Of a DNA stretch of 64,000 nt, positions 1 to 64,000 are shown one piece after another. Origin of the DNA: Fibrobacteria bacterium (lineage in GTDB: Bacteria > Fibrobacterota > Fibrobacteria > UBA11236). The notes beneath the pieces are model-generated. The model saw only the letters and a program-made list of their open reading frames with translations, was not told where the DNA came from and made no database searches. The first letter of the stretch is position 1, and the number at the start of each line of letters is the position of its first letter. The DNA lies in assembly GCA_041746255.1 (NCBI GenBank), contig JBGTHM010000030.1:7182-71181 (forward strand). Direction: 5' to 3'. The position numbers and the translations under genes were made by a program.

Positions 1-45
1 AAGCCCAACGAAATGTCGTGACCGGTTTACGCGAAATTTCGTTAA

Positions 46-61
46 TCACGAGTTTTCGTGA
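46..61. promoter_or_regulatory. Perfect inverted repeat TCACGA-gtttt-TCGTGA in the upstream region of the first gene
   Basis: Read directly from the sequence: tcacgagttttcgtga, 6-bp arms with a 4-nt spacer. Several further TTTCG(T)GA-like half-sites lie nearby at 9-41. Confidence 0.3.
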
Positions 62-123
62 ATAGAATTTTCGCCTGAGCCCTGTTTTCTCCGAAAATTT
101 CCATTTTTCGGGCAATTTTGAAT

Positions 124-139
124 TGGCACGCATTGTGCA
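124..139 (+). promoter_or_regulatory. Sigma-54-like -24/-12 promoter element (TGGCAC-N5-GTGCA)
   Basis: TGGCACgcattGTGCA matches the RpoN consensus TGGCAC-N5-TTGCA with one mismatch in the -12 box. GG and GC are spaced 10 nt apart. It lies about 70 bp upstream of the ORF starting at 207. Confidence 0.3.
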
Positions 140-156
140 TTTCCTTCCTCTCAAGA

Positions 157-173
157 TTGCGGACGTTCCGCAA
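157..173. promoter_or_regulatory. Perfect 7-bp palindrome TTGCGGA-cgt-TCCGCAA between the putative promoter and the start codon
   Basis: Read directly from the sequence. It is a possible operator or 5'UTR hairpin. Confidence 0.3.
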
Positions 174-206
174 TGCTAAAAGAGAAAACCAGAAAGGGAA
201 AACACC

Positions 207-1141
207 ATGCAAATCCAAGCCCTCGAAAACCAAACCCAACGTTATGCCCACTGTATCAAGGTTTCCAAAGCTGTGTCCTGGGAAATCGACCGCGACGTCA
301 TTCGTGGAAGAAAATTCGACTTCCAACAAAAATTTTTACCGGACGGACTCTCCCTTGTTGATCAGCTGCCTAAACTGACCCCTTCGGAGAAACGCCTGCT
401 AAGCCAAATCCAAGGTCGTAGCTACGCAATATTTTTGGACTGGTGGAGCGCTTCATCAACGCCAAGGTACTGGAAATCAGCCGGGATTATTGGTTGGGCG
501 ATCAGGTGGCTTTGGAAGCCCTGGTTCGTTTCAGCGACGAGGAACTCAAGCATCAAGAGCTGTTCCGTCGTATAGAAGCTGAAATCGGCGCTGGAATGCC
601 CGGTGGATACCGCTTTCTTCCCCAACCGGATGACGTAGCATCGGTGGTACTGGGTAAAAGCACATGGGCGGTGCTGGCGCTTACCTGCCATATCGAACTC
701 TTTACGCAAACCCACTATGTGAAAAGCATCGACGGCGACAGGGGGTTATCCGACCTATACCGGGATGTATTCAAATTCCACTGGAAGGAAGAGGCGCAGC
801 ATGCGATTTTGGACGAGATCGAATGGGCGCGCGAAACCGAAAAACTTTTACCTGCGGAGCTGGACGCGGCGGTGGACGACTTTATCGCCCTGGTAGGTGC
901 GGTGGATGGGATTCTGCAAATGCAGGCCAAAGAAGATGCGGACTATTTCATCAGCATATTGGACCGCTTGCCCAATCCGGGAGAATTGCAGCAGGTGAGG
1001 GACACGGTTCTCAAGGCCTATCGCTGGCAGTACATCGTGTCCGGCGTAAGGGAAGGCCGCTTCATGGAAATCCTGGGAGGCTTCATCAATGCGGACCATG
1101 CGGAGCGTATCACCCGAGCCCTGGGCCCCATCCTGGGATAG
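207..1141 (+). CDS. Ferritin-like diiron-carboxylate protein (putative oxygenase, AurF-like) with an apparent frameshift
   Basis: ORF 207..575 (frame 0) and ORF 443..1141 (frame 2) read as one protein across the T5 run at 432-436 (...SQIQGRSYAIF | GLVERFINAK...). The downstream part carries ExxH diiron motifs (DEELKHQELF, KEEAQHAILDEIEW). Confidence 0.5.
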
Positions 1142-1170
1142 GCCGATGCCTTTAGAAAGGAGACCAAACC

Positions 1171-1959
1171 ATGGCCTATGTATGCCCTATCGGATTCGAT
1201 ACCGAAGCAATGCGGAGAAATGTCCGCGATACCTATGAGAAACTGGCGGATCATCCCGAGGGAAATTATCACTTCCACCGAGGAGCCGCCTATGCAGCGG
1301 GATTGCTGAAATATTCGCAAGCCGATCTTGACGCGCTGCCGAAGGATTCCGTGGCCCGCTTCGCCGGAGTCGGCAACCCGCTTCGTGTCGGGCCCATCCA
1401 CCGTGGAGAAGTCGTGCTGGGCCATGCCTGCGGAGCGGGCGTCGATTTGCTGTTGGCCGCTCGCAGGGTAGGCCCCACCGGCCGGGCGATAGGAGTAGAT
1501 ATGACCCCGGGCATGCGCAGTTACGCCCGCACCGGCGCCCAAAAGGCGGGATTTGCCGCCCGCGTAGACATACGCGAGGGTTATTTCGAGGCGCTACCGC
1601 TAGAAGACGGATGCGTGGACGTGGTGTTGTCGAACGGAGTGGTCAACCTCGCTCCCGACAAGACCTTGGTTTTCCGGGAGATTGCCCGGGTACTGAAACC
1701 CGGGGGACGACTTTACTTGGCGGATGTTACATTAAGCGGGGAGTTGGGGCTGGATGCGCGGGCCAATCCGGAGCTGTGGGCGGGATGCGTAGCCGGCGCG
1801 CTGACGGAGGAGGAGCTTTTAAGCTTATGCTGGCATGCGGGCTTATTGCATTCCCGGGTGACGGAGCGATTCGATTGCTTCCGTGACACCTCGGCCCGTC
1901 GTAAGGTCAACGCGAAATTCGAGATTTGGGGGAGCAATATCCTGGCTTTTAAGGGGTGA
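1171..1959 (+). CDS. ArsM-family class I SAM-dependent methyltransferase, non-canonical because two of three ArsM catalytic Cys are absent
   Basis: GxGxG-type SAM motif LGHACGAGVD. Motifs VDVVLSNGVVNLAPDK, VLKPGGRLYLAD and ELWAGCVAGA resemble arsenite methyltransferases. Gly replaces the Cys normally found in SNCVINL. Confidence 0.6.
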   Translation: MAYVCPIGFDTEAMRRNVRDTYEKLADHPEGNYHFHRGAAYAAGLLKYSQADLDALPKDSVARFAGVGNPLRVGPIHRGEVVLGHACGAGVDLLLAARRVGPTGRAIGVDMTPGMRSYARTGAQKAGFAARVDIREGYFEALPLEDGCVDVVLSNGVVNLAPDKTLVFREIARVLKPGGRLYLADVTLSGELGLDARANPELWAGCVAGALTEEELLSLCWHAGLLHSRVTERFDCFRDTSARRKVNAKFEIWGSNILAFKG

Positions 1960-3550
1960 GCGGCAGGCGGATGGATTCGCTTTCATTTTTCGGTGCCTCG
2001 TCGTGTAAGGATTCTTCCAGCACGTCAGATACCAGTTTATATTGGGGATCTTCCCAGTGATTGACCTCGATTAAGGAGGAGGCGTTATCTAAAAGTACGC
2101 GGCAGTCTTCACTCAGATGACGTAAATGCAATTTTTTCCCGGCGCGGGAATACCGCTCCGTAACCTTGTTGACCGCTTCTATCGCGGAATGATCCACTAC
2201 CCTCGATTCCTTGAAATCGATCACGATTTCGGAGGGATCGCTAAGTACATCGAACTTTTCCTGAAAGAGCCCGGCGGAACCGAAAAAGAGCGGACCGAAA
2301 ATTTCATAATGCTTCACGCCATTTTCATCGATGTATTTTCTCGCCCGGATTCTTTTCGCATTTTCCCAGGAAAAAGCCAAAGCGGAAATAATGACCCCGA
2401 CCAATACCGCCACCGCCAGATTGTGGAAAATAACCGTCACCCCGGCAACCATAAACATGACGACAACGTCCGTGGTGGGAACCCTGCGGATGATTTTGAG
2501 GCTGGCCCATTCGAAGGTTCCGAAAGCCACCATGATCATAAGCCCGACCAGCGGCGCCATGGGTAATTTTGTGATAAGGGAGGAACCGAACAGGATAAAA
2601 ACCAGGAGGGAAGTTGCGGCAACGACTCCGGATAGGCGTTTGCGACCTCCCGAACTGACGTTGATGATGCTCTGTCCTATCATGGCGCAACCGCCCATGC
2701 CTCCGAAAAATCCCGTCACCACATTGGCTGAACCCTGGGCGATGCATTCGCGATTGCCGCGCCCGCGCGTTTCCGTCATTTCGTCGACTACCGTCATAGT
2801 CAGTAAGCTTTCGATGAGGCCGACCATGGCCATGATAAGCGAATAGGGGAAAATGATTTTAAGCGTTTCCCAATCCCAAGGCACGCTGGGAAAATGGAAT
2901 TGAGGCAAACCTCCGGAAATCGTAGCGATGTCCCCGACGGTTTTGGTGGATAGCCCGGTAAAAAGGGCGAATAGGGAAACGCCCACAATGGCCACCAGCG
3001 ACGCCGGAACCGCTTTGGTGAACTTGGGGAGGAAGTGGATGATGGCCATGGTTGCAACCACTAGAGCCAGCATAATGGCCAGCGGTTTGCCGGTAATCCA
3101 TTCGAGTGCCCCGTCCTCACCCATTACCTTGAATTCGGTAAGTTGGGAAAGAAAGATGACGATGGCCAGTCCATTCACGAATCCGAACATGACGGCCTGA
3201 GGCACGAGCCGAATGAATTTTCCCAGACGGAACAATCCTGCCGTTACCTGTATAACGCCCATGAGAACCACGGCCGCGAACAAATACTCCAGTCCGTGGG
3301 TGGCGACCAGACTGACGACTACGACCGCGATGGCGCCCGTCGCTCCGGAAATCATACCGGGACGGCCTCCGGCCAAGGCGGTTATGAAACAGATTATGAA
3401 GGCCGTATAAAGCCCCGTCATGGGGCTCACTCCGGCAATGATGGAAAAGGCCACTGCTTCCGGTATTAAGGCCAAGGACACCGTTATACCCGAGAAGATT
3501 TCATTTTTGGGGTTGGTAGTCTGATGCTTAAGAAGATTCAGGAAAAACAT
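1949..3550 (-). CDS. SulP-family inorganic anion (sulfate/bicarbonate) transporter with a C-terminal STAS domain
   Basis: Polytopic membrane protein with SulP signature regions ([20 protein letters not shown]...) followed by a soluble C-terminal STAS-like domain. Confidence 0.8.
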
Positions 3551-3899
3551 GTTGCTTGCTCGATTTTAAAGTTTGCATAAAGGGGAAAAACCCCCTGAAG
3601 GGAATGTGTGAATTCTCCGAATGGAAATTCATTGAATCAGGCCCCCGATTCACGAAGGCCATAAAAGATCGAACCGGAGTTGCCGACTACTGCAGAGCTA
3701 ATTGAGCGAAAAAAATTGCAAGCGCGGAATCGTCATTTCTGGAAGGCTAATAGTACCAAAAAGTCTCTTGGAATCAAGGTTTGCAAGAGCCTAAACAACA
3801 CTCTTCCTATCTATAGTCTGACAATTTCCCCAAGGAACCAAACTGGCCGGAATGGACTGTTCGACAAGCTTCCCCGAAGAGGGAATTGTCGTTCCAATC

Positions 3900-6800
3900 C
3901 TATGCAGAAGCCTCACCCCTTGCGGAAACTCCCAACAACTCCCTGACTTCATCCAATAGCTGATTCGGCATGAACGGTTTAGAGATGAAATGGGTATTGC
4001 CTCTTTGCGGAGTATTTCGGGCCAGGGGGGTGTCGGTATAACCGGACATGAACAGGACGCAAACATCGCGCTTCAGGGAGCGTAGTTGCTTCACCATCTG
4101 AATGCCGTCCATTCTGGGCATGACAACGTCCGAGATAATCAAATTTATTTTTCCCGGATGGCTGCGGCCCATCTCCAAGCCTTCCTGGCCATCCCGTGCT
4201 TCGAGGACGGCATATCCATTTTGTTCCAAAATTCTCTTGACGAGTTCCCTTACCGATTCTTCATCCTCAACCAATAGGATAGTCGCTAGCAGGGCTTTCG
4301 GATTCGAAAAGCTTGATGCAGGAATCGAAGCGTTCACCCCAATTCCTTCTTCAGCCACCGGGAAATAAATCGAAAAACTCGTTCCCTGGCCTTCTCGGCT
4401 ATCGATGAAAATGTGGCCGCCGCTTTGCGAGATAATTCCATAAACTGTAGCCAATCCGAGTCCGGATCCCCTTCCGAATTCCTTGGTCGTGAAGAAAGGT
4501 TCGAAAACCAGGGATTTCACTTCCTCACTCATGCCGGTACCGTTATCCGTAACCGTCAACAGGGTGTATGAACCGGCATTGAGTGCATGGAGATTGCCGT
4601 TGGAATGGGCGGTCACTTCGACCGGGAGGGTTTGGATTCTGATTTTGCCGGATGAGGGGATGGCATCACGTGCATTTACCACTAAGTTCATGAGTACTTG
4701 CTCAATATTGACTGGGTCAACATTAACCGTTTTCAATGTGGAGTCAAGCTTCAACTCCAGTTCGATATTCTCGCCGATTATGCGTTTAAGCATCTTCGCG
4801 AAATTGATTATCAGTGCGTTCAAGTCCACTATTTTTAACGAGAGAATTTGCTTGCGGGAATAGGCCAGCAATTGTCTGGTCAGGTCCGCTGCGCGTTCGC
4901 CCGCCTTTTTGATTTCAGTAAGATGGCCGTAGAGTGGATTATCCTTTTCGACTAGGGACAGCGACAAATGACTGTACCCGTTTATGGCAGTCAGGAGATT
5001 GTTGAAGTCGTGGGCGATACCGCCCGCCAGTTTACCAATGGATTCCATTTTCTGGGCTTGTAGCAGCTGATCCTGCACTTGGCGTAGAAATATTTCCGCG
5101 GCATGTTGTTCGATGGCAATACCGGCGATTCCAACCAAGGTCTCGAACCGGCTAATCTCCTTCCGGTCAAGATGACGGGGTTCCTTAAAATAAAGGGCGA
5201 AAGCCGCCAGGGTTTTTCCGGAAGCAGTGGAAATGGGAAGGCACAGGCAGGCCGTGAATCCATTTTCCAAACCCGGATCGTCTTTTGATTTCCACTCGGG
5301 ATGAGTACTTGCATCTTCCACGTAAATCCTTGCGCCGGTCAGGGCCACGGTGGCGCAAATGCCTTGCCTTGCTTCGATGGCATGGCCTTCGATTGCCTGC
5401 AGATAATTATCCGGCATGCAGAATGAAGCACCATTAACCAAGTGTCGACCATCGGGGGAAAGCAGGAGTATGGATGCGCAGGAGCCCTGGATCAGGATTT
5501 CCGCATTTCTCGTCACCGATACAAGCACCTTCGACAATGGTGTTCGACGAGCTATTTTTTCCAGAACAGTTCTTTGCGCCTTTAATTCCGCTCCGATGGC
5601 TTCGGCTTTTTTGCGGGCCAGCACTTGGGTGGTGATTTCGAAAGCTAAGGCCATGACACCTTCTATTTTACCCTGGGCGTTTCGCATCGGTTGGTAGGTA
5701 AAGCGAAAGTAGGCCGGTTTTGGACCCTGTCCCCGGTCGAGCGAAACAAGCATTTCCTGGGTCGTGAAAGCTTCTCCCTGATAGGCTTTATCTAGAATCT
5801 CGAATATGCCCTGGCTTTCGAGTTCCGGAAACACCTCTCTTGCTGTTCTTCCCAAAAGATTGTGGCGGCCCGCCAGTTCGTAAAAAAGCGGGTTAACGAA
5901 TACATATTCCAGATTGGGGCCGCTTAGTATGCTGATTGCAGCCGGAGCCTGCAGGAAGAGCGATTTCAACCAGGATATTTGCTGTTCCGTTTTCGACAGT
6001 GCGCTTATACTGGCGAATAAATGACCGATCCTTTCGACGATAAGTTGGAAAAAACTCTTATAACTGTCGTCCAGCTTCAATCGGGGGCTGATGCCGAATA
6101 CGAGGATACCGATTGTCTCTGTTTGAGCCAAACCTTTGATGGGAAAAGCCAAACTTGATGTTGGAGGCTCAGGCCAGGGAATGCCAGGTAGAATTCGAAT
6201 GCGACCTTCTAGATTCTTCAGCAGGAATGGCTGGCCTTCTTGGATAACTTTGTTCAGGGGCCAATCCGAATCAGTTGAGTCCGAAAGATTTATCGTGGCG
6301 GGAATATCCGAATTATCCAGGATAATTCCGGAACTTTCCCTTAAAATGGCCTTATCTTTTTTCTCGTTGATCAGAAAAATAAGCGAAAAGGGAATGTCCC
6401 ATCTGTTTTTATCAAAACACTGTGTAATAATTTTGAATGCTTCCGTCTCGTTTTCCACGGTTAGAGATTCATTTGATAATTCCGTGATGACTTTCGCTCG
6501 CCTCTCCCATATTGTCTGGGTGGTGGTTTCGCATACAATATTGAGAACCCCTACGATTCCACCGCAATCATTCCGAATGGGACTGTGAGACGTAGTGAAA
6601 TAGGCTTCTTCCAAAAAACCATGCCGGATTAAGGAAACCTGCTGTTGCTGTAGCGATTCGGACTGGCCTTGATGATAAACGCGATTTATCATCGGTCCAT
6701 ACTCTTCCCAGATTTCGGACCAACAGTTCGCGGCCATTTTCCCGAGAGCTTGCGGGTGCTTTTTCCCTATGAGGAGGCGAAAGGCATCATTGTAGAACGT

Positions 6801-6998
6801 TATAAATTCCGCTCCCCAAAAAACGGCGATTGGAAATGGGGTGTTCAGCGTCAAATTCAGGGTATTCCTAAGGCATTGCGGCCATTCTGATATGGGTCCC
6901 AGTGAGGAATCGCGCCAGTCCCGGGAGCGAATGAGCTCCCCCATTTCCCCTCCACCTTCGAGACCGTTGGCGGTGAGGTTTTCGCGCGAAGGATCCAT
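3900..6998 (-). CDS. Hybrid sensor histidine kinase/response regulator with multiple PAS and GAF domains
   Basis: 1032 aa. HisKA H-box [18 protein letters not shown]. HATPase_c G-boxes [10 protein letters not shown] and [13 protein letters not shown]-terminal receiver [18 protein letters not shown]...[13 protein letters not shown]. Confidence 0.85.
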
Positions 6999-7162
6999 GA
7001 AATTTCCCCGATAGGCTTAGGGATAATTCAAGAGAATGTCTGAACCGTCTTTTAATATAAGGGAGTGAAACAGGGAATGCTAAATAAATCGAAATCGAAT
7101 TGAAATCGATGCCTTAACCGCCAGAGAAAACCAGGCTGCATTGGCTGGGGCCCGCCACGGTA

Positions 7163-7966
7163 TTATTGCAACCACAACAAGCTCGCCGCCATTACCGCCA
7201 TACCGGCTATCAACCCATATATGGCTAAATGGTGCTCGCCGTATTCCTCCGCCGCCGGCAATAACTCATCCAGGGAGATGAAAACCATTATTCCCGCTAC
7301 AAATGCAAAGGTCAACGCGAAGAGCGTGTCATTGAGAAAGGGAAGTAAAATAAGATATCCGACCAGTGCGCCCACGGGCTCGGCCAATCCACTTAAAAAA
7401 GAATACCCAAAGGCCTTTTTGCGGCTTCCGGTGGCATAGAAGAGCGGCACGGCCACCGCGATGCCTTCGGGGATATTGTGAATGGCGATGGCAATGGCAA
7501 TGCTTACGCCTAGAGCCGGATCTTTCAATGCCGCTATAAAGGTGGCGAAGCCTTCGGGAAAGTTATGCAAAGCTATGGCACCGGCGGTGAAAAGACCCAG
7601 GCGCAACAGACGGGCCTGGTCTTGGGGCCGCTCTCGCATGGCTTCAACCCGCTTTATTTCATGCGGGTTGCCTTGCTCCGGAACCATCCGGTCGATAATT
7701 GCGATAAGGGCTATGCCTGCGAAAAAGCCGAGAATCGTAAACCAACCGCCTTCGGTCGCGCCGCGCAACCGAGTTAGTTCCGCTTGTGCCGTCGCCAGCA
7801 ATTCCATGAAAGAAACGTAAATCATGACCCCGGCGGAAAATCCCAGCGAAGGGGCGAGAATTCGCGTATGGGTATGGCTGGTGAAAAAAGCCAGCGCGCT
7901 TCCGATTCCGGTGGAAAGACCGGCGAAGAGCGTCAGCCCGAAGGCGAAATAAACATTTCCGAACAT
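7163..7966 (-). CDS. zupT: ZIP-family zinc transporter ZupT
   Basis: 267-aa membrane protein with the ZIP motifs HNFPEGFA and HNIPEGIAVAVP, and full-length similarity to ZupT. Confidence 0.8.
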   Translation of the reverse strand: MFGNVYFAFGLTLFAGLSTGIGSALAFFTSHTHTRILAPSLGFSAGVMIYVSFMELLATAQAELTRLRGATEGGWFTILGFFAGIALIAIIDRMVPEQGNPHEIKRVEAMRERPQDQARLLRLGLFTAGAIALHNFPEGFATFIAALKDPALGVSIAIAIAIHNIPEGIAVAVPLFYATGSRKKAFGYSFLSGLAEPVGALVGYLILLPFLNDTLFALTFAFVAGIMVFISLDELLPAAEEYGEHHLAIYGLIAGMAVMAASLLWLQ

Positions 7967-8043
7967 GAGAAGTTATGGCTGGAGAAACTGTATCGGGAAA
8001 GTATGCCGATTGCGCATACTTTCCCGATTCTTAGAGTTGCAAG

Positions 8044-10032
8044 TTACTCAACCAACTGGAGCTCAACCCGGCGGTTCATGGCGCGGCCTTCCGCCGTACG
8101 GTTCGAACCCGTGGGGCGTGTGGGACCGTAACCGACAACCTTCAGCCGCGTAGCTTCCACACCCTTCTGAATGAAGTAGTCGGCCACAGACTGCGCTCTC
8201 TCTTGCGAAAGCCGCTGGTTCAAAGCTATGGAGCCGCGATCGTCGGTATGCCCGCCTACCTCAATTTTAACCTTGGTGGTTATGAGTTGAGAAACCACAT
8301 TGTCCAACACCGAATAGGATTCGTCCGTGAGGCGTGCCGAGCCGGTATGGAAATTGACACCTCTCAAGACTATGGTTTTGACGGTTTCTTCCACTTTTAC
8401 GATGGCGGGGCATCCGTCCTTACCGTCTTTACCTTGGGCGGTGTCCGGGCAATTATCAGAACCCTGACAGATTTCAGTGTACTCGGCAGACAATCCCAAT
8501 TGCTGTACCCAGGGATTGCAAACGCCGTCGCCATCGGTATCTGGATTAGGGCATCCATCCTTGCATTTCTCGCATGTGCCTTGCGGCAGATCCGGGCATT
8601 TATCCGCTCCCTTACAAATGGACGCGAACTGATCCGATAGGCCGGCTTTGCTCACCCAAGGGTCACAAATTCCATCGCCGTCTCTGTCGGGAACGGGGCA
8701 ACCCTGTGAACCTTTTTCGCCCTGAGCGACATTTGGGCAAAGGTCCGTACCGGTGCAAATATGCGCGAACTGTTCAGACATGCCGCTTTCCTGCACCCAG
8801 GGATCGCAGGCTCCGTCCTTATCCGTATCAGGATGCGGGCACCCATTTCGACCATCGGGTCCCTGGGCAACATTGGGGCATTGGTCGGTACCCTTGCAAA
8901 TATGCGCGAACTCCGCCTCTAGGCCGCTTTCACCGACCCATGCTTCGCAGACTCCATCGCCATCTTTATCTGGATTGGGACAACCGTATTGACCCTTGTC
9001 CCCTTGCGGTACATCGGGGCAAAGATCCGATTTGTCCGGTACCCCGTCGCCGTCCTTATCCTGGCTGACGATAGGTCCGTTCCAGGAGACCTGGAAATAG
9101 AGGGAGGCATCGGGAGCCCCCCGGATGCCCATTCGATTGGTCTGACCATTATAGGGATATTCCACCGTGTTGAAGCCATTATTAGCCATTCCCAAAATCA
9201 GGCCGGCTTGAAAATTGAAGCCTATGGGAGTGCGCGCCAATGCGCCCAGGGTCAGGGTCAAAATTTCGGTGGAGAGTTGGTCGTCCGTACCCCATTTATT
9301 GGCACGTGCCTCATGCCATAATTCGCTGAAAAAACCAATATAAGGATTGAGAGTCAAATCCAAGGACGTTCCCGCGAACAAAATGTCGTCGAATCCTGGT
9401 TCGGCCAAACCGATTTTTCGGATTCCGGCATTCAAATGCCAGGCAAAGCTGGCCTTATTGGTCAGGTCTTTCAGGTGAAAAGTCATCCCCAGTCCAGCCA
9501 AAAAGGTGGGTACATCAACACCATAGGGAGTCGCCTTGGCGTTGTCCACGCCATAGTATTCCAGTTGCGTGGGAATGGCGCCGGGGCCATCATGGGTCGG
9601 TATCGAGCCCCCGAGTAGAAGGGACATGTTCATGATTTCGCGGGTGGGAGCATAAGGTATTTGAAATTTGGCGCGGTATTTCAAATCTCCGATATGAAAA
9701 TCGTCGTGAGATAGAACCGAACTTTTCATTTCCTGATAATAGAAGGGAAGGGCCAAGCTGAGGTCGACGAGTGAACCGGCGCCCATACCGAGAAATACAT
9801 TGTTGTTGGCCATTAAAAAGGGTTTGATAAATCCCTTTTGACCGTTTGTAAATACCGAACCCTCTCTCAGCACCGCTTCATCGTCGATGAGATGGGTATT
9901 GGCGCCGATGGCCACATGCCCGTTTTTCAAAGCTTCGGATGAAAACGTGTTGTGAATGCCGGGAAGGCCATCCTTGTTAACGGCGGAAAAGCCGACGGAG
10001 GCGATGAGTAACAATAGGGCCAGACTTCTCAT
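8044..10032 (-). CDS. Outer-membrane OmpA-family protein with an N-terminal beta-barrel-like region, tandem thrombospondin type-3/Cys-rich calcium-binding repeats and a C-terminal OmpA peptidoglycan-binding domain
   Basis: Signal peptide. Four ~47-aa repeats of GCPxPDxDGDGxC(D/E)PWV...C.G.D.CP..AQG. C-terminal OmpA motif VGGHTDDRGS...NQRLSQERAQSV. Confidence 0.8.
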   Translation of the reverse strand: MRSLALLLLIASVGFSAVNKDGLPGIHNTFSSEALKNGHVAIGANTHLIDDEAVLREGSVFTNGQKGFIKPFLMANNNVFLGMGAGSLVDLSLALPFYYQEMKSSVLSHDDFHIGDLKYRAKFQIPYAPTREIMNMSLLLGGSIPTHDGPGAIPTQLEYYGVDNAKATPYGVDVPTFLAGLGMTFHLKDLTNKASFAWHLNAGIRKIGLAEPGFDDILFAGTSLDLTLNPYIGFFSELWHEARANKWGTDDQLSTEILTLTLGALARTPIGFNFQAGLILGMANNGFNTVEYPYNGQTNRMGIRGAPDASLYFQVSWNGPIVSQDKDGDGVPDKSDLCPDVPQGDKGQYGCPNPDKDGDGVCEAWVGESGLEAEFAHICKGTDQCPNVAQGPDGRNGCPHPDTDKDGACDPWVQESGMSEQFAHICTGTDLCPNVAQGEKGSQGCPVPDRDGDGICDPWVSKAGLSDQFASICKGADKCPDLPQGTCEKCKDGCPNPDTDGDGVCNPWVQQLGLSAEYTEICQGSDNCPDTAQGKDGKDGCPAIVKVEETVKTIVLRGVNFHTGSARLTDESYSVLDNVVSQLITTKVKIEVGGHTDDRGSIALNQRLSQERAQSVADYFIQKGVEATRLKVVGYGPTRPTGSNRTAEGRAMNRRVELQLVE
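8398..9063 (-). repeat. Intragenic tandem repeat region with a ~141-bp period, encoding the TSP3-like Cys-rich repeats
   Basis: tgcaaatatgcgcgaact recurs at 8754 and 8895, 141 bp apart. The protein shows four consecutive ~47-aa units. Confidence 0.7.
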
Positions 10033-10258
10033 GGTTCACCTCATGGATTTGGGGATTCGAAACCGGGAAGCGACGCTATCGCGAAATGCACGTAGCGCAC
10101 AGGTTTCCCGATGCATTTACAAGCACAGAAAATGACGAATAAAAGATATTCATCCTTGCTGGAATCAACAACTTATCGGGTGTATACATCCGCTCTTCAC
10201 CCATTTCCCGTCCCCTGGATGTAAAGGCGCTCAAAAGTTATGTTATCGACGGTGCACC

Positions 10259-11191
10259 ATGCCGAAAACCTCTACAAAAACCCACTTTACCGCCGCTTCC
10301 GATGGAACCTCCCCCCAGCCCGGCATACGGGCGTTTCTCATCCACCTTCGTCTGCATTACCAATTTTTTATTTTATCGGGTCCCTATTTATTGGGCGGAG
10401 TTTTCGGTGACCGGCCCACGCCCGCCTTTTTTCTGCATTTTTTCACCGTACACATCCTGCTTTTTGGGGGCGTTACGGCGTACAACTCCTTTTGGGACAA
10501 GGATGACGGTCCCATCGGGGGGCTCAAGCGCCCCCCGCCCATGGCCGGGTGGATGCTCCCCGCCTCCTGGGCTCTGCAAGTCGCGGGTTTGGCGCTGGCT
10601 TTGGGTGAGGGAATCTTCTTCGCGGCCTGCTATGGTTTGAGCATGCTGTTGTTCTGGCTCTATAGCAGCCCAAGACCGCGCTTCAAGGGTAAGCCCTGGG
10701 CCAGTCTCTTCGCTATCGGTTTGGGGACGGGATTTTTCCCCTTGCTTATGGGTTATCTGGCGGCTTTGGAAAAGGGGCTTGTCGGATTCGCCCCCCTCAT
10801 GCTTCCTGCGCTGGCAGGGATGGGAGCCACGCTGCTGCTCGTCAGCCTCTACCCGCTTTCGCAAGCGTATCAAATTGACGAAGATTTACGCCGGGGTGAC
10901 GTCACCTTCGCATCCCGTTACGGTTTGAACGGCGTCCGGCGCGTATTCACGGCTTGCTTTTTCGCGGGAACCTTGATCACAGCTTGGGCGCTTTTTCTCG
11001 CAGCCGGATTCTGGGGGCCGTTGCTCGGGGCGCTTTCGGCCTTCGCCGGCCTACTCATTGCTTGGCGTCTTCGCCGCTTACAGGGCATTCCAGAGGAATA
11101 TTCGCTGGTCATGAATATTAAATACGCAGCCTCTCTGCTTTTCGTGCTCTTTTTGTGCGGTTTGCTTTTGATTATGGGGTGGCAGGCGTGA
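10259..11191 (+). CDS. UbiA-superfamily-like polytopic membrane prenyltransferase
   Basis: Multi-TM protein. Motifs AYNSFWDKDDG and IDEDLRRGDVTFASRYG resemble the two Asp-rich motifs of UbiA-family prenyltransferases. Confidence 0.45.
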   Translation: MPKTSTKTHFTAASDGTSPQPGIRAFLIHLRLHYQFFILSGPYLLGGVFGDRPTPAFFLHFFTVHILLFGGVTAYNSFWDKDDGPIGGLKRPPPMAGWMLPASWALQVAGLALALGEGIFFAACYGLSMLLFWLYSSPRPRFKGKPWASLFAIGLGTGFFPLLMGYLAALEKGLVGFAPLMLPALAGMGATLLLVSLYPLSQAYQIDEDLRRGDVTFASRYGLNGVRRVFTACFFAGTLITAWALFLAAGFWGPLLGALSAFAGLLIAWRLRRLQGIPEEYSLVMNIKYAASLLFVLFLCGLLLIMGWQA

Positions 11192-12204
11192 GGGCGCCCG
11201 CGGCTAGGGAGGGAGAACTGTCGCGGCCGTTGCGCTGGGGCATCTTATCCACGGGAAACATCGCCCGCAAGTTTGTTTCCGATCTACGGGAAAGGGGAAT
11301 GGAGGTTGCCGCGGTGGCCTCCCGCGACCTCGGACGGGCCGAGGCTTTCGCCACCTCGCTCGGAATTCATCGACATTACGGCGATTACCGGTCTTTACTG
11401 GACGATAAGGCTATCGACGCGGTCTATATCGCCTTGCCCAATCACCTGCACGCCGAATGGTCCATCCGCTGCGCCGAGGCGGGCAAACATGTTTTATGTG
11501 AAAAGCCCGCAGCGCTTTCCGGCGCCGAATTCGAAAAGGTGATGGCTGCGGTCGAGCGCGCCGATGTGTTTTATATGGAAGGCTTCATGTATCGGCTGCA
11601 TCCCCTATGGGCGCGGATGCGCGAAATCATCGCTTCGGGCCGCATCGGCAGCGTCCGGCTTTTGCATGCTTCCTTCTGCTATGACATGGGGATGAAGCTC
11701 GATAATATCCGGCAAATCCCCGAAGTGGGCGGAGGCGCACTCAACGATATCGGTTGTTATTGCCTCTCTTTCTGTCGCATGCTGGCGGGGGAGGAACCCT
11801 CGGTTTTAAGTGCAACCGGATCTATTGGACACGAAAGCCGCGTAGATGAATGGGCGGTCGCCAGCCTGCGCTTCCCTTCGGGCCTGTCGGCCACTTTCCA
11901 TTGCGCCCTGCGTCTGGCCGAGCCCCACCGGGCCATTATTTATGGTGACAAGGGCCGCATCGAAATTCCCTCACCCTGGTATCCCCACAAAGACAAGGCG
12001 GAACTACGCGTTTTCGATGGTCGCGGCGAGGAGGTCATTTCGGTGGGCGATGGAATTCCCCGTTTCGCGCGCGAGGCCATGCGGGTGGCGGAGAATCTGT
12101 CGGCGCGCCAATGCTCCGAGCTCACTTTAGCTGACAGCTTGGGACAGGCCCGCGCCTTGGAGAGATTGCGGGACGATTTGTACCGTTCCACAAACCTCGG
12201 GTGA
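11155..12204 (+). CDS. Gfo/Idh/MocA-family NAD(P)-dependent oxidoreductase
   Basis: Rossmann N-terminus LRWGILSTGNIARKF and the conserved AVYIALPNHLHAEW...EKP motif. The true start is probably the GTG near 11188, overlapping the upstream stop. Confidence 0.8.
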   Translation: MRFAFDYGVAGVRAPAAREGELSRPLRWGILSTGNIARKFVSDLRERGMEVAAVASRDLGRAEAFATSLGIHRHYGDYRSLLDDKAIDAVYIALPNHLHAEWSIRCAEAGKHVLCEKPAALSGAEFEKVMAAVERADVFYMEGFMYRLHPLWARMREIIASGRIGSVRLLHASFCYDMGMKLDNIRQIPEVGGGALNDIGCYCLSFCRMLAGEEPSVLSATGSIGHESRVDEWAVASLRFPSGLSATFHCALRLAEPHRAIIYGDKGRIEIPSPWYPHKDKAELRVFDGRGEEVISVGDGIPRFAREAMRVAENLSARQCSELTLADSLGQARALERLRDDLYRSTNLG

Positions 12205-12243
12205 CACGCCCGAATCAAAAAACCAGCTGGTGCTGGGTTAGGA

Positions 12244-13662
12244 TCAATGGAGGGGTACCCATTTCCGGAGTTCACCCGTTTCCCGGTCGGCATAAAGGAG
12301 TAGTCCGCGCGGGGGATTGTTCAAAGTTTCACTCACCTCCACCTTGCGGCCATCCAGAGTATACAGGCTCGCGGCCGGTGCGTCCCTCCCGGTAAAAGTG
12401 CGTGTGCTCTTGCCGGATTGGGCAATGGATTTCAATCCCGTGGTAACGGCTGGTTTAAGCTCCGCATGCTTCAAACGGAAAATATGGGTTTGGCGTTGCT
12501 GCACGGTTCCGTGTTCCGTGTACATCGCCGCGTAGATCAGTCCCGAAGCATCTTGTCCGAAAGCGGAAATACGGCCTGGCATATTCCCTGCGACGGATTT
12601 CATTTCTTTCACCGTGGTTTTATCGTCGTTCAGAATCAACCCATAAATTTTGCGGGTCTCATAATCCCCGAACAGGTAAACCCCGTAGAAAGCGGAAGCG
12701 GGATCGGCCCGGTAGACGAAACCCCCGATGACGCAGGCGCTTTGGGCGCGCGTCAACGCCACCACCGGATTAACCAATTGTGAACAATTTCCCGTTTCGC
12801 AATTTCCTTCCACAATGGAAGCCCCGTAATTCAAGCCTTTGTTGACCAAGTTGATTTCTTCGTTCTTAAGGTGGCCTACGTCTCCCAACCACAAATCCCC
12901 ATTTTTCGGATCGAAGTTGAACCTCCAGGGGACCCGAAAACCCGATGCCCAGATTTCCGGGCGTATCCCGGTTTTATTCCGGAAGGGATTGTCTTGCGGA
13001 ATGGCATATTCCAATCCTGGATCTTTTTTATCGATATCAATGCGGATGACCTTGCCCCACAAGCCTTGCATATCCTGGGCGTCGAATTGTCGGTCCGCCT
13101 GGGCGGAATACAGGTAACCATCCGCTCCGAAAATGATGTCGCCGGAGGAATGCACGGTCTTCTGTTCGAATTCGATGATGGTACGGACTCTTTGGGGGTT
13201 TTCCAGCCCGGAGGCGGGCGCTTGCCATTCTTCGATGACGGATCTCGTTTTCAAATCCTTACGGCGATAGAGCACATAGAACTTGCGGTTTTCATCGAAA
13301 CGGGGATGGAACTCCACCTTCCAGGCGCCGTCCCAATGCGTTTCAGTATTGGCGTCGACTGAAAACCAGGCTTTTTTAACGTACTGAGCGCCTTGTTTTT
13401 CCAACAGAAAGGTGGCGCCGGCTCTTTCCATTACCACAAGCCGCTCGGGTTGGTTTGGAACTCCACCTACATGCGTGGGTTGGTCGAAGGAAATTTTGGT
13501 TTGGTCGTAAAATGCCTCATAGGTAACGCCGGTGGGAATGGCGGCATCGGCGGCATATACACCCAGTAGGAGCAGAAGCCCCATGGAAAGAGGACTCCAT
13601 GGTGATACTTTGATTCTGCTTTCAGCTGCCATGAGCCAGACCTTTGCTTTCGTGGTAGTCAC
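12244..13662 (-). CDS. Secreted PQQ-dependent sugar dehydrogenase-like (glucose/sorbosone dehydrogenase family) beta-propeller protein
   Basis: Signal peptide. GSDH-like motifs (ERLVVMERAG, FGADGYLYSAQADR). Confidence 0.55.
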   Translation of the reverse strand: MTTTKAKVWLMAAESRIKVSPWSPLSMGLLLLLGVYAADAAIPTGVTYEAFYDQTKISFDQPTHVGGVPNQPERLVVMERAGATFLLEKQGAQYVKKAWFSVDANTETHWDGAWKVEFHPRFDENRKFYVLYRRKDLKTRSVIEEWQAPASGLENPQRVRTIIEFEQKTVHSSGDIIFGADGYLYSAQADRQFDAQDMQGLWGKVIRIDIDKKDPGLEYAIPQDNPFRNKTGIRPEIWASGFRVPWRFNFDPKNGDLWLGDVGHLKNEEINLVNKGLNYGASIVEGNCETGNCSQLVNPVVALTRAQSACVIGGFVYRADPASAFYGVYLFGDYETRKIYGLILNDDKTTVKEMKSVAGNMPGRISAFGQDASGLIYAAMYTEHGTVQQRQTHIFRLKHAELKPAVTTGLKSIAQSGKSTRTFTGRDAPAASLYTLDGRKVEVSETLNNPPRGLLLYADRETGELRKWVPLH

Positions 13663-13836
13663 ATTGGGTCTAAAGAATATAATCCGGGATGGGGGAAATA
13701 CGGGATGGAATTTTACGGGAATAGAGCCGAAAAATGGCTCTAATTAGCGATCAAGTGGATTTTTATTGCTGCATCGATAAAATAGAGGCCTATCCCGCTT
13801 TGGAGCGATTGGCGGGAATCGCGCCTGATCACGGAA

Positions 13837-15141
13837 TCAAAAGTTCAGGGCAGACACGATTGGCACGCGGGTTTTCTTGGGGGCGATGGCCGCGGAAGCC
13901 CATTTTTCCGGAGCGAAAACGCGCTGCAAGCAGACTTGCACGTCCTTCTGTGTAACCGCGTCAAGACGTTGTAAAGTCGCTTCCAGGGGCTCCTCATCCT
14001 TGCGGTTCAATAGGCGACGTGCGATATGACTCATGCGGCTTTGGGTCGACTCCAGGCTCAGCAAAATACTGCCGCGTACATTGGCTTTGGCGAATTCCAG
14101 CTCCGGGGCGGAAAGACCTTCGTTCTTGAGACGTTTGATTTCACGGGCGATTTCTCGCAAGGCTTTTTGCAAATGCGCGGGTTCGGTGGCGAAGCCGATG
14201 GTAAATAGGCCGGAACCGATCAAGAATTCGGGATTCGAATAAATGGAATAGACCAGCCCGTACTCTTCGCGTAAGTTCTGGAAAAGTCGCGAACTCATGC
14301 CGTCGCCGAATATGGTATTTATCAAGATAAGGGGAAAACGCGCTTGGGCATTGAAGGCGTATCCCGGCCCGCTCAACATTATGTTCACCTGCTGGACCGA
14401 CTTATGATCGATAAGGTGACGCGGCTTGCACGCGACGATTCTCCGCGCCAAGGGGCGTCGGGACTGGATGGGTGCGCCCGCTCCCTGTTTGCGAGGAAGG
14501 CCGAAGGCCTCACGGGTAACGCGAACCGTTTCGGCATGCGAGAGGTTGCCCACGCCGATTACGAAAACCGGCAACCGGCGGCGAACCAGATCGCGGTGGG
14601 CGCTTAAATGCGCGCGCGTCAAGCCGGCTACCGTCTTTTCATCTCCGGCAATGGGAAAACCCAAGCCCTGTTTGCCATAAAATGCGTCCGATAACAAGTC
14701 GTAGATGCTGTCTTCGGGATTATCGTTACCGCCTTTGATTTCCTCGATGATGACGTCTTTCTCCTTGCGGAGTTCTTCTTCGTCGAAAGTCGCGTTCAGG
14801 GCCATGTCGAGAAGCAGCGATAAGCCTTTCATGGCTTCGCTGTCGACCATCTTGGCGTAAAAACAAGTCTGCTCCTTGGAGGTGAAGGCGTTGACATGTC
14901 CACCCGACGCTTCGTAGGACTTGACCAACTCCAGCGCGCTATGGGTGTCGGTGCCTTTGAAGACCATATGCTCAAAGAGGTGGGCCAACCCGTTGGTAGG
15001 CGCGCTTTCGTCACGTGAGCCGATATCGAGGTAGACTCCCAAACTGGCCGAATGCAAATTGGGAAGCGATTCGGTGGCGACCAGGACGCCGTTTTCCAGC
15101 TCCGTGACCTTGATATCTGCGACTTTTTTCTTGTTTATCAT
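13837..15141 (-). CDS. M16-family (pitrilysin/insulinase-like) zinc peptidase
   Basis: HxxEH inverted zinc-binding motif GLAHLFEHMVFKGT, plus the downstream E. Confidence 0.85.
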   Translation of the reverse strand: MINKKKVADIKVTELENGVLVATESLPNLHSASLGVYLDIGSRDESAPTNGLAHLFEHMVFKGTDTHSALELVKSYEASGGHVNAFTSKEQTCFYAKMVDSEAMKGLSLLLDMALNATFDEEELRKEKDVIIEEIKGGNDNPEDSIYDLLSDAFYGKQGLGFPIAGDEKTVAGLTRAHLSAHRDLVRRRLPVFVIGVGNLSHAETVRVTREAFGLPRKQGAGAPIQSRRPLARRIVACKPRHLIDHKSVQQVNIMLSGPGYAFNAQARFPLILINTIFGDGMSSRLFQNLREEYGLVYSIYSNPEFLIGSGLFTIGFATEPAHLQKALREIAREIKRLKNEGLSAPELEFAKANVRGSILLSLESTQSRMSHIARRLLNRKDEEPLEATLQRLDAVTQKDVQVCLQRVFAPEKWASAAIAPKKTRVPIVSALNF

Positions 15142-15156
15142 GGTATTGGTTTCGGG

Positions 15157-15186
15157 GAAAAGGAATCCAGGTCCGGAAAAAATTAT
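15157..15186. other. Perfect 10-bp inverted repeat CCAGGTCCGG-N10-CCGGACCTGG between pnp and the M16 peptidase gene
   Basis: Read directly from the sequence. It is a hairpin of unknown role, possibly a terminator or regulatory stem-loop. Confidence 0.4.
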
Positions 15187-15214
15187 CCGGACCTGGAAAT
15201 CATGGAGTAAAGGA

Positions 15215-15240
15215 TAAAAAAGCGGCTCCGAAAACGCCGC
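15215..15240 (-). terminator. Rho-independent terminator downstream of pnp
   Basis: On the minus strand: AGCGGC-gttttcgga-GCCGCT followed by TTTTTTAT, immediately 3' of the pnp stop. Confidence 0.55.
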
Positions 15241-15261
15241 TCGGTGCGCCGCCCGGTGTAT

Positions 15262-17343
15262 TTATCCGGCAATGAGAGCCTTGCGGCTCAATTTTATTTT
15301 CCCCTGCGGGTCGACTCCGATGCACTTGACTTCAACTTCATCGCCCATGGAAAGCACATCTTCGACTCTATTCACTTTTTGCGGGGCCAGTTCGGAAATA
15401 TGCACCAGACCTTCTTTACCGGGAAGAATTTCCACGAAGGCTCCAAAGGTGGCTATGCCCTTGACCTTGCCACGATAGATCTTTCCCACTTCGGCCTCGG
15501 CGAACAGTTCATTCACCATTTTAAGCGCGATGATGGCATTGTTCCGATGGGGCGCCGATATCGTCAACGATCCGGTATCGTCGATATTGAGGGTCGCGCC
15601 GGAAGACTCCTGGATGCCTCGGATGACCTTGCCGCCGGGTCCGATTAGCTCTTTGACTTTATCCGGCGGAATCTTCTTCTGCAGGATGGACGGTGCGAAC
15701 TTGGATAGCTCTCTCGGGCCCGCCAGCGCATGGTTCATTTTCTCCAGGATGTGCATGCGGCCCGCCTTGGCCTGGCTCAGCGCACGGTGCATAAGCTCCG
15801 GAGTGATTCCCCGCATCTTGATGTCCATTTGAAAGGAGGTAATCCCTTCGGCGGTTCCGCATACCTTAAAATCCATGTCGCCGAGATGGTCTTCGGTTCC
15901 GTTGATGTCGGAGAGAACCTGGGCCCGGCCGCCCTCACTGACCATTCCCATGGCGATGCCCGCCACCGGAGCTTTGAGCTTCACGCCGGCATCCAAAAGC
16001 GCCAGGGTGCCGCCACAAACCGACGCCATGGAAGAGGAACCATGCGATTCCAGAATATCGGAAACCAGGCGAATGGTGTAGGGAAAGCTGTCGGCGGTGG
16101 GTAGAACCGGGGCAAGAGCGCGCTCGGCAAGATAACCATGCCCTATTTCGCGTCGACTGACCGACGCCATGCGCTTGGCTTCGCCAACGCTAAACCCGGG
16201 AAAGTTATAATGCAACATGTAGTTCTTAAATGTTTCGCCTTGCAGGGAATCGACTCGTTGTTCATCGGTGCGGGTTCCCAGGGTGCAAACGACCAGGGCC
16301 TGGGTTTCGCCGCGTTGGAAAAGCGCTGAGCCGTGAGCGCGCGGAAGCACCTGGGTTTCGATATCAATTTGGCGAACCGTATCGGGCTTGCGACCATCGA
16401 TACGCACGCCTTCGTTGAGTACCATTTCGCGCATTTCGCGCCAGTAGATTTCTTCGAACTCGGTAGCGATCTCGCTATCCGCATCCGGGAACTCAGGTGC
16501 GAGTGCGGTAACGACTTGTTGCTTGACGGCCTTGACGGCCTTTCCATGGGCCTTTTTGAGATACGGGCTGTGGAGTACTTCCCGCAGTGGATTGAGCGCG
16601 ATTTCCTCGATGCGTTTTTGCAGGGCGAGGTTTCGTGGCGGGGGAGTGAAAACCTCTTTTTCCGGATTCAGTCTACGGATGAGTTCATTCTGACCCTGGA
16701 TAATCTGTTTGATGGCTTGGTGGCCGGCCAGAATGGCGTTGACCATCAATTCTTCGGGTACTTCCCAGGCCGAGCCCTCGACCATGTTGACGGAAGTTTC
16801 GGTGCCGGCGACGATGAGTTCGATGTCGGCGGATTCGATTTCTTCGAAAGTGGGATTCACGATGAAGCTGCCGTCTTTACTGCCGATTACCTTGACCGCG
16901 GCGACCTGCTCCTCGAAAGGAAGGGGTGAAAGGCCTACGGCTAATGACGCGCCGATAATGGAAATAGTATCGGAATCAAATTTTTCATCGGCGGAAAGGA
17001 CGGATGCAACCACTTGCACTTCGCGACGGAATCCGTCTGGGAACATAGGGCGCAAGGGCCTATCTATGAGGCGGCAAGTTAAAATTTCCTTGTCGCTGGG
17101 TTTAGCCTCGCGCTTGACGTACCCGCCGGGGATTTTGCCGGCAGCATAATATTTTTCGCGGTATTCGACGGTTAGGGGAAAGAAGTCGCCTTGCGATTCG
17201 GCGCCATAGCATACCGTGACCAATACCACGGTTTCGCCAAGTCGGATGATTACCGAGCCGCCCGCCTGTTTGGCGATTTTGCCCGATTCGAGGGTGATGA
17301 TCTTTCCGTCGGGAAGGGTAACATTGACTATTTCATGTGCCAT
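15262..17343 (-). CDS. pnp: Polynucleotide phosphorylase (polyribonucleotide nucleotidyltransferase)
   Basis: 693 aa with full-length PNPase architecture (two RNase PH domains, KH, S1). Classic N-terminus and the rpsO-pnp gene order. Confidence 0.95.
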
Positions 17344-17379
17344 GGAATGGTATTTCTCCCAGGGGATAATAGCATGGAA

Positions 17380-17405
17380 GCCCGGTGCCGTTTAGGCGGC
17401 CGGGC
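17380..17405 (-). promoter_or_regulatory. Stem-loop in the rpsO-pnp intergenic region (rpsO terminator / pnp leader hairpin)
   Basis: GCCCGG-N13-CCGGGC inverted repeat in the 76-bp spacer. Its position matches the RNase III-processed pnp leader known in other bacteria. Confidence 0.5.
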
Positions 17406-17419
17406 GGAATGACGTGGAC

Positions 17420-17692
17420 CTAGCGGCGCAATTCGAGCTGTTTAATCAGACCGCGGTAACCGTCGAGGTCGGTTTTCGCCAGGTAATTGAGCATGCGGCG
17501 GCGGTAGGCGACCATGGTGATCAGTCCGCGGCGGGAGTGCTTGTCTTTTTTATGCACTTTGAGATGCTCGGTGATTTCAGCGATGCGATGGGTCAAGATG
17601 GCGATCTGGACGCGGACGTTACCGGAATCCTTTTCGTTCTTACCATAATCGCCTACGAGCTTCTGCGTTATTTCTGTGGTGATTGTCGCCAT
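17420..17692 (-). CDS. rpsO: 30S ribosomal protein S15
   Basis: 90 aa. Conserved S15 sequence (...HLKVHKKDKHSRRGLITMVAYRRRMLNYL...). Confidence 0.95.
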   Translation of the reverse strand: MATITTEITQKLVGDYGKNEKDSGNVRVQIAILTHRIAEITEHLKVHKKDKHSRRGLITMVAYRRRMLNYLAKTDLDGYRGLIKQLELRR

Positions 17693-17720
17693 AACAATAT
17701 TAAACCTTTGAATGGATTAC

Positions 17721-18719
17721 TTAATCGTTGAAAGAAAACTTCTGTTCGGCAGACTTCTTTCCGGGCTCCGCCTTGGAAAAGCGGGTCCGGCATGCCTCCA
17801 GATCTCGCTGGATTTGCCGCCTCAAATCGGAAGAATTTGCAAACTTTTCTTCCTTTCGGAGGTGGAATAATAGTTTTACCCCGGCTTTTTGGCCATAGAT
17901 ATCTGCTTTGAAATCAAGTACATGAGCCTCTAATTTAGCTATTTGAGAGTCGAAAGTCGGGCGGATTCCAATATTGATGACTGCGGGATGATCCACTCCC
18001 TCCAGGTTGACGTAGCCCCCGTATACGCCGAATTGGGGTAATAATTTAACCGGCGATTCCAACCGTAAATTGGCGGTGGGGAAGCCCAGCTTCTTGCCTC
18101 GGCCCTCGCCGGTTTCCACCGTTCCGAGAAAGAGATAAGGCCGACCCAGCAATTCATTGGCCCGCTCAAGGCGACCTGCCTGCAAATGTCCGCGTATGGC
18201 CGAGGAGCTGACAATCTCGCCCTGCAATAAATAAGGTGGGGTCAAATGCACGGCCGCCTCGCCGCCGGAAAGCAATTTACCCAGGAGGGGAGCATCGCCC
18301 TGGGCGCCTTTACCGTATCGATGGTCATGGCCTAGAAAAACCTCGCGGCAATTGAGGGATTGGATTAAAATATTTCGGACGAAATCATCGGGTTCCATAT
18401 GGGCGATTTCGTCGGTGAAGCGGAGACAGAGCGTTTCAATCGGCCACTTTTTCAGGATCTCGATTTTTTCTCCCAGGGTGGTCAACAAAGCAGGAGCTTT
18501 ATCCTTCAGGAAAAAATGGGCGGGATGGGGTTCGAAGGTGACCAGCATGGGCGTAAGACCCCGGACTTTGGCTTTTTGGACGAGGGAGGATAAGAGGTGT
18601 TGATGACCTAAATGGACACCGTCGAAATTACCGAGCGCTAAAAGCGTCGGCTTTTCCTGTGAGGGGATATCGCGTATATCGCGAGGAATCAATTTCGAGC
18701 CAGGACTTTCTCGGGACAC
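17721..18719 (-). CDS. ribF: Bifunctional riboflavin kinase / FMN adenylyltransferase
   Basis: LALGNFDGVHLGHQHLL adenylyltransferase motif plus a C-terminal riboflavin kinase domain. Confidence 0.9.
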   Translation of the reverse strand: MSRESPGSKLIPRDIRDIPSQEKPTLLALGNFDGVHLGHQHLLSSLVQKAKVRGLTPMLVTFEPHPAHFFLKDKAPALLTTLGEKIEILKKWPIETLCLRFTDEIAHMEPDDFVRNILIQSLNCREVFLGHDHRYGKGAQGDAPLLGKLLSGGEAAVHLTPPYLLQGEIVSSSAIRGHLQAGRLERANELLGRPYLFLGTVETGEGRGKKLGFPTANLRLESPVKLLPQFGVYGGYVNLEGVDHPAVINIGIRPTFDSQIAKLEAHVLDFKADIYGQKAGVKLLFHLRKEEKFANSSDLRRQIQRDLEACRTRFSKAEPGKKSAEQKFSFND

Positions 18720-19645
18720 AAGCTGCCATCGGCAAGAATACGGCCGATGGCCAATAGCCGGGTGCCGGAAAGGATGCGATAGGGGGTTTCAGCGCTTTCT
18801 GCCGGAGCGCCGGTCAATCGATATTCCGAAGGCCCTAAAGTGATGCCATTCAGTATGGGGCTTATTTTTACGGGCGAAACAGTGGCGACAGGAAGGAATT
18901 CCAGTGCCTGGGCTACCGGTATGAGGCGGCTCATTCCCTCGATATCCTCGGTAGTTACGGCGTTTTCTACCTGAAAGGGCCCGATGGCCATGCGTCGGAT
19001 AGCATCGGCGACTCCACCTACCTTGAGCAAGCGGCCTATATCATGGGCGAGCGAGCGGACATAAGTGCCGCGAGAGCAAATCAGGCGTAAATGCGCGGCG
19101 GCGGGCTTACCGGTTTCGCCGGGCTCGAAGCCCTCCATTTCAAACCGATAGACATGTATGCGTCTTGACTTGAGTTCGACGGTTTCGCCGGAACGGACTC
19201 GATCGCAAGCGCGCCGACCCGCGATTTTGATGGCGGAATAATCGGGAGGCATCTGCTCCTGTTCGCCGCGGAACCCCTTCAGTGCGTCTTCGATATGCGC
19301 GGCGGTGAGATGTCCGGACTCCTGCCGCTGCAGGACTTCTCCCTGCATATCGTAAGTATCTGTGGCAATGCCCAGGTGCACAGTGAACCGGTAGTCTTTG
19401 GTGAGTTTCTCCATGTATTCGAGGAGGCGGGTGGCCTTATCCACCCCGACCAGCAAAAGGCCCGATGCATCGGGATCCAAGGTACCCGCATGTCCCACTT
19501 TTCGGCCGCGAAATATCTTTTTTACCGGGTGCAGCGCCTTAAAAGAGGAGAGGCCGCGCGCTTTGTCCACCAACAAGAAGCCACCTCCTTCGGGAATTGG
19601 GGGTGTTGGCACATTCGGTCCTGCGACCGCCGGCTGCCTAATCAT
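18689..19645 (-). CDS. truB: tRNA pseudouridine(55) synthase
   Basis: Catalytic motif GHAGTLDPDASGLLLVGV. The C-terminal region may be a PUA domain. Confidence 0.9.
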   Translation of the reverse strand: MIRQPAVAGPNVPTPPIPEGGGFLLVDKARGLSSFKALHPVKKIFRGRKVGHAGTLDPDASGLLLVGVDKATRLLEYMEKLTKDYRFTVHLGIATDTYDMQGEVLQRQESGHLTAAHIEDALKGFRGEQEQMPPDYSAIKIAGRRACDRVRSGETVELKSRRIHVYRFEMEGFEPGETGKPAAAHLRLICSRGTYVRSLAHDIGRLLKVGGVADAIRRMAIGPFQVENAVTTEDIEGMSRLIPVAQALEFLPVATVSPVKISPILNGITLGPSEYRLTGAPAESAETPYRILSGTRLLAIGRILADGSLCPEKVLARN

Positions 19646-20063
19646 TTTTGGAATCTAATTCGGAAGAGGCGTCGGAGTTTTCCTCCGGTTCGTCCTCCTC
19701 GGCTGCTTCCGTCGGGCCGCTCCCGGGGTTATCGATGCGGCTGAGGATTTCGTGCATGCGGAAGCCGTGTTCCAGATTCTTGTCTTCGATGAATTGCAAA
19801 CGGGGCACCGTTCGGGTGTGCATCGATTTTGCCAATTGGGTACGCAGAAAAGACGCGCTTCTTCCCAGCCCGACCAGCGAGTCCTTGGTTTCTTTCGCGC
19901 CGCCTAATACGGTGACGAATACCTTGGCATGAGCCAAATCGGTGGTCACGTCTACGCGCGAGATGGTCACGAATCCAATGCGCGAGTCGGCAAGCTCTTT
20001 TTGAATGAGATCGCTGAGCTCGCGCTGGATTAGGTTTCCGACTCTTTCGGTCCTGCGGGTCAT
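19638..20063 (-). CDS. rbfA: Ribosome-binding factor A
   Basis: MTRRTERVGNLIQRELSDLIQ... is typical of RbfA, with an acidic C-terminal tail. Confidence 0.9.
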   Translation of the reverse strand: MTRRTERVGNLIQRELSDLIQKELADSRIGFVTISRVDVTTDLAHAKVFVTVLGGAKETKDSLVGLGRSASFLRTQLAKSMHTRTVPRLQFIEDKNLEHGFRMHEILSRIDNPGSGPTEAAEEDEPEENSDASSELDSKND

Positions 20064-20092
20064 GGGCTAATATCCTTCCGGCGTGAGATGTC

Positions 20093-23026
20093 TCAGGCGT
20101 TTACCGGAGCGGAAAGCTTGCGAGCCACTTCCACTCTGCGGAAAAAGGCCAACACGTCGCCTTCTTTGATATCGTTCAAGCCCTCGAGGCCGATACCGCA
20201 TTCGAAACCGGCGCGTACCACCTTGGCGTCGTCTTTTTCACGCTTGAGCGAAGTGACTTTGGCTTCGCCCACTTCGATGCCGCCGCGGTAGAGCCTTGCC
20301 TTGAGGTCGCGCTCCACCGTACCGCTTTGCACTTTGCAACCCGCGATGGTGCCGATTTTGGGAATGTGGAAAAGCTGCAGAATCTCGGCTTCGCCGGCCA
20401 CTTCCTCCTTGATTTCGGGAGTAAGCATGCCTTCCATGGCGGCCCTGATTTCGTCCACCACTTCGTAGATGACGCGATAATTATTGATGGTCACGCCTTC
20501 GCGTTCCGCAAGATTTCGAACCGATTCGGAAGGCAGCACATGGAATGCGATGACAATGGCTTCCGATGCGGAGGCCAATCCGATATCGGCGTCGGTGACG
20601 GCACCCACGCCTTTGGAGATGACGTTGACGCGGACCTCTTTGGTCGAGACCTTCTCCAGCGCCGCGGCGATGGCTTCCACCGAACCGTCGACGTCGCCTT
20701 TGATGATGACTTTGAGTTCGTGGAATTCGCCGGACTTGATTTGATCGTAAAGCTGATCGAGAGTGATATGCCGTTTCTGCCGCAGTTCGCGGTCTTTGGC
20801 GGCAATGCGGCGGCGAGCCGCGATTTCACGCGCTTCGCGTTCGTCCTCGACGGCCAAAAAGGAATCGCCCGCCTGCGGAGCGCCTTCAAGGCCCAATACC
20901 TGCACGGGAGTGGAGGGGCCGGCGGTTTGCTTCGGCTTGCCGCGTTCGTCAAGCAGTGCGCGCACTTTGCCGGAAAAAATACCGGTTACAAAGGGGTCGC
21001 CCACGTTGAGCGTACCGTTTTGAATGAGCACCGTGGCTACCGCGCCCTTGCCCTTGTCCAGGCGGGACTCGATGACCGTTCCTTGCGCAGGGCGGTTGGG
21101 ATTGGCTTTGAGGTCGAGTATTTCAGATTCGAGCGCCAGGGTCTCCAGCAGCTTTTCCATGCCCAGGCCGGTTTTGGCCGAGATTTCGACGCTGGGATAT
21201 TTGCCGCCCCATTGTTCCACTTCGACGCCGGCTTCGGCCAATTGTGCGCGAATTTTGTCCGGATTGGCGGTGGGCAAATCGATTTTGCTGATGGCCACCA
21301 CAATTTGGCAATTGGCATTTTTGGCCATCTTGATGGCTTCTTTGGTTTGCGGCATGACCATGCTGTCCGCTGCCACCACTAGCACTACCACGTCGGTGAC
21401 ATGGGCGCCGCGCGATCGCATCGCGGAAAAGGCTTCGTGACCCGGCGTATCCAGAAAACAAACCGGTCCGAAAATGGTTTCCACCTGGTAGGCGCCGATA
21501 TGCTGGGTAATGCCTCCTGCCTCACCCGCGATAACGTTCGCCTTGCGGATGAAGTCGAGCAGCGAGGTTTTACCGTGATCGACATGGCCCATAACCGTGA
21601 TGATGGGCGCGCGCGGAAGCAACTCCTCGGCGGTGTCTTCGGATTCCTGACCCAGGTTGTCGGTGGCGTATTCGTCCATCAATTTGGCGTCGAATCCGAA
21701 CTCATCGGCGATGAGAGCGATGGTTTCATAATCGAGACGCTGGTTGATGGTCACCATCATTCCCAGTTCCATGCATTTCGCGATAACCTGCGCAGGCATT
21801 ACATTCATGAGTCCGGCCAATTCGCCGATACTGATAAACTCGCCTACATTCAAGATGCGACGTGATCCATCATCCTCGAAGTCGCTCTCCTTGCGGCCTT
21901 TCAACTTGCCTTTGCCTGGAGTACGGGAAAGGGAAGCCATGACCTTGCTCACGTTTTGACGGGCTTCGAGAAGTTCCGCCTCCACCTGCTCCTTCGATTT
22001 GCGGCGATGGCCGCCGCGTGTCGGTTTGCTCGGCGTGAAAGTCTTGGCTTTGTCTTTATCCTTGTCGAGACCGCGGTTGAGGCGATCGGGCTTGGCGCCG
22101 CCGGTGCCTCCGCCGGCCAGGGGAGTAAAAGTATTGGTGACGCCGGCTTCATGGGCGCGTTGCGCGAATACATCACGAGGAGCTCCCGCTCCGCCGGGCC
22201 CTGCCGGACGGCGTGCTCCCGGAGGGCCACCCGCCCCAACCGGTCCGCCTTCACGAGGTCCTCGGGGTCCTTGCCCGGGTGCGGGAGGACGTGCTCCCCG
22301 ACTTAAATTGCCGGAATAACCTTGCCCGCGGCTTTGCATGCGCGCTTGAGCGTCGGCCCGGCCGCGCGCGATGCGCGCCAACAAGGCGGCGTCGGGCTTT
22401 TCCACCGAAACTTTGAGTTCATTAAGCTGCGGGGGCGCCGTCTGCGGAGGCACTTTTGCCTTTGGAGCCTCCGGCGCCTGGGCTGGTATAGGCTCGGGCC
22501 TCGGCTCTGTCGCTTCGGGAGAAATAGGCTGCGCAGGGGCCGACTGAACCCCGGTGGGCGCCTCGATTTCGATGGGAGATACTTTGGGAGCTTTGGCCTC
22601 CGGAGCTTCCGGTTGCTTTTCCGAAACGGGTTGCTGCATTGGAACCGCTTCGGGAGCAGGTTGTTTCACTGCGGCCTTGACTGTGGTTTCCTGCGGCTTT
22701 TCCAGCGTCTGAGTTTCTTCAGGCGCCGCTGCAACCGTCTCCAGCTTCGGAGCTGGACGCGTCAGTTTGGTAGGCGGTTGCGGGGGTGCCTTTTTGAGTA
22801 CAGCCTTCATAGGTATCTTCTTGCCTGCACGTACAAGCGCTTCCCGCTCCAGCTTTTCCTTGGTGGCGAGAATCAATGGCTTCGCCTTTGCGAAGCTCTC
22901 ATGGTCAATCATGCTCATAGCCGATTTGACCTCAAGCCCGGCTTCCCGCAATGCGTTGAGAAGCAGGTCATTGGGAATATCGTATGATTTGGCTAGGGTT
23001 GAAACTCTTTTTTTCGCTTCGGTCAT
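20093..23026 (-). CDS. infB: Translation initiation factor IF-2
   Basis: GTP-binding domain GHVDHGKTSLLD...DTPGHEAF...NKID. Pro/Ala-rich N-terminal region. The likely start is MTEAKKRV at 23026; the ORF track extends it upstream to 23188. Confidence 0.95.
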   Translation of the reverse strand: MTEAKKRVSTLAKSYDIPNDLLLNALREAGLEVKSAMSMIDHESFAKAKPLILATKEKLEREALVRAGKKIPMKAVLKKAPPQPPTKLTRPAPKLETVAAAPEETQTLEKPQETTVKAAVKQPAPEAVPMQQPVSEKQPEAPEAKAPKVSPIEIEAPTGVQSAPAQPISPEATEPRPEPIPAQAPEAPKAKVPPQTAPPQLNELKVSVEKPDAALLARIARGRADAQARMQSRGQGYSGNLSRGARPPAPGQGPRGPREGGPVGAGGPPGARRPAGPGGAGAPRDVFAQRAHEAGVTNTFTPLAGGGTGGAKPDRLNRGLDKDKDKAKTFTPSKPTRGGHRRKSKEQVEAELLEARQNVSKVMASLSRTPGKGKLKGRKESDFEDDGSRRILNVGEFISIGELAGLMNVMPAQVIAKCMELGMMVTINQRLDYETIALIADEFGFDAKLMDEYATDNLGQESEDTAEELLPRAPIITVMGHVDHGKTSLLDFIRKANVIAGEAGGITQHIGAYQVETIFGPVCFLDTPGHEAFSAMRSRGAHVTDVVVLVVAADSMVMPQTKEAIKMAKNANCQIVVAISKIDLPTANPDKIRAQLAEAGVEVEQWGGKYPSVEISAKTGLGMEKLLETLALESEILDLKANPNRPAQGTVIESRLDKGKGAVATVLIQNGTLNVGDPFVTGIFSGKVRALLDERGKPKQTAGPSTPVQVLGLEGAPQAGDSFLAVEDEREAREIAARRRIAAKDRELRQKRHITLDQLYDQIKSGEFHELKVIIKGDVDGSVEAIAAALEKVSTKEVRVNVISKGVGAVTDADIGLASASEAIVIAFHVLPSESVRNLAEREGVTINNYRVIYEVVDEIRAAMEGMLTPEIKEEVAGEAEILQLFHIPKIGTIAGCKVQSGTVERDLKARLYRGGIEVGEAKVTSLKREKDDAKVVRAGFECGIGLEGLNDIKEGDVLAFFRRVEVARKLSAPVNA

Positions 23027-23060
23027 AATTCCTTCGATTCGATACGGGGTTGCAAACGGC

Positions 23061-24296
23061 TTAGGATGCGTCCTCCGGTTCTTGTTTCTTGGGCGCGAAC
23101 AGCGACTCCAGCTCGGAGAACTTGCTGGAAGCCGGGGTGGCCACTGACTGGGCCGAATCGCCGGTGCCCGGAATCTTGACGCCTTCACGCGGCTTGAATA
23201 GGCTTTCCTTGTCCTCGGCCGACATGTCGGTGAATTCGGTGGAGCCGTAAATATCCAGCTCCTTGCCGATGAGCTTGGATGCCAGGCGCACGTTCTGGCC
23301 GCCGCGCCCGATAGCCTGGGAAAGATCTTCGTCGTTCACGATGACCACCACGCGGCCGTCGCCGACGTCGGTTATCTGCTTCAAGTTGGCCGGAGCCAGG
23401 GAGCGTCGGATATAGGTGGCCAAATCGTCGGTCCAGTGGATGATGTCGATGCGCTCGTTCGAAAGCTCGCGAACGATAGCCTGTACGCGGTTGCCCTTCA
23501 TCCCTACGCAAGCGCCTACGGGATCGATGCGATCGTCCTTGGAAGTTACGGCGATTTTGGCGCGGTAGCCGGGATCACGCGAGACGCCGCGTATCTGAAC
23601 GACACCGTCGTGGATTTCCGGTACTTCCAACTCGAAAAGCTTGGCCAGGAACTCGGGATGCGTGCGCGAAAGCAGGATTTGCGGACCCTTGGTGTTGGTG
23701 CTCACGTTGGCGATATAAGCCCGGATGGTGTCGCCCTGCCGGTAACGTTCTTTGCGGATTTGTTCGCGCTGGGGAATAATGCCTTCGGTCTTGCCGAGGT
23801 TGATCAGAATGTTGCCTCTGTCCACCTGCTGCACGGAACCCGATACCATGGTGCCGATGCGATGCTGGTATTCCTCGAAAATCTTTTCGCGCTCGGCATC
23901 CCGTACCTTTTGCAGCAACATTTGCTTCGCGGTTTGAATGGCGGAGCGACCGAAATTCTCGATGGGCACTTCCATTTCCAGGTAATCGCCCGGAACGGCG
24001 TCTTCGTTGTATTCATGGGCCTCTTCGACCAACATGTACTTTTCATCGAGCTCCTGAACTTCTTCCGGAGTCAAATCGGGCGGAACGTCCGGATAATCGT
24101 CAACCACGGTCACTCGCAGGTAAACATGGATTTCGCCGCTTTCCTTGTCGATTTCGGCCTCGATGTTTTTCTGAATCTCAAGGTATTTCTTGGCGGCGTT
24201 GACCAGGCTTTGTTCCAGCGTGGAAATGACGACATCGGTGCCCAGATTCTTGGTCTTGGCGATGAGGTTCAGGTTTTCAAAAATGTCACTCGTCAT
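23061..24296 (-). CDS. nusA: Transcription termination/antitermination factor NusA
   Basis: 411 aa with conserved NusA N-terminal, S1 and KH domains. Confidence 0.95.
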   Translation of the reverse strand: MTSDIFENLNLIAKTKNLGTDVVISTLEQSLVNAAKKYLEIQKNIEAEIDKESGEIHVYLRVTVVDDYPDVPPDLTPEEVQELDEKYMLVEEAHEYNEDAVPGDYLEMEVPIENFGRSAIQTAKQMLLQKVRDAEREKIFEEYQHRIGTMVSGSVQQVDRGNILINLGKTEGIIPQREQIRKERYRQGDTIRAYIANVSTNTKGPQILLSRTHPEFLAKLFELEVPEIHDGVVQIRGVSRDPGYRAKIAVTSKDDRIDPVGACVGMKGNRVQAIVRELSNERIDIIHWTDDLATYIRRSLAPANLKQITDVGDGRVVVIVNDEDLSQAIGRGGQNVRLASKLIGKELDIYGSTEFTDMSAEDKESLFKPREGVKIPGTGDSAQSVATPASSKFSELESLFAPKKQEPEDAS

Positions 24297-24304
24297 TAGG
24301 ACTC

Positions 24305-24763
24305 CTATCCGATACGAACGTCGACTTTGGCTTGGGCAATAAGGTTCATGGCTATGGAAATTTTCTTCCCATCCTCAGAAAGCGAAATGGATTTTTCATC
24401 GGCCTCATCGAGCAACCCCACATGGAGACTTTTACCTTCGACGGGCTCCCGCGTTGCCACGCGAACCGGCCGACCCAGGTTCCGGCTGTAATCACGAAGG
24501 GTTTTGAAAGGACGGTCGAGTCCCGGTGAAGAGACTTCCAACATGTAAGGGTCGTCCGCTAAAAAACCTTCAGCATCCAACAGCGCGCTTAGCTCCCGGC
24601 TGACCTGCGCGCAATCGTCGACACTGACGCCTTCGCGCTTGCCGATATAAATGCGTGCGACCCGCCGCCTGCCCGCCCGGAAAATTTCCACATCGACCAG
24701 CTCAAGGCCTTTCGATTCGGCGATTCCTTCAGCGTATCGGGACAAGGTTTCCAGAACGTCCAA
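24305..24763 (-). CDS. rimP: Ribosome maturation factor RimP
   Basis: 152 aa. It has the RimP N-terminus and sits in the conserved position upstream of nusA. Confidence 0.9.
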   Translation of the reverse strand: MDVLETLSRYAEGIAESKGLELVDVEIFRAGRRRVARIYIGKREGVSVDDCAQVSRELSALLDAEGFLADDPYMLEVSSPGLDRPFKTLRDYSRNLGRPVRVATREPVEGKSLHVGLLDEADEKSISLSEDGKKISIAMNLIAQAKVDVRIG

Positions 24764-25212
24764 GCACCAATCTCCTCAGGCCGGAAAAAATAATAGCACG
24801 AAGCATCCCCCCTCGCGGCCGCTTTTCGAGTTCTCTCCGACCTGGAAAAGAAACCCCAAAAACATCCGCAGCCAAGGTACCCACTCAATAAATGACTGAT
24901 GCAGGGGAGTACGAAGGTAGGGCTACACTCGTAGACGCGCATTAATTTAGTAAATTATGCGATACCGACAAGCCGGGAGCAGTCCAGGCAATGGCGGGCT
25001 TCCCTTTTTCGACTTGAAAATGCCATGGAAGCAACGATGAAGGAGAGAGTGTGACGGTCCTGCTTATTATTGTCATCGGTTTAGGCGGGCTTTGGCTCAG
25101 TATCCGGCAATTCCGGCGGAATTTATTGGAGATAAAGGCCCAGCCCAAGGCCACTATTACTTGGGAGGACCGTTTTTTGAACTACCCTCTTACCGTGATT
25201 TGGTTCGGTTAC

Positions 25213-26067
25213 CTAATCGTTTTCTTTGCCGGACTTATTATCAATAACCTGATTATCCGCTGAAAAACCCCGCTCACGCTGTTTTGCCTCCTCCCAAAGC
25301 CGATCTAATATTTCCAGGGAGGGCTTTTCGGCCGCATCAGGGTGTTTTTCCAGCAAAAGATGTTCTAAAATGCGGAAACGGGTGGAAAATTTCTGATTGG
25401 TGCGGGTTAAGGCTCTTTCGGGATCCACATCCAGTTTTCGCGCCAAATTAATCACCGAGAACAATAAATCGCCCATTTCGGCCAGGATTCCCTCGGCATT
25501 ACCTTCCAAAATCTCCCTTTCCAGCTCCCCTAGCTCCTCGCGGATTTTTTCCAACGGGCCCTGCTCATTGGGCCAATCAAATCCCAGCCGGGCCACTCTT
25601 TTCTGGATTTTTGCAGCCTTGTTGAGAGGGGGGAGTTGGCTGGGCAGATTATCCAGCAGGCTGGGCCTCCCCGCCTCGGAATTTGCCACCCCGGCTTTTT
25701 CGACCTTTTTCAATTCCTCCCATTGATTTTCCACGGCTTTGGATCCGGCCAAAAGCACGTCTCCGAATACATGGGGGTGGCGGCGCACCAACTTGTCGCA
25801 TAATTCTTGTACGACATCGTCGATATTGAAGTGGGAGGCTTCGCGGGCCATTTGGGCATGGAATACGACCTGTAGGAGCAAGTCGCCCAATTCTTCCCGC
25901 ATATTCGGAACATCTTCGTTTTCCACCGCCTCAATGAATTCATACGTCTCTTCGACCAGGCAGGTGAGAATGCTGGCATGACTTTGCTCCCTGTCCCAGG
26001 GGCAGCCATCGGGGGAGCGCAAGCGCGCCATAATTTCAAGCAGGTCTGAAAAAGCGTATTTCGGCAT
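25213..26067 (-). CDS. mazG: Nucleoside triphosphate pyrophosphohydrolase MazG
   Basis: Tandem MazG domains with EExYEF/EELGDLL motifs. The likely start is MPKYAFSD at 26067. Confidence 0.85.
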   Translation of the reverse strand: MPKYAFSDLLEIMARLRSPDGCPWDREQSHASILTCLVEETYEFIEAVENEDVPNMREELGDLLLQVVFHAQMAREASHFNIDDVVQELCDKLVRRHPHVFGDVLLAGSKAVENQWEELKKVEKAGVANSEAGRPSLLDNLPSQLPPLNKAAKIQKRVARLGFDWPNEQGPLEKIREELGELEREILEGNAEGILAEMGDLLFSVINLARKLDVDPERALTRTNQKFSTRFRILEHLLLEKHPDAAEKPSLEILDRLWEEAKQRERGFSADNQVIDNKSGKEND

Positions 26068-26209
26068 AGGCGGCAAGGTAGCAAATGGGGCGGAGGACCA
26101 CCCCCGGGGTAGCATGGCCCCATTAGAGAAGCCTGGGCAAAATCAAACACCTTGCCTAACTGAACAAAAGTGCATTACTTTTGACTTAAACAGAACGTGG
26201 GGGACGGTC

Positions 26210-27547
26210 ATGGCAGCTTCGCCTTCGGTAATATATCCAGCTATAAACAAGGGCGCCGAACGCACCGATTTAACCAGCCTGGGAGTTTGCGAATGCCCTT
26301 CGGGGGCTGATTTCTCGGATGCTTTCTTCGGCCCCCGGAGCGAAAAAGAATTATTGGATTGGCTCGGGCTTTACCTGGTACCCGGCATGGGCGCTTATTC
26401 CTTTAATGCCTTGCTGGAAGCCTTTTCTTCGCCGGAAGCCGTCTTTGCCGCCGACGAGGCCCAGCGTAGGGAAAGGCTGCCCTTCCTCCGGGATTCCCTG
26501 AGTCGCGCCCTCTCCTTGGGTCCCTCCCGTGATGCGGCCGAACGCCAACTGGAGAAGTGCCTAAAGTCGGGCGTCCGGGTTTTGCATGAGTCCTTTGCAG
26601 GTTACCCCGTCGCATTGCGGTCGCTTAACGTGCCTCCTCCCTTCCTGTTCGTCAAAGGAGGGCTTATGGATTCCGATATTCGCGCGGCGGCGGTGGTAGG
26701 CACCCGCAATCCCTCGTTACAGGGGAGCCAGGCCGCCAACGAAATGGCGGAAGAACTGGCCTTGTATGGTTTCACCATCGTTTCGGGCCTCGCCCTGGGC
26801 ATCGATACTTTAGCCCATGAGGCGGCTTTGAAAAAGGAGAAAAGAACCATCGCAGTCGCGGGAGTGGGTTTCGATCAAATTTATCCTCCCGAAAATGCCA
26901 ACCTTTTCCATCGCATCGTGGAGCAGGGCGCCGTGATTTCAGAATATCCCTTTGGCAGCCAAGTCAGGCGCAGCCATTTCCCCCGGCGCAATCGTATCAT
27001 CAGCGGGTTGAGCCGCGCCGTATTGGTAGTCGAGGCCGGCGCCGACAGCGGCGCCCTCATCACCGCCGACTTCGCCCGCAAGCAAGGGCGACCGGTATTC
27101 GCCCTGCCGGGAGCCTATTACTCCAAGGAAGCCCAGGGTACCAATGATTTGGTAAGACGGGGAGCCGGAGTGATTTGCAGCGTCGACGACTTGCTGGCTT
27201 ATTTCGAAAAACTCCATCGAGCCCCGGCTCCACTGAATCCTGAGCAAGGTAAAGAGTTATTTCTGGGAAAAGGGTATTTGCAGCTGAGACCGCGGCGCAA
27301 ACGAATGGCCAGGGAGGTGAGTGGAATATCCGTTTTTCCCAACCCTGAGCTGAGCCCGACTGAAAAGACGATAGCCGCGCTTCTGGAAAAAGGACCCCTT
27401 TCTTTCGATAAACTTTTGGAAGAGACGAAAATACGGTCCGATTCCACAAGCACCGCTGCGGCCGCCACCTTGCCGACCTTGTTGCTGCGACTGGAAATTA
27501 AAAGAGTGATAAAAAAGGAACCGGGAGCGCGTTACGCTCTGGCGTGA
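26210..27547 (+). CDS. dprA: DNA-processing protein DprA (Smf)
   Basis: Rossmann-like DprA core (VVGTRNPS...GLALGIDTLAHEAAL...RNRIISGLS...). The start at M33 of the listed ORF has a strong RBS (GGGGGACGG). Confidence 0.85.
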   Translation: MAASPSVIYPAINKGAERTDLTSLGVCECPSGADFSDAFFGPRSEKELLDWLGLYLVPGMGAYSFNALLEAFSSPEAVFAADEAQRRERLPFLRDSLSRALSLGPSRDAAERQLEKCLKSGVRVLHESFAGYPVALRSLNVPPPFLFVKGGLMDSDIRAAAVVGTRNPSLQGSQAANEMAEELALYGFTIVSGLALGIDTLAHEAALKKEKRTIAVAGVGFDQIYPPENANLFHRIVEQGAVISEYPFGSQVRRSHFPRRNRIISGLSRAVLVVEAGADSGALITADFARKQGRPVFALPGAYYSKEAQGTNDLVRRGAGVICSVDDLLAYFEKLHRAPAPLNPEQGKELFLGKGYLQLRPRRKRMAREVSGISVFPNPELSPTEKTIAALLEKGPLSFDKLLEETKIRSDSTSTAAAATLPTLLLRLEIKRVIKKEPGARYALA

Positions 27548-27608
27548 AAGCGCCCAAACATATTACTATTAAGGGAGGATCTTCCCAGACGCCAACCGCT
27601 GGTACTCC

Positions 27609-27989
27609 ATGGCAAAAATCGTAAACAAGCGCCCATTGAACTCTACGTCGAAACCGGCACCCGCTTCTCCGGCTAAAAAAAATATCAAGTGGATTCGATA
27701 CGCCCTTATCCTTTTGTTAGGGGTTTTGCTTCTGGGTGAATGGAACGGAACCAGCGGCTTGCGGAATATGCTCCGCTTGCGTATGGTCACGAACGATCAA
27801 CGGGAGCAGATGGCGGAGTTGGCCGAAAAGCAGAAGGCGTTGGCCTTGGAGAAGGCCAAACTGGAATCGGACAGCGCTTATTTGGAAAATGTCGCGCGTA
27901 AGGAATTGGGAATGGCGCGTCCTGACGAGAAGGTTTTCCGTTACGTCCCCTCCGCGAAACCCGGTCCAGTCAAAAACCGCCGGGAGTAA
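27609..27989 (+). CDS. Septum formation initiator family protein (FtsB/DivIC-like)
   Basis: Single N-terminal TM helix followed by a coiled-coil (QREQMAELAEKQKALALEKAKLESD...). Confidence 0.65.
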   Translation: MAKIVNKRPLNSTSKPAPASPAKKNIKWIRYALILLLGVLLLGEWNGTSGLRNMLRLRMVTNDQREQMAELAEKQKALALEKAKLESDSAYLENVARKELGMARPDEKVFRYVPSAKPGPVKNRRE

Positions 27990-28004
27990 CGCGGAAGGTC
28001 TCTC

Positions 28005-28583
28005 TCAATTCTTAACGACCTCGGGCCCTTTTAAGTGGGTTTTCTGTTTATCCTTACAGGCCACGATATAGCCGGCGGTGATGCCGTCCATATAGAAGCG
28101 CGAAAAGGTCATCACTCCATGCAGGGTTTTTCCGTAGCGGGTTTCCTGTGTCGCCTCCACTTGCAGACATTTGTCCTGCCAGGGGGAACGGATGAGGTTT
28201 TCGAGCGAGGAATCGCTGCTGAGAAGCTTGGAAGCCAATTTGGATAGCGATTTACCCAACATATCCACCTGGGTATAGCCATAGAGATTACGGGCACCGT
28301 CACTCCAGGCGATGACCTTCAGTTCGGCATCGGTTACCATGACTGCGGGACCGAGGTTATTCCGATAGGCGGCCGCTGCACGTAAAGCGCGGGTATAAAT
28401 TTCCTCATCCAAGGCTTCGGGCGAAATCCCGATTTCCTCCACATAGCGCATGACACTTTCTTCGGTCAAACGCCGGGGGCCTCTTCCGATTCTTTCAAAG
28501 GGCATACGCCCCTGGTCCAGCCAGTTGATCACGGTTTGGGCTGAGACGTGGAATAATTTTGCAACTTCCCCAGTCGTTAACAT
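28005..28583 (-). CDS. HTH (excisionase/MerR-like) DNA-binding protein fused to a PAS sensor domain
   Basis: N-terminal MLTTGEVAKLFHVSAQTVINWLDQGRMPFERIG is an HTH_17-type helix-turn-helix. The C-terminal ~110 aa have PAS-like features. Confidence 0.6.
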   Translation of the reverse strand: MLTTGEVAKLFHVSAQTVINWLDQGRMPFERIGRGPRRLTEESVMRYVEEIGISPEALDEEIYTRALRAAAAYRNNLGPAVMVTDAELKVIAWSDGARNLYGYTQVDMLGKSLSKLASKLLSSDSSLENLIRSPWQDKCLQVEATQETRYGKTLHGVMTFSRFYMDGITAGYIVACKDKQKTHLKGPEVVKN

Positions 28584-28961
28584 TTTGCGGCTCCTAGACT
28601 TCTATTGCTTCCGGATGGCCCGGGTGCGGGTGTTTTCCTGCTCCATATTATCAACTAGGTCTGGAGATTTTTCAACGAGTTTCTTTTTTAGGGAAATCCA
28701 GGCAACCAACGTTTCGATCACGCTAAAGGAAATCCGTTCCCGAAAACCGGTACCGCCTGGGGAGCGTCCCTGCTCGTAAAAAAAATAATAACTAAAGATT
28801 CGGAATAACATCAAATTTCACTAGTTCCCTAGAAAATCGCCGCTACCGGAAGTTTTTCCGGATGTTATAATCACAGTGTTCTGTAAAAGGGAGAGGATTT
28901 CCGTATCGACACGCAGATAACCCGTCCCGTTTCGGTTTTCTTCCTGGGTCACGATTCCGCT

Positions 28962-29891
28962 TTGGAAGAACGGTTACGTGAGTATTACCGGTTTTGTCCG
29001 TGGGCGGAGGAATATGGGGTCGAGCCCCGTTTTGAAGTCTACCAGAGGGGAGACGAAGCCGCGGATTCGCTACCGGATATTCGGGGTCTGATTTATTTGG
29101 AAACCGGGGCAAATCCGGAGGAAGTCCGCTTGCTTATCGAGAGCATCCGGAAACGGAATCCCAAGCTGCAAATCGTCCTGATGGTGGACTCCTCCTTCGA
29201 TTATTTCGCCCTCGCCCGTTCCTACCGGATTGGTAACCTCGTGCGTAAGGACGCTTTCGATGGAGATCTTCTTCGAGCTCTGTCAATCCGGCTGCTTACA
29301 GGGAATATTTTCGGTTTCGGCCCCTATTTTCCCCATGGGTTCGTGATCGGGCCACTCTACCGCACCTATAGGGGAAAAGTCGTTTTGGAGGAGGTTTTAC
29401 AGGAAACTTTCCAGTTCTTTCAGCCCTATGTCAATCCGGACGAGAAGGGCACTTTCAAGATGTTTCTACATGAGCTCTTGACCAACACTTTTGCCTATGC
29501 TCTGGAAGGGATTACCCCTGAAGATCGGGACACTAAGCTGTTGCCGCCTTCCCCCGTCTTGGAGGTGCCCGATCGCCGCGCTATCAAGGTCAGTCTGGCG
29601 GTGGATGAGGAAAAAATCGGGTTTTCCATTCAAGATTCCACCGGAAATTTAAGTATGCTGCGCGTTCTGGATAAATTGCGCCGGCAATCTTGCATAGGCG
29701 ACGAAAAGCTGCCACCGGGGGTTTGGGACGAAAGTGGCCGTGGCATGTCACTGGTCTACCGATATAGCCGTTTTATCGTCAATATCCTGAGGGGAGTGAG
29801 GACTGAAACCATTTTCCTGCAATATCGCAAACAGGAACTGAACCGTTTTGAAAGCGTCATTATCACCGAAGTGACACCAGAATACTTGTAA
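28962..29891 (+). CDS. Regulatory protein with a degenerate (pseudo-)receiver-like N-terminal domain and a C-terminal GHKL/HATPase_c-like domain (RsbW/SpoIIAB-like)
   Basis: Receiver-like fold but LIYLETG in place of the phospho-Asp motif. C-terminal N-box ELLTNTFAYA and G-box WDESGRGMSL. TTG start. Confidence 0.4.
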   Translation: MEERLREYYRFCPWAEEYGVEPRFEVYQRGDEAADSLPDIRGLIYLETGANPEEVRLLIESIRKRNPKLQIVLMVDSSFDYFALARSYRIGNLVRKDAFDGDLLRALSIRLLTGNIFGFGPYFPHGFVIGPLYRTYRGKVVLEEVLQETFQFFQPYVNPDEKGTFKMFLHELLTNTFAYALEGITPEDRDTKLLPPSPVLEVPDRRAIKVSLAVDEEKIGFSIQDSTGNLSMLRVLDKLRRQSCIGDEKLPPGVWDESGRGMSLVYRYSRFIVNILRGVRTETIFLQYRKQELNRFESVIITEVTPEYL

Positions 29892-30128
29892 ATCGCCTTA
29901 TCCAAGGTTCCCACGACCTTGAAAACAGGGCGTTCCCTGACTTTTCCACCATGAATTATTGCTGTTGTTAACGCGCTATCAACATTTGTTGATAAGTGTC
30001 TTTTTTTGGCAGGAGAAAAAATACAATTGAAATAAATAGTTAGATTTTCGAGCCTTTCGAACTCTTTGGCAATTCATTCGGAATCGCTGAGAGAGGTTCG
30101 CTGGTTGAATTAACAAAGGAGAGCATGG

Positions 30129-31337
30129 GTGATTAAATCCATAATGATGTACGCGCAGAAACCCTTGGCGGGCGCCATGGGAATGTTGCTAATCTCGGTT
30201 TTGACGGTTCAAGCGCAAACCGATTTTCTAACTCCGGGTTTCGGGCAGGCCTCGCCTTCGCTGAATGCAGGTCCGCAAGCGCCCCGTACGGAGCTGTACG
30301 AAGGCGTGGTCAAAAGTAATGTGGCGGCCGACAATACGGTTACCGATTACACTCGACTCCCTCACCTCCTTGGGGGCAGGCAATACATCGCCGGTTTTGG
30401 CGACCTCGATCTGGTGAACGCCGCCTTCGCCTTTGGTGATTCCCACATGAATTGGTTCGGTTTGGCGCGCAGCAGCGCGGATGAGGATGAATTGCGCGCC
30501 GGTGTCGCCTTCGGAGACGCCTTCGGGGCCGGTCTCATTTTGGCGTTAAACCGGGAGCATATCGAAGGGGGCGCTCCGGCTACCATAACCCATGAAGGGC
30601 AGGGTTTCGGATTGTTCGGCAGCTTCAACTTGGGTGGAAGTTCGGTTTACGGTGAAGCGGCTCTTTACACGGGGTTCGCTAATCTGTCCGACAACGTGCA
30701 TAATTCCATCAATCCCGAAACCGGTGACCCTACCAACTTCTCGAAATTTCATTTTGTGGCTGGATGGAATATGCAGGCTCAAGCGCAAGGGGACCATGCC
30801 ATGAACGCCGAGCTTTCCTTCGGTTTGAGCAGCGGTGAAGTTCCGGGACCTCCCGCTTTTGAACCAAGCCGGACCGACATCGCACTCTGGTTTCAGCACG
30901 GCTATCTCATGCTCCAACGGGACGGATTTTCCGTTTTCGCAGGAAGCAATAATGGATTCGTTTACGCCGCTGCCGAACAATTGACCGCCGGCGGCCCCGA
31001 TCTGAGCGGCATGGCGTTCGCTATATCCCCCAACATGGCTTTCCAGAAAACCCTGCCCAAGGGATTTGAAGTCCAAGCCGGCATTTCCGCTACCCTGGCG
31101 TATCTCTCGGGTTTGGCGGGCACAAACCTAGACCAAGACGAGACCCTCCTCATTACGGGCGATACCCCCTTTCAACGGGCCACCGGCGCCGACATGTCGG
31201 TGGGCTTGCGTTGGCAACATGAGAATTTCGCCTTCGAAGGAAGCGTGCAGGAAACCCTGCTTTCCAACGGCCCCCAATTCATCGGCGGTGGCGCTCCCGG
31301 TCTCTTCGGTCAAATCGGAATGACGGTCGGTTTTTGA
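30129..31337 (+). CDS. Outer-membrane beta-barrel protein of unknown function
   Basis: Signal peptide (MGMLLISVLTVQAQ). Gly/aromatic-rich alternating strands. C-terminal ...GMTVGF ending in Phe. Confidence 0.5.
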   Translation: MIKSIMMYAQKPLAGAMGMLLISVLTVQAQTDFLTPGFGQASPSLNAGPQAPRTELYEGVVKSNVAADNTVTDYTRLPHLLGGRQYIAGFGDLDLVNAAFAFGDSHMNWFGLARSSADEDELRAGVAFGDAFGAGLILALNREHIEGGAPATITHEGQGFGLFGSFNLGGSSVYGEAALYTGFANLSDNVHNSINPETGDPTNFSKFHFVAGWNMQAQAQGDHAMNAELSFGLSSGEVPGPPAFEPSRTDIALWFQHGYLMLQRDGFSVFAGSNNGFVYAAAEQLTAGGPDLSGMAFAISPNMAFQKTLPKGFEVQAGISATLAYLSGLAGTNLDQDETLLITGDTPFQRATGADMSVGLRWQHENFAFEGSVQETLLSNGPQFIGGGAPGLFGQIGMTVGF

Positions 31338-31379
31338 TATCTTGAGGCGGTCGTATCCAGGGCCGCCTCACCTTTTCCC

Positions 31380-31856
31380 ATGCTGATAAGACTTGACCAA
31401 ACCCTTATCGACTCGGTCCTGAAAAGGGCTCGCATCAGCCCCCGTAAAAGGGCCAACCACAATTTCCATCTACCCCATGAAACGCTACAACGGATGTTGA
31501 ATGTAGCGCTGCGTGACTCGTATTTTCGGCCACATAAACATGAGAACCCCGATAAACGCGAAATATTCACTCTATTGAAGGGGCGGGTGGCTATCATCCT
31601 GTTCAAGGATAACGGCGGGGTACAAGAAGCGGCCTATCTCAATGAAGGCGGACCGGTGTTACAGGTGGAAATTCCCCCAAGGCAGTGGCATACCGTGGTG
31701 GTGATGTCTGAAGAGGCTGTGCTCTACGAAATTATCGAGGGAGCCTATGACCCGCGCACCCACAAGCAATTCGCTGATTTCGCCCCTGCCGAAGGGGCCC
31801 CCGGTGCAGCGGAATATTTACAAAGCCTACGGGAAAGTTTGGCCCATGAGGCATAA
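31380..31856 (+). CDS. WbuC-family cupin-fold metalloprotein
   Basis: 158 aa. Motifs match the WbuC-like cupin family (...FHLPHETLQRMLNV...HKH...WHTVVVMSEEAVLYEI...). Confidence 0.5.
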   Translation: MLIRLDQTLIDSVLKRARISPRKRANHNFHLPHETLQRMLNVALRDSYFRPHKHENPDKREIFTLLKGRVAIILFKDNGGVQEAAYLNEGGPVLQVEIPPRQWHTVVVMSEEAVLYEIIEGAYDPRTHKQFADFAPAEGAPGAAEYLQSLRESLAHEA

Positions 31857-31857
31857 A

Positions 31858-32232
31858 TTACGGCTTGGGCACCACACGTATCTTAACTTTCCGGGATGTC
31901 AGGGACGAACGATTGTCGGAGGCCCAAACCAGGGTGGAGTCGATCGAGACTCCGTATACGCGCAAACCGTTGGGCGTGGCGATTTGCTCGGCATCGCTAT
32001 GGACTTTGATATCGGTATAGTTATTGAGGGTGGTAATTTGGCCTCGTTGATTGGCCGTGACTTTGGTGAAAACCAGAGGGGCGGTGCTATCTCCGACCGC
32101 CACTTCCAAATCTCCCCCTTCATAATGCAACCCGGGTGCATGCCCGGGATCGGTGGCGCATCCCATGAATAAACCGGCGACGGAAAGAGAAAAAAAGCAT
32201 AGTAGTATGTGGAATGAAACTGGGCTTGGCAT
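31858..32232 (-). CDS. Small secreted or lipoprotein of unknown function
   Basis: The internal Met gives the signal peptide MPSPVSFHILLCFFSLSVAGLFMGC followed by ATD... The listed 158-aa ORF is probably N-terminally over-extended. Confidence 0.35.
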   Translation of the reverse strand: MPSPVSFHILLCFFSLSVAGLFMGCATDPGHAPGLHYEGGDLEVAVGDSTAPLVFTKVTANQRGQITTLNNYTDIKVHSDAEQIATPNGLRVYGVSIDSTLVWASDNRSSLTSRKVKIRVVPKP

Positions 32233-32332
32233 AAAAAGATTCGCTGTATTTTCGGGTGATAATGCAACTCCAATATAAAAATCCCAGAGCAGGGTCTTTG
32301 CATCGCTACTTAGAAAAGAGAATAATGCACGC

Positions 32333-33217
32333 ATGATGCTGCCCTTGCCGGTACTTATCCTTCCCCTTGTGGCGGCCTTGCTCTATGCCTTAGCCATAAC
32401 GCTTCTCAAGCGGGCTGTGGGCTTTACCGGTGATTTATGGGGAATGATTCTGGTAATCAATGGAATCGTAGTCCTAACCTACTTCCCTCTGTTTTTCCTG
32501 GATGGCTCTCCCATACCCTGGCATTTGACCTACCAACCCGCCCTGGTTGGGCTGTTTTTTTTACTAGGTCAAGTGTTCGCCTTCAAGGCGGTCGTCCAAG
32601 GCGACCTGAGTGTCGCGACTCCGGCCCTGGGGTCGAAAATTTTGATAGTCGCGGTGTTGTCCGTCTTCTTGTTGGAAGACTCGGTTGCCTGGACTTGGTG
32701 GTTGGCGGCTATTCTGGCCATGGTCGCATTCATCTTGCTAGGGATCGGACAGCCGGGTAAACGCAGAAATACGGCGGTTACGCTGCTGCTTTCCATCCTG
32801 GCCGCGTTGCAATTCGCAATGGTCGATATCCTGGTGCAGAAATGGGCGCCGCATTGGGGCGTCCCCCGGTTTCTTTTCTTTTTCTCGGTGGCCGGGGCGG
32901 TTTACGCGCTGGCGCTATTGCCATGCGTATCCCGCTCCCGATTGCGCTATGCCGCTCGAGATTGGAAATGGCTGCTTTGGGGTTCGCTTTTCTTCGCTTT
33001 ACAGGGCCTGGCTTTGGGGTGGGTAGTGGGCTATTATGGGATGGCTACGGTGGTGAACATTGTGTATAGTTCGCGGGGAATTTGGAATATTTTGCTGGTG
33101 CTGGCGATTGGCGCCCAACTTGGAAATCCGGAATTCGCAGGTGGAAAAAAAATCCTGGCGTTTCGTGTGGTGGGCGCCTTGCTGATTTCAGCGGCCATCG
33201 CCCTGGTTTCTATTTGA
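32333..33217 (+). CDS. DMT-superfamily (EamA-like) membrane transporter
   Basis: ~10 TM helices in two EamA-like halves. Confidence 0.6.
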   Translation: MMLPLPVLILPLVAALLYALAITLLKRAVGFTGDLWGMILVINGIVVLTYFPLFFLDGSPIPWHLTYQPALVGLFFLLGQVFAFKAVVQGDLSVATPALGSKILIVAVLSVFLLEDSVAWTWWLAAILAMVAFILLGIGQPGKRRNTAVTLLLSILAALQFAMVDILVQKWAPHWGVPRFLFFFSVAGAVYALALLPCVSRSRLRYAARDWKWLLWGSLFFALQGLALGWVVGYYGMATVVNIVYSSRGIWNILLVLAIGAQLGNPEFAGGKKILAFRVVGALLISAAIALVSI

Positions 33218-33331
33218 TTTTGTATTTAAAGTACGCGGTAGCCAGGGTCTCCGACGCAGTTGAGCGAGGCTTGCTATCGGTTAACAGCCTTAAAACGGCA
33301 ACATCTTTTCACACCCGGTATCGGAGGATTC

Positions 33332-34075
33332 ATGAAATCATTATTGGTCGCGGCGTTGCTGGCACTGGGAGCCACTGCCGCTCCTTCAGATTTTCAGGGA
33401 GTCATCGACATGGACATCGCCTTGTCGGCGGGCAAAGGGCAATTGCAATTGAAAGTGGGAGAGCCCGCCACCCGTATCGACATGAGCCTGGAAATCAAGC
33501 CCTTACCCCAACCCCTTCGCTTCGCCTTGCTCCTGAAAAATGACAATATGAAAACCCTTTATATGATAAGCGATCATACCCGCTCCTACAGTGAAATCGA
33601 TATCAGCGACAAGGTTGCGGGTAATGAAGAAAAGGGCGGGCCCTACGTTATCAAAGTCGTAGGAAACGAGAAAAGATTGGGCTATAATACCACCGTGGTG
33701 GAAATGACGCGACCCGGCGAGCAGGTCAAACTTTGGGTAAGCAAGGATATCGGCATCTATTCCATCTTCAAAAGGTTGCAGGCCGCCAATCCCCAGCTGG
33801 GAGGCCAAGCTGAAATCCTGTCCGCGTTGGAAAAAGCCGGCCATGCGGGTTTCCCGATGAAATCAGTGATTACCCAAGACGGAGAAACCGTCACGCTGGA
33901 AGTGAAGAAAGTGGAAAAAAAGAAAATCCCTGTATCCGAAGTCTCCCTTCCCGCCGGTTATACCCAGGCAGCCATTTCCCCGGGCGCGTCAGGAGCCGGC
34001 ATGCCGAAAGTCTCGCCTGAGCAACTTGAAGCCATGCAGAAAATGCTGGAGGATGTGCTCAAGGGTCAACAATAA
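33332..34075 (+). CDS. Secreted protein of unknown function (DUF4412-like)
   Basis: Signal peptide MKSLLVAALLALGATAAP. Its stop lies 2 bp before the next gene's start. The listed ORF start at 33260 is probably too far upstream. Confidence 0.45.
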   Translation: MKSLLVAALLALGATAAPSDFQGVIDMDIALSAGKGQLQLKVGEPATRIDMSLEIKPLPQPLRFALLLKNDNMKTLYMISDHTRSYSEIDISDKVAGNEEKGGPYVIKVVGNEKRLGYNTTVVEMTRPGEQVKLWVSKDIGIYSIFKRLQAANPQLGGQAEILSALEKAGHAGFPMKSVITQDGETVTLEVKKVEKKKIPVSEVSLPAGYTQAAISPGASGAGMPKVSPEQLEAMQKMLEDVLKGQQ

Positions 34076-34077
34076 CA

Positions 34078-34763
34078 TGTTTTTTTTCGTGGGGCGGCAG
34101 CCAGACGACGAAAGTTGCGGCATCACCTGCCTCCAGTCCATTTACCGTTTTTACGGGCATGAAATATCCTGGGAACGTCTAGCAGGCGAGATCGAGCATT
34201 GGCGAACCGGGGGCACGGTGAATGTGAACCTGGCGCGTCATGCCTTGCGCGAAGGTTTCTCCGCCGAAATCTGCACCTATAACATCCGCATATTCGATCC
34301 CACTTGGAGAGGCTTATCTTCCGGGGAGCTTTCGCACAAACTAAAGCTCCGTCAGGCGAAAATGCGGAGTAAGAAACAGAAAATGGTCATCGGTTTCTAC
34401 CTCGACTTTCTGGAACGGGGGGGAGTCATCCGGTTCGACGACCTTAACGAAGGTCTTTTCGATACCCTGTTCGAGGAAAACCGACCTATCATCGTAGGAC
34501 TTTCGGCGACCTATCTCTATCAAAGCATGCGGGAAACGCCCAATAACGTGGACAACGACATCATTGGCCAGCCCGTGGGTCATTTCGTGGTGGTTTCGGG
34601 TTGGGACCGTGCCAGGCGCGAAGTCATCATCCACGATCCTCTGCGCAAGAATCCCATCGCGGAGTCCGGCAATTACAACCTCCCCTTCACCAAGTTCAGC
34701 AACGCCGTTATGTTGGGCATCATCACTTACGACGAAAACCTCCTTATCATTTCAAAAAAATGA
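34078..34763 (+). CDS. C39-like papain-fold cysteine peptidase
   Basis: QPDDESCGITCLQSIYRFYG gives a Gln/Cys catalytic motif. A downstream His/Asp pair lies in GHFVVVSGWD. Start at MFFFVGRQ; the listed ORF 34026 includes upstream read-through. Confidence 0.55.
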
Positions 34764-36286
34764 CAAAACAATATTATGTGGTCGAGAACCCCCGGTACTG
34801 GCGGAAGCGCGTGCCGCAAGTCGAATTTTTAAGCGTCAGCGAATACCTGTTTTCCAAAGAATACCAGGACGTCAAACAGCTGCGCATCATCAATCTGGCC
34901 CGCAATTACGGCTATTTGGGCGCGGGCTATTACGTGTCGCTGGTGGCCGAAGCCCGCGGACACCAGGTGATTCCCAATTTATCCACGGTTCAAGCCTTAA
35001 GCCGGAAAGAGTTCTATCTCATCGAAACCGACGATTTGGACGCGCAAATCCAGAAGAGTCTGGCGAATATCACCGACGATAAGTTCGAGTTGAGCGTCTA
35101 TTTCGGCCGCAACGTGAATAAAAAATACGAGAAGCTTTCGCGCCTTTTCTTCAACTTGCTGCCATGCCCCTTGTTTCGGGTGCATTTCGTCAAAGAGAAG
35201 CGGTGGGCACTGCATTCCATCAAGCCGGTGGCATTGGATAAAATCCCTGCCTATCACGACGAAATTTTCATGGAGGCTTTGCTCGATTTCGGGGTACGAA
35301 GATGGAGCCTACGCAAGCGCGCGAACACCTTGCGCTACGATTTGGCCATTCTCTTCAATCCCCACGAAAGGTATTCTCCTTCCAGTGAAGCGACTCTCCA
35401 GAAGTTCATCAAGGCGGGAAAGACCGCCGGTTTGGCAGTGGAAATTATCGAGAAACGGGATTATGCCCATCTGCCCGAATTCGACGGATTGTTCATACGC
35501 GAAACCACCGCAATCGATCATCACACCTTCCGTTTCGCGCGCAAGGCCGAAAAAGAGAACATGGTGGTCATTGACGACCCGCGCTCCATTCTTTACTGCA
35601 CCAATAAGATTTTTCTGAACGAGGTGTTCAAGCGCGCCGGTGTCCCGCGGCCGCGCACCCTGGTGCTCAGCGAGGAAAACCTGGAGTCGTCGCTGCAGGA
35701 ATTCTCCTTTCCCATCATCCTTAAAATTCCCGACGGATCGTTCTCGCGCGGTGTGGTCAAGGCACGGGACGCGGCGGAACTCAAGGCGCATAGCAAAGAA
35801 TTTTTCCGTCATTCCGATTACATCATCGCCCAGGAGTTCATGCCCACCGAATTCGATTGGCGCATTGGAATCTTCAACGGAAAGCCCCTTTTCGCATGCC
35901 AATACTTCATGTCCCGCGACCACTGGCAGATTATCAACCACAAGGTCGAGGGCAGCGGCCGACTGGGCAACCATAAAACCCACCCTATCGAGTTGATGGA
36001 AGAAAACATTATCGCAACGGCCCTGAAATCATGCAAGTTGATAGGCGACGGCCTTTACGGCGTCGACTTGAAGGTGGTCGAGGGCAAGCCCTATGTTGTG
36101 GAGGTGAACGACAATCCCAATATCGATACCGGAGTTGAGGATGAGCTGCTTAAGGATAAGCTTTACCAGATAATCATGGAGGAATTCGCGGTGCGAATCG
36201 ATAAGCGGCGAATGCGCAAGGATGGTTCGGCTGGTCAGGCTGCGCAGGATTTACCGAAGCTTATGAATTCCAAGGGGTACGCTTGA
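34760..36286 (+). CDS. RimK-type ATP-grasp ligase (alpha-L-glutamate ligase-like) with a ~250-aa N-terminal extension of unknown function
   Basis: C-terminal ATP-grasp motifs (PIILKIPDGSFSRGVVKA..., IIAQEFMPTEFDWRIGIFNGK, GVDLKVVEGKPYVVEVNDNPNI). ATGA start/stop overlap with the peptidase gene. The true start is MTKQYYVVEN. Confidence 0.7.
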   Translation: MTKQYYVVENPRYWRKRVPQVEFLSVSEYLFSKEYQDVKQLRIINLARNYGYLGAGYYVSLVAEARGHQVIPNLSTVQALSRKEFYLIETDDLDAQIQKSLANITDDKFELSVYFGRNVNKKYEKLSRLFFNLLPCPLFRVHFVKEKRWALHSIKPVALDKIPAYHDEIFMEALLDFGVRRWSLRKRANTLRYDLAILFNPHERYSPSSEATLQKFIKAGKTAGLAVEIIEKRDYAHLPEFDGLFIRETTAIDHHTFRFARKAEKENMVVIDDPRSILYCTNKIFLNEVFKRAGVPRPRTLVLSEENLESSLQEFSFPIILKIPDGSFSRGVVKARDAAELKAHSKEFFRHSDYIIAQEFMPTEFDWRIGIFNGKPLFACQYFMSRDHWQIINHKVEGSGRLGNHKTHPIELMEENIIATALKSCKLIGDGLYGVDLKVVEGKPYVVEVNDNPNIDTGVEDELLKDKLYQIIMEEFAVRIDKRRMRKDGSAGQAAQDLPKLMNSKGYA

Positions 36287-37506
36287 ACTATAAGCCATTT
36301 GAAGTATTCGGTATTGAAATCGAATATGCCGTCGTGGGGCGCGATAACCTGCAGGTAAAGCCCGTGGTGGACAAGCTAATCACCACCTTGTGCGGAAGCC
36401 CCAACCTGTTTCCCACCTTGGGAAATGCGGAAGCCGATAACGAACTGGCAGCCCATGTGGTCGAAATGAAATGCAAGGTCCCCACGGCGGATTGGGCCGC
36501 CCAGGCGCGCGACTTCCAACAAATGGTCTCGCTTCTCAATAAAACCTTGGACGGTTTGGACTCCCGTCTCATGCCCGGAGGTTCGCATCCCTTTATGGAC
36601 CCGGCCCGGGAATCGAAATTGTGGGAGCATGACGGCCGCGAAATCTATTCGACCTATGACGGCATTTTCGGATGCCGCGGTCATGGCTGGTTCAATCTTC
36701 AGAGCGTGCATTTGAACCTGCCCTTCTCCGATGACGCCTCGTTTAACCTTCTGCATAATGCGGTCAGTCTATTGCTCCCCCTTATGCCGGCTTTGGCGGC
36801 GGCTTCACCCGTATTGGAGGGCAAGCGCCATGCCTGGAAGGACGCCCGGCTTTTCCATTACTTGCAAAACCAAAGACGATTTCCTTCTGTTATCGGTCCG
36901 GTGATTCCCGAGCCATTGCGAAGCGAAGCGGAATACCGAGCGAAGATTTTGGCGCCTATGTATAGGGAAATCGCTTCTTCCGATCCGGAGGGGTTGCTCC
37001 AGGATGAATGGCTCAATTCCCGCGCGGCCATCGCCCGTTTCGATCGGGGCGCCATCGAGGTGCGCTGTATCGATACGCAAGAATGCCCGCTCGCCGACCT
37101 GGCCCTCTGTTTTTTCTTTTCCGGATTGTTGCGCGCGCTGTGCGAATCGAGGGCGGATTTGTACGGAGCGCATGCGGAGGTGCCGGGTGGAGTTTCGCGG
37201 GCACTATTCGAGGACTGCGCGCGCGTCGGAATGGATGTGCTTCTGCCGAAGGTTTATCCGCAGGAAGTTTTCGGCCTTAGCCAGAGGGAACGCAGCGCGC
37301 GGGATTTTTTCCAGGATCTACTGTCGACCGGCTTCGCATATGCCACCGTAGCGGAGAATGCCTTATTCCGACCTGTGATTGAGCATATCTTGACGCGGGG
37401 AAGCTTAAGCGATCGAATCATACGGTTGGCCGGCCCGAGGGAGGACTGGCTTTCGGCCTATAGGGAGGTGTGTGAATGTCTCGCTACAGGGCGTTTGCTG
37501 GAGTAG
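36283..37506 (+). CDS. GCS2-family (YbdK-like) carboxylate-amine ligase / glutamate-cysteine ligase family 2 protein
   Basis: N-terminal FGIEIEYAVV and an overall GCS2-like sequence. 4-nt start/stop overlap with the ATP-grasp gene. Confidence 0.65.
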   Translation: MNYKPFEVFGIEIEYAVVGRDNLQVKPVVDKLITTLCGSPNLFPTLGNAEADNELAAHVVEMKCKVPTADWAAQARDFQQMVSLLNKTLDGLDSRLMPGGSHPFMDPARESKLWEHDGREIYSTYDGIFGCRGHGWFNLQSVHLNLPFSDDASFNLLHNAVSLLLPLMPALAAASPVLEGKRHAWKDARLFHYLQNQRRFPSVIGPVIPEPLRSEAEYRAKILAPMYREIASSDPEGLLQDEWLNSRAAIARFDRGAIEVRCIDTQECPLADLALCFFFSGLLRALCESRADLYGAHAEVPGGVSRALFEDCARVGMDVLLPKVYPQEVFGLSQRERSARDFFQDLLSTGFAYATVAENALFRPVIEHILTRGSLSDRIIRLAGPREDWLSAYREVCECLATGRLLE

Positions 37507-37653
37507 ACTTCCGAGAGACGGCAGGCGCTCTCTCCTAATTCGCTTTGTTTGGAAAGGGGTGAGCGGGCTTGCCATCGCCTGGTTCATACCCACTGTTGTA
37601 TTATATTTGCCATTCATTCATGAATTCGCGAAGCCCCTTTTTGAAAGTCTGGA

Positions 37654-40266
37654 ATGCAGGATAAACTTTGGCAGCGCACCGCGCGTGCCTATGTCGAATT
37701 CAGCTACCGGCATCCCTGGCCGCCAATACTGATTTTTCTGGCGTTGGGCCTGATAACCCTTTATTTGGGTACCGGATTACGCATCGAAACCGATTTACGG
37801 GTTTTGCTCCCCAAAAAAACCCCTTCCGTGCAGGCCTTGGAGGAATCGGAGCGCCGCATGGGCAGTACCGATTTGTTCACCCTCGCGATTCAGGCGCCCT
37901 CCGCCGAAGCCGTGGCGGCCTTCCAAAGAGACGCGGCCGCGGCGCTCTCCGAATGGGAAGGCGTTTCCTGGGTGCAATTCGATCAAGAAAGGGGCTTTTT
38001 CGAAGAAAAGGCCTTGCTGTATATGCCTCTGGGCGAATTGGAAGATTTGCGGGGCCGTATTTCGGACTTGGTGGGCAAAACCTTCGTGGAGCGAAACCCC
38101 TTTCTCCTCGATTTGGGTGACGACGATGAGGATTCAGAATCCCAGGGATTGCAAGGCTGGCCCGATACTCTGGCCTTACGACGCCAAGGCCTACCTCCGG
38201 ATATCGTGGCCGCTTTGCTGGCGAAAATCAATACCCACGATAATCGCAGCCCTACCGAAGAGACCTCGGCCCCGCGCGCTGATGCTGAAGATCCCGTCCG
38301 TCCCGATTCCTTAGCTTCGCGGCTTATGGGTTGGGACGGTAGCCGCGGCGCTTGGGTAGGCGTGGTATTGGCTCAACTTGACCAGCCTTCCACCAATGCC
38401 CAATTTGCTCAAGGTATTTTCGAGAAAGGCGAGGCGCTTATTCGCGAGTTAGATCCCGGGCGTTATCATCCTGAGATGATTGCGCGGGTTGCGGGCGCCT
38501 ATCGCAATTTCAGCGAAATCAAGCAAGTCAATACCGACATGGCGCTGGCGGGAACGATTTCCTTTTTGGGTGTATCGATTCTGCTTTTTCTGTTCCTGCG
38601 ACGATTCATCAATTTCGTTCTGGTCATGAGTCCGATTTTCATCGCCAGTTTTTGGACGCTGGGCGTTACCTACCTGATTTACGGACGGCTCACCTTATTG
38701 ACGGCCTTTATCCTGTCGCTGGTTTTGGGATTGGGGATAGAGTACTCCATTCACCTTTTCGGCCGTTGGGCGGAAGAGCGCCGTAAAGGCCAACATTCGC
38801 TGGAAGCCATGGTGGTCTCCCTGACCTATACCGGTAGGGCGTTGCTTTCGGGAGCGGCCACCAATATTTTCGCCATGCTAAGCCTGCAAGCGGGTAATTT
38901 TACCGGCTTCAAGGAATACGGTATCGTGGTCAGCTTGGGCATCGCATTCTGCCTTATCGCCTCTTGGGTCGTGATACCTCCGCTTTTCTTTTTATTTACC
39001 CGTTGGGGGACGGGTCTGGAAAGGGCGTTTCAGAATACGGATAACCGCGTGACGCGGAGCCTTGTGGGGCTGTGTCGATTTTTGCTTCCGGGAGAAAGCC
39101 TGGTTTCGGGAGGTAAGCTGCTGCCCCGTTTGCGGATAAGCGGCAAGGCTTTGAACCGGGTAGGTTACGCCGGCTTGGCGTTCACCTGCCTATTGCTCTT
39201 CACTCCGCCCGCCCAATTCGAAAACGACTTCCGGAATCTCCGGGGCGAGAGCACGGGGGCCGGCATCAGTTATGGACGCGCCGTAGGTAGCGGACGCAAT
39301 ACCTCCCCCTCCATTATTCTGGGCCATAGCGTGGAGCAGATGCGCCAGGTGCACGATTCCCTGGCGGCGCGTTTCGGCAGTCCGCCCGACAGCATGCTGC
39401 AAAGCTTCGTCACCATTTCCTCCTTTGTGCCCACCGAAGAGGAACAAAGCGAGAAAATCGAGGTGCTGGAAGAAATCAACGAATTGCTCGATGCGCGGGC
39501 CCTGGCGAATGTGGACGGGGATACCCGCGAAAAACTCGATCTGTTGCGGAGCTATGCCAGTCCCAGGCCTTTCGACTTCTCCGACCTTCCGGAATGGGCC
39601 CGGCGCTTCCTGACCGAAGCCGACGGCAGCCATGGAAAAATCGGATATATGTACGGACGGCTGCAGGAAAGCGACGCGATTGAGAGCGGTAAATTCCAAG
39701 ACCGCTTCGGTACTCTCCACTCCGAGTCGGGCCCGGTGCAGGTGGCGTCCAGCGGTTTCATCTACGCGGACGTCGTGCGCATGGTCAAACGCGACGGGGT
39801 CTATCTCGCCCTGGCCACCGTGTTTTTCCTCATGATCATCACCTGGGTAGACATGCGGAATTGGCGCGGTATGGCTTCGGTCCTGGGTTTCATCCTATTG
39901 TCCGGCTTTTGGACCTATGCGTTGATGGGCTTATTCGGTCTTAAGTTGGGCATGTTCAATCTGGTCATCATCCCGACCATACTCTCGGTTTCCGTCGATT
40001 CCGTGATCCATATGTACCATCGGCGCATGGAATTGGGCGCGGGGAAAATAGGCGAACTCATCCATACCACGGGGTCGGCGGTTCTCACGGGAACCCTGAC
40101 CAACGCCTTCGGATTCGCGGGCTTATGCTTCGTCAACCATAAGGGTTTGCAAACACTCGGGTATATGGCGACGCTGGGCATCGCCTCGGGGTTGGTGATC
40201 TTATTCACGATTCTACCCTGGTTTCTGGAACGAATTTGCCCCAAGGAGCCCGTCCGGGAATATTGA
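37654..40266 (+). CDS. MMPL/RND-superfamily exporter (two 6-TM bundles with large periplasmic domains)
   Basis: 870 aa. Duplicated hydrophobic bundles (…FLGVSILLFLFL…, …GFILLSGFWTYALMGLFG…) typical of MMPL/HpnN-like transporters. Confidence 0.75.
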   Translation: MQDKLWQRTARAYVEFSYRHPWPPILIFLALGLITLYLGTGLRIETDLRVLLPKKTPSVQALEESERRMGSTDLFTLAIQAPSAEAVAAFQRDAAAALSEWEGVSWVQFDQERGFFEEKALLYMPLGELEDLRGRISDLVGKTFVERNPFLLDLGDDDEDSESQGLQGWPDTLALRRQGLPPDIVAALLAKINTHDNRSPTEETSAPRADAEDPVRPDSLASRLMGWDGSRGAWVGVVLAQLDQPSTNAQFAQGIFEKGEALIRELDPGRYHPEMIARVAGAYRNFSEIKQVNTDMALAGTISFLGVSILLFLFLRRFINFVLVMSPIFIASFWTLGVTYLIYGRLTLLTAFILSLVLGLGIEYSIHLFGRWAEERRKGQHSLEAMVVSLTYTGRALLSGAATNIFAMLSLQAGNFTGFKEYGIVVSLGIAFCLIASWVVIPPLFFLFTRWGTGLERAFQNTDNRVTRSLVGLCRFLLPGESLVSGGKLLPRLRISGKALNRVGYAGLAFTCLLLFTPPAQFENDFRNLRGESTGAGISYGRAVGSGRNTSPSIILGHSVEQMRQVHDSLAARFGSPPDSMLQSFVTISSFVPTEEEQSEKIEVLEEINELLDARALANVDGDTREKLDLLRSYASPRPFDFSDLPEWARRFLTEADGSHGKIGYMYGRLQESDAIESGKFQDRFGTLHSESGPVQVASSGFIYADVVRMVKRDGVYLALATVFFLMIITWVDMRNWRGMASVLGFILLSGFWTYALMGLFGLKLGMFNLVIIPTILSVSVDSVIHMYHRRMELGAGKIGELIHTTGSAVLTGTLTNAFGFAGLCFVNHKGLQTLGYMATLGIASGLVILFTILPWFLERICPKEPVREY

Positions 40267-40296
40267 CTATTGGTTTGGGGTTCCTGTTTCCGGCTT

Positions 40297-40890
40297 TTAT
40301 TTGCGCGAAACGAAAGGGTTGTCCGCGAGGTAGAAGCGCAGCGGCAAATCGGCTCCCTGGGTAATGCCGATGCGCGTGGTGGTAACCACGTTTCCCCCCA
40401 AGGACGCTTGCCCGAGTTTAAGGCGGTTCCGGTTGCTTAAACGCAGGCTTCCCCGGTTTAAAGCCGCTCCGTTCTGGGAGAGGTTAATGTCCATGGCCTG
40501 TGCCAGTCGCCCGGGTCCGCTGCAAAGCCCTTTGCCGGTAGCCCCGGCACGGCGTTTGGCCATAAGGTCAAGGCCTTCCACGGGTTCTAACGCTCTTACC
40601 AGTACCGCCTCCCCGATGCCTTCAGGAGCTGTGACCACATTGAAACAGTGATACATGCCGTAGATGAGGTAAACATAGGCGGTTCCGGGGGGGCCGAACA
40701 TGGGCGAATTGCGGCGGGTTTGGCCTCTGGAAGCGTGGCAGGCGGGGTCATCGCGCAAGTAGGCTTCGGTTTCCACGATGCGGCCCACGGTTCGCCCTGC
40801 CGGACTTTCGTGCACCAGAAAGGTCCCAAGCAATTGGCGGGCAACGGTTACCGTATCCTGGTTGAAAAAATTACGGCGGGGTTGATGCAA
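40297..40890 (-). CDS. mpg: DNA-3-methyladenine glycosylase (Mpg/AAG family)
   Basis: 197 aa. Conserved AAG-family motifs ([24 protein letters not shown]). Confidence 0.85.
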
Positions 40891-41087
40891 AGCTACTCCT
40901 TACCCGGTACCCCAGCAAATTAGCCGCTTCCTTGGGCCAAGGAAAGTGGTTGGGAGGTTCTGGATTAGGGGTAGGGCAAAAATGTAACGGGATTGGGCCC
41001 GGAAAAAACATTTATTTAGAATAGGTAAGTTTAACGAGGGTGCTAATCATCCCTTAATGGGATTAGGGCTATTAACCGGGGATTTCG

Positions 41088-42404
41088 ATGCGGATTGTAA
41101 TGATGACCAATACGTATTTTCCGCATGTGGGCGGTGTGGCGCGGTCGGTCACGGGATTCAGCGAAGGGTTGCGTAACTCCGGTCATCAGGTGATGGTGGT
41201 GGCGCCGGAATTTCCGGATATGCCGGAGGAAGAGGTGAACGTCGTCCGCATCCCGGCCATTCAGCGATTCAACGGGAGTGATTTTTCGGTAAGGCTTCCG
41301 GTGCCCGGCTTTTTGGATGAGCCCCTGGAGGAGTTTTCACCTGAGATAATTCACTCTCACCATCCCTTTCTCGTTGGGGATACCGCGGTGCGCGTGGCGT
41401 CGGATAAAGGCCTTCCGCTGGTTTTCACCCATCACACGCTTTATGAGCAATACACCCATTACGTTAACGAACAATCCGAGGCGCTCAAACTTTTCGTGAT
41501 GGACCTTTCGACTGGTTACGCCAATTTGTGCGACCGCGTGGTGGCGCCCAGTCAAAGTATCGCCGATTTACTGGTCAAAAGGGGCGTGACCACTCCCATT
41601 ACAGTGGTTCCCACGGGCATCGATTTACAGCGCTTCAAACCCTCCGATCGAGTGTCGTTCCGCCGCGCCCAAGGAATACCCCCAGAGGCCTTTCTGGTGG
41701 GACATGTGGGGCGTTTGGCACAGGAAAAAAACCTGGCCTTTCTCACCGAAACCGTGGCGGCTTTTTTGCAAAAAAATCCGGAAGCATGGTTTATTCTGGT
41801 GGGCCAGGGTCCGCTCGAGCCGGAGTTACGGGGGATCTTGTCGAATCGCGGGGTGTCGGAACGGATTCGCTTTCTGGGGGTGTTGGGAGGGGATGAGTTG
41901 GCGGAGGCCTATGGTTGCATGGACGTCTTCGCGTTTACATCGCATAGCGAGACCCAGGGCATGGTTTTGGCCGAAGCGATGGCCTGCGGTGTGCCGGTTG
42001 TCGGCCTCGACGCGAGTGGAGTGCGCGAGGTGATTCGGGATTATGAAAACGGACGTCTTTTAAAACGGCAAGACGGTGAAGATTTTATCGCGGCCCTGGA
42101 ATGGGTCGGCTCACAGGATGAAGAAGGCGGCTCCCGGCTGCGTGAAGGGGCTTTGGCCACCGCACGCGACTTCTCACAGGAAAGCTCGGTGAAAAAGATT
42201 GTCGGCGTTTACAACCAGGCTCTTGAATTTCGCCGGCGCTCCTGGGAAGTATCCGAAGACGACCTCTGGTCTCAGGCGATTCGACGCATCCAGGCGGAAT
42301 GGGGGCTTCTCTCTAATTTGGCTCATGCGGCGGGTATGGCCATTTCCGGCTCCGATATTCCCACACTGGAAGCGGACCCTACCGGAACGGTCCATAATTC
42401 ATGA
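41088..42404 (+). CDS. Family 4 (GT-B) glycosyltransferase
   Basis: N-terminal MRIVMMTNTYFPHVGGVARSV, with a C-terminal EX7E-type region (GMVLAEAMACGVPVV). Confidence 0.8.
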   Translation: MRIVMMTNTYFPHVGGVARSVTGFSEGLRNSGHQVMVVAPEFPDMPEEEVNVVRIPAIQRFNGSDFSVRLPVPGFLDEPLEEFSPEIIHSHHPFLVGDTAVRVASDKGLPLVFTHHTLYEQYTHYVNEQSEALKLFVMDLSTGYANLCDRVVAPSQSIADLLVKRGVTTPITVVPTGIDLQRFKPSDRVSFRRAQGIPPEAFLVGHVGRLAQEKNLAFLTETVAAFLQKNPEAWFILVGQGPLEPELRGILSNRGVSERIRFLGVLGGDELAEAYGCMDVFAFTSHSETQGMVLAEAMACGVPVVGLDASGVREVIRDYENGRLLKRQDGEDFIAALEWVGSQDEEGGSRLREGALATARDFSQESSVKKIVGVYNQALEFRRRSWEVSEDDLWSQAIRRIQAEWGLLSNLAHAAGMAISGSDIPTLEADPTGTVHNS

Positions 42405-44830
42405 TTCAGGTTTTGGAAACGGGTCTTCGACGCCTGCGTCTTCTGGTAAGCCGAAGCGAATGGTCGCTTCGCTTTTTGAAGCTCGACCCTTCCGAGCTCC
42501 CCGAGTCGCAAAAGGGCCTGCTCATCATTCAAATCGATGGCCTGGCGCGTTCCCAGCTCGAAAAGGCCATTAAAGCCGGTCGCATGCCGTTTCTCCGACG
42601 GCTCCTGAAACGCGAAGGCTACTCTTTACATACAGTCTATTCAGGCATGCCGTCATCCACTCCGGCCGCTCAAGCGGAACTGTTTTATGGGGTAAAAGGC
42701 GCGGTACCGTCGTTTAGCTTTAGGGATAACGATACCGGTCGCTTCTCCGCCATGCTCCACCCCGAGGCTGCTCGTAAGGTGGAAAATCACATGGAGAAAG
42801 AGGGAGAGTCTCCGCTGCTGCGGGATGGCTGCTCCTATATGAATATTTTTACCGGCGGGGCCAAGGAATCGCATTTTTGCGCCTCATCCTTGGGTGCTGC
42901 GGATATCTGGAAACAGACCCGCTTCTGGCGCTTTTTTCCCGTGCTTCTCTGGAACCTGCGTAGCGTGGTGCGGCTGGTAACACTCCTTTTCGTCGAAATT
43001 TTTATCGCACTTTACGATTCGGTGCGGGGCGCCATCAAACTGGGCGAATATCGCCGCGAATTCATCTTTGTTTTTACGCGGGTGATTGTAGCGGTGGGGC
43101 TGCGCGAGCTGGTGGCGATTTTCGGAAGCATGGACGTGACTCGCGGTATGCCAATCGTGCATGCCAACTTCTGCGGTTACGACGAGCAGTCGCATCGGCG
43201 TGGTCCATCTTCGCGATTCGCCCAGTTCACCCTACGGGGCATAGACGGAGCCATCAAGCGATTGTGGCATGCGGCGCATCGCTCGCCGCGCCGCGATTAC
43301 GATATCTGGATTCTTTCCGATCACGGCCAAGAAACCGTCACGTCTTACTATCGCGAAAAAGGAAAATCGTTGCACGAGGCGATTTCTGAACTCCTGGGAT
43401 TAGAGGAAATAATTCCGACGAAAACCGGCAGGAATCAGGGCGGTGAAATGATGACCTTGGGGGGGAATTTCGAAAGTTACCTCCTCAAAGGGTTTCGTTG
43501 GATGAACAAAGAGTTGGTCGCGGCTTTTCCAATTTTACAAAAGGAAGTGCTGGTCACTTCCATGGGGCCCGTAGGTCAGTTGTATCCACCGGGACCCCTT
43601 AGTGCGGAGCAGCGAGAGGCCATGGCGGAAAAATTGGTGGCCGAACTGGGAATTCCCATTGTTCTCACCGCAGTACCCACGGAAAACAACGATCTGTCCG
43701 GCGAGGGAACGACTCCGGGTAGAAAAGCCTTGGCCTATACCGCGTCGGGACGGTACTTACTTCCGGAGGAAGCCGCCCCAGTTTTGGGTGAAAAACATCC
43801 CTTCCTGGAAGAATGCGCGCGCGACTTTGTCGATATCTGCCATCACCCCAATGCCGGCGTTTTCGTTCTTAGCGGTTGGCGGCCCCGAGGGCGCTCCCTC
43901 ACCTTCGGCTTTGAAAACGGGAGCCATGGAGGCCCCGGGTATGAGGAAACGCGCGCCTTTGCCCTGCTTCCGGGAAACGCGCCGCTTCCGGCCTATAAAG
44001 GCTACCTGCGCCACTCCGATTTGCGCGAAGCGGCCTTTCATGTGCGGGGACGGCGTTCGACGCTCTTGGACTACCGCCGCAAGGTACGTTTGGCCGAGAA
44101 AACCCTGCGGGTAATGACCTATAACATCCATGGCTGTGTCGGCATGGATGGCAGGGTATCCGCGGAGCGCATCGCCGAGGTGATCGATCATTACGAGCCG
44201 GATGTCATCGCCTTGCAGGAAAGCAAATCCTACCCTACCGGGCATCGCTATCAAAACCAAGCCGAAGAAATCGCCCATATCCTCATTCAGCGCTTTCATT
44301 TCCATTTGACCCCGCAGGTTGAGCAGGACGATTACGGAAACGCGATACTAAGTACCTTGCCTATGCGGCTACGTAAAAGAGGGCATTTGCCCACTCTGCA
44401 AAATCGCAATCTGGAGGAAAGGGGAGCCTTGTGGGCGGAGGTAACCCTACATGGGCAGAAATTGCAATTCATCAATACCCATCTGGGTTTGTTCTCCCAG
44501 GAAAGAATGCTCCAGGCCCAACATCTACTGGGAAAGGAATGGTTGAGTTCCGATGATTTCGAGGAGCCGGTAATCCTGTGCGGAGACTTTAACGCTTTTC
44601 CCTGGTCGGCAGCTTATAAAAAACTCGCACAAAGGCTCTATGAAGCCCAGGAAAATATGGCTTGGCATAAGCCCCTCGGTACGCTTTGGGGTCGCTATCC
44701 CGTCAGCCGAATCGACCATGTTTTCTGCAGTGTGGGTATCGAAACCCTTAAAATCGAGGTCCCTCGCACCCAATTGACCCGTTTGGCCTCGGACCATTTA
44801 CCGATTATTGCCGAATTGACCATTCCTTGA
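42401..44830 (+). CDS. Fusion protein with an N-terminal alkaline-phosphatase-superfamily phosphodiesterase/nucleotide pyrophosphatase-like domain and a C-terminal endonuclease/exonuclease/phosphatase (EEP) domain
   Basis: LLIIQIDGLARSQLE...TPAAQAELFYG resembles the type I phosphodiesterase metal-site. The C-terminal LRVMTYNIHGCVG...VIALQE...RIDHVF fits the EEP family. Start overlaps the GT4 stop. Confidence 0.6.
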   Translation: MIQVLETGLRRLRLLVSRSEWSLRFLKLDPSELPESQKGLLIIQIDGLARSQLEKAIKAGRMPFLRRLLKREGYSLHTVYSGMPSSTPAAQAELFYGVKGAVPSFSFRDNDTGRFSAMLHPEAARKVENHMEKEGESPLLRDGCSYMNIFTGGAKESHFCASSLGAADIWKQTRFWRFFPVLLWNLRSVVRLVTLLFVEIFIALYDSVRGAIKLGEYRREFIFVFTRVIVAVGLRELVAIFGSMDVTRGMPIVHANFCGYDEQSHRRGPSSRFAQFTLRGIDGAIKRLWHAAHRSPRRDYDIWILSDHGQETVTSYYREKGKSLHEAISELLGLEEIIPTKTGRNQGGEMMTLGGNFESYLLKGFRWMNKELVAAFPILQKEVLVTSMGPVGQLYPPGPLSAEQREAMAEKLVAELGIPIVLTAVPTENNDLSGEGTTPGRKALAYTASGRYLLPEEAAPVLGEKHPFLEECARDFVDICHHPNAGVFVLSGWRPRGRSLTFGFENGSHGGPGYEETRAFALLPGNAPLPAYKGYLRHSDLREAAFHVRGRRSTLLDYRRKVRLAEKTLRVMTYNIHGCVGMDGRVSAERIAEVIDHYEPDVIALQESKSYPTGHRYQNQAEEIAHILIQRFHFHLTPQVEQDDYGNAILSTLPMRLRKRGHLPTLQNRNLEERGALWAEVTLHGQKLQFINTHLGLFSQERMLQAQHLLGKEWLSSDDFEEPVILCGDFNAFPWSAAYKKLAQRLYEAQENMAWHKPLGTLWGRYPVSRIDHVFCSVGIETLKIEVPRTQLTRLASDHLPIIAELTIP

Positions 44831-45256
44831 GAATCGAGACCACCTTTTCCAGAAAAACTCCCAGCAGGAATGGGAGGGTCGCGGTATATTCTGGTTTATG
44901 TTCAATAAAAACGGCATGGCCTCGACCCGACGACCTCAGGAAAAAACTCCCCTCAAAGCCGAATGCCGCTGCGAGGCCGATAGTGAGCCTCGATATACGC
45001 TTAGATGGACCGGAAATGACCTTTCAGACCGTCTGGAGCCGGTGGTTGCACATGATTCGCCCATGCGGTTTTGCAACTTGGATCTTCAAGGGTCAATTTC
45101 CTCCCGGACCTTGCCTGTTTCCGGATATTTAAGTTTTTGATAATCGCTTCTTGCCATCCTCTCCCAATATCAACGCTTTAATTCGATTTCTAAACCGCTA
45201 GGATCCGGCATTCTATAGCGTCGGGTCCGCTAAATACTTACTTTTCCCATACTTTC

Positions 45257-45787
45257 GTGGCTCATACGGTGAGTTTTAAAGCCAAAGACGGGGCTATGAT
45301 GCAAAAAAATCCCGAATTGCAAAAAATTTTTGATAAACTGTGCGCTCCTGACGGCGAGCCCCGGGAAAGGCATCAAGCGCTCAGCAGCCTTAAGGATTTT
45401 TTGCGCGTCAATCCTAAGGACGATGTGGGAATGCGATATCTGCTGACGCAATGCCTACTCGAAACCGGGTTTGAAGAGGAGTTGGGCGAAATTCTGCAGC
45501 TCTATCCCGAAGACCAGGCTCCCGAAATCCGCTATACGCAAGCCCTTTGGACATTCCGCCGGGAAGGCCCGAGTCTTCAGGCCAATTTCGATTTAGCCGA
45601 GGCACTTACCGGTAACCCCTATGTTCCCGATTACCTGCTGCGGCGGAAAGCCCTACCGAAGTCACCTCCTCCCTTGGTTCAGCCTGGAGCGGAAGATGAA
45701 GCCATCACCTATGTCCTGAATTCACGGGAAAGCTGGCAAAAGACGCTGGGAGCCATTGAATGGCTGGCGATGAATACTTCTATTTAG
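45257..45787 (+). CDS. Hypothetical protein
   Basis: 176-aa ORF with coding-like composition and no recognisable motifs. Start uncertain. Confidence 0.4.
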   Translation: MAHTVSFKAKDGAMMQKNPELQKIFDKLCAPDGEPRERHQALSSLKDFLRVNPKDDVGMRYLLTQCLLETGFEEELGEILQLYPEDQAPEIRYTQALWTFRREGPSLQANFDLAEALTGNPYVPDYLLRRKALPKSPPPLVQPGAEDEAITYVLNSRESWQKTLGAIEWLAMNTSI

Positions 45788-45824
45788 GCCGCCGGAATCA
45801 CGAACCCCGGTTTGAGGAGGATTA

Positions 45825-46214
45825 ATGCTCTGTGCCAAGTGCCACTCACCCATGGAAAAGGTTAAATACCGCGAGGTAGAAGTCGATCGTTGCGTCAATT
45901 GCCAGGGCATTTGGTTCGATGGCCTGGAACACCGCCAACTGAAAGCCATGCCGGGCGCCGAAGCCGTGGATACCGGATCGGCCGAAGTCGGGAAGGTTTT
46001 CGACACCATGGAATCCGTCAAATGCCCGATTTGTGGAACGGTGATGGATACGGTGGAGGACACATGGCAGCGGCATATCCACTATGAAGTCTGTTCCCGG
46101 GGGCATGGAGCTTTTTTCGATGCCGGTGAGTTTCGCGATTTCAAAACCGAAACCTTGGCCGACTTCTTCCGCAATCTTTCGTTACGCCGCGGCCGCCGCG
46201 ATACCCCCTCCTAA
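45825..46214 (+). CDS. Zinc-ribbon domain protein (two CxxC...CxxC modules, TFIIB-type zinc-ribbon-like)
   Basis: CAKCHSPM...CVNCQGIW and CPICGTVM...CSRGHGAFFD. Confidence 0.55.
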   Translation: MLCAKCHSPMEKVKYREVEVDRCVNCQGIWFDGLEHRQLKAMPGAEAVDTGSAEVGKVFDTMESVKCPICGTVMDTVEDTWQRHIHYEVCSRGHGAFFDAGEFRDFKTETLADFFRNLSLRRGRRDTPS

Positions 46215-46220
46215 CCGCTT

Positions 46221-47630
46221 TCAGGTTACCGAACGCAAATAGTTTTCCACCTCCGTCTGGATTTCGCGCCGCACCCCGGCGCGGTTCCGGCTCAGGTTTT
46301 TAAGGTCAAGCCGTCCGATATACTTGGTACTGATGAGCGGGCGTAATACCGACATGGGAATATTGCAGGGATTATTCAGCAAGGCCAAGGGCACATCTCG
46401 GTTTGCGAAACCGGAATAAAGGTGTTTCGACTTGGCGATGGTGGTAAGCACCGGAACGGAGCGGCACACGGCCACCACATGCGCCACTATGCCTGGAGCC
46501 TGGTTCACCTTGGGGTTGTTCAGCAATCCTTCCAGCACCGAGTCGCGGGAGATATTCTGGTTGATGAGGGTGCGCATGTCCACGGAAATCTCGTCCCCCT
46601 TCAAGTAGGGAATGGACAGCATGTCCTTGCCAATCCACTGCGCATAGGCGCGGTGTCGCAAATCCACTTCGATATGGTCGCGAAAAATCTTCGCGCCGCT
46701 GCCCGTCAGCCTACCCATCAACACCTTGGCTCCCACCTCACCCTGAAGGGTGAAAAGCCCCTCGTCATAACCCTTAAGAGCGGTTTCCAGGCAATCCAGC
46801 GGCGTAGGAGTTTCTTCCATCGCTTCGGCTGCCCAGCGGCACAACGTGCTCAGGGCGATCAAATCGGCGGAAGCAATTTTCTTCTCCAATTGTAAGGAGA
46901 GGATGCGGGTTAATTGAGCCAGTTCCGCGCGCTTTTGCACCTTTCCCCACCATTTCTCGAATGCGGCCGGTTTCATGCGGTCGGCCAATGTGAGCGTGGG
47001 TTGGCCTACGGGCTCGCGGTACTTGAGACGCTTAGCGAGTTCGAGTCCGCCCTGCACCAACTCGTCATAGATGCGCAGTCGCGGGAGTACCCGCGCCATT
47101 ACCTTCATGTCATAGGGGTCTACGTTTTCGGATAGCCAATCAACCCGCTCCCTTAATGCCAGCGCTTCGCATTCGATGAGGAGAATTATCGCATCTACTT
47201 CCGGTTCCGCTATGGGCTGCCCCGCCAGCAGCCCTTCAAACTCCTTTCGCGCGCGCTTTACCGCCTCCTTGAAATCGGAAAGGCTCCAAAGCGCCAATCC
47301 ATCGCGGAGGGTTTTCGCCAATTGCAACTCATGCGGAGAATGGGCGCAATTGGATTCGATGCGCATGAGGATTCGTTGCAGGCGTTGGACACGGAGGGCG
47401 CGCCTGCCGATATGGGCGTGGGCCGGTTCGATATGGAGAAGGCTGAGACAGAGGCGCTCCAGCCAATTGCGGGAAGGTTCCGTTTCACCCAATAGCGCCA
47501 ATAAATCATCTGCGGGTAAGCGCTCTTCGGTGCCGACGAAGAATTGGGCCAGCTTTTCCGCGCCCATAGCATAATCCTGAAGCTTTTCCAACTCGTTTTC
47601 AATGAGATTCCAGGGGGATGGGAGCTTCAC
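46221..47630 (-). CDS. Hypothetical alpha-helical protein
   Basis: 469-aa ORF with no recognisable catalytic motifs. Confidence 0.5.
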   Translation of the reverse strand: MKLPSPWNLIENELEKLQDYAMGAEKLAQFFVGTEERLPADDLLALLGETEPSRNWLERLCLSLLHIEPAHAHIGRRALRVQRLQRILMRIESNCAHSPHELQLAKTLRDGLALWSLSDFKEAVKRARKEFEGLLAGQPIAEPEVDAIILLIECEALALRERVDWLSENVDPYDMKVMARVLPRLRIYDELVQGGLELAKRLKYREPVGQPTLTLADRMKPAAFEKWWGKVQKRAELAQLTRILSLQLEKKIASADLIALSTLCRWAAEAMEETPTPLDCLETALKGYDEGLFTLQGEVGAKVLMGRLTGSGAKIFRDHIEVDLRHRAYAQWIGKDMLSIPYLKGDEISVDMRTLINQNISRDSVLEGLLNNPKVNQAPGIVAHVVAVCRSVPVLTTIAKSKHLYSGFANRDVPLALLNNPCNIPMSVLRPLISTKYIGRLDLKNLSRNRAGVRREIQTEVENYLRSVT

Positions 47631-47805
47631 GATAACCTAGCAAGTACGATGAATCGGGCGTGGCAGTGTTAACTTGTCCCTACAATTATACCATGGTTGC
47701 GGGAGGTATCCCACGCTTCACCGGGAGGGGTCCAATTTTATACCTTAGATTCCCTACCGAAGGAAAAAACGCAACCGGCCGCAATCGCAGTCGAAGCAGG
47801 GGAAG

Positions 47806-48897
47806 ATGGGCGGAATAAACCGGAAGCGGATTGTGCTTACAGGCGGTGGAACCGCCGGCCATGTTTCGCCCAATTTGGCTTTGGTTCCCGCGCTTAAGGC
47901 TGACGGGTGGGAAATCGAATACATCGGCTCCCACAAGGGAATCGAGAAATCGCTGGTGGAAGCCCAATCCATTTCCTACCATGCCATCTCCTCAGGAAAA
48001 TTGAGACGGTACTTCGATTGGCGTAATTTTACCGATCCCTTCAGCATTCTGCTGGGGGTTTTTCAGGCATTTTACCTCCTGTTCACTCGGCGCCCCCAGG
48101 TGGTTTTTTCCAAGGGCGGCTTCGTCACGGTTCCCGTGGTTTTCGCGGCTTGGTTGTTGCGAATTCCCGCGCTTATTCACGAATCCGACTTGAGCCCAGG
48201 TCTAGCCAATCGACTCTGCATACCCTTCGCGGCCCGCATTTGCTATAGCTTTCCCGAAACCATCCGGCAGCTTCCCATGAATAAGTCGGTCCATACGGGC
48301 ACTCCGATTCGCGCCGAACTTCTTCAAGGCGAGGCTTCCCGGGGTTTGGCGGCGGTGGGATTCGAGGCTGGCGGAGAAGCCAAGCCCGTACTTTTGGTGA
48401 TGGGTGGCAGCCTCGGATCACGCGCGTTGAATCACGCCGTGCGCGCCATTATGCCCGCGCTTACGGCACGGTTTCGGGTGATTCACCTATGCGGCAAAGG
48501 GGGCCGCGATCCCGCTCTGGAGGCAATAGCCGGGTATCGCCAATTTGAATTTTTAGGTAAGGAACTTCCCGATGTTTTCGCCGCCTCCGACCTGGTGCTT
48601 TCCCGGGCAGGCGCCAATGCCTTGTTCGAATTGCTTGCATTGCGCAAGCCTCATTTGCTGGTGCCTTTGTCGCGCGCCGCTTCGCGCGGCGATCAAATCC
48701 TCAATGCCGCGGCATTCGAAAGACTGGGTTACAGCCGGGTAGTCCAGGAGGAGGAATTGAAAGGACCCGACAGGCTTTTGCTTGAATTGGAGATGCTCTG
48801 GTCCGAAAGAGAAGAGCGCTTCACCCGCATGGGAGAAAGCCCCATCGGCGATGCGGCGGAAATCATCCTTGCGCAAATCCGAAACCTGGCCGGATAA
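47806..48897 (+). CDS. murG: Undecaprenyldiphospho-muramoylpentapeptide beta-N-acetylglucosaminyltransferase
   Basis: GGTAGHVSP (cf. GGTGGHVFP), HESD (cf. HEQN) and GGSLGSR (cf. GGSQGAR) align with E. coli MurG across the full length. Confidence 0.8.
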   Translation: MGGINRKRIVLTGGGTAGHVSPNLALVPALKADGWEIEYIGSHKGIEKSLVEAQSISYHAISSGKLRRYFDWRNFTDPFSILLGVFQAFYLLFTRRPQVVFSKGGFVTVPVVFAAWLLRIPALIHESDLSPGLANRLCIPFAARICYSFPETIRQLPMNKSVHTGTPIRAELLQGEASRGLAAVGFEAGGEAKPVLLVMGGSLGSRALNHAVRAIMPALTARFRVIHLCGKGGRDPALEAIAGYRQFEFLGKELPDVFAASDLVLSRAGANALFELLALRKPHLLVPLSRAASRGDQILNAAAFERLGYSRVVQEEELKGPDRLLLELEMLWSEREERFTRMGESPIGDAAEIILAQIRNLAG

Positions 48898-48939
48898 ACC
48901 TGGTCCTCGCGCCTCGCTAAAATTAAAATTAGGGTACTT

Positions 48940-49596
48940 ATGGAAATCATCAAAGAATTTATAGACCTATTTCTCAACCTCGACGTCCATTTAGCGGGAA
49001 TTATCACGGATTACGGTACCTGGACCTATGCCATTTTGTTTCTCATTATTTTCTGTGAAACCGGTCTGGTGGTGACGCCAATACTACCCGGAGACTCGCT
49101 GCTATTCGCTGCCGGCTCGCTGGCCGCCATTACCATACTGGACCCGCATGTAATTGTGGTCTTGTTGATTGTTGCCGCCATACTGGGGGATATGGTCAAT
49201 TATTGGGCGGGTAACTTTTTCGGATCCGCCATCTTCAAAGAAGATGCCCGTTTCCTGAAAAAAGCCTATCTCGATCGCACCTATGATTTCTACGAACGAT
49301 TCGGGGGCAAGACCATCGTTATCGCCCGTTTCGTGCCCATCGTTCGTACCTTCGCGCCCTTCGTGGCCGGTATGGGGCGTATGCGCTACCACCGCTTCTT
49401 CTTTTTCAACGTTTCCGGAGCGATTCTTTGGGTGGTCCTATTTGTCTACGGGGGCTATTGGTTCGGAAATATTCCCATTGTCCAGAAAAACTTCACTCTA
49501 GTCATTCTAGCCATCATCGGACTCTCGGTTTTACCCATGATTATCGAATTCTTCCGGCATCGCAAGGCTGCGGTCGTTCCTCAGCGGATGGACTGA
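48940..49596 (+). CDS. DedA-family membrane protein
   Basis: 218 aa. DedA/SNARE-associated motif region (…CETGLVVTPILPGDSLLFAAG…). Confidence 0.8.
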   Translation: MEIIKEFIDLFLNLDVHLAGIITDYGTWTYAILFLIIFCETGLVVTPILPGDSLLFAAGSLAAITILDPHVIVVLLIVAAILGDMVNYWAGNFFGSAIFKEDARFLKKAYLDRTYDFYERFGGKTIVIARFVPIVRTFAPFVAGMGRMRYHRFFFFNVSGAILWVVLFVYGGYWFGNIPIVQKNFTLVILAIIGLSVLPMIIEFFRHRKAAVVPQRMD

Positions 49597-49630
49597 ATCC
49601 CCACAGGGGATTGTTACCTTTCCAAACATT

Positions 49631-50803
49631 ATGCGTTATGAAGACCGCGGAGCCTCCGCCGATAAACACGAAGTTCATGCCGCCTTGAAAGGGCGCGACG
49701 GAGGGCTCTTTCCGGGCGCCTTTTGTAAAATCCTGCCCGATACCCTGACGGGAAGCCCCGACCATTGCCTAATCATCCATGCCGACGGAGCGGGCACCAA
49801 ATCCATTCTCGCCTATTTGCATTGGCGCGAAACCGGAGATGCTACCGTCTTTAAGGGAATCGCGCAGGATTCCCTGGTGATGAATCTCGATGACCTGTTC
49901 TGCGTAGGAGCCACGGGCCCCTTTCTACTTTCCAATACCATCGGTCGTAACGCAAAGTTGATTTCTGGAGAAGTTATCGCGGCGCTGGTGGATGGCTATC
50001 GCGATTTATGCGGGACTTTTGCGGGATTAGGCATTGAAATCCACTCGGGCGGCGGTGAAACCGCGGACATGGGTGATAGTATTCGGACGCTGGTCGTGGA
50101 TTCCACCCTGGTCACCCGCTGTAAACGCTCCGAGATTATCACCGGAGAGAAAATCCGTCCCGGTCTGGTGATAGTAGGGTTGGCTTCGGGTGGGCGTGCC
50201 CAATACGAAACCCGGGAGAATTCCGGATTGGGCAGTAATGGATTCACTTCCATTCGTCACGAAATTCTTTCCCCGTATTACAAAGAAAAATACCCTGAAA
50301 TATATGCACCCGAAATTGAGCCCTTGGCCTATATGGGTAAGTACCGTCTGGAAGACGTATTGTCCGGTAGCGAGCTGACCATTGGAGAGGCTTTACGTTC
50401 ACCCACCCGGACCTATGCTCCGGTTTTACGGCAAGTCTTGGCAAAGCACCGCGACTCCGTGGCTGCCATCTTTCATAATACCGGCGGGGGACAAACCAAA
50501 TGCCTGCGTTTCGGCCAGGGAATTCTTTATATCAAGGATAACCTCTTCGAACCGCCCCCCCTATTCCGCTTATTGGAGCAGGAGTCGGCCTTGGGCGAAA
50601 AGGAGCTTTACCGTTCCTTGAACATGGGCCACCGTATGGAGATTCTATGTGAGCCGACAGCTGCAAATGCCATCGTGACTATTGCCGCCGGATTCGGAAT
50701 CGCCGCCCAAATCGTGGGTCGCACCGAACCAGGGCCTGCGGGAAACCGGCTGGTTATCCGGCGAGGCGGCCAAGAGTTCGAATTCGAATTGGGTTCCCAC
50801 TAA
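49631..50803 (+). CDS. AIR-synthase-related (PurM-like) family protein
   Basis: PurM-like N- and C-domains (DGAGTKS..., GGGETADMGD). It does not look like canonical PurM, HypE or SelD. Confidence 0.55.
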   Translation: MRYEDRGASADKHEVHAALKGRDGGLFPGAFCKILPDTLTGSPDHCLIIHADGAGTKSILAYLHWRETGDATVFKGIAQDSLVMNLDDLFCVGATGPFLLSNTIGRNAKLISGEVIAALVDGYRDLCGTFAGLGIEIHSGGGETADMGDSIRTLVVDSTLVTRCKRSEIITGEKIRPGLVIVGLASGGRAQYETRENSGLGSNGFTSIRHEILSPYYKEKYPEIYAPEIEPLAYMGKYRLEDVLSGSELTIGEALRSPTRTYAPVLRQVLAKHRDSVAAIFHNTGGGQTKCLRFGQGILYIKDNLFEPPPLFRLLEQESALGEKELYRSLNMGHRMEILCEPTAANAIVTIAAGFGIAAQIVGRTEPGPAGNRLVIRRGGQEFEFELGSH

Positions 50804-50854
50804 ACCAGCGGCTGTGGATTTCGGTATCGAGACGCTACCAGGCGGTTGTGGGCT

Positions 50855-52432
50855 CTAGTGGGCGCCAATACCGCGTATGCAGGAAAAAACCGTGCGTAGC
50901 AGAATGACCAGGTCCAGCAACAAACTTTGGTTGTTGATGTAGTAGATGTCGTAGTCCATGTTTTCATGGATGGCGTTTTTACGGTCGGCGCTGATTTGCC
51001 ACAGTCCGGTAATCCCCGGTTTCACGTTGAGGCGTTGGCGCTGGAGCTCGTTGTATTGCTGCACGATGAAAGGCATTTCCGGACGGGGCCCGACCAGACT
51101 CATGCTGCCGGTAAGCACATTCCAGAGCTGAGGCAGCTCGTCCAGAGAGCTGCGGCGCAGGAATCGACCGATGGGAGTGATTCGGGTATCGTGTCCGTCC
51201 TGAGGCGTGAATGCATATATCGGAGAGTCGACGTACATGGAACGGAATTTGTAAAAGCGGAATTTGCGTCCGTTCTTTCCCACTCGCTTTTGTACGAAAA
51301 ACACCGGCCCTTTGCTGGTCAATTTAACGATGAGAGCCAACCCGAGAAGCAGGGGGCTGAGCGCAATCAGCAAAATAGCGGAGGCCATGATGTCGAAAAT
51401 ACGCTTGATGAGCATGGTCTTGAAGGAGTAAGTGGGTTCACTCACGCCGATAAGCGGAATGCCTTCGACTTCGGTGACCTTTACACGCTGTATCACGATA
51501 TCGTAGAGGGAAGGAACGATTTGAAAATCGCACCCGGTTTTACGGCAAACGTTGAGGATGTCGATGACCACTTTCGAAGGCACTTGCGGCAGGGCGATGA
51601 ACAAACGCTTGGCGCCCGTTTCACGAATCACATTGATAAGAGTGGAGAAATCGCCGAGAACCGGGAACTCCTGAACCTGGCCCCGATGCATCTGGGGGCT
51701 ATCGTCGATGAAACCCGCCACATGGTAACCAAGCTTGGGAGATTGTTTGAATTTTTCCAGTAGCTTCCTGCCGACTACCCCTGCTCCATAAATCAGGACG
51801 GTGGTTTCGAAGAAACCCCTGCGGCGCAGGTAGTTGTTGAACTTGAAAAAGGCGTAACGTTGGAAAATCAGGAAGGTGAGCATGCAGCCCCAGGTGAGCA
51901 CGAAAACGCCACGGCTGAAATACAGTTGGTGGGCCAGATACAGAATCCCAAGGGTAGCCAGACAAGCTTTAATCCAAGTCTTGAGAATGAGTTCGAATTC
52001 GCGCACGTTCATGAGGCTGCGTTGCGGTTTGTAAAGACCATGGATTTCGAGTCCCAGCAGCGTAGTGACCAGAGTTACGGCAAGCAAGCTCGTATAGCGA
52101 CTGAGCGATTCTTTTTCGTAGAGATCGATAGCGACATAGGGGCCCACCAAACTCCATAGCCAATAGCCCGCAAGGAAGCTGAGACAAATGGTGACGGCGT
52201 CCGCAGCTACTTGAATGACAGTCAGTATTTGGCGGTAGTGAACCAGGTTTCGCAGAACACGGGTGGGTTGCGAAACCGGGCGATTTTGTGGCGGTATACT
52301 CAGGACTGATGACTCATCCGTAACCTGCGGATTTTTAAATACCGGTTCAGGCTCGCCGAGGGCGGGAGGGGTTTTCGTCGCTTCCGACGAAACGTCCGCT
52401 TTGACCTTAAGGTTTAGGTCGGTTATTTGCAT
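50855..52432 (-). CDS. Polyprenyl-phosphate sugar phosphotransferase (bacterial sugar transferase, WbaP/EpsB-like priming glycosyltransferase)
   Basis: C-terminal catalytic domain KRIFDIMASAILL...KGPVFFVQKRVGKNGRKFRFYKFRSM...DELPQLWNVLTGSMSLVGPRP. N-terminal TM helices and a CoA-binding-like region. Confidence 0.85.
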   Translation of the reverse strand: MQITDLNLKVKADVSSEATKTPPALGEPEPVFKNPQVTDESSVLSIPPQNRPVSQPTRVLRNLVHYRQILTVIQVAADAVTICLSFLAGYWLWSLVGPYVAIDLYEKESLSRYTSLLAVTLVTTLLGLEIHGLYKPQRSLMNVREFELILKTWIKACLATLGILYLAHQLYFSRGVFVLTWGCMLTFLIFQRYAFFKFNNYLRRRGFFETTVLIYGAGVVGRKLLEKFKQSPKLGYHVAGFIDDSPQMHRGQVQEFPVLGDFSTLINVIRETGAKRLFIALPQVPSKVVIDILNVCRKTGCDFQIVPSLYDIVIQRVKVTEVEGIPLIGVSEPTYSFKTMLIKRIFDIMASAILLIALSPLLLGLALIVKLTSKGPVFFVQKRVGKNGRKFRFYKFRSMYVDSPIYAFTPQDGHDTRITPIGRFLRRSSLDELPQLWNVLTGSMSLVGPRPEMPFIVQQYNELQRQRLNVKPGITGLWQISADRKNAIHENMDYDIYYINNQSLLLDLVILLRTVFSCIRGIGAH

Positions 52433-52783
52433 ACATTCTTAAGAAGTTTAAAAAAATAAACGCCGGTTACCATAGAAGCTAGATAAATTTCCCTATTACC
52501 CAAAAGTATTAATTGAAAAAATCTTTTCGATTCTACCCTTAGTCCAAATAAAAAACAAGTAAGGGTGATTAATTATTTTGCGAATTTTGGGTTTTGTGGT
52601 GGTAAGGTCCAGGCTGAAGCGTTTTCTCCCAGCCGACCGCGTAAGTAAGTATTATAATCTAATTCCAGCTCACCGGATAAGGGATTCGGGCCGTTGATAA
52701 ATGAGCTGATGGGAAATATCGGTTACTGGGTGGAACATGGCCCATTTTTTTCTCTATAGGGGGATTTACCCCGGGGTTAACCC
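52433..52783. promoter_or_regulatory. AT-rich ~350-bp divergent intergenic region
   Basis: GC drops sharply (runs such as aaaaaaataaacgcc, ttaattgaaaaaatctttt) between divergently oriented genes. It is a likely promoter hub. Confidence 0.4.
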
Positions 52784-53275
52784 ATGAAACTTACCATGCA
52801 CTGGGGATGCTTCCTACTTGCCTATGCGACCGTTTTTGGCGGGAAGCAGAAGGTGGTGGTGATACTTAAGGAACCGTTACGCGCGGAAAATGTGGAAATC
52901 CGCCTCCCCGAATTAACCTCCGCGCGTGGAGAAGTCCGTGATCTGGAAAAAACCTTATGGTTGGGCGAACCCCTCCGTGAGGATCGGGCCGTCGAAGCGG
53001 TAGCCAAAAAGTCTCTGGATTTGAAAATCCAAGCGACGGGTAGGCAAGGAGCCCAAATCACCCTGGTTCTACCGGATGCGGGCTATGTCGAGCTGACTCT
53101 GCGTGATTTTTATGGGAAAAATCTGCAATCTATCGCCGAGGGTCAATTTCAAGCGGGCACTTTTTCCTATCAAATGCGTTCCTCCACCGAGGAGGAAAAG
53201 CAGGGAATTCGTTTCTTAACCCTTAAGGTAGACGGGCGGGTCGTTCTCAAAAAGGTGCTCACCCGGGTTCAATAG
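52784..53275 (+). CDS. Small secreted protein with a T9SS (Por-type) C-terminal sorting domain
   Basis: The C-terminus YVELTLRDFYGKNLQSI...GTFSYQM...GIRFLTLKVDGRVVLKKVL matches the Por_Secre_tail pattern. Confidence 0.45.
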   Translation: MKLTMHWGCFLLAYATVFGGKQKVVVILKEPLRAENVEIRLPELTSARGEVRDLEKTLWLGEPLREDRAVEAVAKKSLDLKIQATGRQGAQITLVLPDAGYVELTLRDFYGKNLQSIAEGQFQAGTFSYQMRSSTEEEKQGIRFLTLKVDGRVVLKKVLTRVQ

Positions 53276-53277
53276 CG

Positions 53278-55791
53278 ATGAGAAACCTCCGCAAAGATTT
53301 CGCCAAGCTTCTCTGCGTGTCGCTATTAGCGCCCGTCGTAGTGCATGCCTTGAACGGGTTCGAAGTCGAGGGGGGGCAGGTGGGGCAAAGAGTGCTTACC
53401 CTGGCCATAGACGATTCGGTGCGGCTCCCTGACCTTTCCAAACTCCAGGTAAGCGGTCATCAAATACAAGCGGCCGTCTTTATTGAAGAATACGATTTGC
53501 CCTTCGTCGTCTCCCCGAATCTGGTGGACGCCGTCGCGGACCCCACGCTTCGGGTTATTCGACAGGTGCGGCCGGGCCTGTATGAATTCGAAAGTTCCGC
53601 CGGGTTTCTTCCCCGTCAGGGCATGATTCTCAGCGATACCGCATTGGGGGGAGTGTTGGTGCGGGTCAACCGATTCGAACCGACGCCAGGCAAGGGAGGA
53701 TTCCGGCGCCGCTGGATGCTCGAAACCGTTCCGGCGGCATTGACCGACGCCATTTTTTCCTGTGATCTTTTTTTCAGCACCGATATTAATCTGAACTTGG
53801 CATTTCGCGAACGCAAAGGCTCGCGAGAGGTGGAGGATATCGGTACGGGCGCCGGGCTTCCCGAAAACGGTCTCCTGGAATTCTCGCTCTTGGATGGGAA
53901 GGTACTGGCCAGTCCCCGTTTAACGGGCCGCTTACGCATCAATGATGGGCGGGTTGAGGTCTTCACGTCCTCCGTTGAGGGAGAGTTCGAATATATCGGG
54001 AAAATGGAAAGCTCCCTGCAGGGTGTGGGAAATTATCGCCTTGAAGAAGCGCTTCCCGAAGGTATCGCTATCAACATCCCTCTCGAGAAGGGACTTTTCT
54101 TGCGAATTTCGCATCGAGCTCAATTCATCGTCGAAGCCTCTTCGATTACCGGTACTCTAACCGGGCGGGCGGGACTGGACCTGAAAAGCCGCGTTCGCAG
54201 TTCTCTCGATTTTGCCAAGGGCGAATGGAACCCGACCTCGCATTACACTCTTTTGCCCAATTCCAAAACCAGACAACACGTGGAAGGTGAGGGAAGCATG
54301 AAGCTTACACTGCAGTCCAACCTTGACGTACGTCTTAACGGTCGCCAGGGTCCGGTGCACATTTTCGAGCCATACATGCGGTTATCTTCCGAGAGCCTGT
54401 CATCCGCCCCCGCATCCCCCTTCGACCCCGCCGGTCGCGGTACCAATCGTTTTGTCAATGTGGGATTACACTCCCACCTGTTTCTAGGAGTCAATCTGGA
54501 TGGGGAGGCGGTCAGACGAAATTTCCAGGTATTTTCCCGGGAGCTGCCTTTCCTGGCTCCCCCGGCTCGAGGAGCACTTTCCCTGAGGGAGGTTGACTCG
54601 AGCCAGGCGGTGCTGGTTTACCATGGTCCTCCCGGGGTGGAAGCTTTTCAAGTCCAGGTTTGGGAAGAAGGGCAATGGTGGAATTGGTCGGAATCACCCG
54701 GTCCCCGTATCCGGCTTTCCGGCCTGGCTCCGGGAAAAACCTATCGTGTGCGTGTCGTAGGCATCAACGCCATGGGTTCAGGTGAACCCTTTCCCCAGGA
54801 TGGCCTGAGTTTCACCACTGCCCAAAGGAACCAACCTCCTTTTGTTCCCGAAGCTTATTTTCCGTATCCCGGCGCTTTAGCCGGCCAATTGAATATCGAA
54901 CTTTCTTGGAAGGGGGGAGACCCGGACGGCGATGAAGTCTTTTACGATGTTTATCTGGATACGTTGTTACCACCTAAACAGCAAGTGAGTCAGGGTATAA
55001 AGGATTCCAGCCATATCCAGGCAGGCTTAAAGCCTGGCACACGCTATTACTGGAAAATCGTGGCCAATGACGGAAATGTCGCAACCGAAAGTCCGACCTG
55101 GAGTTTTACCACCTTGGAGGCTCCCCAGGTAGCCAAGCCCCGGGTTCACCCGGAGCCCTCAGAGATGCTATTCCTGCCGGGTGGATCGTTTCTGAGAAAG
55201 GATGGAAGGCGCGTCGAGGTTCGCAAATTCTTCCTTCAGAAATATGAAGTGAATCAAGCGGATTTCCGCAAGGTGATGGGCATCAATCCTTCCCACCACC
55301 ATAACGATGCCTACCCCGTAGAAAAGGTTTTGTGGGAAGAGGCTGCGACCTATTGTAGGGAAATCGGCGGCCGGCTTCCCACGGAAGCGGAGTGGGAATA
55401 TGCGGCCCGCGCGGGGTTTTCCGGGGGCGATTTCTGGGGGAATCCAAATCCGGATCAATACGCCTGGTACTTCACCAATTCCAGTCAACGTACGCATAGG
55501 GTGGGCAAAAAAGATGCCAATCCCTGGGGTTTGCATGATGTTCTGGGCAATGTCTCGGAATGGGTGCAAGATTGGTATGGAGAGTATTCTCCCGATGATC
55601 TGGATAACCCTACCGGGCCCGAAACGGGGACGACCAAGGTGGTTAGGGGCGCGAGCTGGTACAGTGAGCCGCAAAGCCTCAATCCCACCAAACGTTTCTC
55701 CAATCGTCCGGGCTTCCGGAATTATAAAGTGGGTTTCCGTTGCGCCGCCGACGTGGGATCCGACGACCGGATAAGTTCAACGGACGATTGA
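53278..55791 (+). CDS. Large secreted multidomain protein with fibronectin type III-like domains and a C-terminal FGE-sulfatase (SUMF1-like) domain that is probably non-catalytic
   Basis: FGE-domain motifs (FLQKYEVNQADF, RLPTEAEWEYAARAG, WGLHDVLGNVSEWVQDWY, VVRGASW). The paired catalytic Cys of formylglycine-generating enzymes are absent. Confidence 0.6.
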   Translation: MRNLRKDFAKLLCVSLLAPVVVHALNGFEVEGGQVGQRVLTLAIDDSVRLPDLSKLQVSGHQIQAAVFIEEYDLPFVVSPNLVDAVADPTLRVIRQVRPGLYEFESSAGFLPRQGMILSDTALGGVLVRVNRFEPTPGKGGFRRRWMLETVPAALTDAIFSCDLFFSTDINLNLAFRERKGSREVEDIGTGAGLPENGLLEFSLLDGKVLASPRLTGRLRINDGRVEVFTSSVEGEFEYIGKMESSLQGVGNYRLEEALPEGIAINIPLEKGLFLRISHRAQFIVEASSITGTLTGRAGLDLKSRVRSSLDFAKGEWNPTSHYTLLPNSKTRQHVEGEGSMKLTLQSNLDVRLNGRQGPVHIFEPYMRLSSESLSSAPASPFDPAGRGTNRFVNVGLHSHLFLGVNLDGEAVRRNFQVFSRELPFLAPPARGALSLREVDSSQAVLVYHGPPGVEAFQVQVWEEGQWWNWSESPGPRIRLSGLAPGKTYRVRVVGINAMGSGEPFPQDGLSFTTAQRNQPPFVPEAYFPYPGALAGQLNIELSWKGGDPDGDEVFYDVYLDTLLPPKQQVSQGIKDSSHIQAGLKPGTRYYWKIVANDGNVATESPTWSFTTLEAPQVAKPRVHPEPSEMLFLPGGSFLRKDGRRVEVRKFFLQKYEVNQADFRKVMGINPSHHHNDAYPVEKVLWEEAATYCREIGGRLPTEAEWEYAARAGFSGGDFWGNPNPDQYAWYFTNSSQRTHRVGKKDANPWGLHDVLGNVSEWVQDWYGEYSPDDLDNPTGPETGTTKVVRGASWYSEPQSLNPTKRFSNRPGFRNYKVGFRCAADVGSDDRISSTDD

Positions 55792-55827
55792 TTTTTAGTA
55801 TGCTTAGCCTCTGATGAGAGCTCCGAC

Positions 55828-57333
55828 ATGAGCCGGCTTAAGGCATTGGGTAAAGAATCGCTGATATACGGCGTATCTTCCATCCTCAGCCGCTTCCTCA
55901 ATTTTCTTCTGGTTCCCTTTTATACCCATGTGCTCACCACCGCGGAATTCGGTGTCAGTTATATCATTTTCGCCTTCCTGGCCTTTCTGAATATCGTCTA
56001 TCAATTCGGGCTCGATTCGGCCTACCTGCGCCTCGGCGCCGATGCCGAAGGGGATGCGCGCCGGAAAATCTTCTCCTCCGCCTTTTGGAGCCAGGCGGCG
56101 CTCATGGGCTGTTTGTCGATAGGGCTTTATTTCCTCTTCCCTTCCCTAGGCCGCGCCTTTTTAGTGCCGGACGAATACCACCCGCTTTTGACCATCGCCA
56201 TCGGAATTCTGATTCTCGATACCTTGACGGTAACTCCCTTTGCGCACTTGCGCTTAACCCACAAGGCTTGGGCTTACGCGTCCATTCGTCTGGGCAACGT
56301 GCTTATCAACGTGGGCGCGAATCTGTATCTGGTACTGGTTTTGAAAATGGGCCTCATGGGAATCTTTCTTGCCAACCTGCTCGCCAGCGGGGTCACCTTG
56401 GCGTTACTCCTTCCCGTCATCGTTTCGCAATTGCGGCTGCGGTGGTCGAAGCCGGAAATGCGGGCCTTGCTGCTGTTCGGCTTGCCGTTGGTTCCGGCCG
56501 GGCTGTACGGAATCGTGAACGAAATGGCGGGCCGGCTGTTTCTCAAAATGCTCGGGCCCGACGACATCGCGCGTCTCTATCCCGGAAGCGGTTATACGGT
56601 GCTGGAGCTGACGGGGATTTTTTCGGCGGCCTGGAAGTTGGGCGTCTTCGGTTTGCTGTTGGTGCAGATGTACCGCATGGCCTGGCAGCCTTTCTTTTTG
56701 CAGCGCTATAAAGATGCCGACGCGCCCCAGCTCTTCGGGCGCGTGTTGCGGGTTCTGACGCTTTTCGTATGTGGCGCCTCCATCGCCCTGATGCTTTTCC
56801 TCGACAAGCTGGTGGCGCTGGAATTCTTCGGACGTAATCTGATCCACCGCGATTTCTGGCCCGGGCTCGAAATCGTGCCCGCAGTCCTTTTATCCTATGC
56901 CTTTCAGGCCTGGTTCGTGCATTTCACCCTGGGCGTGTACATTGCGAAACAGACGCGTTACCTCATCTGGTGCAACGGAGTGGGGGCGGCCATTACGGTT
57001 GCGGGCAATTTTCTGCTTGTGCCCCGCTTCGGGCTTTGGGGCGCCGTATTGGCGGCCAATTTCTGCTATCTGGTCATGGCCTTCATGCTCTACCGCCGCA
57101 GCCAACGGCTGTTCCCTATCGCCGTGGAATGGCGGAAAATGGCCCCTGTGCTGATTTGGGCCGGTTTAGGCTGGACACTGGGAACGGCTATTCAAATCGA
57201 TCCCAGCTTGCTGGGGTGGTTGGGCCGTATCGGCGCCCTCGCCCTTTTCATTGTGATTCCCTTTGTGCTGGGAGGCATTTCGCGCGCGGAGAGGGGTCAA
57301 TTGCTTTCGATGCTGGGTTCCAAACGGTCCTAG
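55828..57333 (+). CDS. Wzx-like oligosaccharide flippase / polysaccharide biosynthesis family membrane protein
   Basis: 501 aa, ~12-14 TM helices, MOP-flippase-like N-terminus (ESLIYGVSSILSRFLNFLLVPFYTHVLT). Confidence 0.7.
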   Translation: MSRLKALGKESLIYGVSSILSRFLNFLLVPFYTHVLTTAEFGVSYIIFAFLAFLNIVYQFGLDSAYLRLGADAEGDARRKIFSSAFWSQAALMGCLSIGLYFLFPSLGRAFLVPDEYHPLLTIAIGILILDTLTVTPFAHLRLTHKAWAYASIRLGNVLINVGANLYLVLVLKMGLMGIFLANLLASGVTLALLLPVIVSQLRLRWSKPEMRALLLFGLPLVPAGLYGIVNEMAGRLFLKMLGPDDIARLYPGSGYTVLELTGIFSAAWKLGVFGLLLVQMYRMAWQPFFLQRYKDADAPQLFGRVLRVLTLFVCGASIALMLFLDKLVALEFFGRNLIHRDFWPGLEIVPAVLLSYAFQAWFVHFTLGVYIAKQTRYLIWCNGVGAAITVAGNFLLVPRFGLWGAVLAANFCYLVMAFMLYRRSQRLFPIAVEWRKMAPVLIWAGLGWTLGTAIQIDPSLLGWLGRIGALALFIVIPFVLGGISRAERGQLLSMLGSKRS

Positions 57334-57472
57334 ATTTACCCTCGACTTTTTTGAGCCGATCGATTCTGCTAGGGGCGCTCCCCGGCAAAGCCTATATTCA
57401 GCGGCAGGATATGGGGCAGGGATGCGCCGATATTCGGCAAGCTGGTAACCGGCATCAGCGGAGTCGTAATCC

Positions 57473-58366
57473 ATGAAAACACAAAGAAGCAGAATCGCTT
57501 TGGGTCTGGGAATGGCGCTTATCGCCATCGGTGGTTATTTCATTTTTTCGCGCGCTGTCGATAGCGTCGAATCGGAAACCCAGGCCGTCTCTGCGACCGC
57601 GGATAGGTTGGAAGACCGCGCGGAACGCAGCCGAAGATTGTCGCATCTGTTTGGGGAGCCAAAGCCGCTCGGAGAAATTTATGCGAAAAAAGTCGCACAG
57701 GGACCGGCGGACCCCATCGAGTTTGGCCGTTATCTCGTGCAAGACTTGCTCAATTGTTATGCTTGTCATTCGGCCGATTTCAAGACCAACAACGCCATGC
57801 ACCCGGAAAAATCGCAAGGCTATCTCGGGGGAGGCAACCTATTGCTCGACATTGATCAACAGCCCATACGCGCCGCGAATATCACGCTCGACAGTGAAAC
57901 CGGCATCGGATCGTGGAGCGAAGCGGAATTCGTTAAAGCCATGCGCTCGGGCATCCGGCCCGACGGCATCCCCTTCCGCTATCCCATGACCCGTTATCCC
58001 GAATTGGGTACGGATGCCTGGCGCGCGGTGTGGGCCTATTTGAAAACCGTTCCGCCCATTTCCAATGCCGTGGAGCGCGATTATCCGGATTTCGAAGGGC
58101 GGGCCTCGCTGGGCGAGCGGCTCTACTGGAAAAATGCCTGCGTATCTTGCCATGGAGCCTCGGGAAAAGGCGTCGGCGATTTGACCCGAGTCAATACGGA
58201 CTTCCCCCACGACTCCACCCTCATCCAGTGGATTCGCAACCCCTCGGCTTTCAATCCCGGCACCAAAATGCCCGGCTTCGATGGGGTTATTCCCGATGAG
58301 AGCTTTGCCCCGCTGGTGGCTTTTCTTCGTGAACTTGCAGCCCGCAATACCGCTTCCGTGAATTAG
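57473..58366 (+). CDS. Diheme c-type cytochrome
   Basis: Signal/anchor sequence. Two CxxCH motifs (CYACH, CVSCH). Confidence 0.75.
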   Translation: MKTQRSRIALGLGMALIAIGGYFIFSRAVDSVESETQAVSATADRLEDRAERSRRLSHLFGEPKPLGEIYAKKVAQGPADPIEFGRYLVQDLLNCYACHSADFKTNNAMHPEKSQGYLGGGNLLLDIDQQPIRAANITLDSETGIGSWSEAEFVKAMRSGIRPDGIPFRYPMTRYPELGTDAWRAVWAYLKTVPPISNAVERDYPDFEGRASLGERLYWKNACVSCHGASGKGVGDLTRVNTDFPHDSTLIQWIRNPSAFNPGTKMPGFDGVIPDESFAPLVAFLRELAARNTASVN

Positions 58367-58404
58367 GCCGCGGCCCTGTTTAAGCACTCCATCGAAATCC
58401 ATTC

Positions 58405-58899
58405 ATGAACTTGCTTTTATCCTCGCTTTTGCTCAAACCCGAAAAACTCCTGGACGAGTGCGTTCAGGATCGGTTTCAGGCAAGTGGGCCCGGCGGACAG
58501 AAACGCAATCGGGTCTATAGCGGCCTGCGCCTTAAACATATTCCCACGGGTTTGCAGGTGACTGCTTCGGAGCATCGCGAAAGCCGGCGCAATCTCGACG
58601 AGGCTTTGCGCAAGCTGCGCCTGGAGCTGGCCTTGGGCGCCGCGGATGCGCGTGATCTCCCCGCGCCACCTCCAATAATGAACTTTCGGGCCAAAGTGAA
58701 TTCCGCCCATGAGGATTTTCCGCTCCTCGCCTTCATGGCTTTGCGCGCTTTGGACGAATCACAGGGCAGATTGGAGGCGGCGGCGACGCGACTGGGGGTA
58801 AGCTCGTCGGCTTTGGCGCGTTTTTACAAATTGCACACAAACCTATGGACGCGTGCGGGGGCACTGCGTACAGCCAACGGTTTGGGCCCGCTCAAGTAG
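58405..58899 (+). CDS. RF-1-domain peptidyl-tRNA hydrolase-like protein (ArfB/YaeJ-like, GGQ motif)
   Basis: SGPGGQKRNRV GGQ motif and a basic C-terminal tail. Confidence 0.55.
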   Translation: MNLLLSSLLLKPEKLLDECVQDRFQASGPGGQKRNRVYSGLRLKHIPTGLQVTASEHRESRRNLDEALRKLRLELALGAADARDLPAPPPIMNFRAKVNSAHEDFPLLAFMALRALDESQGRLEAAATRLGVSSSALARFYKLHTNLWTRAGALRTANGLGPLK

Positions 58900-60037
58900 A
58901 GACGGGTCCCGGAGTTACAAAATAGGCTTCGGCCAAATCCAGCGAGCCTATCCATCTATGGATTTCGGGCCATACCGACTCCACCTTGATTTCGGTGAGG
59001 CAGCGATGGTCGTTATATTTACACGGCGGATTATTCGAAACCGTATGGATGGTCCAGCAAGGCGCGCAATCCAGTTTACGATTGCGCACGACTAGGTGAT
59101 AGGGCTCCCCTTCGTTGAACTGCCAATAACCGTAGGGGCCGGTGCGGCGCTCATCGGTGGGGCCGAAAAAAGCGATGCAGCGTTTTTCCAGCGCGACGGC
59201 GATATGCATCAGGCCCGAATCGTTTCCGAGAAAGAATTGCGAGTGTTTGATAAGGGCTCCGAGTTCGCCCAGGGTTTTCGCCTCCATGTGAAATAAGGCG
59301 TCGGGGGCCAAGCGTTTTACTTGTTCACGTAGCATCCATTCTTCTTCTCCGCCCAGAAGCACGCAACGCAAGCCGAATTCGCGGTGGATACGCCGCACCA
59401 AAAACCCGAAGTCGCGCGGGGGCAGTCTTTTGCCGGCCATTCCGCGTTCGGCGCTGGAACCGGGATGGCATACGAAATAGCGAGTGCGGCTGAGTTGCTC
59501 TTCCTTGGGATGGGACAGCGCGATAGGAAAGCGCATTTGGGGCACTTGGTCGAAGGTTTTTCCCAAAAACGCCTCGACCAACCTTAAGTTTTGGTGCGTG
59601 TCGTGGGAATTGACGTCGAGGGGCAGAGAGATATCCTGCAATTGGGCGGTAAGCGGGGCATGGGGATAAGCGAAGCCGATGCGGGTACGGATGCCGGCAG
59701 ACCGCGCGAAAACGCCGAATTTCCAATGGGAGCTGGGAAAAAATGCCAGGGAATAATCGAAGCGAAGCTTGCGAACCTGCCACAGGGCGCCCATTCCCTG
59801 CAACAACCCCTCCCGGTCGGGATCCCACTCCAGCACTTCCTGGAAATAGTCGCTAGCTTGAGCCATCTGCCCAATTGCGGATTTCAAAGCCAAGAGGTAG
59901 AGATTTTCGCGACCGATTTCGCGGGAAAGAAATTCGAGCGCAGGGGTGGCCATAATGAAATTTCCCAAACCGATGGGACATAAGACCAGGGTTTTTCGTC
60001 CTTTTGCAGGATTGAGAATCGCATCCGCCATGCCCAA
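58892..60037 (-). CDS. Family 9 glycosyltransferase (LPS heptosyltransferase family)
   Basis: GT9 motifs (KTLVLCPIGLGNFIMATPAL, FFLGNDSGLMHIAVAL). Confidence 0.75.
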   Translation of the reverse strand: MGMADAILNPAKGRKTLVLCPIGLGNFIMATPALEFLSREIGRENLYLLALKSAIGQMAQASDYFQEVLEWDPDREGLLQGMGALWQVRKLRFDYSLAFFPSSHWKFGVFARSAGIRTRIGFAYPHAPLTAQLQDISLPLDVNSHDTHQNLRLVEAFLGKTFDQVPQMRFPIALSHPKEEQLSRTRYFVCHPGSSAERGMAGKRLPPRDFGFLVRRIHREFGLRCVLLGGEEEWMLREQVKRLAPDALFHMEAKTLGELGALIKHSQFFLGNDSGLMHIAVALEKRCIAFFGPTDERRTGPYGYWQFNEGEPYHLVVRNRKLDCAPCWTIHTVSNNPPCKYNDHRCLTEIKVESVWPEIHRWIGSLDLAEAYFVTPGPVST

Positions 60038-60167
60038 AAACTACTAAATGCCGGGATTACGGTTTGCAATTACCGGGATTTCGCCTACATTAGGTGAAGC
60101 ACCCTGCGGTGCAGCCGGCTAGGGACCCGGTTATCGGTTGGTTCAATGCCGGAAATAGGAAAGCAGG

Positions 60168-61130
60168 TTGATGATGGGAACTCTCTCCAAACTTCGAGTA
60201 CTTGCGCTGGTGGGGTCGTTGGCGATCGCGCCGGTTTTCGCTACGATATGCGATCAAACCTACCGCTTGCAATCGGCGACGGAAACAATCCTGGAAGGCC
60301 CAAGCCTGAATAACCTCACCGCAACCAAGAAGCAATTGAAGTTGGATTTGACGGATGCCACCATCCTGAAGAACGAAATGCAATACATTCTCCTCAAGGA
60401 ATTCGAAGGGGCTTGCAATTATCAAAAGAGGATGGTGAAATTCCGCGCGCGACCTGCGAAAGCGAATTGGGCGAACGCCGAACAGGAACTTTTCGTGCGG
60501 CTTTATGATGCTTCGCTTGTCGGCTCTAATTTTAAATATTGGTTCCACATGTCAGCCGATACCAGTAAATTCCTTGGCTCCGATATTTTGGGTAAAAGCC
60601 AGCAGGAAACCGACTATACCAGGTGGCATATGATTGCCACCATGATCGATTCGACTAAAGGAGAAAGCGGTCTTTGGTCTGTGGGAGAACCTTACTACCC
60701 CAGCCTTTCCATCCATTACGATTCGACGACGCTTGACTCCCTTTTTCTAAAATCATGGCGTGAAATTAAACTCGGACCGAACCGCCGAGCCCACTTCAAA
60801 GTGCAAATCATCAAAACCGTATACGATTCCATTGGGCCGACAACCCAATTGGCGCAACCTTTGGCCCGTGAGGGAAGAGCCGTGCCCGAATTTCATGCTT
60901 CGCAAACCGGCAAATCGGTACTGATTCGTCTCAGTGAGAAGGCTCCCGATGCCGAGGTGATTACGCTGTATAATATGATGGGCCGGAAAGTAGCGGTATT
61001 GCATCCTACTGGGAATGCCTTTCAATGGAATGGCAAAACCGAGGGCGGCAGCGACGCGCCCAAGGGTATTTATTTCGTGCAAGGCCGGAGCGGAATCCTG
61101 GGTAAATTCTTTTATTCGCCGGTGATTTAG
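60168..61130 (+). CDS. Secreted protein with a T9SS (Por-type) C-terminal sorting domain
   Basis: Signal peptide. C-terminus EVITLYNMMGRKVAVL...FQWNGKTEGG...KGIYFVQ.... Confidence 0.55.
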   Translation: MMMGTLSKLRVLALVGSLAIAPVFATICDQTYRLQSATETILEGPSLNNLTATKKQLKLDLTDATILKNEMQYILLKEFEGACNYQKRMVKFRARPAKANWANAEQELFVRLYDASLVGSNFKYWFHMSADTSKFLGSDILGKSQQETDYTRWHMIATMIDSTKGESGLWSVGEPYYPSLSIHYDSTTLDSLFLKSWREIKLGPNRRAHFKVQIIKTVYDSIGPTTQLAQPLAREGRAVPEFHASQTGKSVLIRLSEKAPDAEVITLYNMMGRKVAVLHPTGNAFQWNGKTEGGSDAPKGIYFVQGRSGILGKFFYSPVI

Positions 61131-61344
61131 GCGCGATTGAAATAAGTAATCGTTTGGAAGTAACGATTACTCTAACCTACTCTTTTTCGAAAGCTCCTGA
61201 CTCTTCCCCCAATTCGCTTAATTCCGCGATCCGCCCGATATTCGGGCCTTTGCAACCGTTTAATTCAGTGGCCAAGCACCCGGTAAAATACTTATTTCCC
61301 TCCATGGGTTTCCTATATCAATCGTTAATCGCTTAGTCGGCTCC

Positions 61345-62523
61345 ATGGCCATACTTTGTGATTTCCATTCCCACCGACCGCCGTACCGGATCAGTAACTC
61401 CGAGGCGGCGTCTTGGTTGGCGAGCGCGCATGGCCGGGCGGAGAAGACGCGCTCTACCGATCCGTACTTTTCGGAGACCGCGTTTACGGAGCGCATGCAT
61501 AGGCAATTGCTGCGTTTCGGACCGGGGTCGGAAAGCGTGGCCTGCCGAGGCCATCACCTGGAAGACTATGGACATCACGACTGGGAGCGCATGGCCATCC
61601 ACCGCCTGCACGAATCCCCTAACGGCGAGGGCATCGGCCCGCGTATGGAAAAATTTTCGGAAATAAGCGCGGCCGTGCTGGAAGAGATTTATCCTGAGGA
61701 CGCCAAAGCGCCCGACGATATCATCCATGTTACCTGCACCGGATATGTGGCGCCCAGCGCTGCGCAAAACCTGGTAGTCAAACGCGGATGGAGCGAAACC
61801 ACCCGGGTTTTGCATGCCTACCATATGGGCTGCTACGCCGCGTTGCCCGCGGTGCGCATAGCCTCCGGGTTGTTGACGGCTACTCAAACGGGCATCGCTT
61901 CGAGCCGCGTCGACATCGTCCATAACGAAGTGTGTACCCTGCACCTCGACCCCGGTCGGCATGAAGCCGAGCAATTGGTGGTGCAAAGCCTTTTCGGAGA
62001 CGGCCATATCCGCTATTCCGTCCTGGCCGATGGTGAAGATGCCGCCGGCGTGCGCGATGCACACGGGCTGGAAGTTTTGGCCGTGCAGGAGACTTTGGTG
62101 CCGGACTCGGCTAACGACATGACTTGGATTCCGGGATCCCACGGTATGCGTATGAGCCTTTCGCGCGAGGTGCCCGAACATATCGCCGGCAAGCTGCGCG
62201 AATTCGTACAAAAACTTTACGCGCTCGGCGGCTACCGCCCAGCCGAAGTATGGTCAAAGCATCCCCGAACCCTTTTTGCCGTGCATCCCGGCGGGCCGCG
62301 CATCATCGATAGCGTCGCCGCCCTGCTCGAACTCAAGCCGGACCAGGTGGAAGCCAGCCGCCGCGTACTGAAAAACTTTGGAAACATGTCTTCGGCCACC
62401 GCACCGCATATATGGATGGACATGCTGCACGACGATTCGGTAGCGGCCGGCACTCGCATAATCAGCCTCGCCTTCGGCCCCGGCCTTACCATACACGGCT
62501 GTCTGCTCAGGAAAATAAGATGA
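61345..62523 (+). CDS. Type III polyketide synthase (chalcone/stilbene synthase superfamily)
   Basis: Cys-His-Asn triad contexts HVTCTGYVAPSA, FAVHPGGPRIIDSV and NFGNMSSATAPHIW. Confidence 0.75.
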   Translation: MAILCDFHSHRPPYRISNSEAASWLASAHGRAEKTRSTDPYFSETAFTERMHRQLLRFGPGSESVACRGHHLEDYGHHDWERMAIHRLHESPNGEGIGPRMEKFSEISAAVLEEIYPEDAKAPDDIIHVTCTGYVAPSAAQNLVVKRGWSETTRVLHAYHMGCYAALPAVRIASGLLTATQTGIASSRVDIVHNEVCTLHLDPGRHEAEQLVVQSLFGDGHIRYSVLADGEDAAGVRDAHGLEVLAVQETLVPDSANDMTWIPGSHGMRMSLSREVPEHIAGKLREFVQKLYALGGYRPAEVWSKHPRTLFAVHPGGPRIIDSVAALLELKPDQVEASRRVLKNFGNMSSATAPHIWMDMLHDDSVAAGTRIISLAFGPGLTIHGCLLRKIR

Positions 62524-63089
62524 TGGGGCTGGCGGCGGTGGGGCTCTTTCTGGGCCATTCCCTGCTCATGCTCCTCGACGAATTCCACTTCCATTACCGG
62601 CGCGGTTTGCCCCGCTGGGAAAGATGGGGTCACCCGCTTGATACCCTGTCGGTGCTCGCTTGTTATCTCTTCGCCCTGTCCATGCCGTTTTCCATAGGCG
62701 CGGCTTGGGGATATGCCGCCCTGGCAGTAGGCTCCTGTCTGTTGGTAACCAAAGATGAAGGGGTGCATGCGGAACGGTGCGGCAAAGGAGAGCAATGGCT
62801 ACATTCCGTCTTGTTCGTATTGCACCCGCTGCTGTTGGCCTTCGCGGGTTGGTATTGGTTGGTTACTCAAGGCCCGGCGGTGGAATCGGCGTTTGCCCGG
62901 GTAGGTCTGCCCGGGGTGTTTGAATTGGGTCTTTTCCGGATGTTTCTTCCCGTGCATGCGGGTTTGACCGCTCTTTTTCTTATTTACCAAATAATATGGT
63001 GGAATTGGATATGGAAAGAAAAACCGTCGAGCTTACCGAAAAGGCGTATGCCGTTGCCCAGCCGGAGAACGGAAGCCGCCGTGCGGTAG
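62520..63089 (+). CDS. His-rich integral membrane protein of unknown function
   Basis: ~5 TM helices. Conserved-looking His clusters (LLDEFHFHYRR, GVHAERCGKGEQWLHS). ATGA overlap with the PKS stop. Confidence 0.45.
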   Translation: MMGLAAVGLFLGHSLLMLLDEFHFHYRRGLPRWERWGHPLDTLSVLACYLFALSMPFSIGAAWGYAALAVGSCLLVTKDEGVHAERCGKGEQWLHSVLFVLHPLLLAFAGWYWLVTQGPAVESAFARVGLPGVFELGLFRMFLPVHAGLTALFLIYQIIWWNWIWKEKPSSLPKRRMPLPSRRTEAAVR

Positions 63090-63835
63090 ATTTCCCCGGC
63101 GGGGTGAACAACGCCTTCTACGAGGATTTGGGCCGCCGTTGGTACGAAGCCAAAGACGATCCCGTGGCCCTGTTGCGGGCCGAGGGCCGGCTCAAGCACG
63201 CCTGGGTGAGCCGCGAAGTCGATCGCCTCCTTCCCGGAGGAAACCGGCGGGTCTTGGACATCGGTTGCGGCGCAGGCTTCGCGCTCAAGCATTTGGCCAA
63301 AGAGGGCCATAGTGGCTACGGCGTGGACCGTTCCCCCTCAAGCCTGCGCATGGCGCGCGAGTTCGCCGCTCCCTTGCCATTGCGCTTGCAGGTGGCCGAT
63401 GCCTATCAAGTGCCCTATGAAGACGCTTCTTTCGACGTGGTGCTGGCGCTGGATTTTCTAGAGCATGTAGAGCAACCCGAAAAAGTGGTGGCCGAAGCCG
63501 CGCGGCTTTTGCGGCCCGGAGGCTTGTTCTTCTTCCATACCTTCAACCGCAACCCCTTGGCGTGGCTTATCATCATCAAAGGCGTGGAATGGTTCGTCAA
63601 GAATACACCCGCGCATATGCATGTGCTTCCGTTATTCATCAAGCCATCGGAATTGCGCGGTTACTGCGAGCGCGAGGGCATGCGCATCGAAGCCATGACG
63701 GGGTTACGTCCGGACTTCATGCGCAAGGCTTTTTGGAAAATGTTGGCGACCCGCGAAGTGCCGGACGATTTCGAATTCGTGTTGACGTCCTCGCTGACGC
63801 TCTCCTATCTGGGAGCCGCGAGGCGCGAAGCTTAG
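63011..63835 (+). CDS. Class I SAM-dependent methyltransferase (UbiG/Methyltransf_11-like)
   Basis: VLDIGCGAGFALKHLAKEG...DASFDVVLALDFLEHVEQP...LLRPGGLFFF. Start uncertain (62996 or 63011). It overlaps the upstream membrane ORF by ~80 bp. Confidence 0.75.
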   Translation: MERKTVELTEKAYAVAQPENGSRRAVDFPGGVNNAFYEDLGRRWYEAKDDPVALLRAEGRLKHAWVSREVDRLLPGGNRRVLDIGCGAGFALKHLAKEGHSGYGVDRSPSSLRMAREFAAPLPLRLQVADAYQVPYEDASFDVVLALDFLEHVEQPEKVVAEAARLLRPGGLFFFHTFNRNPLAWLIIIKGVEWFVKNTPAHMHVLPLFIKPSELRGYCEREGMRIEAMTGLRPDFMRKAFWKMLATREVPDDFEFVLTSSLTLSYLGAARREA

Positions 63836-64000
63836 AAGAACATCCGCCACATGAATTCGAGATTGTGGCGAAGGTCGCCTTCGCCTACGACTTCGGTGAT
63901 GGGGTGGATGATGGAATATCCCAATTGCACGCCGGTGTGCCGGTTGAAGTCATAATTGGATCCCACATAATAGCGGAGATGGGAGTCGTTGGGCCTGCCT
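63836..64000 (-). CDS. 3' end of an outer-membrane beta-barrel protein gene (partial, continues beyond the window)
   Basis: The reverse-strand translation ends ...DLRHNLEFMWRMFF*, with the aromatic C-terminal Phe typical of OMPs. Confidence 0.35.

Follow-up and report, generated by a model that had tools for sequence, protein, structure and literature searches.

A conserved three-gene cassette of a C39-like cysteine enzyme, an RLAN-containing ATP-grasp ligase and a GCS2 ligase: a candidate amide build-and-hydrolyse module

Among the described systems closest to the locus reported here, glutathionylspermidine synthetase/amidase (GspSA) is a single fused protein containing one ligase and a CHAP amidase, and in the synthesis of N-acetylglutaminylglutamine amide (NAGGN; bifunctional GNAT+ATP-grasp Ngg, AsnO and an M42 peptidase) and of N-acetylaspartylglutamate (NAAG; NAT8L and RIMKLA) a GNAT N-acylation is followed by formation of a dipeptide bond by a RimK-like ATP-grasp enzyme. 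To our knowledge the RimK-clade ATP-grasp enzymes characterised so far all form an amide between a carboxylate and the alpha-amino group of Glu or of a Glu-like acid. True C39 peptidases have peptides and proteins (Gly-Gly leaders) as substrates, RimB is retropepsin-like, and the FGase and M20 families are known from small N-acyl amino acids. Predicted amidoligase-peptidase operons were reportedly described by Iyer, Abhiman, Burroughs and Aravind in 2009. The RimK ATP-grasp gene adjoins a protease gene in E. coli and Pseudomonas (PMC10092738); operons in which an ATP-grasp enzyme is joined by COOH-NH2 or GNAT ligases for successive ligations are a recurrent theme (PMC4431377); and papain-fold enzymes and ATP-grasp ligases work together on small acyl or peptidyl substrates in the CtaG/CtaD and BtrH/BtrJ pairs (PMC7183216). 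The cassette compared with these systems below, on which no experimental work was found in a literature search, lies in a 64,000-nucleotide stretch of DNA from a Fibrobacteria bacterium, here called the window.

Gene layout and synteny

The features of the locus, in window coordinates, are as follows.

33332-34075, plus strand: DUF4412 protein gene (247 aa; Pfam DUF4412; signal-like N-terminus)
34077-34763, plus strand: C39-like cysteine hydrolase gene (228 aa; ATG start; PF13529 and PF03412)
34760-36286, plus strand: RLAN+ATP-grasp ligase gene (508 aa; RLAN, ATP-grasp_3, RimK)
34760..35329, plus strand: RLAN domain, ligase residues 1-190 (degenerate RimK/LysX-like ATP-grasp copy)
35330..36286, plus strand: RimK-clade ATP-grasp module (intact nucleotide and Mg motifs)
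36283-37506, plus strand: GCS2 ligase gene (407 aa; TTG start; divergent GCS2, glutamine-synthetase-like)

An earlier note on this DNA had described four packed genes, and their domains and overlapping junctions are borne out: DUF4412, C39, RimK/ATP-grasp and GCS2 all score above the curated Pfam cut-offs, the peptidase and ATP-grasp genes share an ATGA overlap, and the ATP-grasp and GCS2 genes share a TTGA overlap, so that the cassette junctions are translationally coupled in the window. The spacer between the DUF4412 and peptidase genes is 1 nt (stop TAA, 1 nt, then ATG) and not 2 bp as the note had it. The TTG start was chosen for GCS2 because the conserved N-terminal FGIEIEY motif would otherwise be excluded. 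The same four products (247, 228, 508 and 407 aa) were called in a second assembly by an independent gene caller, and none of the four window proteins matched a PADLOC defence model.

Only three of the four genes make up the functional unit. In 68 of the 70 testable loci (those with enough downstream DNA, drawn from at least 592 species) the order hydrolase, RLAN+ATP-grasp, GCS2 is kept on one strand, across at least a dozen phyla, and the cassette moves as a block between unrelated neighbourhoods. It occurs in Fibrobacterota, Verrucomicrobiota, Planctomycetota, Bacteroidota and Balneolales, and further in Myxococcota/Desulfobacterota, Leptospiraceae, Omnitrophota, Hydrogenedentota and Oligoflexus. 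Of the four-gene block whose conservation the earlier note had proposed to check, the last three genes are conserved and DUF4412 is not. The combination is also not rare, being present in at least 592 species, and the note's view that such ligases are seldom seen with a C39-type peptidase does not stand: in all triad loci this ATP-grasp subfamily is accompanied by a C39-like domain, and sampling from the ATP-grasp side found the pairing in five of seven extra contexts, the ATP-grasp being solitary in the other two. The possibility that housekeeping rimK and ybdK genes lie beside an unrelated peptidase by chance, for which nothing beyond the generic family names speaks, is refuted by the same order and strand in 68/70 loci across many phyla, the overlapping junctions, and ligase scores (below) far under the RimK and YbdK cut-offs.

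The cysteine hydrolase and its lineage-specific neighbours

The 228-aa hydrolase scores 36.5 bits with Peptidase_C39_2 (PF13529), above the curated cut-off, and 33.9 bits with Peptidase_C39 (PF03412; cut-off 22 bits). The Gln/Cys...His/Asp arrangement seen in the earlier note is upheld, Q8, C14, H169 and D187 being invariant across 18 homologues, so that the Cys/His dyad is present throughout the alignment. In the C39 domains of ComA and PCAT1 the four residues have their aligned counterparts in the Q..C and H..D(P) motifs, at positions that we take to be the catalytic residues of ComA. An insert of ~90 residues separates the Cys lobe from the His strand. Foldseek searches with the AF2 model (pLDDT 88.8) returned a papain fold, with PeiR, PCAT1, ComA, phytochelatin synthase and CtaG as matches at 10-18% identity (TM 0.40-0.50 for phytochelatin synthase Alr0975); the closest PDB relatives by sequence are peptide-directed C39 domains. 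The translation has no signal peptide, and translation and Pfam searches show no ABC-transporter fusion. The protein is accordingly predicted, from sequence and model, to be a stand-alone cytoplasmic papain-fold (C39-like) cysteine enzyme, which could be a bond-forming transacylase instead of a hydrolase.

These features bear on the four-gene system put forward in the earlier note, in which a secreted or tagged peptide would be processed by the C39 enzyme with a role for DUF4412 and exported by the flanking DMT and MMPL transporters. In its favour, the DUF4412 gene (138.9 bits in Pfam; signal-like N-terminal sequence MKSLLVAALLALGATAAP) lies 1 nt from the peptidase gene in the window and is probably cotranscribed with the cassette, MMPL was matched in the flank (EamA of the DMT type, at 26.8 bits, falls slightly below its 28.2-bit cut-off), DUF4412, DMT and MMPL genes accompany the cassette again in the closest Fibrobacteria loci (L005-L010), and classical C39 domains carry out export-coupled leader cleavage. 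However, DUF4412 lies upstream of the hydrolase in Fibrobacteria loci L005-L009 only, being absent from L001, L010 and all other-phylum loci surveyed, and all three families are missing from L001 and from every locus outside the Fibrobacteria subclade; DUF4412 is thus a lineage-specific neighbour and the transporters are local synteny. No carrier protein or transporter family is conserved near the cassette across phyla in the neighbourhood survey, and no conserved ORF of 18-90 aa lies up- or downstream in ~80 loci. Apparent small-ORF clusters beside the cassette are peptidase N-termini or antisense frames. Since the hydrolase has neither signal peptide nor ABC fusion and conserved precursor ORFs are lacking, the idea of a secreted or exported product is unsupported, and the four-gene model, largely refuted by the neighbourhood survey, is very improbable.

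The ligases, their accessory partners and a proposed function

The ligase contains an RLAN domain (PF14401; 155.8 bits, cut-off 25; residues 27-172) with the invariant motif N45-L-x-R48-x-Y50-x-Y52...G56-Y57-Y58...R66-x-H68. RLAN folds like a degenerate RimK/LysX-type ATP-grasp, and both halves of the ligase find their best structural matches in RimK and the LysX/ArgX type. ATP-grasp_3 (PF02655) and RimK (PF08443) are above cut-off, and the ATP-grasp motifs are intact in the translation (ILKIPDGSFSRG; DWRIGI; GVDLKV...VVEVNDNPN). The best NCBIfam matches, rimK_fam and LysX, both fall below cut-off (73.9 bits against 143.4 for RimK family TIGR00768), and LysX, RimK and Ddl are matched in the PDB by sequence. 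On these grounds the protein is assigned to the RimK-clade ATP-grasp superfamily as a member of an RLAN-containing type, an architecture common to more than 8000 homologous clusters. RLAN-containing RimK-like ligases carry the NCBI annotation 'RimK family protein'.

With GCS2 (PF04107) the third protein of the cassette reaches 87.3 bits (cut-off 21). E12, E14, H58, E61, H102, R247, R252, E259 and R261 are invariant, including the conserved metal-binding Glu/His positions (E12, E14, E61, H102). A search with the family profile finds YbdK (1r8g), with the GIELE motif in register; the single sequence matched nothing in the PDB at E<=0.01. Scores with the YbdK models are low (TIGR02050, 43.1 against 176.4 bits; PRK13515-13517 models, 37.8 against 371), and the ligase scores, far under the RimK and YbdK cut-offs, speak together with the cross-phylum synteny for a real, conserved amide-ligation and peptidase system and against housekeeping rimK and ybdK, an outcome that the earlier note had named as refuting its reading. 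The predicted catalytic residues are retained by all three cassette proteins, and a division of gamma- and alpha-bond formation between the two ligases is plausible at the level of family comparison.

Of 68 loci, 35 contain an FGase (PF05013) gene, which in 33 cases comes directly after GCS2 and is co-oriented with it; FGase is absent from the window, and in one locus (L042) hydrolase and FGase occur together without the ligases. In three sampled Proteobacteria an RLAN-ATP-grasp gene (48% identical to the window ligase over its full length) comes directly after one for a GNAT+DUF3335 fusion, and GCS2 is missing from the locus; two of these loci also encode an M20 amidohydrolase upstream, in divergent orientation. 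By hhalign (95%, E 2.5e-8) the homology of DUF3335 (PF11814) to the window hydrolase spans the entire catalytic core. As these fusion loci lack GCS2, GNAT and GCS2 look like alternative amide-forming partners, an argument that rests on three hand-sampled proteobacterial loci and suggests that the GCS2 step is N-acylation of an acceptor. The RLAN-ATP-grasp is solitary in two other sampled loci; in P. aeruginosa plasmid record NZ_CP133752.1 the genes for ggt and a Glu/Asp ABC transporter are found within a few kb of it.

The reading that we prefer, and to which we give about an even chance, is that the cassette works in the cytoplasm to build and hydrolyse a small peptide or amide that contains Glu and is N-blocked, with substrates assigned by family-level analogy. 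GCS2 would join a carboxylate and an amine in an ATP-driven reaction to form the first amide, possibly a gamma-glutamyl-type bond or another that blocks the N-terminus, and the RimK-clade ATP-grasp would add one or more Glu residues, RLAN serving as a substrate-binding or regulatory module. The product would be retained in the cell; one of its bonds would be hydrolysed or transferred by the papain-fold enzyme, and another broken, in half of the genomes, by the FGase-type N-acyl-glutamate amidohydrolase. With ligases that build and hydrolases that degrade, the level of the compound would reflect the balance between its synthesis and its breakdown, much as for GspSA.

A specific sub-case of this small-molecule reading is a glutathione-like thiol route, with GCS2 as gamma-glutamylcysteine ligase, a GshB-like ATP-grasp and a papain-fold enzyme that would act, in the manner of phytochelatin synthase, as a gamma-Glu-Cys transpeptidase or amidase. 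It draws on low-scoring NCBIfam hits to glutathione synthetase (PRK12458, E 1e-16) and glutamate-cysteine ligase models, on Alr0975 among the structural matches of the hydrolase, and on the ggt neighbour in P. aeruginosa. It is nevertheless quite improbable, because these scores lie several-fold below the GshA/GshB cut-offs (PRK12458, 60.9 against 408 bits; PRK05246, 26 against 272; glutamate-cysteine ligase models, 25-28 against 409-427), the ligase is closer to RimK and LysX than to GshB, and gamma-Glu-Cys formation is at odds with the replacement of GCS2 by GNAT in Proteobacteria.

The main rival, which we hold to be unlikely although less so than the others, is reversible protein tagging: the RimK-type ligase would add a Glu tail, at the C-terminus or on a side chain, to a protein encoded elsewhere, much as RimK does with ribosomal protein S6, GCS2 would cap or branch the tail, the C39-like peptidase would erase it or expose the acceptor, and RLAN would recognise the target. 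The RimK clade includes protein modifiers (RimK on S6, LysX/ArgX on LysW), these types give the best structural matches of both ligase halves, the closest PDB sequence relatives of the hydrolase are peptide-directed, and the invariant Arg/His/Tyr-rich patch of RLAN suits an acidic tail. Against the small-molecule reading stand the peptide and protein substrates of C39 peptidases proper and the protein substrate of RimK proper, as well as the lack of FGase in half of the loci, the window included. Tagging is opposed, in turn, by the survey of ~80 loci, in which neither a candidate protein target nor a LysW-like carrier or small ORF was conserved within the cassette or next to it, by the recurrence of the FGase and M20 families known from small N-acyl amino acids, and by NCBIfam RimK and LysX scores far under cut-off.

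Comparison with known systems

The cassette has partial counterparts. The RimK/RimB system for glutamylation of ribosomal protein S6 has in common with the window a RimK-clade ATP-grasp with conserved motifs next to a protease; the window ligase differs in its extra 190-residue RLAN, its GCS2 partner and its score (73.9 against 143.4 bits), the hydrolase has a papain fold, and no S6 link was seen for the window. GspSA combines an ATP-dependent amide ligase with a papain-fold cysteine amidase of the CHAP family that cleaves the new bond again, on a small molecule in the cytoplasm, whereas the window has two ligases of different folds and a C39-like, not CHAP, enzyme, in separate genes. The logic of NAGGN and NAAG is that suggested by the GNAT/GCS2 alternation, but those systems have no counterpart of GCS2 or the cysteine hydrolase and the window has neither GNAT nor AsnO-type amidotransferase; the NCBIfam models of the NAGGN trio are unmatched by the window, and no AsnO-like gene was found in the loci surveyed.

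The bacteriocin-processing C39 domains of PCAT and ComA share fold and Q/C/H/D arrangement with the window hydrolase, but they are transporter-fused and the window enzyme is unfused and cytoplasmic with a ~90-residue insert; they also belong with an ABC exporter and a double-glycine precursor, neither of which was found near the cassette in ~80 loci. An ATP-grasp RiPP (microviridin/graspetide) was considered and rejected for want of a conserved 18-90-aa precursor ORF in those ~80 loci. CtaD/CtaG of closthioamide and BtrJ/BtrH of butirosin synthesis, like the cassette, pair an ATP-grasp with a C39/BtrH-like papain-fold Cys-His-Asp enzyme (PMC7183216), and CtaG is a distant structural match of the hydrolase (TM ~0.4); those pairs, however, are carrier-protein thiotemplated and belong to secondary-metabolite clusters, and the cassette has no carrier or decarboxylase.

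In the GNAT–DUF3335 pair of Proteobacteria, itself uncharacterised, the ligase is equally similar and the C39-like domain lies directly upstream, in the same order and with tight spacing; the differences are a GNAT fused to the peptidase in place of a separate GCS2, M20 in place of FGase, and PF11814 in place of PF13529/PF03412. One article (PMC10318531) mentions this fusion, citing Iyer et al. 2009. Both the triad and the GNAT variant contain the ATP-grasp, the COOH-NH2 or GNAT ligase and the peptidase of a predicted amidoligase-peptidase operon. As the general logic was foreseen by comparative genomics, the cassette is a solid uncharacterised system and not a new category.

Organization of the gene block and its surroundings

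Every domain match of the four ORFs at 33332-37506 (+) exceeds the Pfam curated cut-offs, and the four product lengths are reproduced by an independent gene call on a second assembly of this sequence. The encoded proteins and the two genes flanking them are as follows.

Proteins of the four-gene block and its flanks in the window
within 33332-37506, +, secreted-like DUF4412 protein: 247 aa, signal-like N-terminus, full-length DUF4412 match
within 33332-37506, +, peptidase: 228 aa, Peptidase_C39_2 and Peptidase_C39 matches
within 33332-37506, +, ligase: 508 aa, N-terminal RLAN domain (PF14401) followed by RimK-like ATP-grasp
within 33332-37506, +, GCS2 protein: 407 aa
flanking, EamA/DMT-like permease (Pfam score just below cut-off)
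flanking, MMPL/HpnN-like RND transporter

Direct reading of the sequence places the peptidase start codon a single base after the DUF4412 stop (TAA, 1 base, ATG), where an earlier note on this DNA had given a 2-bp spacer; the peptidase and ATP-grasp genes overlap by ATGA, and the ATP-grasp and GCS2 genes by TTGA, the GCS2 start being TTG. Apart from that spacer the earlier description of the four ORFs is correct with respect to reading frames, domains and overlapping junctions. A scan for promoter and terminator motifs yielded fewer matches than in shuffled sequence.

The surroundings in the window are those of an ordinary chromosome (20093-24296 (-), 25213-27547, 40297-40890 (-), 41088-44830 and 47806-48897), with a nusA-infB pair and genes for MazG, DprA, a methylpurine DNA glycosylase, a GT4 glycosyltransferase, a phosphodiesterase/EEP-domain protein and a MurG-like GT28 protein; in Fibrobacteria locus L001, too, DprA precedes the cassette by a few kb. 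A WbuC-family cupin (TIGR04366, 137 bits) is encoded upstream of the DMT gene, at 31380-31856 (+); Fibrobacteria loci L006 and L007 have it close to the cassette too, but on the opposite strand. The 402-aa ORF at 30129-31337 (+), with a signal-like N-terminus, is rich in Gly/Ala/Phe, matches nothing in Pfam or NCBIfam and possibly encodes an outer-membrane protein. Pfam gave no match at E<=1e-4 for two further ORFs, 28962-29891 (+, 309 aa) and 46221-47630 (-, 469 aa).

Distribution of the cassette and its variants

The peptidase query matched 1248 protein clusters, and in a scan that took one genome from each GTDB species, at least 592 species proved to encode a relative. Synteny was evaluated by tblastn with the window proteins in the best 80 loci of that scan, which are distributed as follows.

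Taxonomic distribution of the best 80 loci
Own clade: Fibrobacterota, at 63-72% identity
Other groups: Opitutales and other Verrucomicrobiota, Planctomycetota, Cytophagales and other Bacteroidota, Balneolales; Myxococcota, Desulfobacterota, Thermodesulfobacteriota, Leptospiraceae; Omnitrophota, Hydrogenedentota, Oligoflexus, Tectomicrobia

The order peptidase, RLAN-ATP-grasp, GCS2 on one strand is retained in 68 of the 70 testable loci (those with at least 3 kb of downstream DNA), with an estimated median gap of 17 nt between the peptidase and ATP-grasp genes across loci. Of the remaining two, L070 has a solitary peptidase gene, and in L042 the ligases are absent and the C39-like gene is followed directly by a gene of the N-formylglutamate amidohydrolase (FGase) family. 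The comparison of gene neighbourhoods proposed in the earlier note thus reveals a three-gene order kept across phyla, and chance adjacency is ruled out; the expectation that such a combination would be rare is contradicted both by the number of species with peptidase relatives and by the constancy of the triad. The same comparison did not bear out membership of a fourth gene. DUF4412, DMT and MMPL genes were detected by tblastn in the closest Fibrobacteria loci (L005-L010), and in neither the more distant Fibrobacteria locus L001 nor any other sampled phylum; the conserved unit is therefore three genes, and DUF4412 and the transporters represent local synteny. Cultured hosts of the cassette include Aliifodinibius, Rhodohalobacter, Pelagicoccus and Fulvivirga.

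Clustering of every ORF of 70 aa or more from the loci revealed, beyond the triad, no recurrent family except the FGase family (PF05013, ~240 aa). Of 68 testable loci, 35 carry an FGase gene, which in 33 cases follows GCS2 immediately and in the same orientation, as in the cultured halophile Aliifodinibius; the window has none.

Examples of FGase genes (32 other loci also carry one)
L049:11342-12070
L015:11371-12111
L089:7775-8482

The RLAN-ATP-grasp family (more than 8000 clusters, under the NCBI name 'RimK family protein') is much larger than the peptidase family. Ligases ~48% identical over their full length to that of the window, and thus as close to it as triad ligases from other phyla, were sampled from Acidihalobacter ferrooxydans, a Burkholderiales genome and a gammaproteobacterial MAG. 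In all three loci a fusion of GNAT with a C39-like DUF3335 domain (PF11814) is encoded immediately upstream of the ligase, none of the three has a GCS2 gene, and in two (L085 and L090) an M20 amidohydrolase gene lies divergently upstream, adjoined in L090 by an ArgA-like gene.

GNAT-variant loci
L085:4902-7470
L086:4744-7485
L090:3856-6473

In a profile-profile comparison (95% probability, E 2.5e-8), DUF3335 and the window peptidase prove homologous along the entire catalytic core, which extends from the Q..C motif to H..DP. Since a C39-like partner accompanies the ligase in both triad and GNAT-variant loci, the pairing of these two is the older link, and the second amide-forming enzyme seems to be either GCS2 or GNAT. 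The GNAT–DUF3335 fusion is mentioned in PMC10318531. Solitary RLAN ligases also occur, in a Methylococcaceae contig and in P. aeruginosa, where plasmid record NZ_CP133752.1 (L091, 38432-40021) encodes an RLAN-type 'RimK family alpha-L-glutamate ligase' with no adjoining C39-like or GCS2 gene and with ggt and a glutamate/aspartate ABC transporter operon a few kb away. A search of plasmids returned solitary or proteobacterial RLAN ligases (Azospirillum, P. aeruginosa, Legionella) and no further triads.

Predicted properties of the three enzymes

Eighteen homologues, the most distant at 44% identity, all share the peptidase residues Q8, C14, H169 and D187, which align in a profile search with the catalytic positions of ComA and PCAT1. 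No close solved structure was found by sequence search, ComA being reached by profile only, and relative to ComA there is an insert of roughly 90 residues. The AF2 model (pLDDT 88.8) has a papain fold according to Foldseek, the best matches being the pseudomurein endoisopeptidase PeiR, the PCAT1/ComA C39 domains, a Bacillus C39-like protein, AvrRpt2, phytochelatin synthase and CtaG; across these matches identity ranges from 10 to 18% and TM from 0.4 to 0.56, and therefore none is a close characterised enzyme.

In the ligase, the ATP-grasp motifs are intact in the C-terminal 300 residues, and the best model matches, RimK and LysX, score at half of the curated cut-offs or less. The RLAN domain modelled alone (pLDDT 89.3) matches ArgX and LysX in Foldseek (TMq 0.5-0.58), and is for this reason best seen as a degenerate, shortened copy of a RimK/LysX-type module. 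Its motif rich in Asn/Arg/Tyr/His is invariant, with R48, Y50, Y52, R66 and H68 among its residues, which suggests a ligand site. The GCS2 protein is a clear member of its Pfam family and, by NCBIfam scores, far from the YbdK and GshA equivalogs; sequence search found no close solved structure, and YbdK in the PDB is reached only by the family profile, which aligns the metal-binding GIELE motif. The candidate catalytic Glu, His and Arg are invariant.

Proposed function and relation to known systems

The cassette is conserved, self-contained and cytoplasmic, and its three enzymes, a Cys hydrolase and two amide ligases that depend on ATP, are apparently all active. The core of the earlier proposal, a ligation system with a peptidase, is upheld by conservation of the triad and of its catalytic residues. 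Its extension to a four-gene unit with export is rejected: DUF4412, DMT and MMPL are restricted to a Fibrobacteria subclade, the peptidase has no signal peptide, and ORF clustering in the surveyed loci found no conserved transporter, carrier protein or precursor beside the cassette. Clustering of small ORFs around the ~80 loci gave artefacts only, which argues against a RiPP or precursor-peptide system; PADLOC gave no match, and a defence system was likewise rejected.

RimK-clade enzymes attach Glu or a Glu-like acid, through its amino group, to a carboxylate, GCS2 enzymes link a carboxylate to an amine, and FGase and M20 are families acting on N-acyl amino acids. Because of this chemistry, and because GNAT can, we infer, replace GCS2, the most economical model is that the two ligases would make a small N-blocked, Glu-containing peptide or amide, one bond of which would be hydrolysed or transferred by the papain-fold enzyme (and FGase where present). 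A bond-forming role of the Cys enzyme is possible, since papain-fold C39/BtrH relatives act with ATP-grasp ligases as transacylases in the closthioamide and butirosin pathways (PMC7183216).

The main rival to a small-molecule product is the tagging of a protein in the manner of RimK and S6, in which the peptidase would act as eraser; the analogy is with Pseudomonas, where rimK is in an operon with the rimB protease (PMC10092738). Protein-directed C39 relatives and the LysX-like RLAN domain are compatible with such a tag; however, no target gene is linked to the cassette, and the accessory hydrolases are of small-molecule type. It is considered improbable that the cassette is a widely distributed, previously unrecognised writer/eraser of a post-translational peptide tag, in which RLAN would dock a cellular protein, the active RimK-type module and GCS2 would build a short capped Glu tag and the C39-like peptidase would remove it; such a tag would differ from both RimK-S6 glutamylation and pupylation.

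The cassette is widespread, its bacterial hosts belonging to a dozen phyla and living in soil, freshwater, the sea and soda lakes, and it is biochemically tractable, the alternation of GNAT with GCS2 and the pseudo-ligase nature of RLAN offering handles. Identification of the product would reveal a new Glu-containing metabolite (possibly an osmolyte, thiol or storage compound) or a new bacterial protein tag, and would give a function to thousands of entries now misleadingly annotated as 'RimK family protein', 'C39 domain-containing protein' or 'glutamate-cysteine ligase family'.

Full-text literature searches (RLAN/PF14401/DUF3335; RimK with GCS2, YbdK or C39; FGase with ATP-grasp; PA1345) returned no experimental study of the cassette. 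It is none of RimK, YbdK, GshA/GshB, the NAGGN trio, C39 bacteriocin exporters or graspetide systems: for each of these a defining feature was tested for and is lacking in the cassette. Glutathionylspermidine synthetase/amidase is a build-and-break arrangement like that proposed here, and NAGGN and NAAG are made by GNAT plus RimK-like routes, whose logic the proposed model resembles. The cassette fits the general class of operons combining an ATP-grasp enzyme, a COOH-NH2 or GNAT ligase and a peptidase, which Aravind and co-workers (Iyer et al. 2009) reportedly predicted by comparative genomics, and the exact triad may already be drawn there. The theme of ATP-grasp enzymes with COOH-NH2 or GNAT ligases is quoted in PMC4431377. 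Judged against the literature searched, the cassette is rated not as categorically new, but as a new, uncharacterised variant of this predicted operon class.

Follow-up and report, generated by a model that had tools for sequence, protein, structure and literature searches.

Introduction

A precedent for pairing a phosphoesterase with a GT4 glycosyltransferase in one operon is the PlcP-Agt system of SAR11, Phaeobacter and Pseudomonas aeruginosa (PA3219-PA3218). In this system, the phospholipase C PlcP cleaves the phospholipid head group to give diacylglycerol (DAG), which the GT4 enzyme Agt glycosylates, so that phospholipids are turned into glycolipids (PMC4796936, PMC8528852). PlcP is a metallophosphoesterase with a calcineurin-like fold. 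The gpgSDF operon encodes a deacetylase and a flippase and no AP/EEP enzyme (PMC12713373).

Glycosyltransferases are also coupled or fused to phosphatases in the SPS/SPP, TPS/TPP and MpgS/MpgP systems and in MshA with the MshA2 phosphatase, often with a GH-type catabolic enzyme near by. Synthase-phosphatase fusions are a hallmark of compatible-solute-type pathways (TPS/TPP, SPS/SPP, MpgS/MpgP). MshA, sucrose-phosphate synthase and GpgS move sugar onto phosphorylated small acceptors, and many GT4 enzymes take Und-PP-linked acceptors.

Here we analysed a 64,000-nucleotide stretch of DNA from a Fibrobacteria bacterium (the window), in which a GT4 gene overlaps a gene for an 809-aa protein with an alkaline-phosphatase (AP)-type domain and an endonuclease/exonuclease/phosphatase (EEP) domain. 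The locus may share the logic of PlcP-Agt by analogy but differs in its phosphoesterase, which joins an EEP domain to an AP/NPP-type domain that carries a hydrophobic hairpin. It has no PlcP-type metallophosphoesterase: PF00149 had no match in either protein, and the partner consists of AP and EEP domains. The phosphatases of SPS/SPP, TPS/TPP and MpgS/MpgP are of the HAD or histidine-phosphatase type and soluble, whereas the module described here has two other phosphoesterase folds and the hairpin. In the literature searched, we found no paper or experiment on a GT4 plus AP-EEP module. Existing annotations of the family are generic or wrong ('EEP family protein', 'oxidoreductase').

Results

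Layout of the gene pair and integrity of the AP-EEP fusion

The two open reading frames lie exactly where the initial annotation had placed them (Table 1), the second starting inside the GT4 stop codon. On inspection, stop and start overlap as ATGA in the context tcATGAtt, and translational coupling of the two genes is supported. The annotated start codon of the 809-aa gene is supported by N-terminal conservation, which begins at about residue 10 in the alignment (R10, R13, S17, R18, S19, E20, W21).

Table 1. Positions of the gene pair, its domains and neighbouring genes in the window
Feature	Position	Strand	Details and evidence
MMPL/HAE3-type RND transporter gene	37654..40266	+	870 aa; PF03176, 5.6e-25
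mpg, methylpurine-DNA glycosylase gene	40297..40890	-	PF02245, 7.5e-68; neighbour, outside the module
GT4 glycosyltransferase gene	41088..42404	+	438 aa; GT-B, retaining-type; Pfam
Bifunctional phosphoesterase gene (AP/NPP-type + EEP)	42401..44830	+	809 aa; Pfam, AF2 model
AP-superfamily (NPP/PhnA-like) catalytic domain	42506..43975	+	aa 36-525; PF01663, Foldseek, invariant residues
Hydrophobic helical hairpin inside AP domain	42923..43144	+	aa 175-248; AF2 secondary structure, hydropathy
EEP domain	44102..44827	+	aa 568-809; PF03372, PF23226, Foldseek

Two hydrolases in one chain had raised the worry that an assembly or annotation artefact joined separate genes, or that their adjacency arose by chance. 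Proteins with only the AP domain (572 aa) and GT4-AP fusions that lack EEP (988 aa) do occur, as such a reading would allow; these forms indicate that the EEP domain is an evolutionarily separable unit. The 809-aa frame is however uninterrupted, and the AlphaFold2 (AF2) model is a single chain (pLDDT 83.3, pTM 0.86). When 8,000 candidates were scored (match, E<=0.001; clusters at 90% identity), 1655 protein clusters matched. Among the best 120 of these, nearly all are full-length at about 800 aa, and 116, from independent assemblies, are 716-839 aa long; both Pfam domains are present in nearly all of the listed homologues, which align collinearly at 45-56% identity. The AP-EEP junction itself is spanned by more than 100 independent full-length collinear homologues (792-839 aa), which refutes the wrong joining of two genes. 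An artefact or a chance adjacency is extremely improbable.

The GT4 protein is closest to lipid-acceptor models

The upstream protein matched Glyco_transf_4 (1.3e-35, 123.3 bits vs a cut-off of 28.5) and Glycos_transf_1 (1.8e-32, 112.7 bits vs 26.4). Both Rossmann-like domains are present, with an EX7E motif (E288-TQGMVLA-E296) in the C-terminal one, which places the protein in CAZy family GT4 with a GT-B fold. It is acidic (pI 5.1) and extends about 55 aa C-terminal of the catalytic core.

The top NCBIfam model was the alpha-monoglucosyl-DAG synthase Mgs (NF049988; 4.9e-48, full length, 164 bits). Mgs was also top in all seven GT4 orthologues compared (that of the window and six more, which scored 128-154 bits), and the GlcNAc-PG synthase GpgS (NF053787) was second in five of the seven. 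These two curated families share the GT4 fold and align over the full length, but the window family, at 128-164 bits, is far below their equivalog cut-offs of 400 and 480 bits. The GT4 protein thus cannot be assigned to Mgs, its closest family, and it falls below every equivalog cut-off by a wide margin. The nearest PDB sequences were MshA (best, 3e-22), PimA and BshA; the MshA match starts at residue 85, whereas the lipid-acceptor GT4 models align full-length. TIGR04063 and other EPS-type GT4 models were also among the matches.

The AP-type domain contains a conserved hydrophobic hairpin

The Phosphodiest model PF01663 matched the 809-aa protein with 44.7 bits (2e-11; cut-off 23), and the PhnA model TIGR02335 matched aa 36-114. 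Foldseek returned PhnA (1ei6) and ENPP6 (5egh) for the AP part at about 8e-12, with a TM-score of about 0.62 normalised to the target. Seven residues that are the putative metal ligands and nucleophile (D46, T87, D261, H265, D307, H308, H509) were invariant in 34 homologues, and their spacing presumably fits the NPP pattern known from Xanthomonas NPP. Score, fold and the putative bimetal ligand set with a Thr nucleophile place the domain, which is basic (pI 9.3), in the NPP/PhnA branch of the AP superfamily. It shares its fold and the seven-residue bimetal and Thr set with PF01663 enzymes such as Xanthomonas NPP (2gsn), ENPP6 and PhnA, but differs from them in that the hairpin adds about 75 aa, a disordered loop (aa 337-375, about 40 aa) also interrupts the domain, and the chain is fused to EEP and, in some lineages, to GT4.

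The initial annotation had noted a hydrophobic segment between the two hydrolase domains. This segment proved to be a two-helix hairpin within the AP core (about aa 36-525), and the true inter-domain linker (aa 526-567; 43976-44101) is hydrophilic and basic. In the AF2 model the helices span aa 186-214 and 217-248 (pLDDT 64-80). The 19-residue Kyte-Doolittle maximum is 2.0 in the hairpin of the window, against at most 1.5 in the rest of the chain. Across 34 aligned sequences the median is 2.06 for helix 1 (range 1.67-2.53) and 1.63 for helix 2, and in every one of the 34 the hairpin lies above the hydrophobicity threshold commonly used for transmembrane segments. The hairpin also holds invariant charged residues (R191, E199, D206, E220, R227, R235, D245). 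It probably serves as a membrane anchor, monotopic or re-entrant, or as a lid that binds lipid; given the invariant charges, it could alternatively be a buried or dimerisation element. The 809-aa enzyme is predicted to be cytoplasmic because it has no signal peptide.

The EEP domain is complete and is not specifically sphingomyelinase-like

Exo_endo_phos (PF03372) matched aa 572-799 with 83.5 bits (2.3e-23; cut-off 24.5). Together with the fold and a full catalytic set (N575, E607, H694, D729, N731, D798, H799), which was invariant in 34 homologues, this places the domain in the EEP superfamily. The two different phosphoester hydrolase folds claimed for the chain are thus borne out: PF01663 and PF03372 both score above threshold, both folds also appear in the AF2 model and in Foldseek, and both domains are complete with all catalytic residues intact.

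The EEP domain had been described as sphingomyelinase/inositol-phosphatase-like. This finer label did not hold, since the nearest solved structures are uncharacterised bacterial EEPs, nocturnin, a mannosyl-6-phosphatase and TDP2. Foldseek matched 4ruw/TDP2 (1e-14), and the EEP family profile matched 4ruw (7e-14), 3g6s (1e-13), nocturnin (2e-5) and the mannosyl-6-phosphatase 4c1r (8e-5). No neutral sphingomyelinase or inositol polyphosphate 5-phosphatase was among the best 50 Foldseek or the 13 PDB profile matches. The domain shares its fold and N/E/H/D/N/D/H set with bacterial EEPs (4ruw, 3g6s, 3teb, BT3783 mannosyl-6-phosphatase), nocturnin, TDP2 and the C-terminal domain of PGAP2IP, but differs in lying C-terminal to an AP enzyme and in having no specific similarity to sphingomyelinase or inositol 5-phosphatase. 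It also matched PF23226, the PGAP2IP C-terminal nuclease-like domain (29.3 bits vs a cut-off of 27). The C-terminal domain of PGAP2IP/Cwh43 is implicated in GPI lipid remodelling.

The module is widespread and its genes are physically linked

The architecture had been called uncommon, yet relatives are encoded in at least 563 genome stretches, with each species represented by one genome, and 494 representatives at 50% identity matched the AP part at E<=1e-30. Carriers belong to Fibrobacterota, Planctomycetota, Nitrospirota, Nitrospinota, Desulfobacterota, Proteobacteria and others; most named carriers are in diderm (Gram-negative-type) phyla. In 70 of the 73 loci with enough sequence, spread over more than 10 phyla, the gene immediately upstream encodes a GT4 and has the same orientation, and about half of the tabulated adjacent pairs show the -4 overlap. 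GT4, AP and EEP are also found fused collinearly in single chains of about 1230 aa, which, with the adjacency, strongly supports the proposed functional link between the GT4 and the two-domain enzyme. Because both these triple fusions and the EEP-less GT4-AP forms occur, the GT4 and the hairpin-bearing AP domain are, judging from gene architecture, the core of the module.

Genomic neighbours and alternative substrates

The initial annotation regarded the MMPL exporter as a partner and placed mpg, on the opposite strand, between it and the gene pair. The position of mpg is as described. The MMPL gene is no family-wide partner: it was near the pair in three of 81 loci (the window, the Fibrobacteres MAG L008 and the locus L011), which are the three sampled loci of the Fibrobacterota type, and was kept apart from the pair by opposite-strand genes. 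It is a syntenic neighbour within Fibrobacterota, and any functional link to the pair is hypothetical. The MMPL protein is not HpnN, because it scored 183 bits against TIGR03480 (cut-off 752); against NF052374 it scored 77 bits (cut-off 1100). mpg was near the pair in two of the 81 loci, the window and L008.

In loci from outside Fibrobacterota, the pair is usually accompanied by a DedA/VTT membrane protein (33 of 59 loci) and a hypothetical protein of about 750 aa. The latter, from a highly conserved family, is the most conserved extra partner and has a GH15/GH65/GH94-like fold, with matches to glucoamylase, glucosylglycerol phosphorylase and cellobiose phosphorylase. An Aas-like acyl-ACP synthetase/acyltransferase adjoins the pair in two loci, and an alpha/beta-hydrolase is coupled to the module in Arsukibacterium and Rheinheimera. 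A MscS channel gene is directly downstream in two loci, and OsmC adjoins the AP-only form in one.

These GH-like folds, MscS and OsmC could point to a pathway that makes a soluble glycoside such as a compatible solute, in which the GT4 would glycosylate a phosphorylated small acceptor, the AP and/or EEP domain would dephosphorylate the product, and the GH-like partner would degrade or phosphorolyse it. Synthase-phosphatase fusions typify such pathways, the GT4 matches MshA best among PDB sequences, the EEP profile matches mannosyl-6-phosphatase, and the GT4 is acidic, as soluble enzymes are. This scheme, however, does not account for the strong and conserved hydrophobicity of the hairpin, for neighbours of the DedA, Aas-like and alpha/beta-hydrolase types or for the retention of two phosphoesterase domain types, and the GT4 aligns best at full length with lipid-acceptor models, its MshA match being partial. 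We consider it rather unlikely.

DedA and the hairpin bear on a further alternative, metabolism or recycling of polyprenyl-phosphate-linked glycans. The GT4 would act on Und-(P)P-sugar, the NPP domain would cut a pyrophosphate or phosphodiester, DedA would flip polyprenyl phosphate and the GH-like protein would trim the glycan. Und-PP acceptors are common among GT4 enzymes and EPS-type models are among the matches here; NPP enzymes cleave pyrophosphates and phosphodiesters; the hairpin suits a lipid-linked substrate; and the named carriers are mostly diderm. The operon DedA did match the model of the undecaprenyl-phosphate transporter UptA, but weakly (E 5e-4, 20 bits vs a cut-off of 250). Moreover, no conserved initiating phosphoglycosyl transferase, Wzx/Wzy or ABC exporter adjoined the module in the loci examined, and the minimal two-gene form, as in the window, stands alone. 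This alternative is quite improbable.

Discussion

We favour, at a probability of roughly 35%, a reading in which the coupled GT4 and 809-aa proteins work on the cytoplasmic side of the inner membrane, where their substrate would be a membrane lipid or a lipid-linked compound. Such a substrate is plausible given the hairpin, the presence of DedA, an acyltransferase and an alpha/beta-hydrolase among the neighbours, and a GT4 nearest to the lipid-acceptor enzymes Mgs and GlcNAc-PG synthase. Also consistent with glycolipid synthesis are the ATGA overlap, the 70/73 adjacency, the fusions, the invariant AP and EEP catalytic residues, the long helical hairpin in the AF2 model with its hydrophobicity in 34/34 sequences, PimA among the near PDB sequences, an EEP domain that also clears the Pfam cut-off of the PGAP2IP/Cwh43 C-terminal domain, and the PlcP-Agt precedent.

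Other observations argue against it. The GT4 scores 164 bits against a cut-off of 400 and is acidic, unlike typical membrane-binding lipid glycosyltransferases. The GH15/GH65/GH94-type fold of the top extra partner is typical of soluble sugar metabolism, a sugar phosphatase is among the nearest solved EEPs while sphingomyelinases and phospholipase C are not, and invariant charges lie within the hairpin. No Pho box (CTGTCAT-N4-CTGTCAT, <=3 mismatches) was found at the operon starts of 18 gammaproteobacterial loci and the window, a crude consensus test which may speak against classic phosphate-starvation control and has no bearing on other phyla.

For the favoured membrane-lipid reading, we infer membrane location, substrate identity, step order and product as follows. 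The hairpin and N-terminal amphipathic helices would hold the basic AP domain at or in the bilayer, where it would cleave a lipid phosphate ester by means of the Thr87 nucleophile and the bimetal site; the likeliest reaction would convert phospholipid or phosphatidate to diacylglycerol. The acidic GT4, recruited by the AP domain or fused to it in some lineages, would then glycosylate the lipid from an NDP-sugar donor. The Mg-dependent EEP domain, missing in some lineages, may handle a second phosphoester, for instance by dephosphorylating a sugar phosphate or the phospho-head group once it is released. The module might thereby remodel phospho-glyco-lipid head groups, as the initial annotation proposed.

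A further proposal, which we consider somewhat unlikely, is that the pair forms the catalytic core of a multi-phylum pathway, so far undescribed, to membrane glycolipids or phosphoglycolipids of a new class, or a non-homologous replacement of PlcP-Agt in the exchange of phospholipids for glycolipids. The hairpin-anchored AP-fold enzyme would then be a cytoplasmic-face phospholipase or lipid phosphatase, and the full operon would run in the order DedA, GH15/65/94-like protein, GT4, AP/EEP.

The GT4-AP-EEP and GT4-AP fusions give a clear, testable hypothesis of consecutive steps, and the module is directly testable because several cultured carriers exist, among them Saccharospirillum salsuginis, Rheinheimera and Microbulbifer aestuariivivens. 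This strongly conserved, uncharacterised enzyme module occurs in the genomes of at least 563 species. Should it prove to make or remodel a membrane lipid, it would represent a new route to bacterial glycolipids, would provide a first function for one DedA subfamily and for the hypothetical family of about 750 aa, and would be a candidate genetic source of glycolipids seen in environmental lipidomics.

Overlap of a GT4 gene with a two-domain hydrolase gene

The GT4 gene lies directly before the gene for the 809-aa protein, which joins an alkaline-phosphatase/NPP-type (AP) domain to an endonuclease/exonuclease/phosphatase (EEP) domain; both ORFs are on the same strand, exactly where the initial annotation had placed them (see the table). 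At the junction (...aat tcA TGA ttc...), the ATG of the AP/EEP gene shares bases with the TGA of the GT4 gene. An ATGA overlap of this kind, here at 42401, is typical of translational coupling and agrees with the coupling that had been proposed.

The GT4 protein is acidic (pI 5.1) and carries its EX7E motif at E288-E296. When seven GT4 orthologues were compared with curated models, the best match in every case was alpha-monoglucosyl-DAG synthase (128-164 bits, full-length alignment), and GlcNAc-phosphatidylglycerol synthase ranked second in five of them. The closest solved sequence in the PDB was MshA, with PimA also among the nearest. Because GT4 scored below the equivalog thresholds of Mgs, GpgS and MshA, it falls outside every characterized GT4 subfamily. 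Identity of the module with the GlcN-PG gpgSDF system was weighed and rejected on these model scores.

Coordinates of features in the window and in fetched loci of other genomes (prefix L)
Feature	Position	Strand	Remark
RimK-like ATP-grasp gene, RLAN N-terminal domain	34601-36286		overlaps start of GCS2 gene
GCS2 glutamate-cysteine-ligase-family gene	36283-37506
MMPL transporter	37654..40266	+	neighbour of the pair
mpg	40297..40890	-	neighbour of the pair
GT4 glycosyltransferase ORF, 438 aa	41088..42404	+	Glyco_transf_4 1.3e-35; Glycos_transf_1 1.8e-32
AP/EEP ORF, 809 aa	42401..44830	+	Exo_endo_phos and Phosphodiest PF01663
101-aa TTG ORF	44827-45132		no Pfam or NCBIfam family match
ST7-like ORF	45257-45787
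469-aa ORF	46221-47630	-	no Pfam or NCBIfam match
DedA, generic PRK10847 type	48940-49596
Bac_transf initiating sugar transferase with CoA-binding domain	50855-52432	-
fn3 and FGE-sulfatase-domain protein, 837 aa	53278-55791
Polysacc_synt flippase	55828-57333
750-aa family members	L003:6461-8695; L004:4459-6705; L007:4412-6700		none in window
alpha/beta-hydrolase abutting operon DedA	L044:4690-5598; L055:4634-5548; L074; L082

Two hydrolase folds and an internal hydrophobic hairpin

In the 809-aa protein, Exo_endo_phos (aa 572-799, 2.3e-23) and Phosphodiest (1.7e-11) both matched above their gathering scores. A PhnA model aligned to aa 36-114, a stretch that includes the nucleophile region, and a PGAP2IP C-terminal nuclease-like model reached 29.3 bits against a cut-off of 27. 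The AlphaFold2 model, built on 34 homologues, was confident (mean pLDDT 83.3, pTM 0.86) and consisted of two short N-terminal helices, an AP-type alpha/beta core (~aa 36-525), a basic linker (aa 526-567) joining this core to EEP, and an EEP beta-sandwich (aa 568-807). Foldseek searches of the PDB matched the N-terminal domain to phosphonoacetate hydrolase PhnA (1ei6) and ENPP6 (5egh) at ~8e-12, and the C-terminal domain to the EEP enzymes 4ruw, TDP2 and nocturnin (1e-14 to 1e-11). Domain calls, fold searches and the structural model thus agree on the two hydrolase folds expected by the initial annotation. Its description of the EEP domain as sphingomyelinase/inositol-phosphatase-like found no specific counterpart among these matches, and the domain resembles a mannosyl-6-phosphatase. 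Of the module's three domains, one clearly belongs to GT4, one to the NPP/PhnA branch of the alkaline-phosphatase superfamily and one to the EEP superfamily.

The AP bimetal site and nucleophile (D46, T87, D261, H265, D307, H308 and H509) and the EEP site (N575, E607, H694, D729, N731, D798 and H799) were invariant in the 34 sequences. Because every expected catalytic residue is conserved, both domains are predicted to be active.

The hydrophobic segment (aa 175-248) had previously been taken to separate the two domains. In the AlphaFold2 model it lies within the AP core, as an inserted hairpin whose two long helices span 186-214 and 217-248. Its 19-residue Kyte-Doolittle maximum was 2.0, and the protein never exceeded 1.5 elsewhere. 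Over the 34 aligned sequences, the median was 2.06 for helix 1 (range 1.67-2.53) and 1.63 for helix 2. A simple transmembrane reading is uncertain because invariant charged residues (R191, E199, D206, E220, R227, R235 and D245) lie within the hairpin. The AP/EEP protein has no signal peptide, and its AP part is basic (pI 9.3).

The fusion is widespread and GT4 is its usual neighbor

A search of 5.8 billion proteins yielded 1655 relatives at E<=0.001 among the 8,000 candidates scored. Among the 120 matches listed, 116 were 716-839 aa long with 45-56% identity over their full length, and nearly all contained both Pfam domains. When one genome per species was scanned, at least 563 genome stretches encoded a relative, and a complete HMMER search restricted to the AP part gave 494 cluster representatives (50% identity) at E<=1e-30. 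Carriers were found in Fibrobacterota, Sumerlaeota, Planctomycetota, Nitrospinota, Nitrospirota, Desulfobacterota, Verrucomicrobiota, Omnitrophota, Alphaproteobacteria and Gammaproteobacteria, with cultured carriers including Saccharospirillum salsuginis, Rheinheimera, Arsukibacterium tuosuense and Microbulbifer aestuariivivens. The hundreds of collinear full-length homologues rule out an assembly artefact, the caveat attached to the initial annotation, and equally show that the architecture, there called uncommon, is not rare. Existing annotation of these proteins is either generic ('endonuclease/exonuclease/phosphatase family protein') or wrong ('oxidoreductase').

In 70 of the 73 loci with enough upstream sequence, an orthologous GT4 gene (44-62% identity) on the same strand either overlapped the AP/EEP start or ended within ~200 nt before it, which supports a link between GT4 and the two-domain enzyme. 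About half of the adjacent pairs tabulated had a 4-nt overlap like that of the window. In several lineages the gene order is kept within a single ~1230-aa fusion, with GT4 at residues 1 to ~421 and AP-EEP from ~431. The GT4-AP/EEP module is a real observation, well above chance. GT4-AP fusions without EEP also exist (one example is a complete 988-aa gene within a 20-kb contig), as do AP-only proteins of 510-590 aa, one of which is followed by an opposite-strand gene. These forms indicate that the evolutionary core is GT4 plus the hairpin-bearing AP domain and that EEP is a frequent yet dispensable addition.

Partners outside Fibrobacterota

All-versus-all ORF clustering over 81 loci (the window and 80 fetched loci) identified GT4, a ~750-aa protein and a DedA protein as the only recurrent partners; other clusters reflected promiscuous signalling or heat-shock domains or lineage synteny. 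The 750-aa gene directly preceded GT4 in 46 of 62 loci, and upstream of it lay a DedA/VTT membrane protein gene in 33 of 59. In a Rhodospirillales genome, an Aas-like protein (AMP-binding, carrier-protein and PlsC acyltransferase domains) takes the position of DedA, and the operon of Arsukibacterium and Rheinheimera gains a fifth gene, for an alpha/beta-hydrolase (Abhydrolase_1/Hydrolase_4), coupled to DedA on its upstream side.

The 750-aa family, always named 'hypothetical', had no Pfam or NCBIfam match. It gave 4794 matches at E<=1e-5 among the 8,000 candidates scored, and its identity across phyla was 60-85%. Its AlphaFold2 model (pLDDT 73) comprised a beta-sandwich, an (alpha/alpha)6 barrel and a C-terminal beta domain; the N-terminal ~100 aa were rich in invariant residues and modeled with low confidence. 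Foldseek matched it to GH15 glucodextranase/glucoamylase, GH94 cellobiose phosphorylase and GH65 glucosylglycerol phosphorylase and, at lower rank, to GH116 glucosylceramidase-type enzymes.

Two MAGs labelled Halobacteria archaeon (L041 and L058) hold the full DedA, 750-aa, GT4 and AP/EEP operon. The 59-65% identity of their DedA and 750-aa proteins to the bacterial reference queries suggests mis-binned bacterial contigs or recent transfer.

Gene neighborhood in the window

In a tblastn search, neither the 750-aa protein nor the DedA of the operon type nor the Aas-like protein had a homologue anywhere in the 64 kb. The window has the module in its minimal form of two genes, which is also the form at the other Fibrobacterota, Planctomycetota and Nitrospinota loci. 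The window DedA was rejected as a partner, being unrelated to the DedA of the operon; the GT28 gene beside it is murG. This murG passes its NCBIfam cut-off and sits outside any cell-division (dcw) cluster, followed by the generic DedA and an AIR-synthase-like gene (PurM-related, below cut-off; 47806-50803).

Synteny with the Fibrobacteres MAG JAQBPO010000039 (protein identity 49-62%) covers the order GCS2, MMPL, mpg, GT4, AP/EEP, ST7-like, Zn-ribbon, which makes a related uncultured bacterium the probable source of the window. The initial annotation had counted the MMPL exporter as a relevant partner. MMPL was near the pair in only 3 of 81 loci, each Fibrobacterota-type, namely the window and two MAGs of that phylum, and mpg, on the opposite strand, in two (the window and L008, one of these MAGs); both were rejected as family-wide functional partners. 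Identification of the MMPL protein as HpnN was also rejected (183 bits against a cut-off of 752). In a Fibrobacteria MAG (L011:6536-12379), one of the three exceptions to GT4 adjacency, MMPL is followed by one minus-strand ORF and AP/EEP, with no adjacent GT4. This locus is the sole hint that MMPL proximity might matter within Fibrobacterota. We read the proximity as lineage synteny, with a functional link confined to this phylum as a possibility.

The overlapping ATP-grasp and GCS2 genes look like a coupled peptide- or amide-ligase pair and occupy the same position in a Fibrobacteres MAG (L001). Downstream of AP/EEP, the ST7-like ORF aligns only with the C-terminal ~138 aa (285-422 of 425) of its related-MAG homologue, and the MscS gene that follows AP/EEP in the related MAG is absent. 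These features suggest a deletion that left a gene remnant and ~430 nt without a convincing gene (44830-46214). An apparent surface-polysaccharide region lies at 50855-57333.

DISCUSSION

We tentatively propose, with a probability of roughly one in three, that the module acts in a membrane-lipid pathway. The hairpin-anchored AP domain would cleave a lipid phosphate ester, most simply yielding diacylglycerol from a phospholipid or from phosphatidate; GT4, either fused to AP or recruited by it, would add a sugar to the product; and EEP would handle a second phosphoester, for example the released head group. Such a module would work like PlcP-Agt lipid renovation (PMC4796936, PMC8528852) but with non-homologous phosphoesterases; lacking a metallophosphoesterase domain, it is not PlcP-Agt. 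The conserved hydrophobic hairpin and basic AP part, as well as the DedA, acyltransferase and alpha/beta-hydrolase neighbors, point to a membrane lipid or lipid-linked substrate. A lipid substrate is also suggested by the GT4 matches to Mgs-type and GlcNAc-PG synthase models, the nearness of PimA, and the match between EEP and the PGAP2IP/Cwh43 C-terminal domain. The lipid-linked role in the initial annotation is thus plausible; its overall function, head-group remodelling, stands as a proposal.

The same proteins could instead form a compatible-solute-type synthase/phosphatase, a reading that we consider somewhat less probable. Soluble sugar-phosphate chemistry would fit the GH15/65/94-like 750-aa partner, the likeness of EEP to a mannosyl-6-phosphatase, MshA as the top PDB match of GT4, the MscS or OsmC genes adjoining some loci and the general precedent of synthase-phosphatase fusions; the hairpin and the lipid-related neighbors point the other way. 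Polyprenyl-phosphate-linked glycan metabolism appears unlikely, and the remaining probability belongs to something not yet imagined. In scans for regulatory signals, 18 gammaproteobacterial loci showed no Pho box where their operons start, and promoter and terminator counts at 40200-46300 did not exceed shuffle expectation.

Our literature search found no paper on the GT4/AP-EEP family, fusion or operon. As far as we searched, there is no description of a module that combines GT4 with a hairpin-bearing AP domain, usually together with EEP and often alongside DedA and a GH-like protein. It represents a widespread, uncharacterized enzyme set built from known folds, and is open to direct test in cultured carriers or by heterologous expression.

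Follow-up and report, generated by a model that had tools for sequence, protein, structure and literature searches.

A conserved cassette of a type III polyketide synthase, a five-helix membrane protein and a UbiG-like methyltransferase in Fibrobacteria and other bacteria, probably directed to a methylated alkylresorcinol-derived membrane lipid

Operons that combine a type III polyketide synthase (PKS) with a methyltransferase (MT) and a hydroxylase give rise to alkylresorcinol ethers and polyketide quinones, which Azotobacter, Streptomyces and mycobacteria put to use as lipids of cysts and spores and as alternative carriers in respiration. The stretch of Fibrobacteria DNA analysed here (64,000 nucleotides, hereafter the window) carries a compact and strictly conserved version of such a cassette, in which the hydroxylase slot appears to be held by a membrane protein that has no database description. 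The locus raises the question of what the cassette makes and what this membrane protein contributes to it. The ORF map and translations place three genes at 61345-63835, all on the plus strand and encoding a type III PKS, the membrane protein and a UbiG-like MT (Table 1), and all features reported in a preliminary description of the locus were found there. As the PKS, membrane protein and MT ORFs each have hundreds to thousands of homologues, they do not represent chance ORFs.

The ATGA overlap reported between the PKS and membrane protein genes is present (aagATGAtg, 62520-62523) and suggests translational coupling of the two, and the start of the membrane protein at ATG 62520 agrees with the N-termini of 32 homologues. 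The junction with the MT gene differs from the layout described earlier, as the longest MT ORF overlaps the membrane protein gene by 94 nt and its start is ambiguous. Frame comparison with the closest relative (locus L004) gave ATG 62996, ATG 63011 and GTG 63104 as candidates, and most homologous MTs align only from MT residue ~37. In the intergenic region upstream of the PKS gene the promoter scan found no sigma-70-like promoter and Rfam gave no match, and the terminator, riboswitch, tRNA and promoter scans around the operon returned nothing informative.

Table 1. Positions of the cassette genes, their conserved motifs and adjoining features in the window
Feature	Position	Strand	Basis and remarks
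Intergenic region, 214 nt, presumed operon promoter region	61131..61344	+	Lies between the PKS gene and that of a probable T9SS-sorted protein; ORF map
Type III PKS, ArsB/ArsC-like, predicted alkylresorcinol synthase, 392 aa	61345..62523	+	Pfam, PDB matches, residue positions
ATGA start/stop overlap of PKS and membrane protein genes	62520..62523	+	Direct sequence read
Membrane protein with five TM helices, 189 aa, family undescribed; may be a metal-dependent enzyme that modifies the ring	62520..63089	+	AlphaFold, homologue clusters
Membrane protein conserved motif 1	62577..62642	+	End of TM1, loop, start of TM2
Membrane protein conserved motif 2	62733..62825	+	From the end of TM3 through a short helix to the start of TM4; boundaries taken from the AlphaFold model
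Poorly conserved basic C-terminal tail of the membrane protein, overlapping the longest MT ORF at its 5' end	62996..63089	+	Frame comparison with closest relative L004
UbiG-family class I SAM-dependent O-methyltransferase, 279 aa from first ATG	62996..63835	+	TIGR01983, Pfam, PDB 4kdc
Convergent ORF (C-terminus ...EFMWRMFF*), runs past the window end; outside the operon	63832..64000	-	Minus-strand translation; its stop overlaps the MT stop by 4 nt

The PKS matches the Pfam models Chal_sti_synt_C (PF02797) with 85.6 bits and Chal_sti_synt_N (PF00195) with 32.4 bits, each having a cut-off of 27, and its catalytic triad is formed by Cys163 (HMGC), His314 (HPGG) and Asn347 (GNMSS), which upholds the earlier reading of a chalcone-synthase-fold enzyme with an intact Cys-His-Asn triad. 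FabH models covered only the C-terminal ~80 residues with 27-33 bits against cut-offs of 249-292, and the best 60 PDB matches listed were all type III PKSs; the identity of a FabH-type ketoacyl-ACP synthase is ruled out, since the type III models of Pfam and the PDB matches win widely. The closest solved relative is ArsC of Azotobacter (3vs9 and 3vs8 with 239 and 233 bits, E 5.6e-70, residues 79-391), whereas other solved type III PKSs reach at most 91 bits. At the position of ArsB-281 and ArsC-284 the PKS carries Trp261 (MTW261IPGSH), and the cyclisation site aligns as MTWIPGSH in the query, mtwvpgsh in 3vs9 and mtgvpgsh in 3vs8; ArsB has W281 and wild-type ArsC has Gly at the equivalent site. 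Trp at this site selects aldol (resorcinol) over lactone (pyrone) cyclisation (PMC9927152). None of the 77 PKSs encoded by related cassettes departs from this Trp or from the triad, and since the resorcinol-specifying residue is never replaced among them, pyrone products are unlikely. The sequence signatures predict an ArsB-type alkylresorcinol synthase.

The MT scores 115.5 bits on the NCBIfam model TIGR01983 (UbiG), above its equivalog cut-off of 102.95, and also matches Methyltransf_11/25/23 of Pfam. Among solved structures E. coli UbiG matches it best (4kdc, 101 bits, E 5.6e-28, residues 41-240), in keeping with the UbiG-like O-methyltransferase proposed before. No ubi genes were found among the annotated ORFs of the window near the cassette and the MT is always linked to a PKS instead, so it resembles UbiG in fold and chemistry and is not the housekeeping UbiG. 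UbiG methylates ring hydroxyls lying beside another oxygen, and its substrates, among them 2-polyprenyl-6-hydroxyphenol and 3-demethylubiquinol, are membrane-bound. It follows directly on hydroxylation by UbiI and UbiF (elsewhere Coq7), and in E. coli attaches to membranes unaided.

Among the 80 best related loci, 77 have the PKS, membrane protein and MT genes side by side on the same strand, and the remaining three are cut by contig ends. Wherever these loci have sufficient flanking DNA the trio is kept as a unit, while the genes around it vary from locus to locus; it is a real cassette and not a chance neighbourhood. Its hosts belong to at least five phyla (Chlamydiota, Fibrobacteria, Myxococcota, Bdellovibrionota and Acidobacteriota). 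The best 80 loci come mostly from uncultured environmental Chlamydiota with genomes of ~2-2.5 Mb, and to our knowledge the 'T3PKS clusters' of chlamydiae have been tallied by genome mining and never dissected. A look at the cluster membership of ten homologues likewise gave MAG proteins only. A FAD enzyme or FAD-binding domain was found neither in the cassette nor as a conserved neighbour of it, and no electron donor, acyl-activating enzyme or ACP is encoded within the cassette. Besides, Tpx/Redoxin genes occur in 41 and TauE genes in 36 of the 80 loci, as neighbours in chlamydial-type loci only; confined as they are to these loci, they were set aside as lineage synteny and not counted as cassette members. 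The order of PKS gene and then membrane protein gene was also observed in a MAG labelled Holophaga sp. Literature on type III PKSs with a membrane protein, UbiG, chlamydiae, myxobacteria and polyketide quinones yielded no description of the membrane protein family or of the cassette.

The membrane protein is 189 aa long with five hydrophobic segments, and its AlphaFold model (pLDDT 88.6, pTM 0.81) consists of five long and two short helices. Its homologues form at least 778 clusters at 90% identity, an exhaustive HMM search for distant relatives in other settings recovered 324 clusters at 50% identity, and relatives were located in 489 stretches in a scan of 185,579 species genomes. The family is compact, a fused MT being the sole recurrent extra domain among the longer members checked; such polypeptides joining membrane protein and MT come from several lineages, with examples at loci L010, L070 and L086 as well as in nine or more representative clusters.

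Across 239 family members 15 residues are at least 99% conserved, namely five His, four Glu, three Asp and one each of Arg, Lys and Ser. They make up motif 1, D20-E21-x3-H25-x2-R28-x5-E34-x3-H38-P-x-D41, and motif 2, S72-x5-K78-D79-E80-x2-H83-x3-C87-x3-E91-x3-H95-x6-H102, in which C87 is 95% conserved, and they include the conserved His clusters of the five-helix protein that had been noted earlier (H25, H38, H83, H95 and H102). Four helices each bear an invariant Glu/His pair 3-4 residues apart (E21/H25, E34/H38, E80/H83 and E91/H95), of which E80/H83 alone follows the ExxH pattern. As the conserved residues of a helix are spaced by 3-4 residues, with 7 or 11 to the next, they would lie on one helix face. 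The invariant residues all map to loops 1-2 and 3-4 or right next to them; these loops are rich in K/R and therefore predicted to be cytoplasmic by the positive-inside rule. From sequence and topology the invariant His, Glu and Asp residues are thus predicted to cluster, in the manner of a metal site, at the cytoplasmic face of the membrane, a placement that fits the C-terminal fusion to a cytoplasmic MT. An internal duplication was considered for the halves 1-58 and 59-118, which share DE-x(2-3)-H...E-x3-H, and was rejected; hhalign aligned the 'DE' dipeptide only (E 0.086, probability <1%). The repeat is only a visual resemblance, and hhalign gives no support to a duplication of the kind that would hint at a pseudo-symmetric dimetal site.

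The remote-homology search placed this protein beside no Pfam or NCBIfam family, PDB sequence or Foldseek structure. At permissive E-values the query and 33 aligned members returned scattered noise confined to single members in Pfam and NCBIfam; the same 33 members matched no ICMT/PEMT or any other methyltransferase model at E <=10, and the family matched no transporter model. The family profile gave no match to PDB sequences at E <=10, and the Foldseek comparison of the model with the PDB gave no credible match (best E 1.6, TM-score <=0.4). The membrane component is thus unlike the known ones, as had been supposed, having neither a BpsB-type (ICMT/PEMT) or other Pfam match nor a solved counterpart. 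A membrane di-iron fatty-acid hydroxylase or desaturase was rejected because the alignment shows no HH boxes, the superfamily being marked by HX3-4H, HX2-3HH and HX2-3HH, and Pfam FA_hydroxylase and FA_desaturase do not match, and Foldseek also gave no match to SCD1- or Scs7-type structures of this superfamily. Ferritin-like di-iron carboxylate oxidases such as Coq7 and AOX carry E...ExxH...E...ExxH ligands on a four-helix bundle; the membrane protein has an invariant Glu/His pair on each of four helices, one of the pairs being ExxH, and likeness of the protein to Coq7 or AOX was found neither by sequence nor by Foldseek in the PDB.

The preliminary description had likened the locus to bacterial alkylresorcinol and alkylpyrone methyl-ether loci of the srsAB and bpsAB type. 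This parallel is borne out in that a type III PKS and a SAM methyltransferase share one operon, and the closest logic is that of PKS, MT and ring hydroxylase in srsABC (Streptomyces griseus), pkqABC (Mycobacterium smegmatis and Streptomyces MNU77) and hidABC (Cyanobium and Planctomycetota); the likeness to the two-gene bpsAB is weaker. The products of srsABC, pkqABC and hidABC are methoxylated alkyl phenols or benzoquinones residing in membranes. These operons likewise have three genes, with an alkylresorcinol-forming type III PKS, a SAM methyltransferase and a third, ring-modifying partner, but that partner is a soluble FAD oxidoreductase or hydroxylase (SrsC, PkqC, HidB), whereas here it is a five-TM protein without a known cofactor-binding domain. 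The gene order also differs: hid has MT-oxidoreductase-PKS, pkq has PKS-MT-oxidoreductase, and the present cassette has PKS-membrane protein-MT. As the known operons join a PKS and an MT with a FAD hydroxylase and no FAD enzyme is conserved here, the membrane protein would occupy the hydroxylase slot.

The nearest solved PKSs, ArsB and ArsC of Azotobacter vinelandii, make cyst alkylresorcinols and alkylpyrones, and the query shares the Trp of the ArsB type. Unlike in the ars operon, which we take to have neither methyltransferase nor membrane protein, no type I fatty-acid synthase (ArsA/ArsD) adjoins the PKS. The bpsAB locus, which makes alkylpyrone methyl ethers in Bacillus subtilis, also pairs a type III PKS with a membrane-embedded partner and a methylation step, but there the methyltransferase is BpsB, of the ICMT family, whereas the membrane protein here lacks any ICMT/PEMT match, the MT is a separate soluble class I enzyme, and resorcinols are predicted in place of pyrones. 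Ubiquinone tailoring by Coq7 or UbiF and then UbiG/Coq3 shares with the cassette the UbiG-family MT and a membrane-bound aromatic head group, and the logic of hydroxylation followed by O-methylation is what we propose here. Coq7 is an interfacial di-iron carboxylate enzyme with Glu/His ligands; it is monotopic while the membrane protein is integral with five TM helices, and ring and tail would come from a polyketide synthase and not from 4-hydroxybenzoate and a prenyl chain. In Sorghum, the product of an alkylresorcinol synthase is converted to the methoxy-benzoquinone sorgoleone by an OMT and a membrane-bound oxygenase, but that oxygenase is a haem P450 and the eukaryotic pathway has no operon.

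Taken together, the operon probably makes a methylated alkylresorcinol-derived membrane lipid. In the pathway that we propose, the ArsB-type PKS would extend a fatty-acyl thioester with malonyl-CoA and close the ring by aldol condensation to a 5-alkylresorcinol, a step well supported by the features of the enzyme. The amphiphilic product would then enter the inner leaflet, where the five-TM protein may present its Asp/Glu/His cluster to the ring at the cytoplasmic face; this cluster would bind metal (one or two ions, iron being the most plausible) and hydroxylate the ring. The UbiG-like MT, whose enzyme class is evident and whose substrate is putative, would sit beside the membrane protein, to which it is fused in some lineages, and O-methylate a ring hydroxyl that has a neighbouring hydroxyl. 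The product would be a methoxy-alkyl-hydroquinone or -benzoquinone (a 'polyketide quinone') or, failing that, a phenolic lipid bearing a methoxy group, and may act as a membrane redox carrier, an antioxidant or an envelope lipid. That the whole chain of alkylresorcinol synthesis, ring hydroxylation by the membrane protein and O-methylation by the MT runs from one self-contained three-gene operon is a nearly even prospect, leaning slightly to the negative. The 15 residues conserved to at least 99%, predicted to lie on one helix face and in or beside cytoplasmic-side loops, speak for a catalytic rather than passive membrane protein. The leading reading, tentative and somewhat less likely than not, is that it is specifically a ring oxygenase, a membrane metallo-oxygenase preparing the ring for UbiG-type O-methylation. 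The oxygenase reading is weakened by the absence of sequence or fold kinship to any known oxygenase and of HxxxH/HxxHH boxes, by the single ExxH among the four Glu/His pairs and by the lack of an electron donor gene in the cassette. The hydroxylation step is also not strictly needed, as HidA methylates plain alkylresorcinol. The Holophaga species in culture is strictly anaerobic, and an O2-dependent step would be awkward if the Holophaga sp. MAG shares this trait.

Other explanations differ in what they ask of the membrane protein. One, unlikely but serious, denies it a redox role and makes it a docking or substrate-presenting partner of the MT, perhaps also of the PKS, the product being a mono- or dimethyl ether of the alkylresorcinol as with srsAB or hidCA. 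The recurrent fusions to the MT would suit such a partner, as would the activity of HidA without earlier hydroxylation, the want of an electron donor in the cassette and the unlikeness of the membrane protein to any oxygenase. However, 12 invariant His, Glu and Asp residues together with Arg, Lys and Ser over five phyla go far beyond the needs of an anchor, E. coli UbiG is generally known to bind membranes alone, and enzymes of its type normally act on a hydroxyl beside another oxygen. The charge that the grouping is incidental or misannotated, comprising a FabH-type KAS III of fatty-acid synthesis, a housekeeping UbiG and a small ORF that is not a gene, draws on the weak partial FabH matches and on the MT score above the UbiG equivalog cut-off. 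Its probability is negligible; the Pfam and PDB matches of the PKS and the synteny in 77 of 80 loci refute it, while the small ORF has its hundreds of homologue clusters and a confident fold and no other ubi genes appear among the ORFs annotated near the cassette.

It is also conceivable, though rather improbable, that the membrane protein depends on a metal but catalyses some other reaction, as would a hydrolase or acyltransferase supplying starters from membrane lipids or acyl-ACP, an alkylresorcylic acid decarboxylase or a desaturase of the alkyl tail, since a His/Asp/Glu cluster suits hydrolytic Zn/Mn sites as well as redox sites and the cassette lacks both an acyl-activating enzyme and an ACP for the starter. 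Against this, ArsB-type enzymes with Trp281 themselves release decarboxylated resorcinols; type III PKSs usually accept acyl-CoA or acyl-ACP directly, and the gene order and the MT fusion put the membrane protein after the PKS. A role in export, flipping or self-protection, by which the phenolic lipid would reach the outer leaflet, the outer membrane or the envelope of resting cells, would accord with the small, multi-helix protein, with the arrival of Azotobacter alkylresorcinols in cyst envelopes and with the resting or infectious stages of many cassette carriers (Chlamydiota, Myxococcota and Bdellovibrionota). We regard it as very improbable, as the invariant charged residues gather at one membrane face and not along a transmembrane path, transporter families do not match, and fusion to a cytoplasmic enzyme would be unusual for a flippase.

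Even if the membrane protein is not an oxygenase, its place as the obligatory partner of a UbiG-type enzyme still calls for an explanation. If the oxygenase reading is true, the protein would represent an enzyme class not known before, and three genes would suffice to reach a quinone. In its broadest form, which we consider unlikely but worth stating, the five-TM protein would found a new class of integral-membrane metallo-oxygenases in which four Glu/His pairs make up a dimetal site at the cytoplasmic interface. Three genes would then be the minimum needed for a 'polyketide quinone' akin to ubiquinone, a lipid that would serve as a membrane electron carrier or antioxidant in environmental Chlamydiota, Fibrobacterota, Myxococcota, Bdellovibrionota and Acidobacteriota, and may be tied to their resting or infectious stages.

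The interval 61345-63835 is filled by three plus-strand ORFs in the ORF map of the window, encoding a type III polyketide synthase (PKS), a membrane protein with five transmembrane segments (TM) and a UbiG-like methyltransferase (MT). The ATGA overlap of the first two genes, claimed in the preliminary description, was read directly in the sequence, where the PKS stop TGA lies inside an ATGA whose ATG opens the membrane-protein gene. The cassette is bounded on both sides, since a 214-nt gap separates it from the gene upstream and a convergent ORF (ending ...MFF-stop) shares 4 nt with the MT stop codon downstream. The upstream gene product carries a weak T9SS signal (CHU_C/type IX sorting domain, E 7e-4, under the cut-off), in keeping with a host resembling Fibrobacterota or Bacteroidota. 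Scans for promoters, terminators, riboswitches and tRNAs around the operon gave no signal. We regard the antisense ORF lying wholly within the PKS gene as a shadow ORF, the coding region there being GC-rich.

Coordinates of the cassette genes, other genes of the window and features in related loci (L handles) of other genomes
Feature	Location	Strand	Remarks
Type III PKS gene	61345-62523	+	392 aa
Membrane-protein gene	62520-63089	+	189 aa
MT gene, longest ORF	62996-63835	+	279 aa; 94-nt overlap with membrane-protein gene
Antisense ORF	61333-62211	-	292 aa
RimK-like ATP-grasp (RLAN N-terminal domain), GCS2 family and MMPL-family transporter genes, in order	34601-37506, 37654-40266	+	transporter 870 aa
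Fibronectin type III and C-terminal FGE-sulfatase (SUMF1-like) domain protein	53278-55791	+	837 aa
Polysacc_synt flippase-like gene	55828-57333
Cytochrome c	57473-58366	+	297 aa; two CxxCH motifs
RF-1-domain protein (ArfB-like peptidyl-tRNA hydrolase)	58405-58899	+	164 aa
Protein with weak T9SS signal	60168-61130	+	320 aa
Membrane-MT fusion, L010	1502-2884
Membrane-MT fusion, L070	5977-7317
Membrane-MT fusion, L086	6176-7402
Tpx neighbour, L075	8470-8925
TauE/SafE neighbour, L043	4024-4809
UbiA-family prenyltransferase, L085	8174-9088		convergent to cassette
Membrane-protein N-terminus, L087	5392-5496

Among the other genes of the window, the cytochrome c gene, which is adjoined by the RF-1-domain gene, suggests that the organism respires. 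The flippase-like gene follows that of the FGE-sulfatase-domain protein. The RimK-like, glutamate-cysteine-ligase-family (GCS2) and MMPL genes may form a module for small peptide or lipid modification and export.

The product of the first gene scored 85.6 and 32.4 bits against the two Pfam models for chalcone/stilbene synthases, each with a cut-off of 27, which bears out its assignment as a type III PKS. FabH identity was rejected, as FabH models matched the last ~80 residues only and far under their cut-offs. In a comparison with all solved structures, 3vs9 and 3vs8 ranked first (239 and 233 bits, E 5.6e-70); they are, respectively, the G284W mutant and the wild-type form of ArsC from Azotobacter vinelandii. 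The remaining solved type III PKSs (Pks11, stilbene/chalcone synthases, Steely1, THNS) reached at most 91 bits. A single aligned residue separates the two ArsC entries, 'mtWvpgsh' in 3vs9 versus 'mtGvpgsh' in 3vs8, and the window PKS reads MTW261IPGSH. In ArsB, W281 directs aldol cyclisation to alkylresorcinols, and the Gly of ArsC leads to pyrones (PMC9927152). The Cys-His-Asn triad was located at C163, H314 and N347, and triad and Trp are invariant in the window PKS and 76 homologous PKSs from related loci, on which basis we predict alkylresorcinol synthase activity for the enzyme. Its best named homologues are from Fibrobacteres MAGs, with the Fibrobacteria MAG locus L027 among the closer relatives, so that the source organism is probably akin to Fibrobacterota.

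The MT is a class I SAM enzyme (Pfam), and its proposed UbiG-like O-methyltransferase character agrees with a score of 115.5 bits against the NCBIfam UbiG equivalog (cut-off 102.95). Its closest solved structure is E. coli UbiG 4kdc (101 bits, residues 41-240), the alignment containing 'ffhTfNRNplaWL...G.E...P...H....FIKPsEL'. We call it UbiG-like and not UbiG because no ubiquinone genes were found among the annotated window ORFs. Its start codon is uncertain. ATG 62996, which opens the longest ORF, is made by the conserved IIWWN codons of the membrane protein (ataATGGTGGAAt), and most homologous MTs align from residue ~37 onward only. The alternative GTG 63104 lies 14 nt past the membrane-gene stop, directly downstream of 'RRAVDFPGG', which is conserved in the nearest relative; the stretch from ATG 62996 to this motif is unconserved, with indels in multiples of three versus L004, one of the nearest-relative loci.

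Five hydrophobic segments were recovered by hydropathy in the membrane protein, as had been described, and K/R counts predict that loops 1-2, 3-4 and the basic C-terminal tail are cytoplasmic and the N-terminus outside. The AlphaFold2 model (33-sequence alignment) was confident (pLDDT 88.6, pTM 0.81), with helices at 2-28, 32-54, 59-77, 79-86, 89-116, 119-127 and 136-164. A test for internal duplication failed. The protein resembled nothing in the family and structure libraries searched: it had zero matches in Pfam and NCBIfam, all 33 aligned members gave only scattered noise in Pfam at E <=10, the alignment profile found nothing among PDB sequences at E <=10, and Foldseek of the model against PDB gave a best E of 1.6 (TM <=0.4). 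Even so, the family is a genuine one of considerable size: no fewer than 778 clusters were obtained at 90% identity, an exhaustive HMM search over 1.84 billion representatives gave 324 at 50% identity, and relatives occur in 489 stretches among 185,579 species genomes, all named 'hypothetical protein' or obviously mislabelled.

The expected His clusters were found in a 239-sequence alignment, where H25, H38, H83, H95 and H102 are at least 99% conserved, as are D20, E21, R28, E34, D41, S72, K78, D79, E80 and E91, with C87 at 95%. This invariant polar cluster sits at the TM1 end, the TM2 start, a short helix after TM3 and the TM4 start, all on the predicted cytoplasmic face. The conserved residues of each helix point one way, being 3-4 residues apart (7 or 11 to the next). 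Four helices each with Glu and His, plus three Asp, resemble an interfacial site for one or two metal ions, and this putative site would lie at the membrane depth expected for an amphiphilic phenol's head group.

Comparison of the three proteins by tblastn with the best 80 related genomic loci revealed strict linkage, with all three genes on one strand in 77 loci, abutting or overlapping in nearly all, and the remaining three ending at contig boundaries. Many of the loci are from MAGs of Chlamydiota, Rhabdochlamydia and Parachlamydiales among them, and several loci bear the label Verrucomicrobia; the rest belong to Fibrobacteria, Polyangiaceae, Myxococcales, Bdellovibrionales, Silvanigrellaceae and Acidobacteriota/Blastocatellia. 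For each of the three proteins the closest relative (63-71% identity) is L003/L004 on a 3.7-kb contig (CAYNXV010000265.1), whose 'uncultured Bifidobacteriales' bin is probably a binning error since the next relatives are Fibrobacteria. In a MAG labelled Holophaga sp. (L087), a PKS homologue is followed by the membrane-gene start at the contig end (...DEFGFHRRREVPRWEW), where the ~100 nt past the PKS stop encode the membrane-protein N-terminus (LPFALQGLAMGADEFGFHRRREVPRWEW), overlooked by the gene caller; this bears on whether the cassette occurs in anaerobes. Membrane domain and MT form one polypeptide in three loci and at least nine representative clusters (P0264, P0277, P0302, P0333, P0334, P0336, P0348, P0389, P0323), with ORFs of ~400-460 aa and the membrane domain N-terminal. 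In the L086 fusion the alignable membrane part ends after TM4, followed by ~40 divergent residues and then the MT. These fusions support physical coupling and a cytoplasmic C-terminus of the membrane protein.

Neighbour genes beyond the trio vary between phyla. In 41 of the 80 loci the MT gene is closely followed by a thiol peroxidase gene (Tpx; Redoxin/AhpC-TSA), and in 36 a TauE/SafE membrane-protein gene lies upstream, both recurring only in chlamydial-type loci (within L006-L083); in L086 the nearby genes are instead those for Fe-SOD, encapsulated ferritin/encapsulin and DJ-1. The peroxiredoxin, TauE and Fe-SOD neighbours may reflect an oxidative-stress theme or mere lineage synteny. The UbiA-family neighbour, seen in one Polyangiaceae MAG only, is reminiscent of agq in Actinoplanes, a cluster that prenylates an alkyl-methoxyhydroquinone.

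By function, the cassette was grouped with bacterial alkylresorcinol and polyketide-quinone operons. In srsABC, pkqABC and hidABC, an MT and an FAD hydroxylase turn alkylresorcinol into methoxylated products, either alkyl phenols or benzoquinones, and a number of these serve hypoxic or dormant cells as respiratory carriers. The cassette, however, lacks this defining FAD oxidoreductase, as well as the ICMT-type membrane methyltransferase of Bacillus bpsAB, and its ArsB-type PKS is not accompanied by the fatty-acid synthase partners of Azotobacter Ars. The operon is likely to produce a membrane lipid that derives from an alkylresorcinol and is methylated. The membrane protein would replace the FAD hydroxylase, working through its putative metal site, and the MT would next methylate a ring hydroxyl with an oxygen neighbour, much as UbiG acts after UbiI, UbiF or Coq7.

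The more specific assignment of the membrane protein as a ring oxygenase is proposed only tentatively, as the cassette encodes no electron donor, the protein lacks similarity to known oxygenases, plain alkylresorcinols are methylated by HidA, and an anaerobic lineage may also carry the cassette. Among the main alternatives, a non-redox partner that docks the MT or presents its substrate is rather unlikely, another metal-dependent activity is less likely still, and an exporter or flippase appears very improbable.

Genome-mining studies give numbers of 'T3PKS' clusters for environmental chlamydiae (PMC9666466, PMC13229535), and no prior description of the membrane family or the cassette was found in the literature searched. 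The cassette contains an uncharacterised protein family and offers a real chance of uncovering a new membrane enzyme class.
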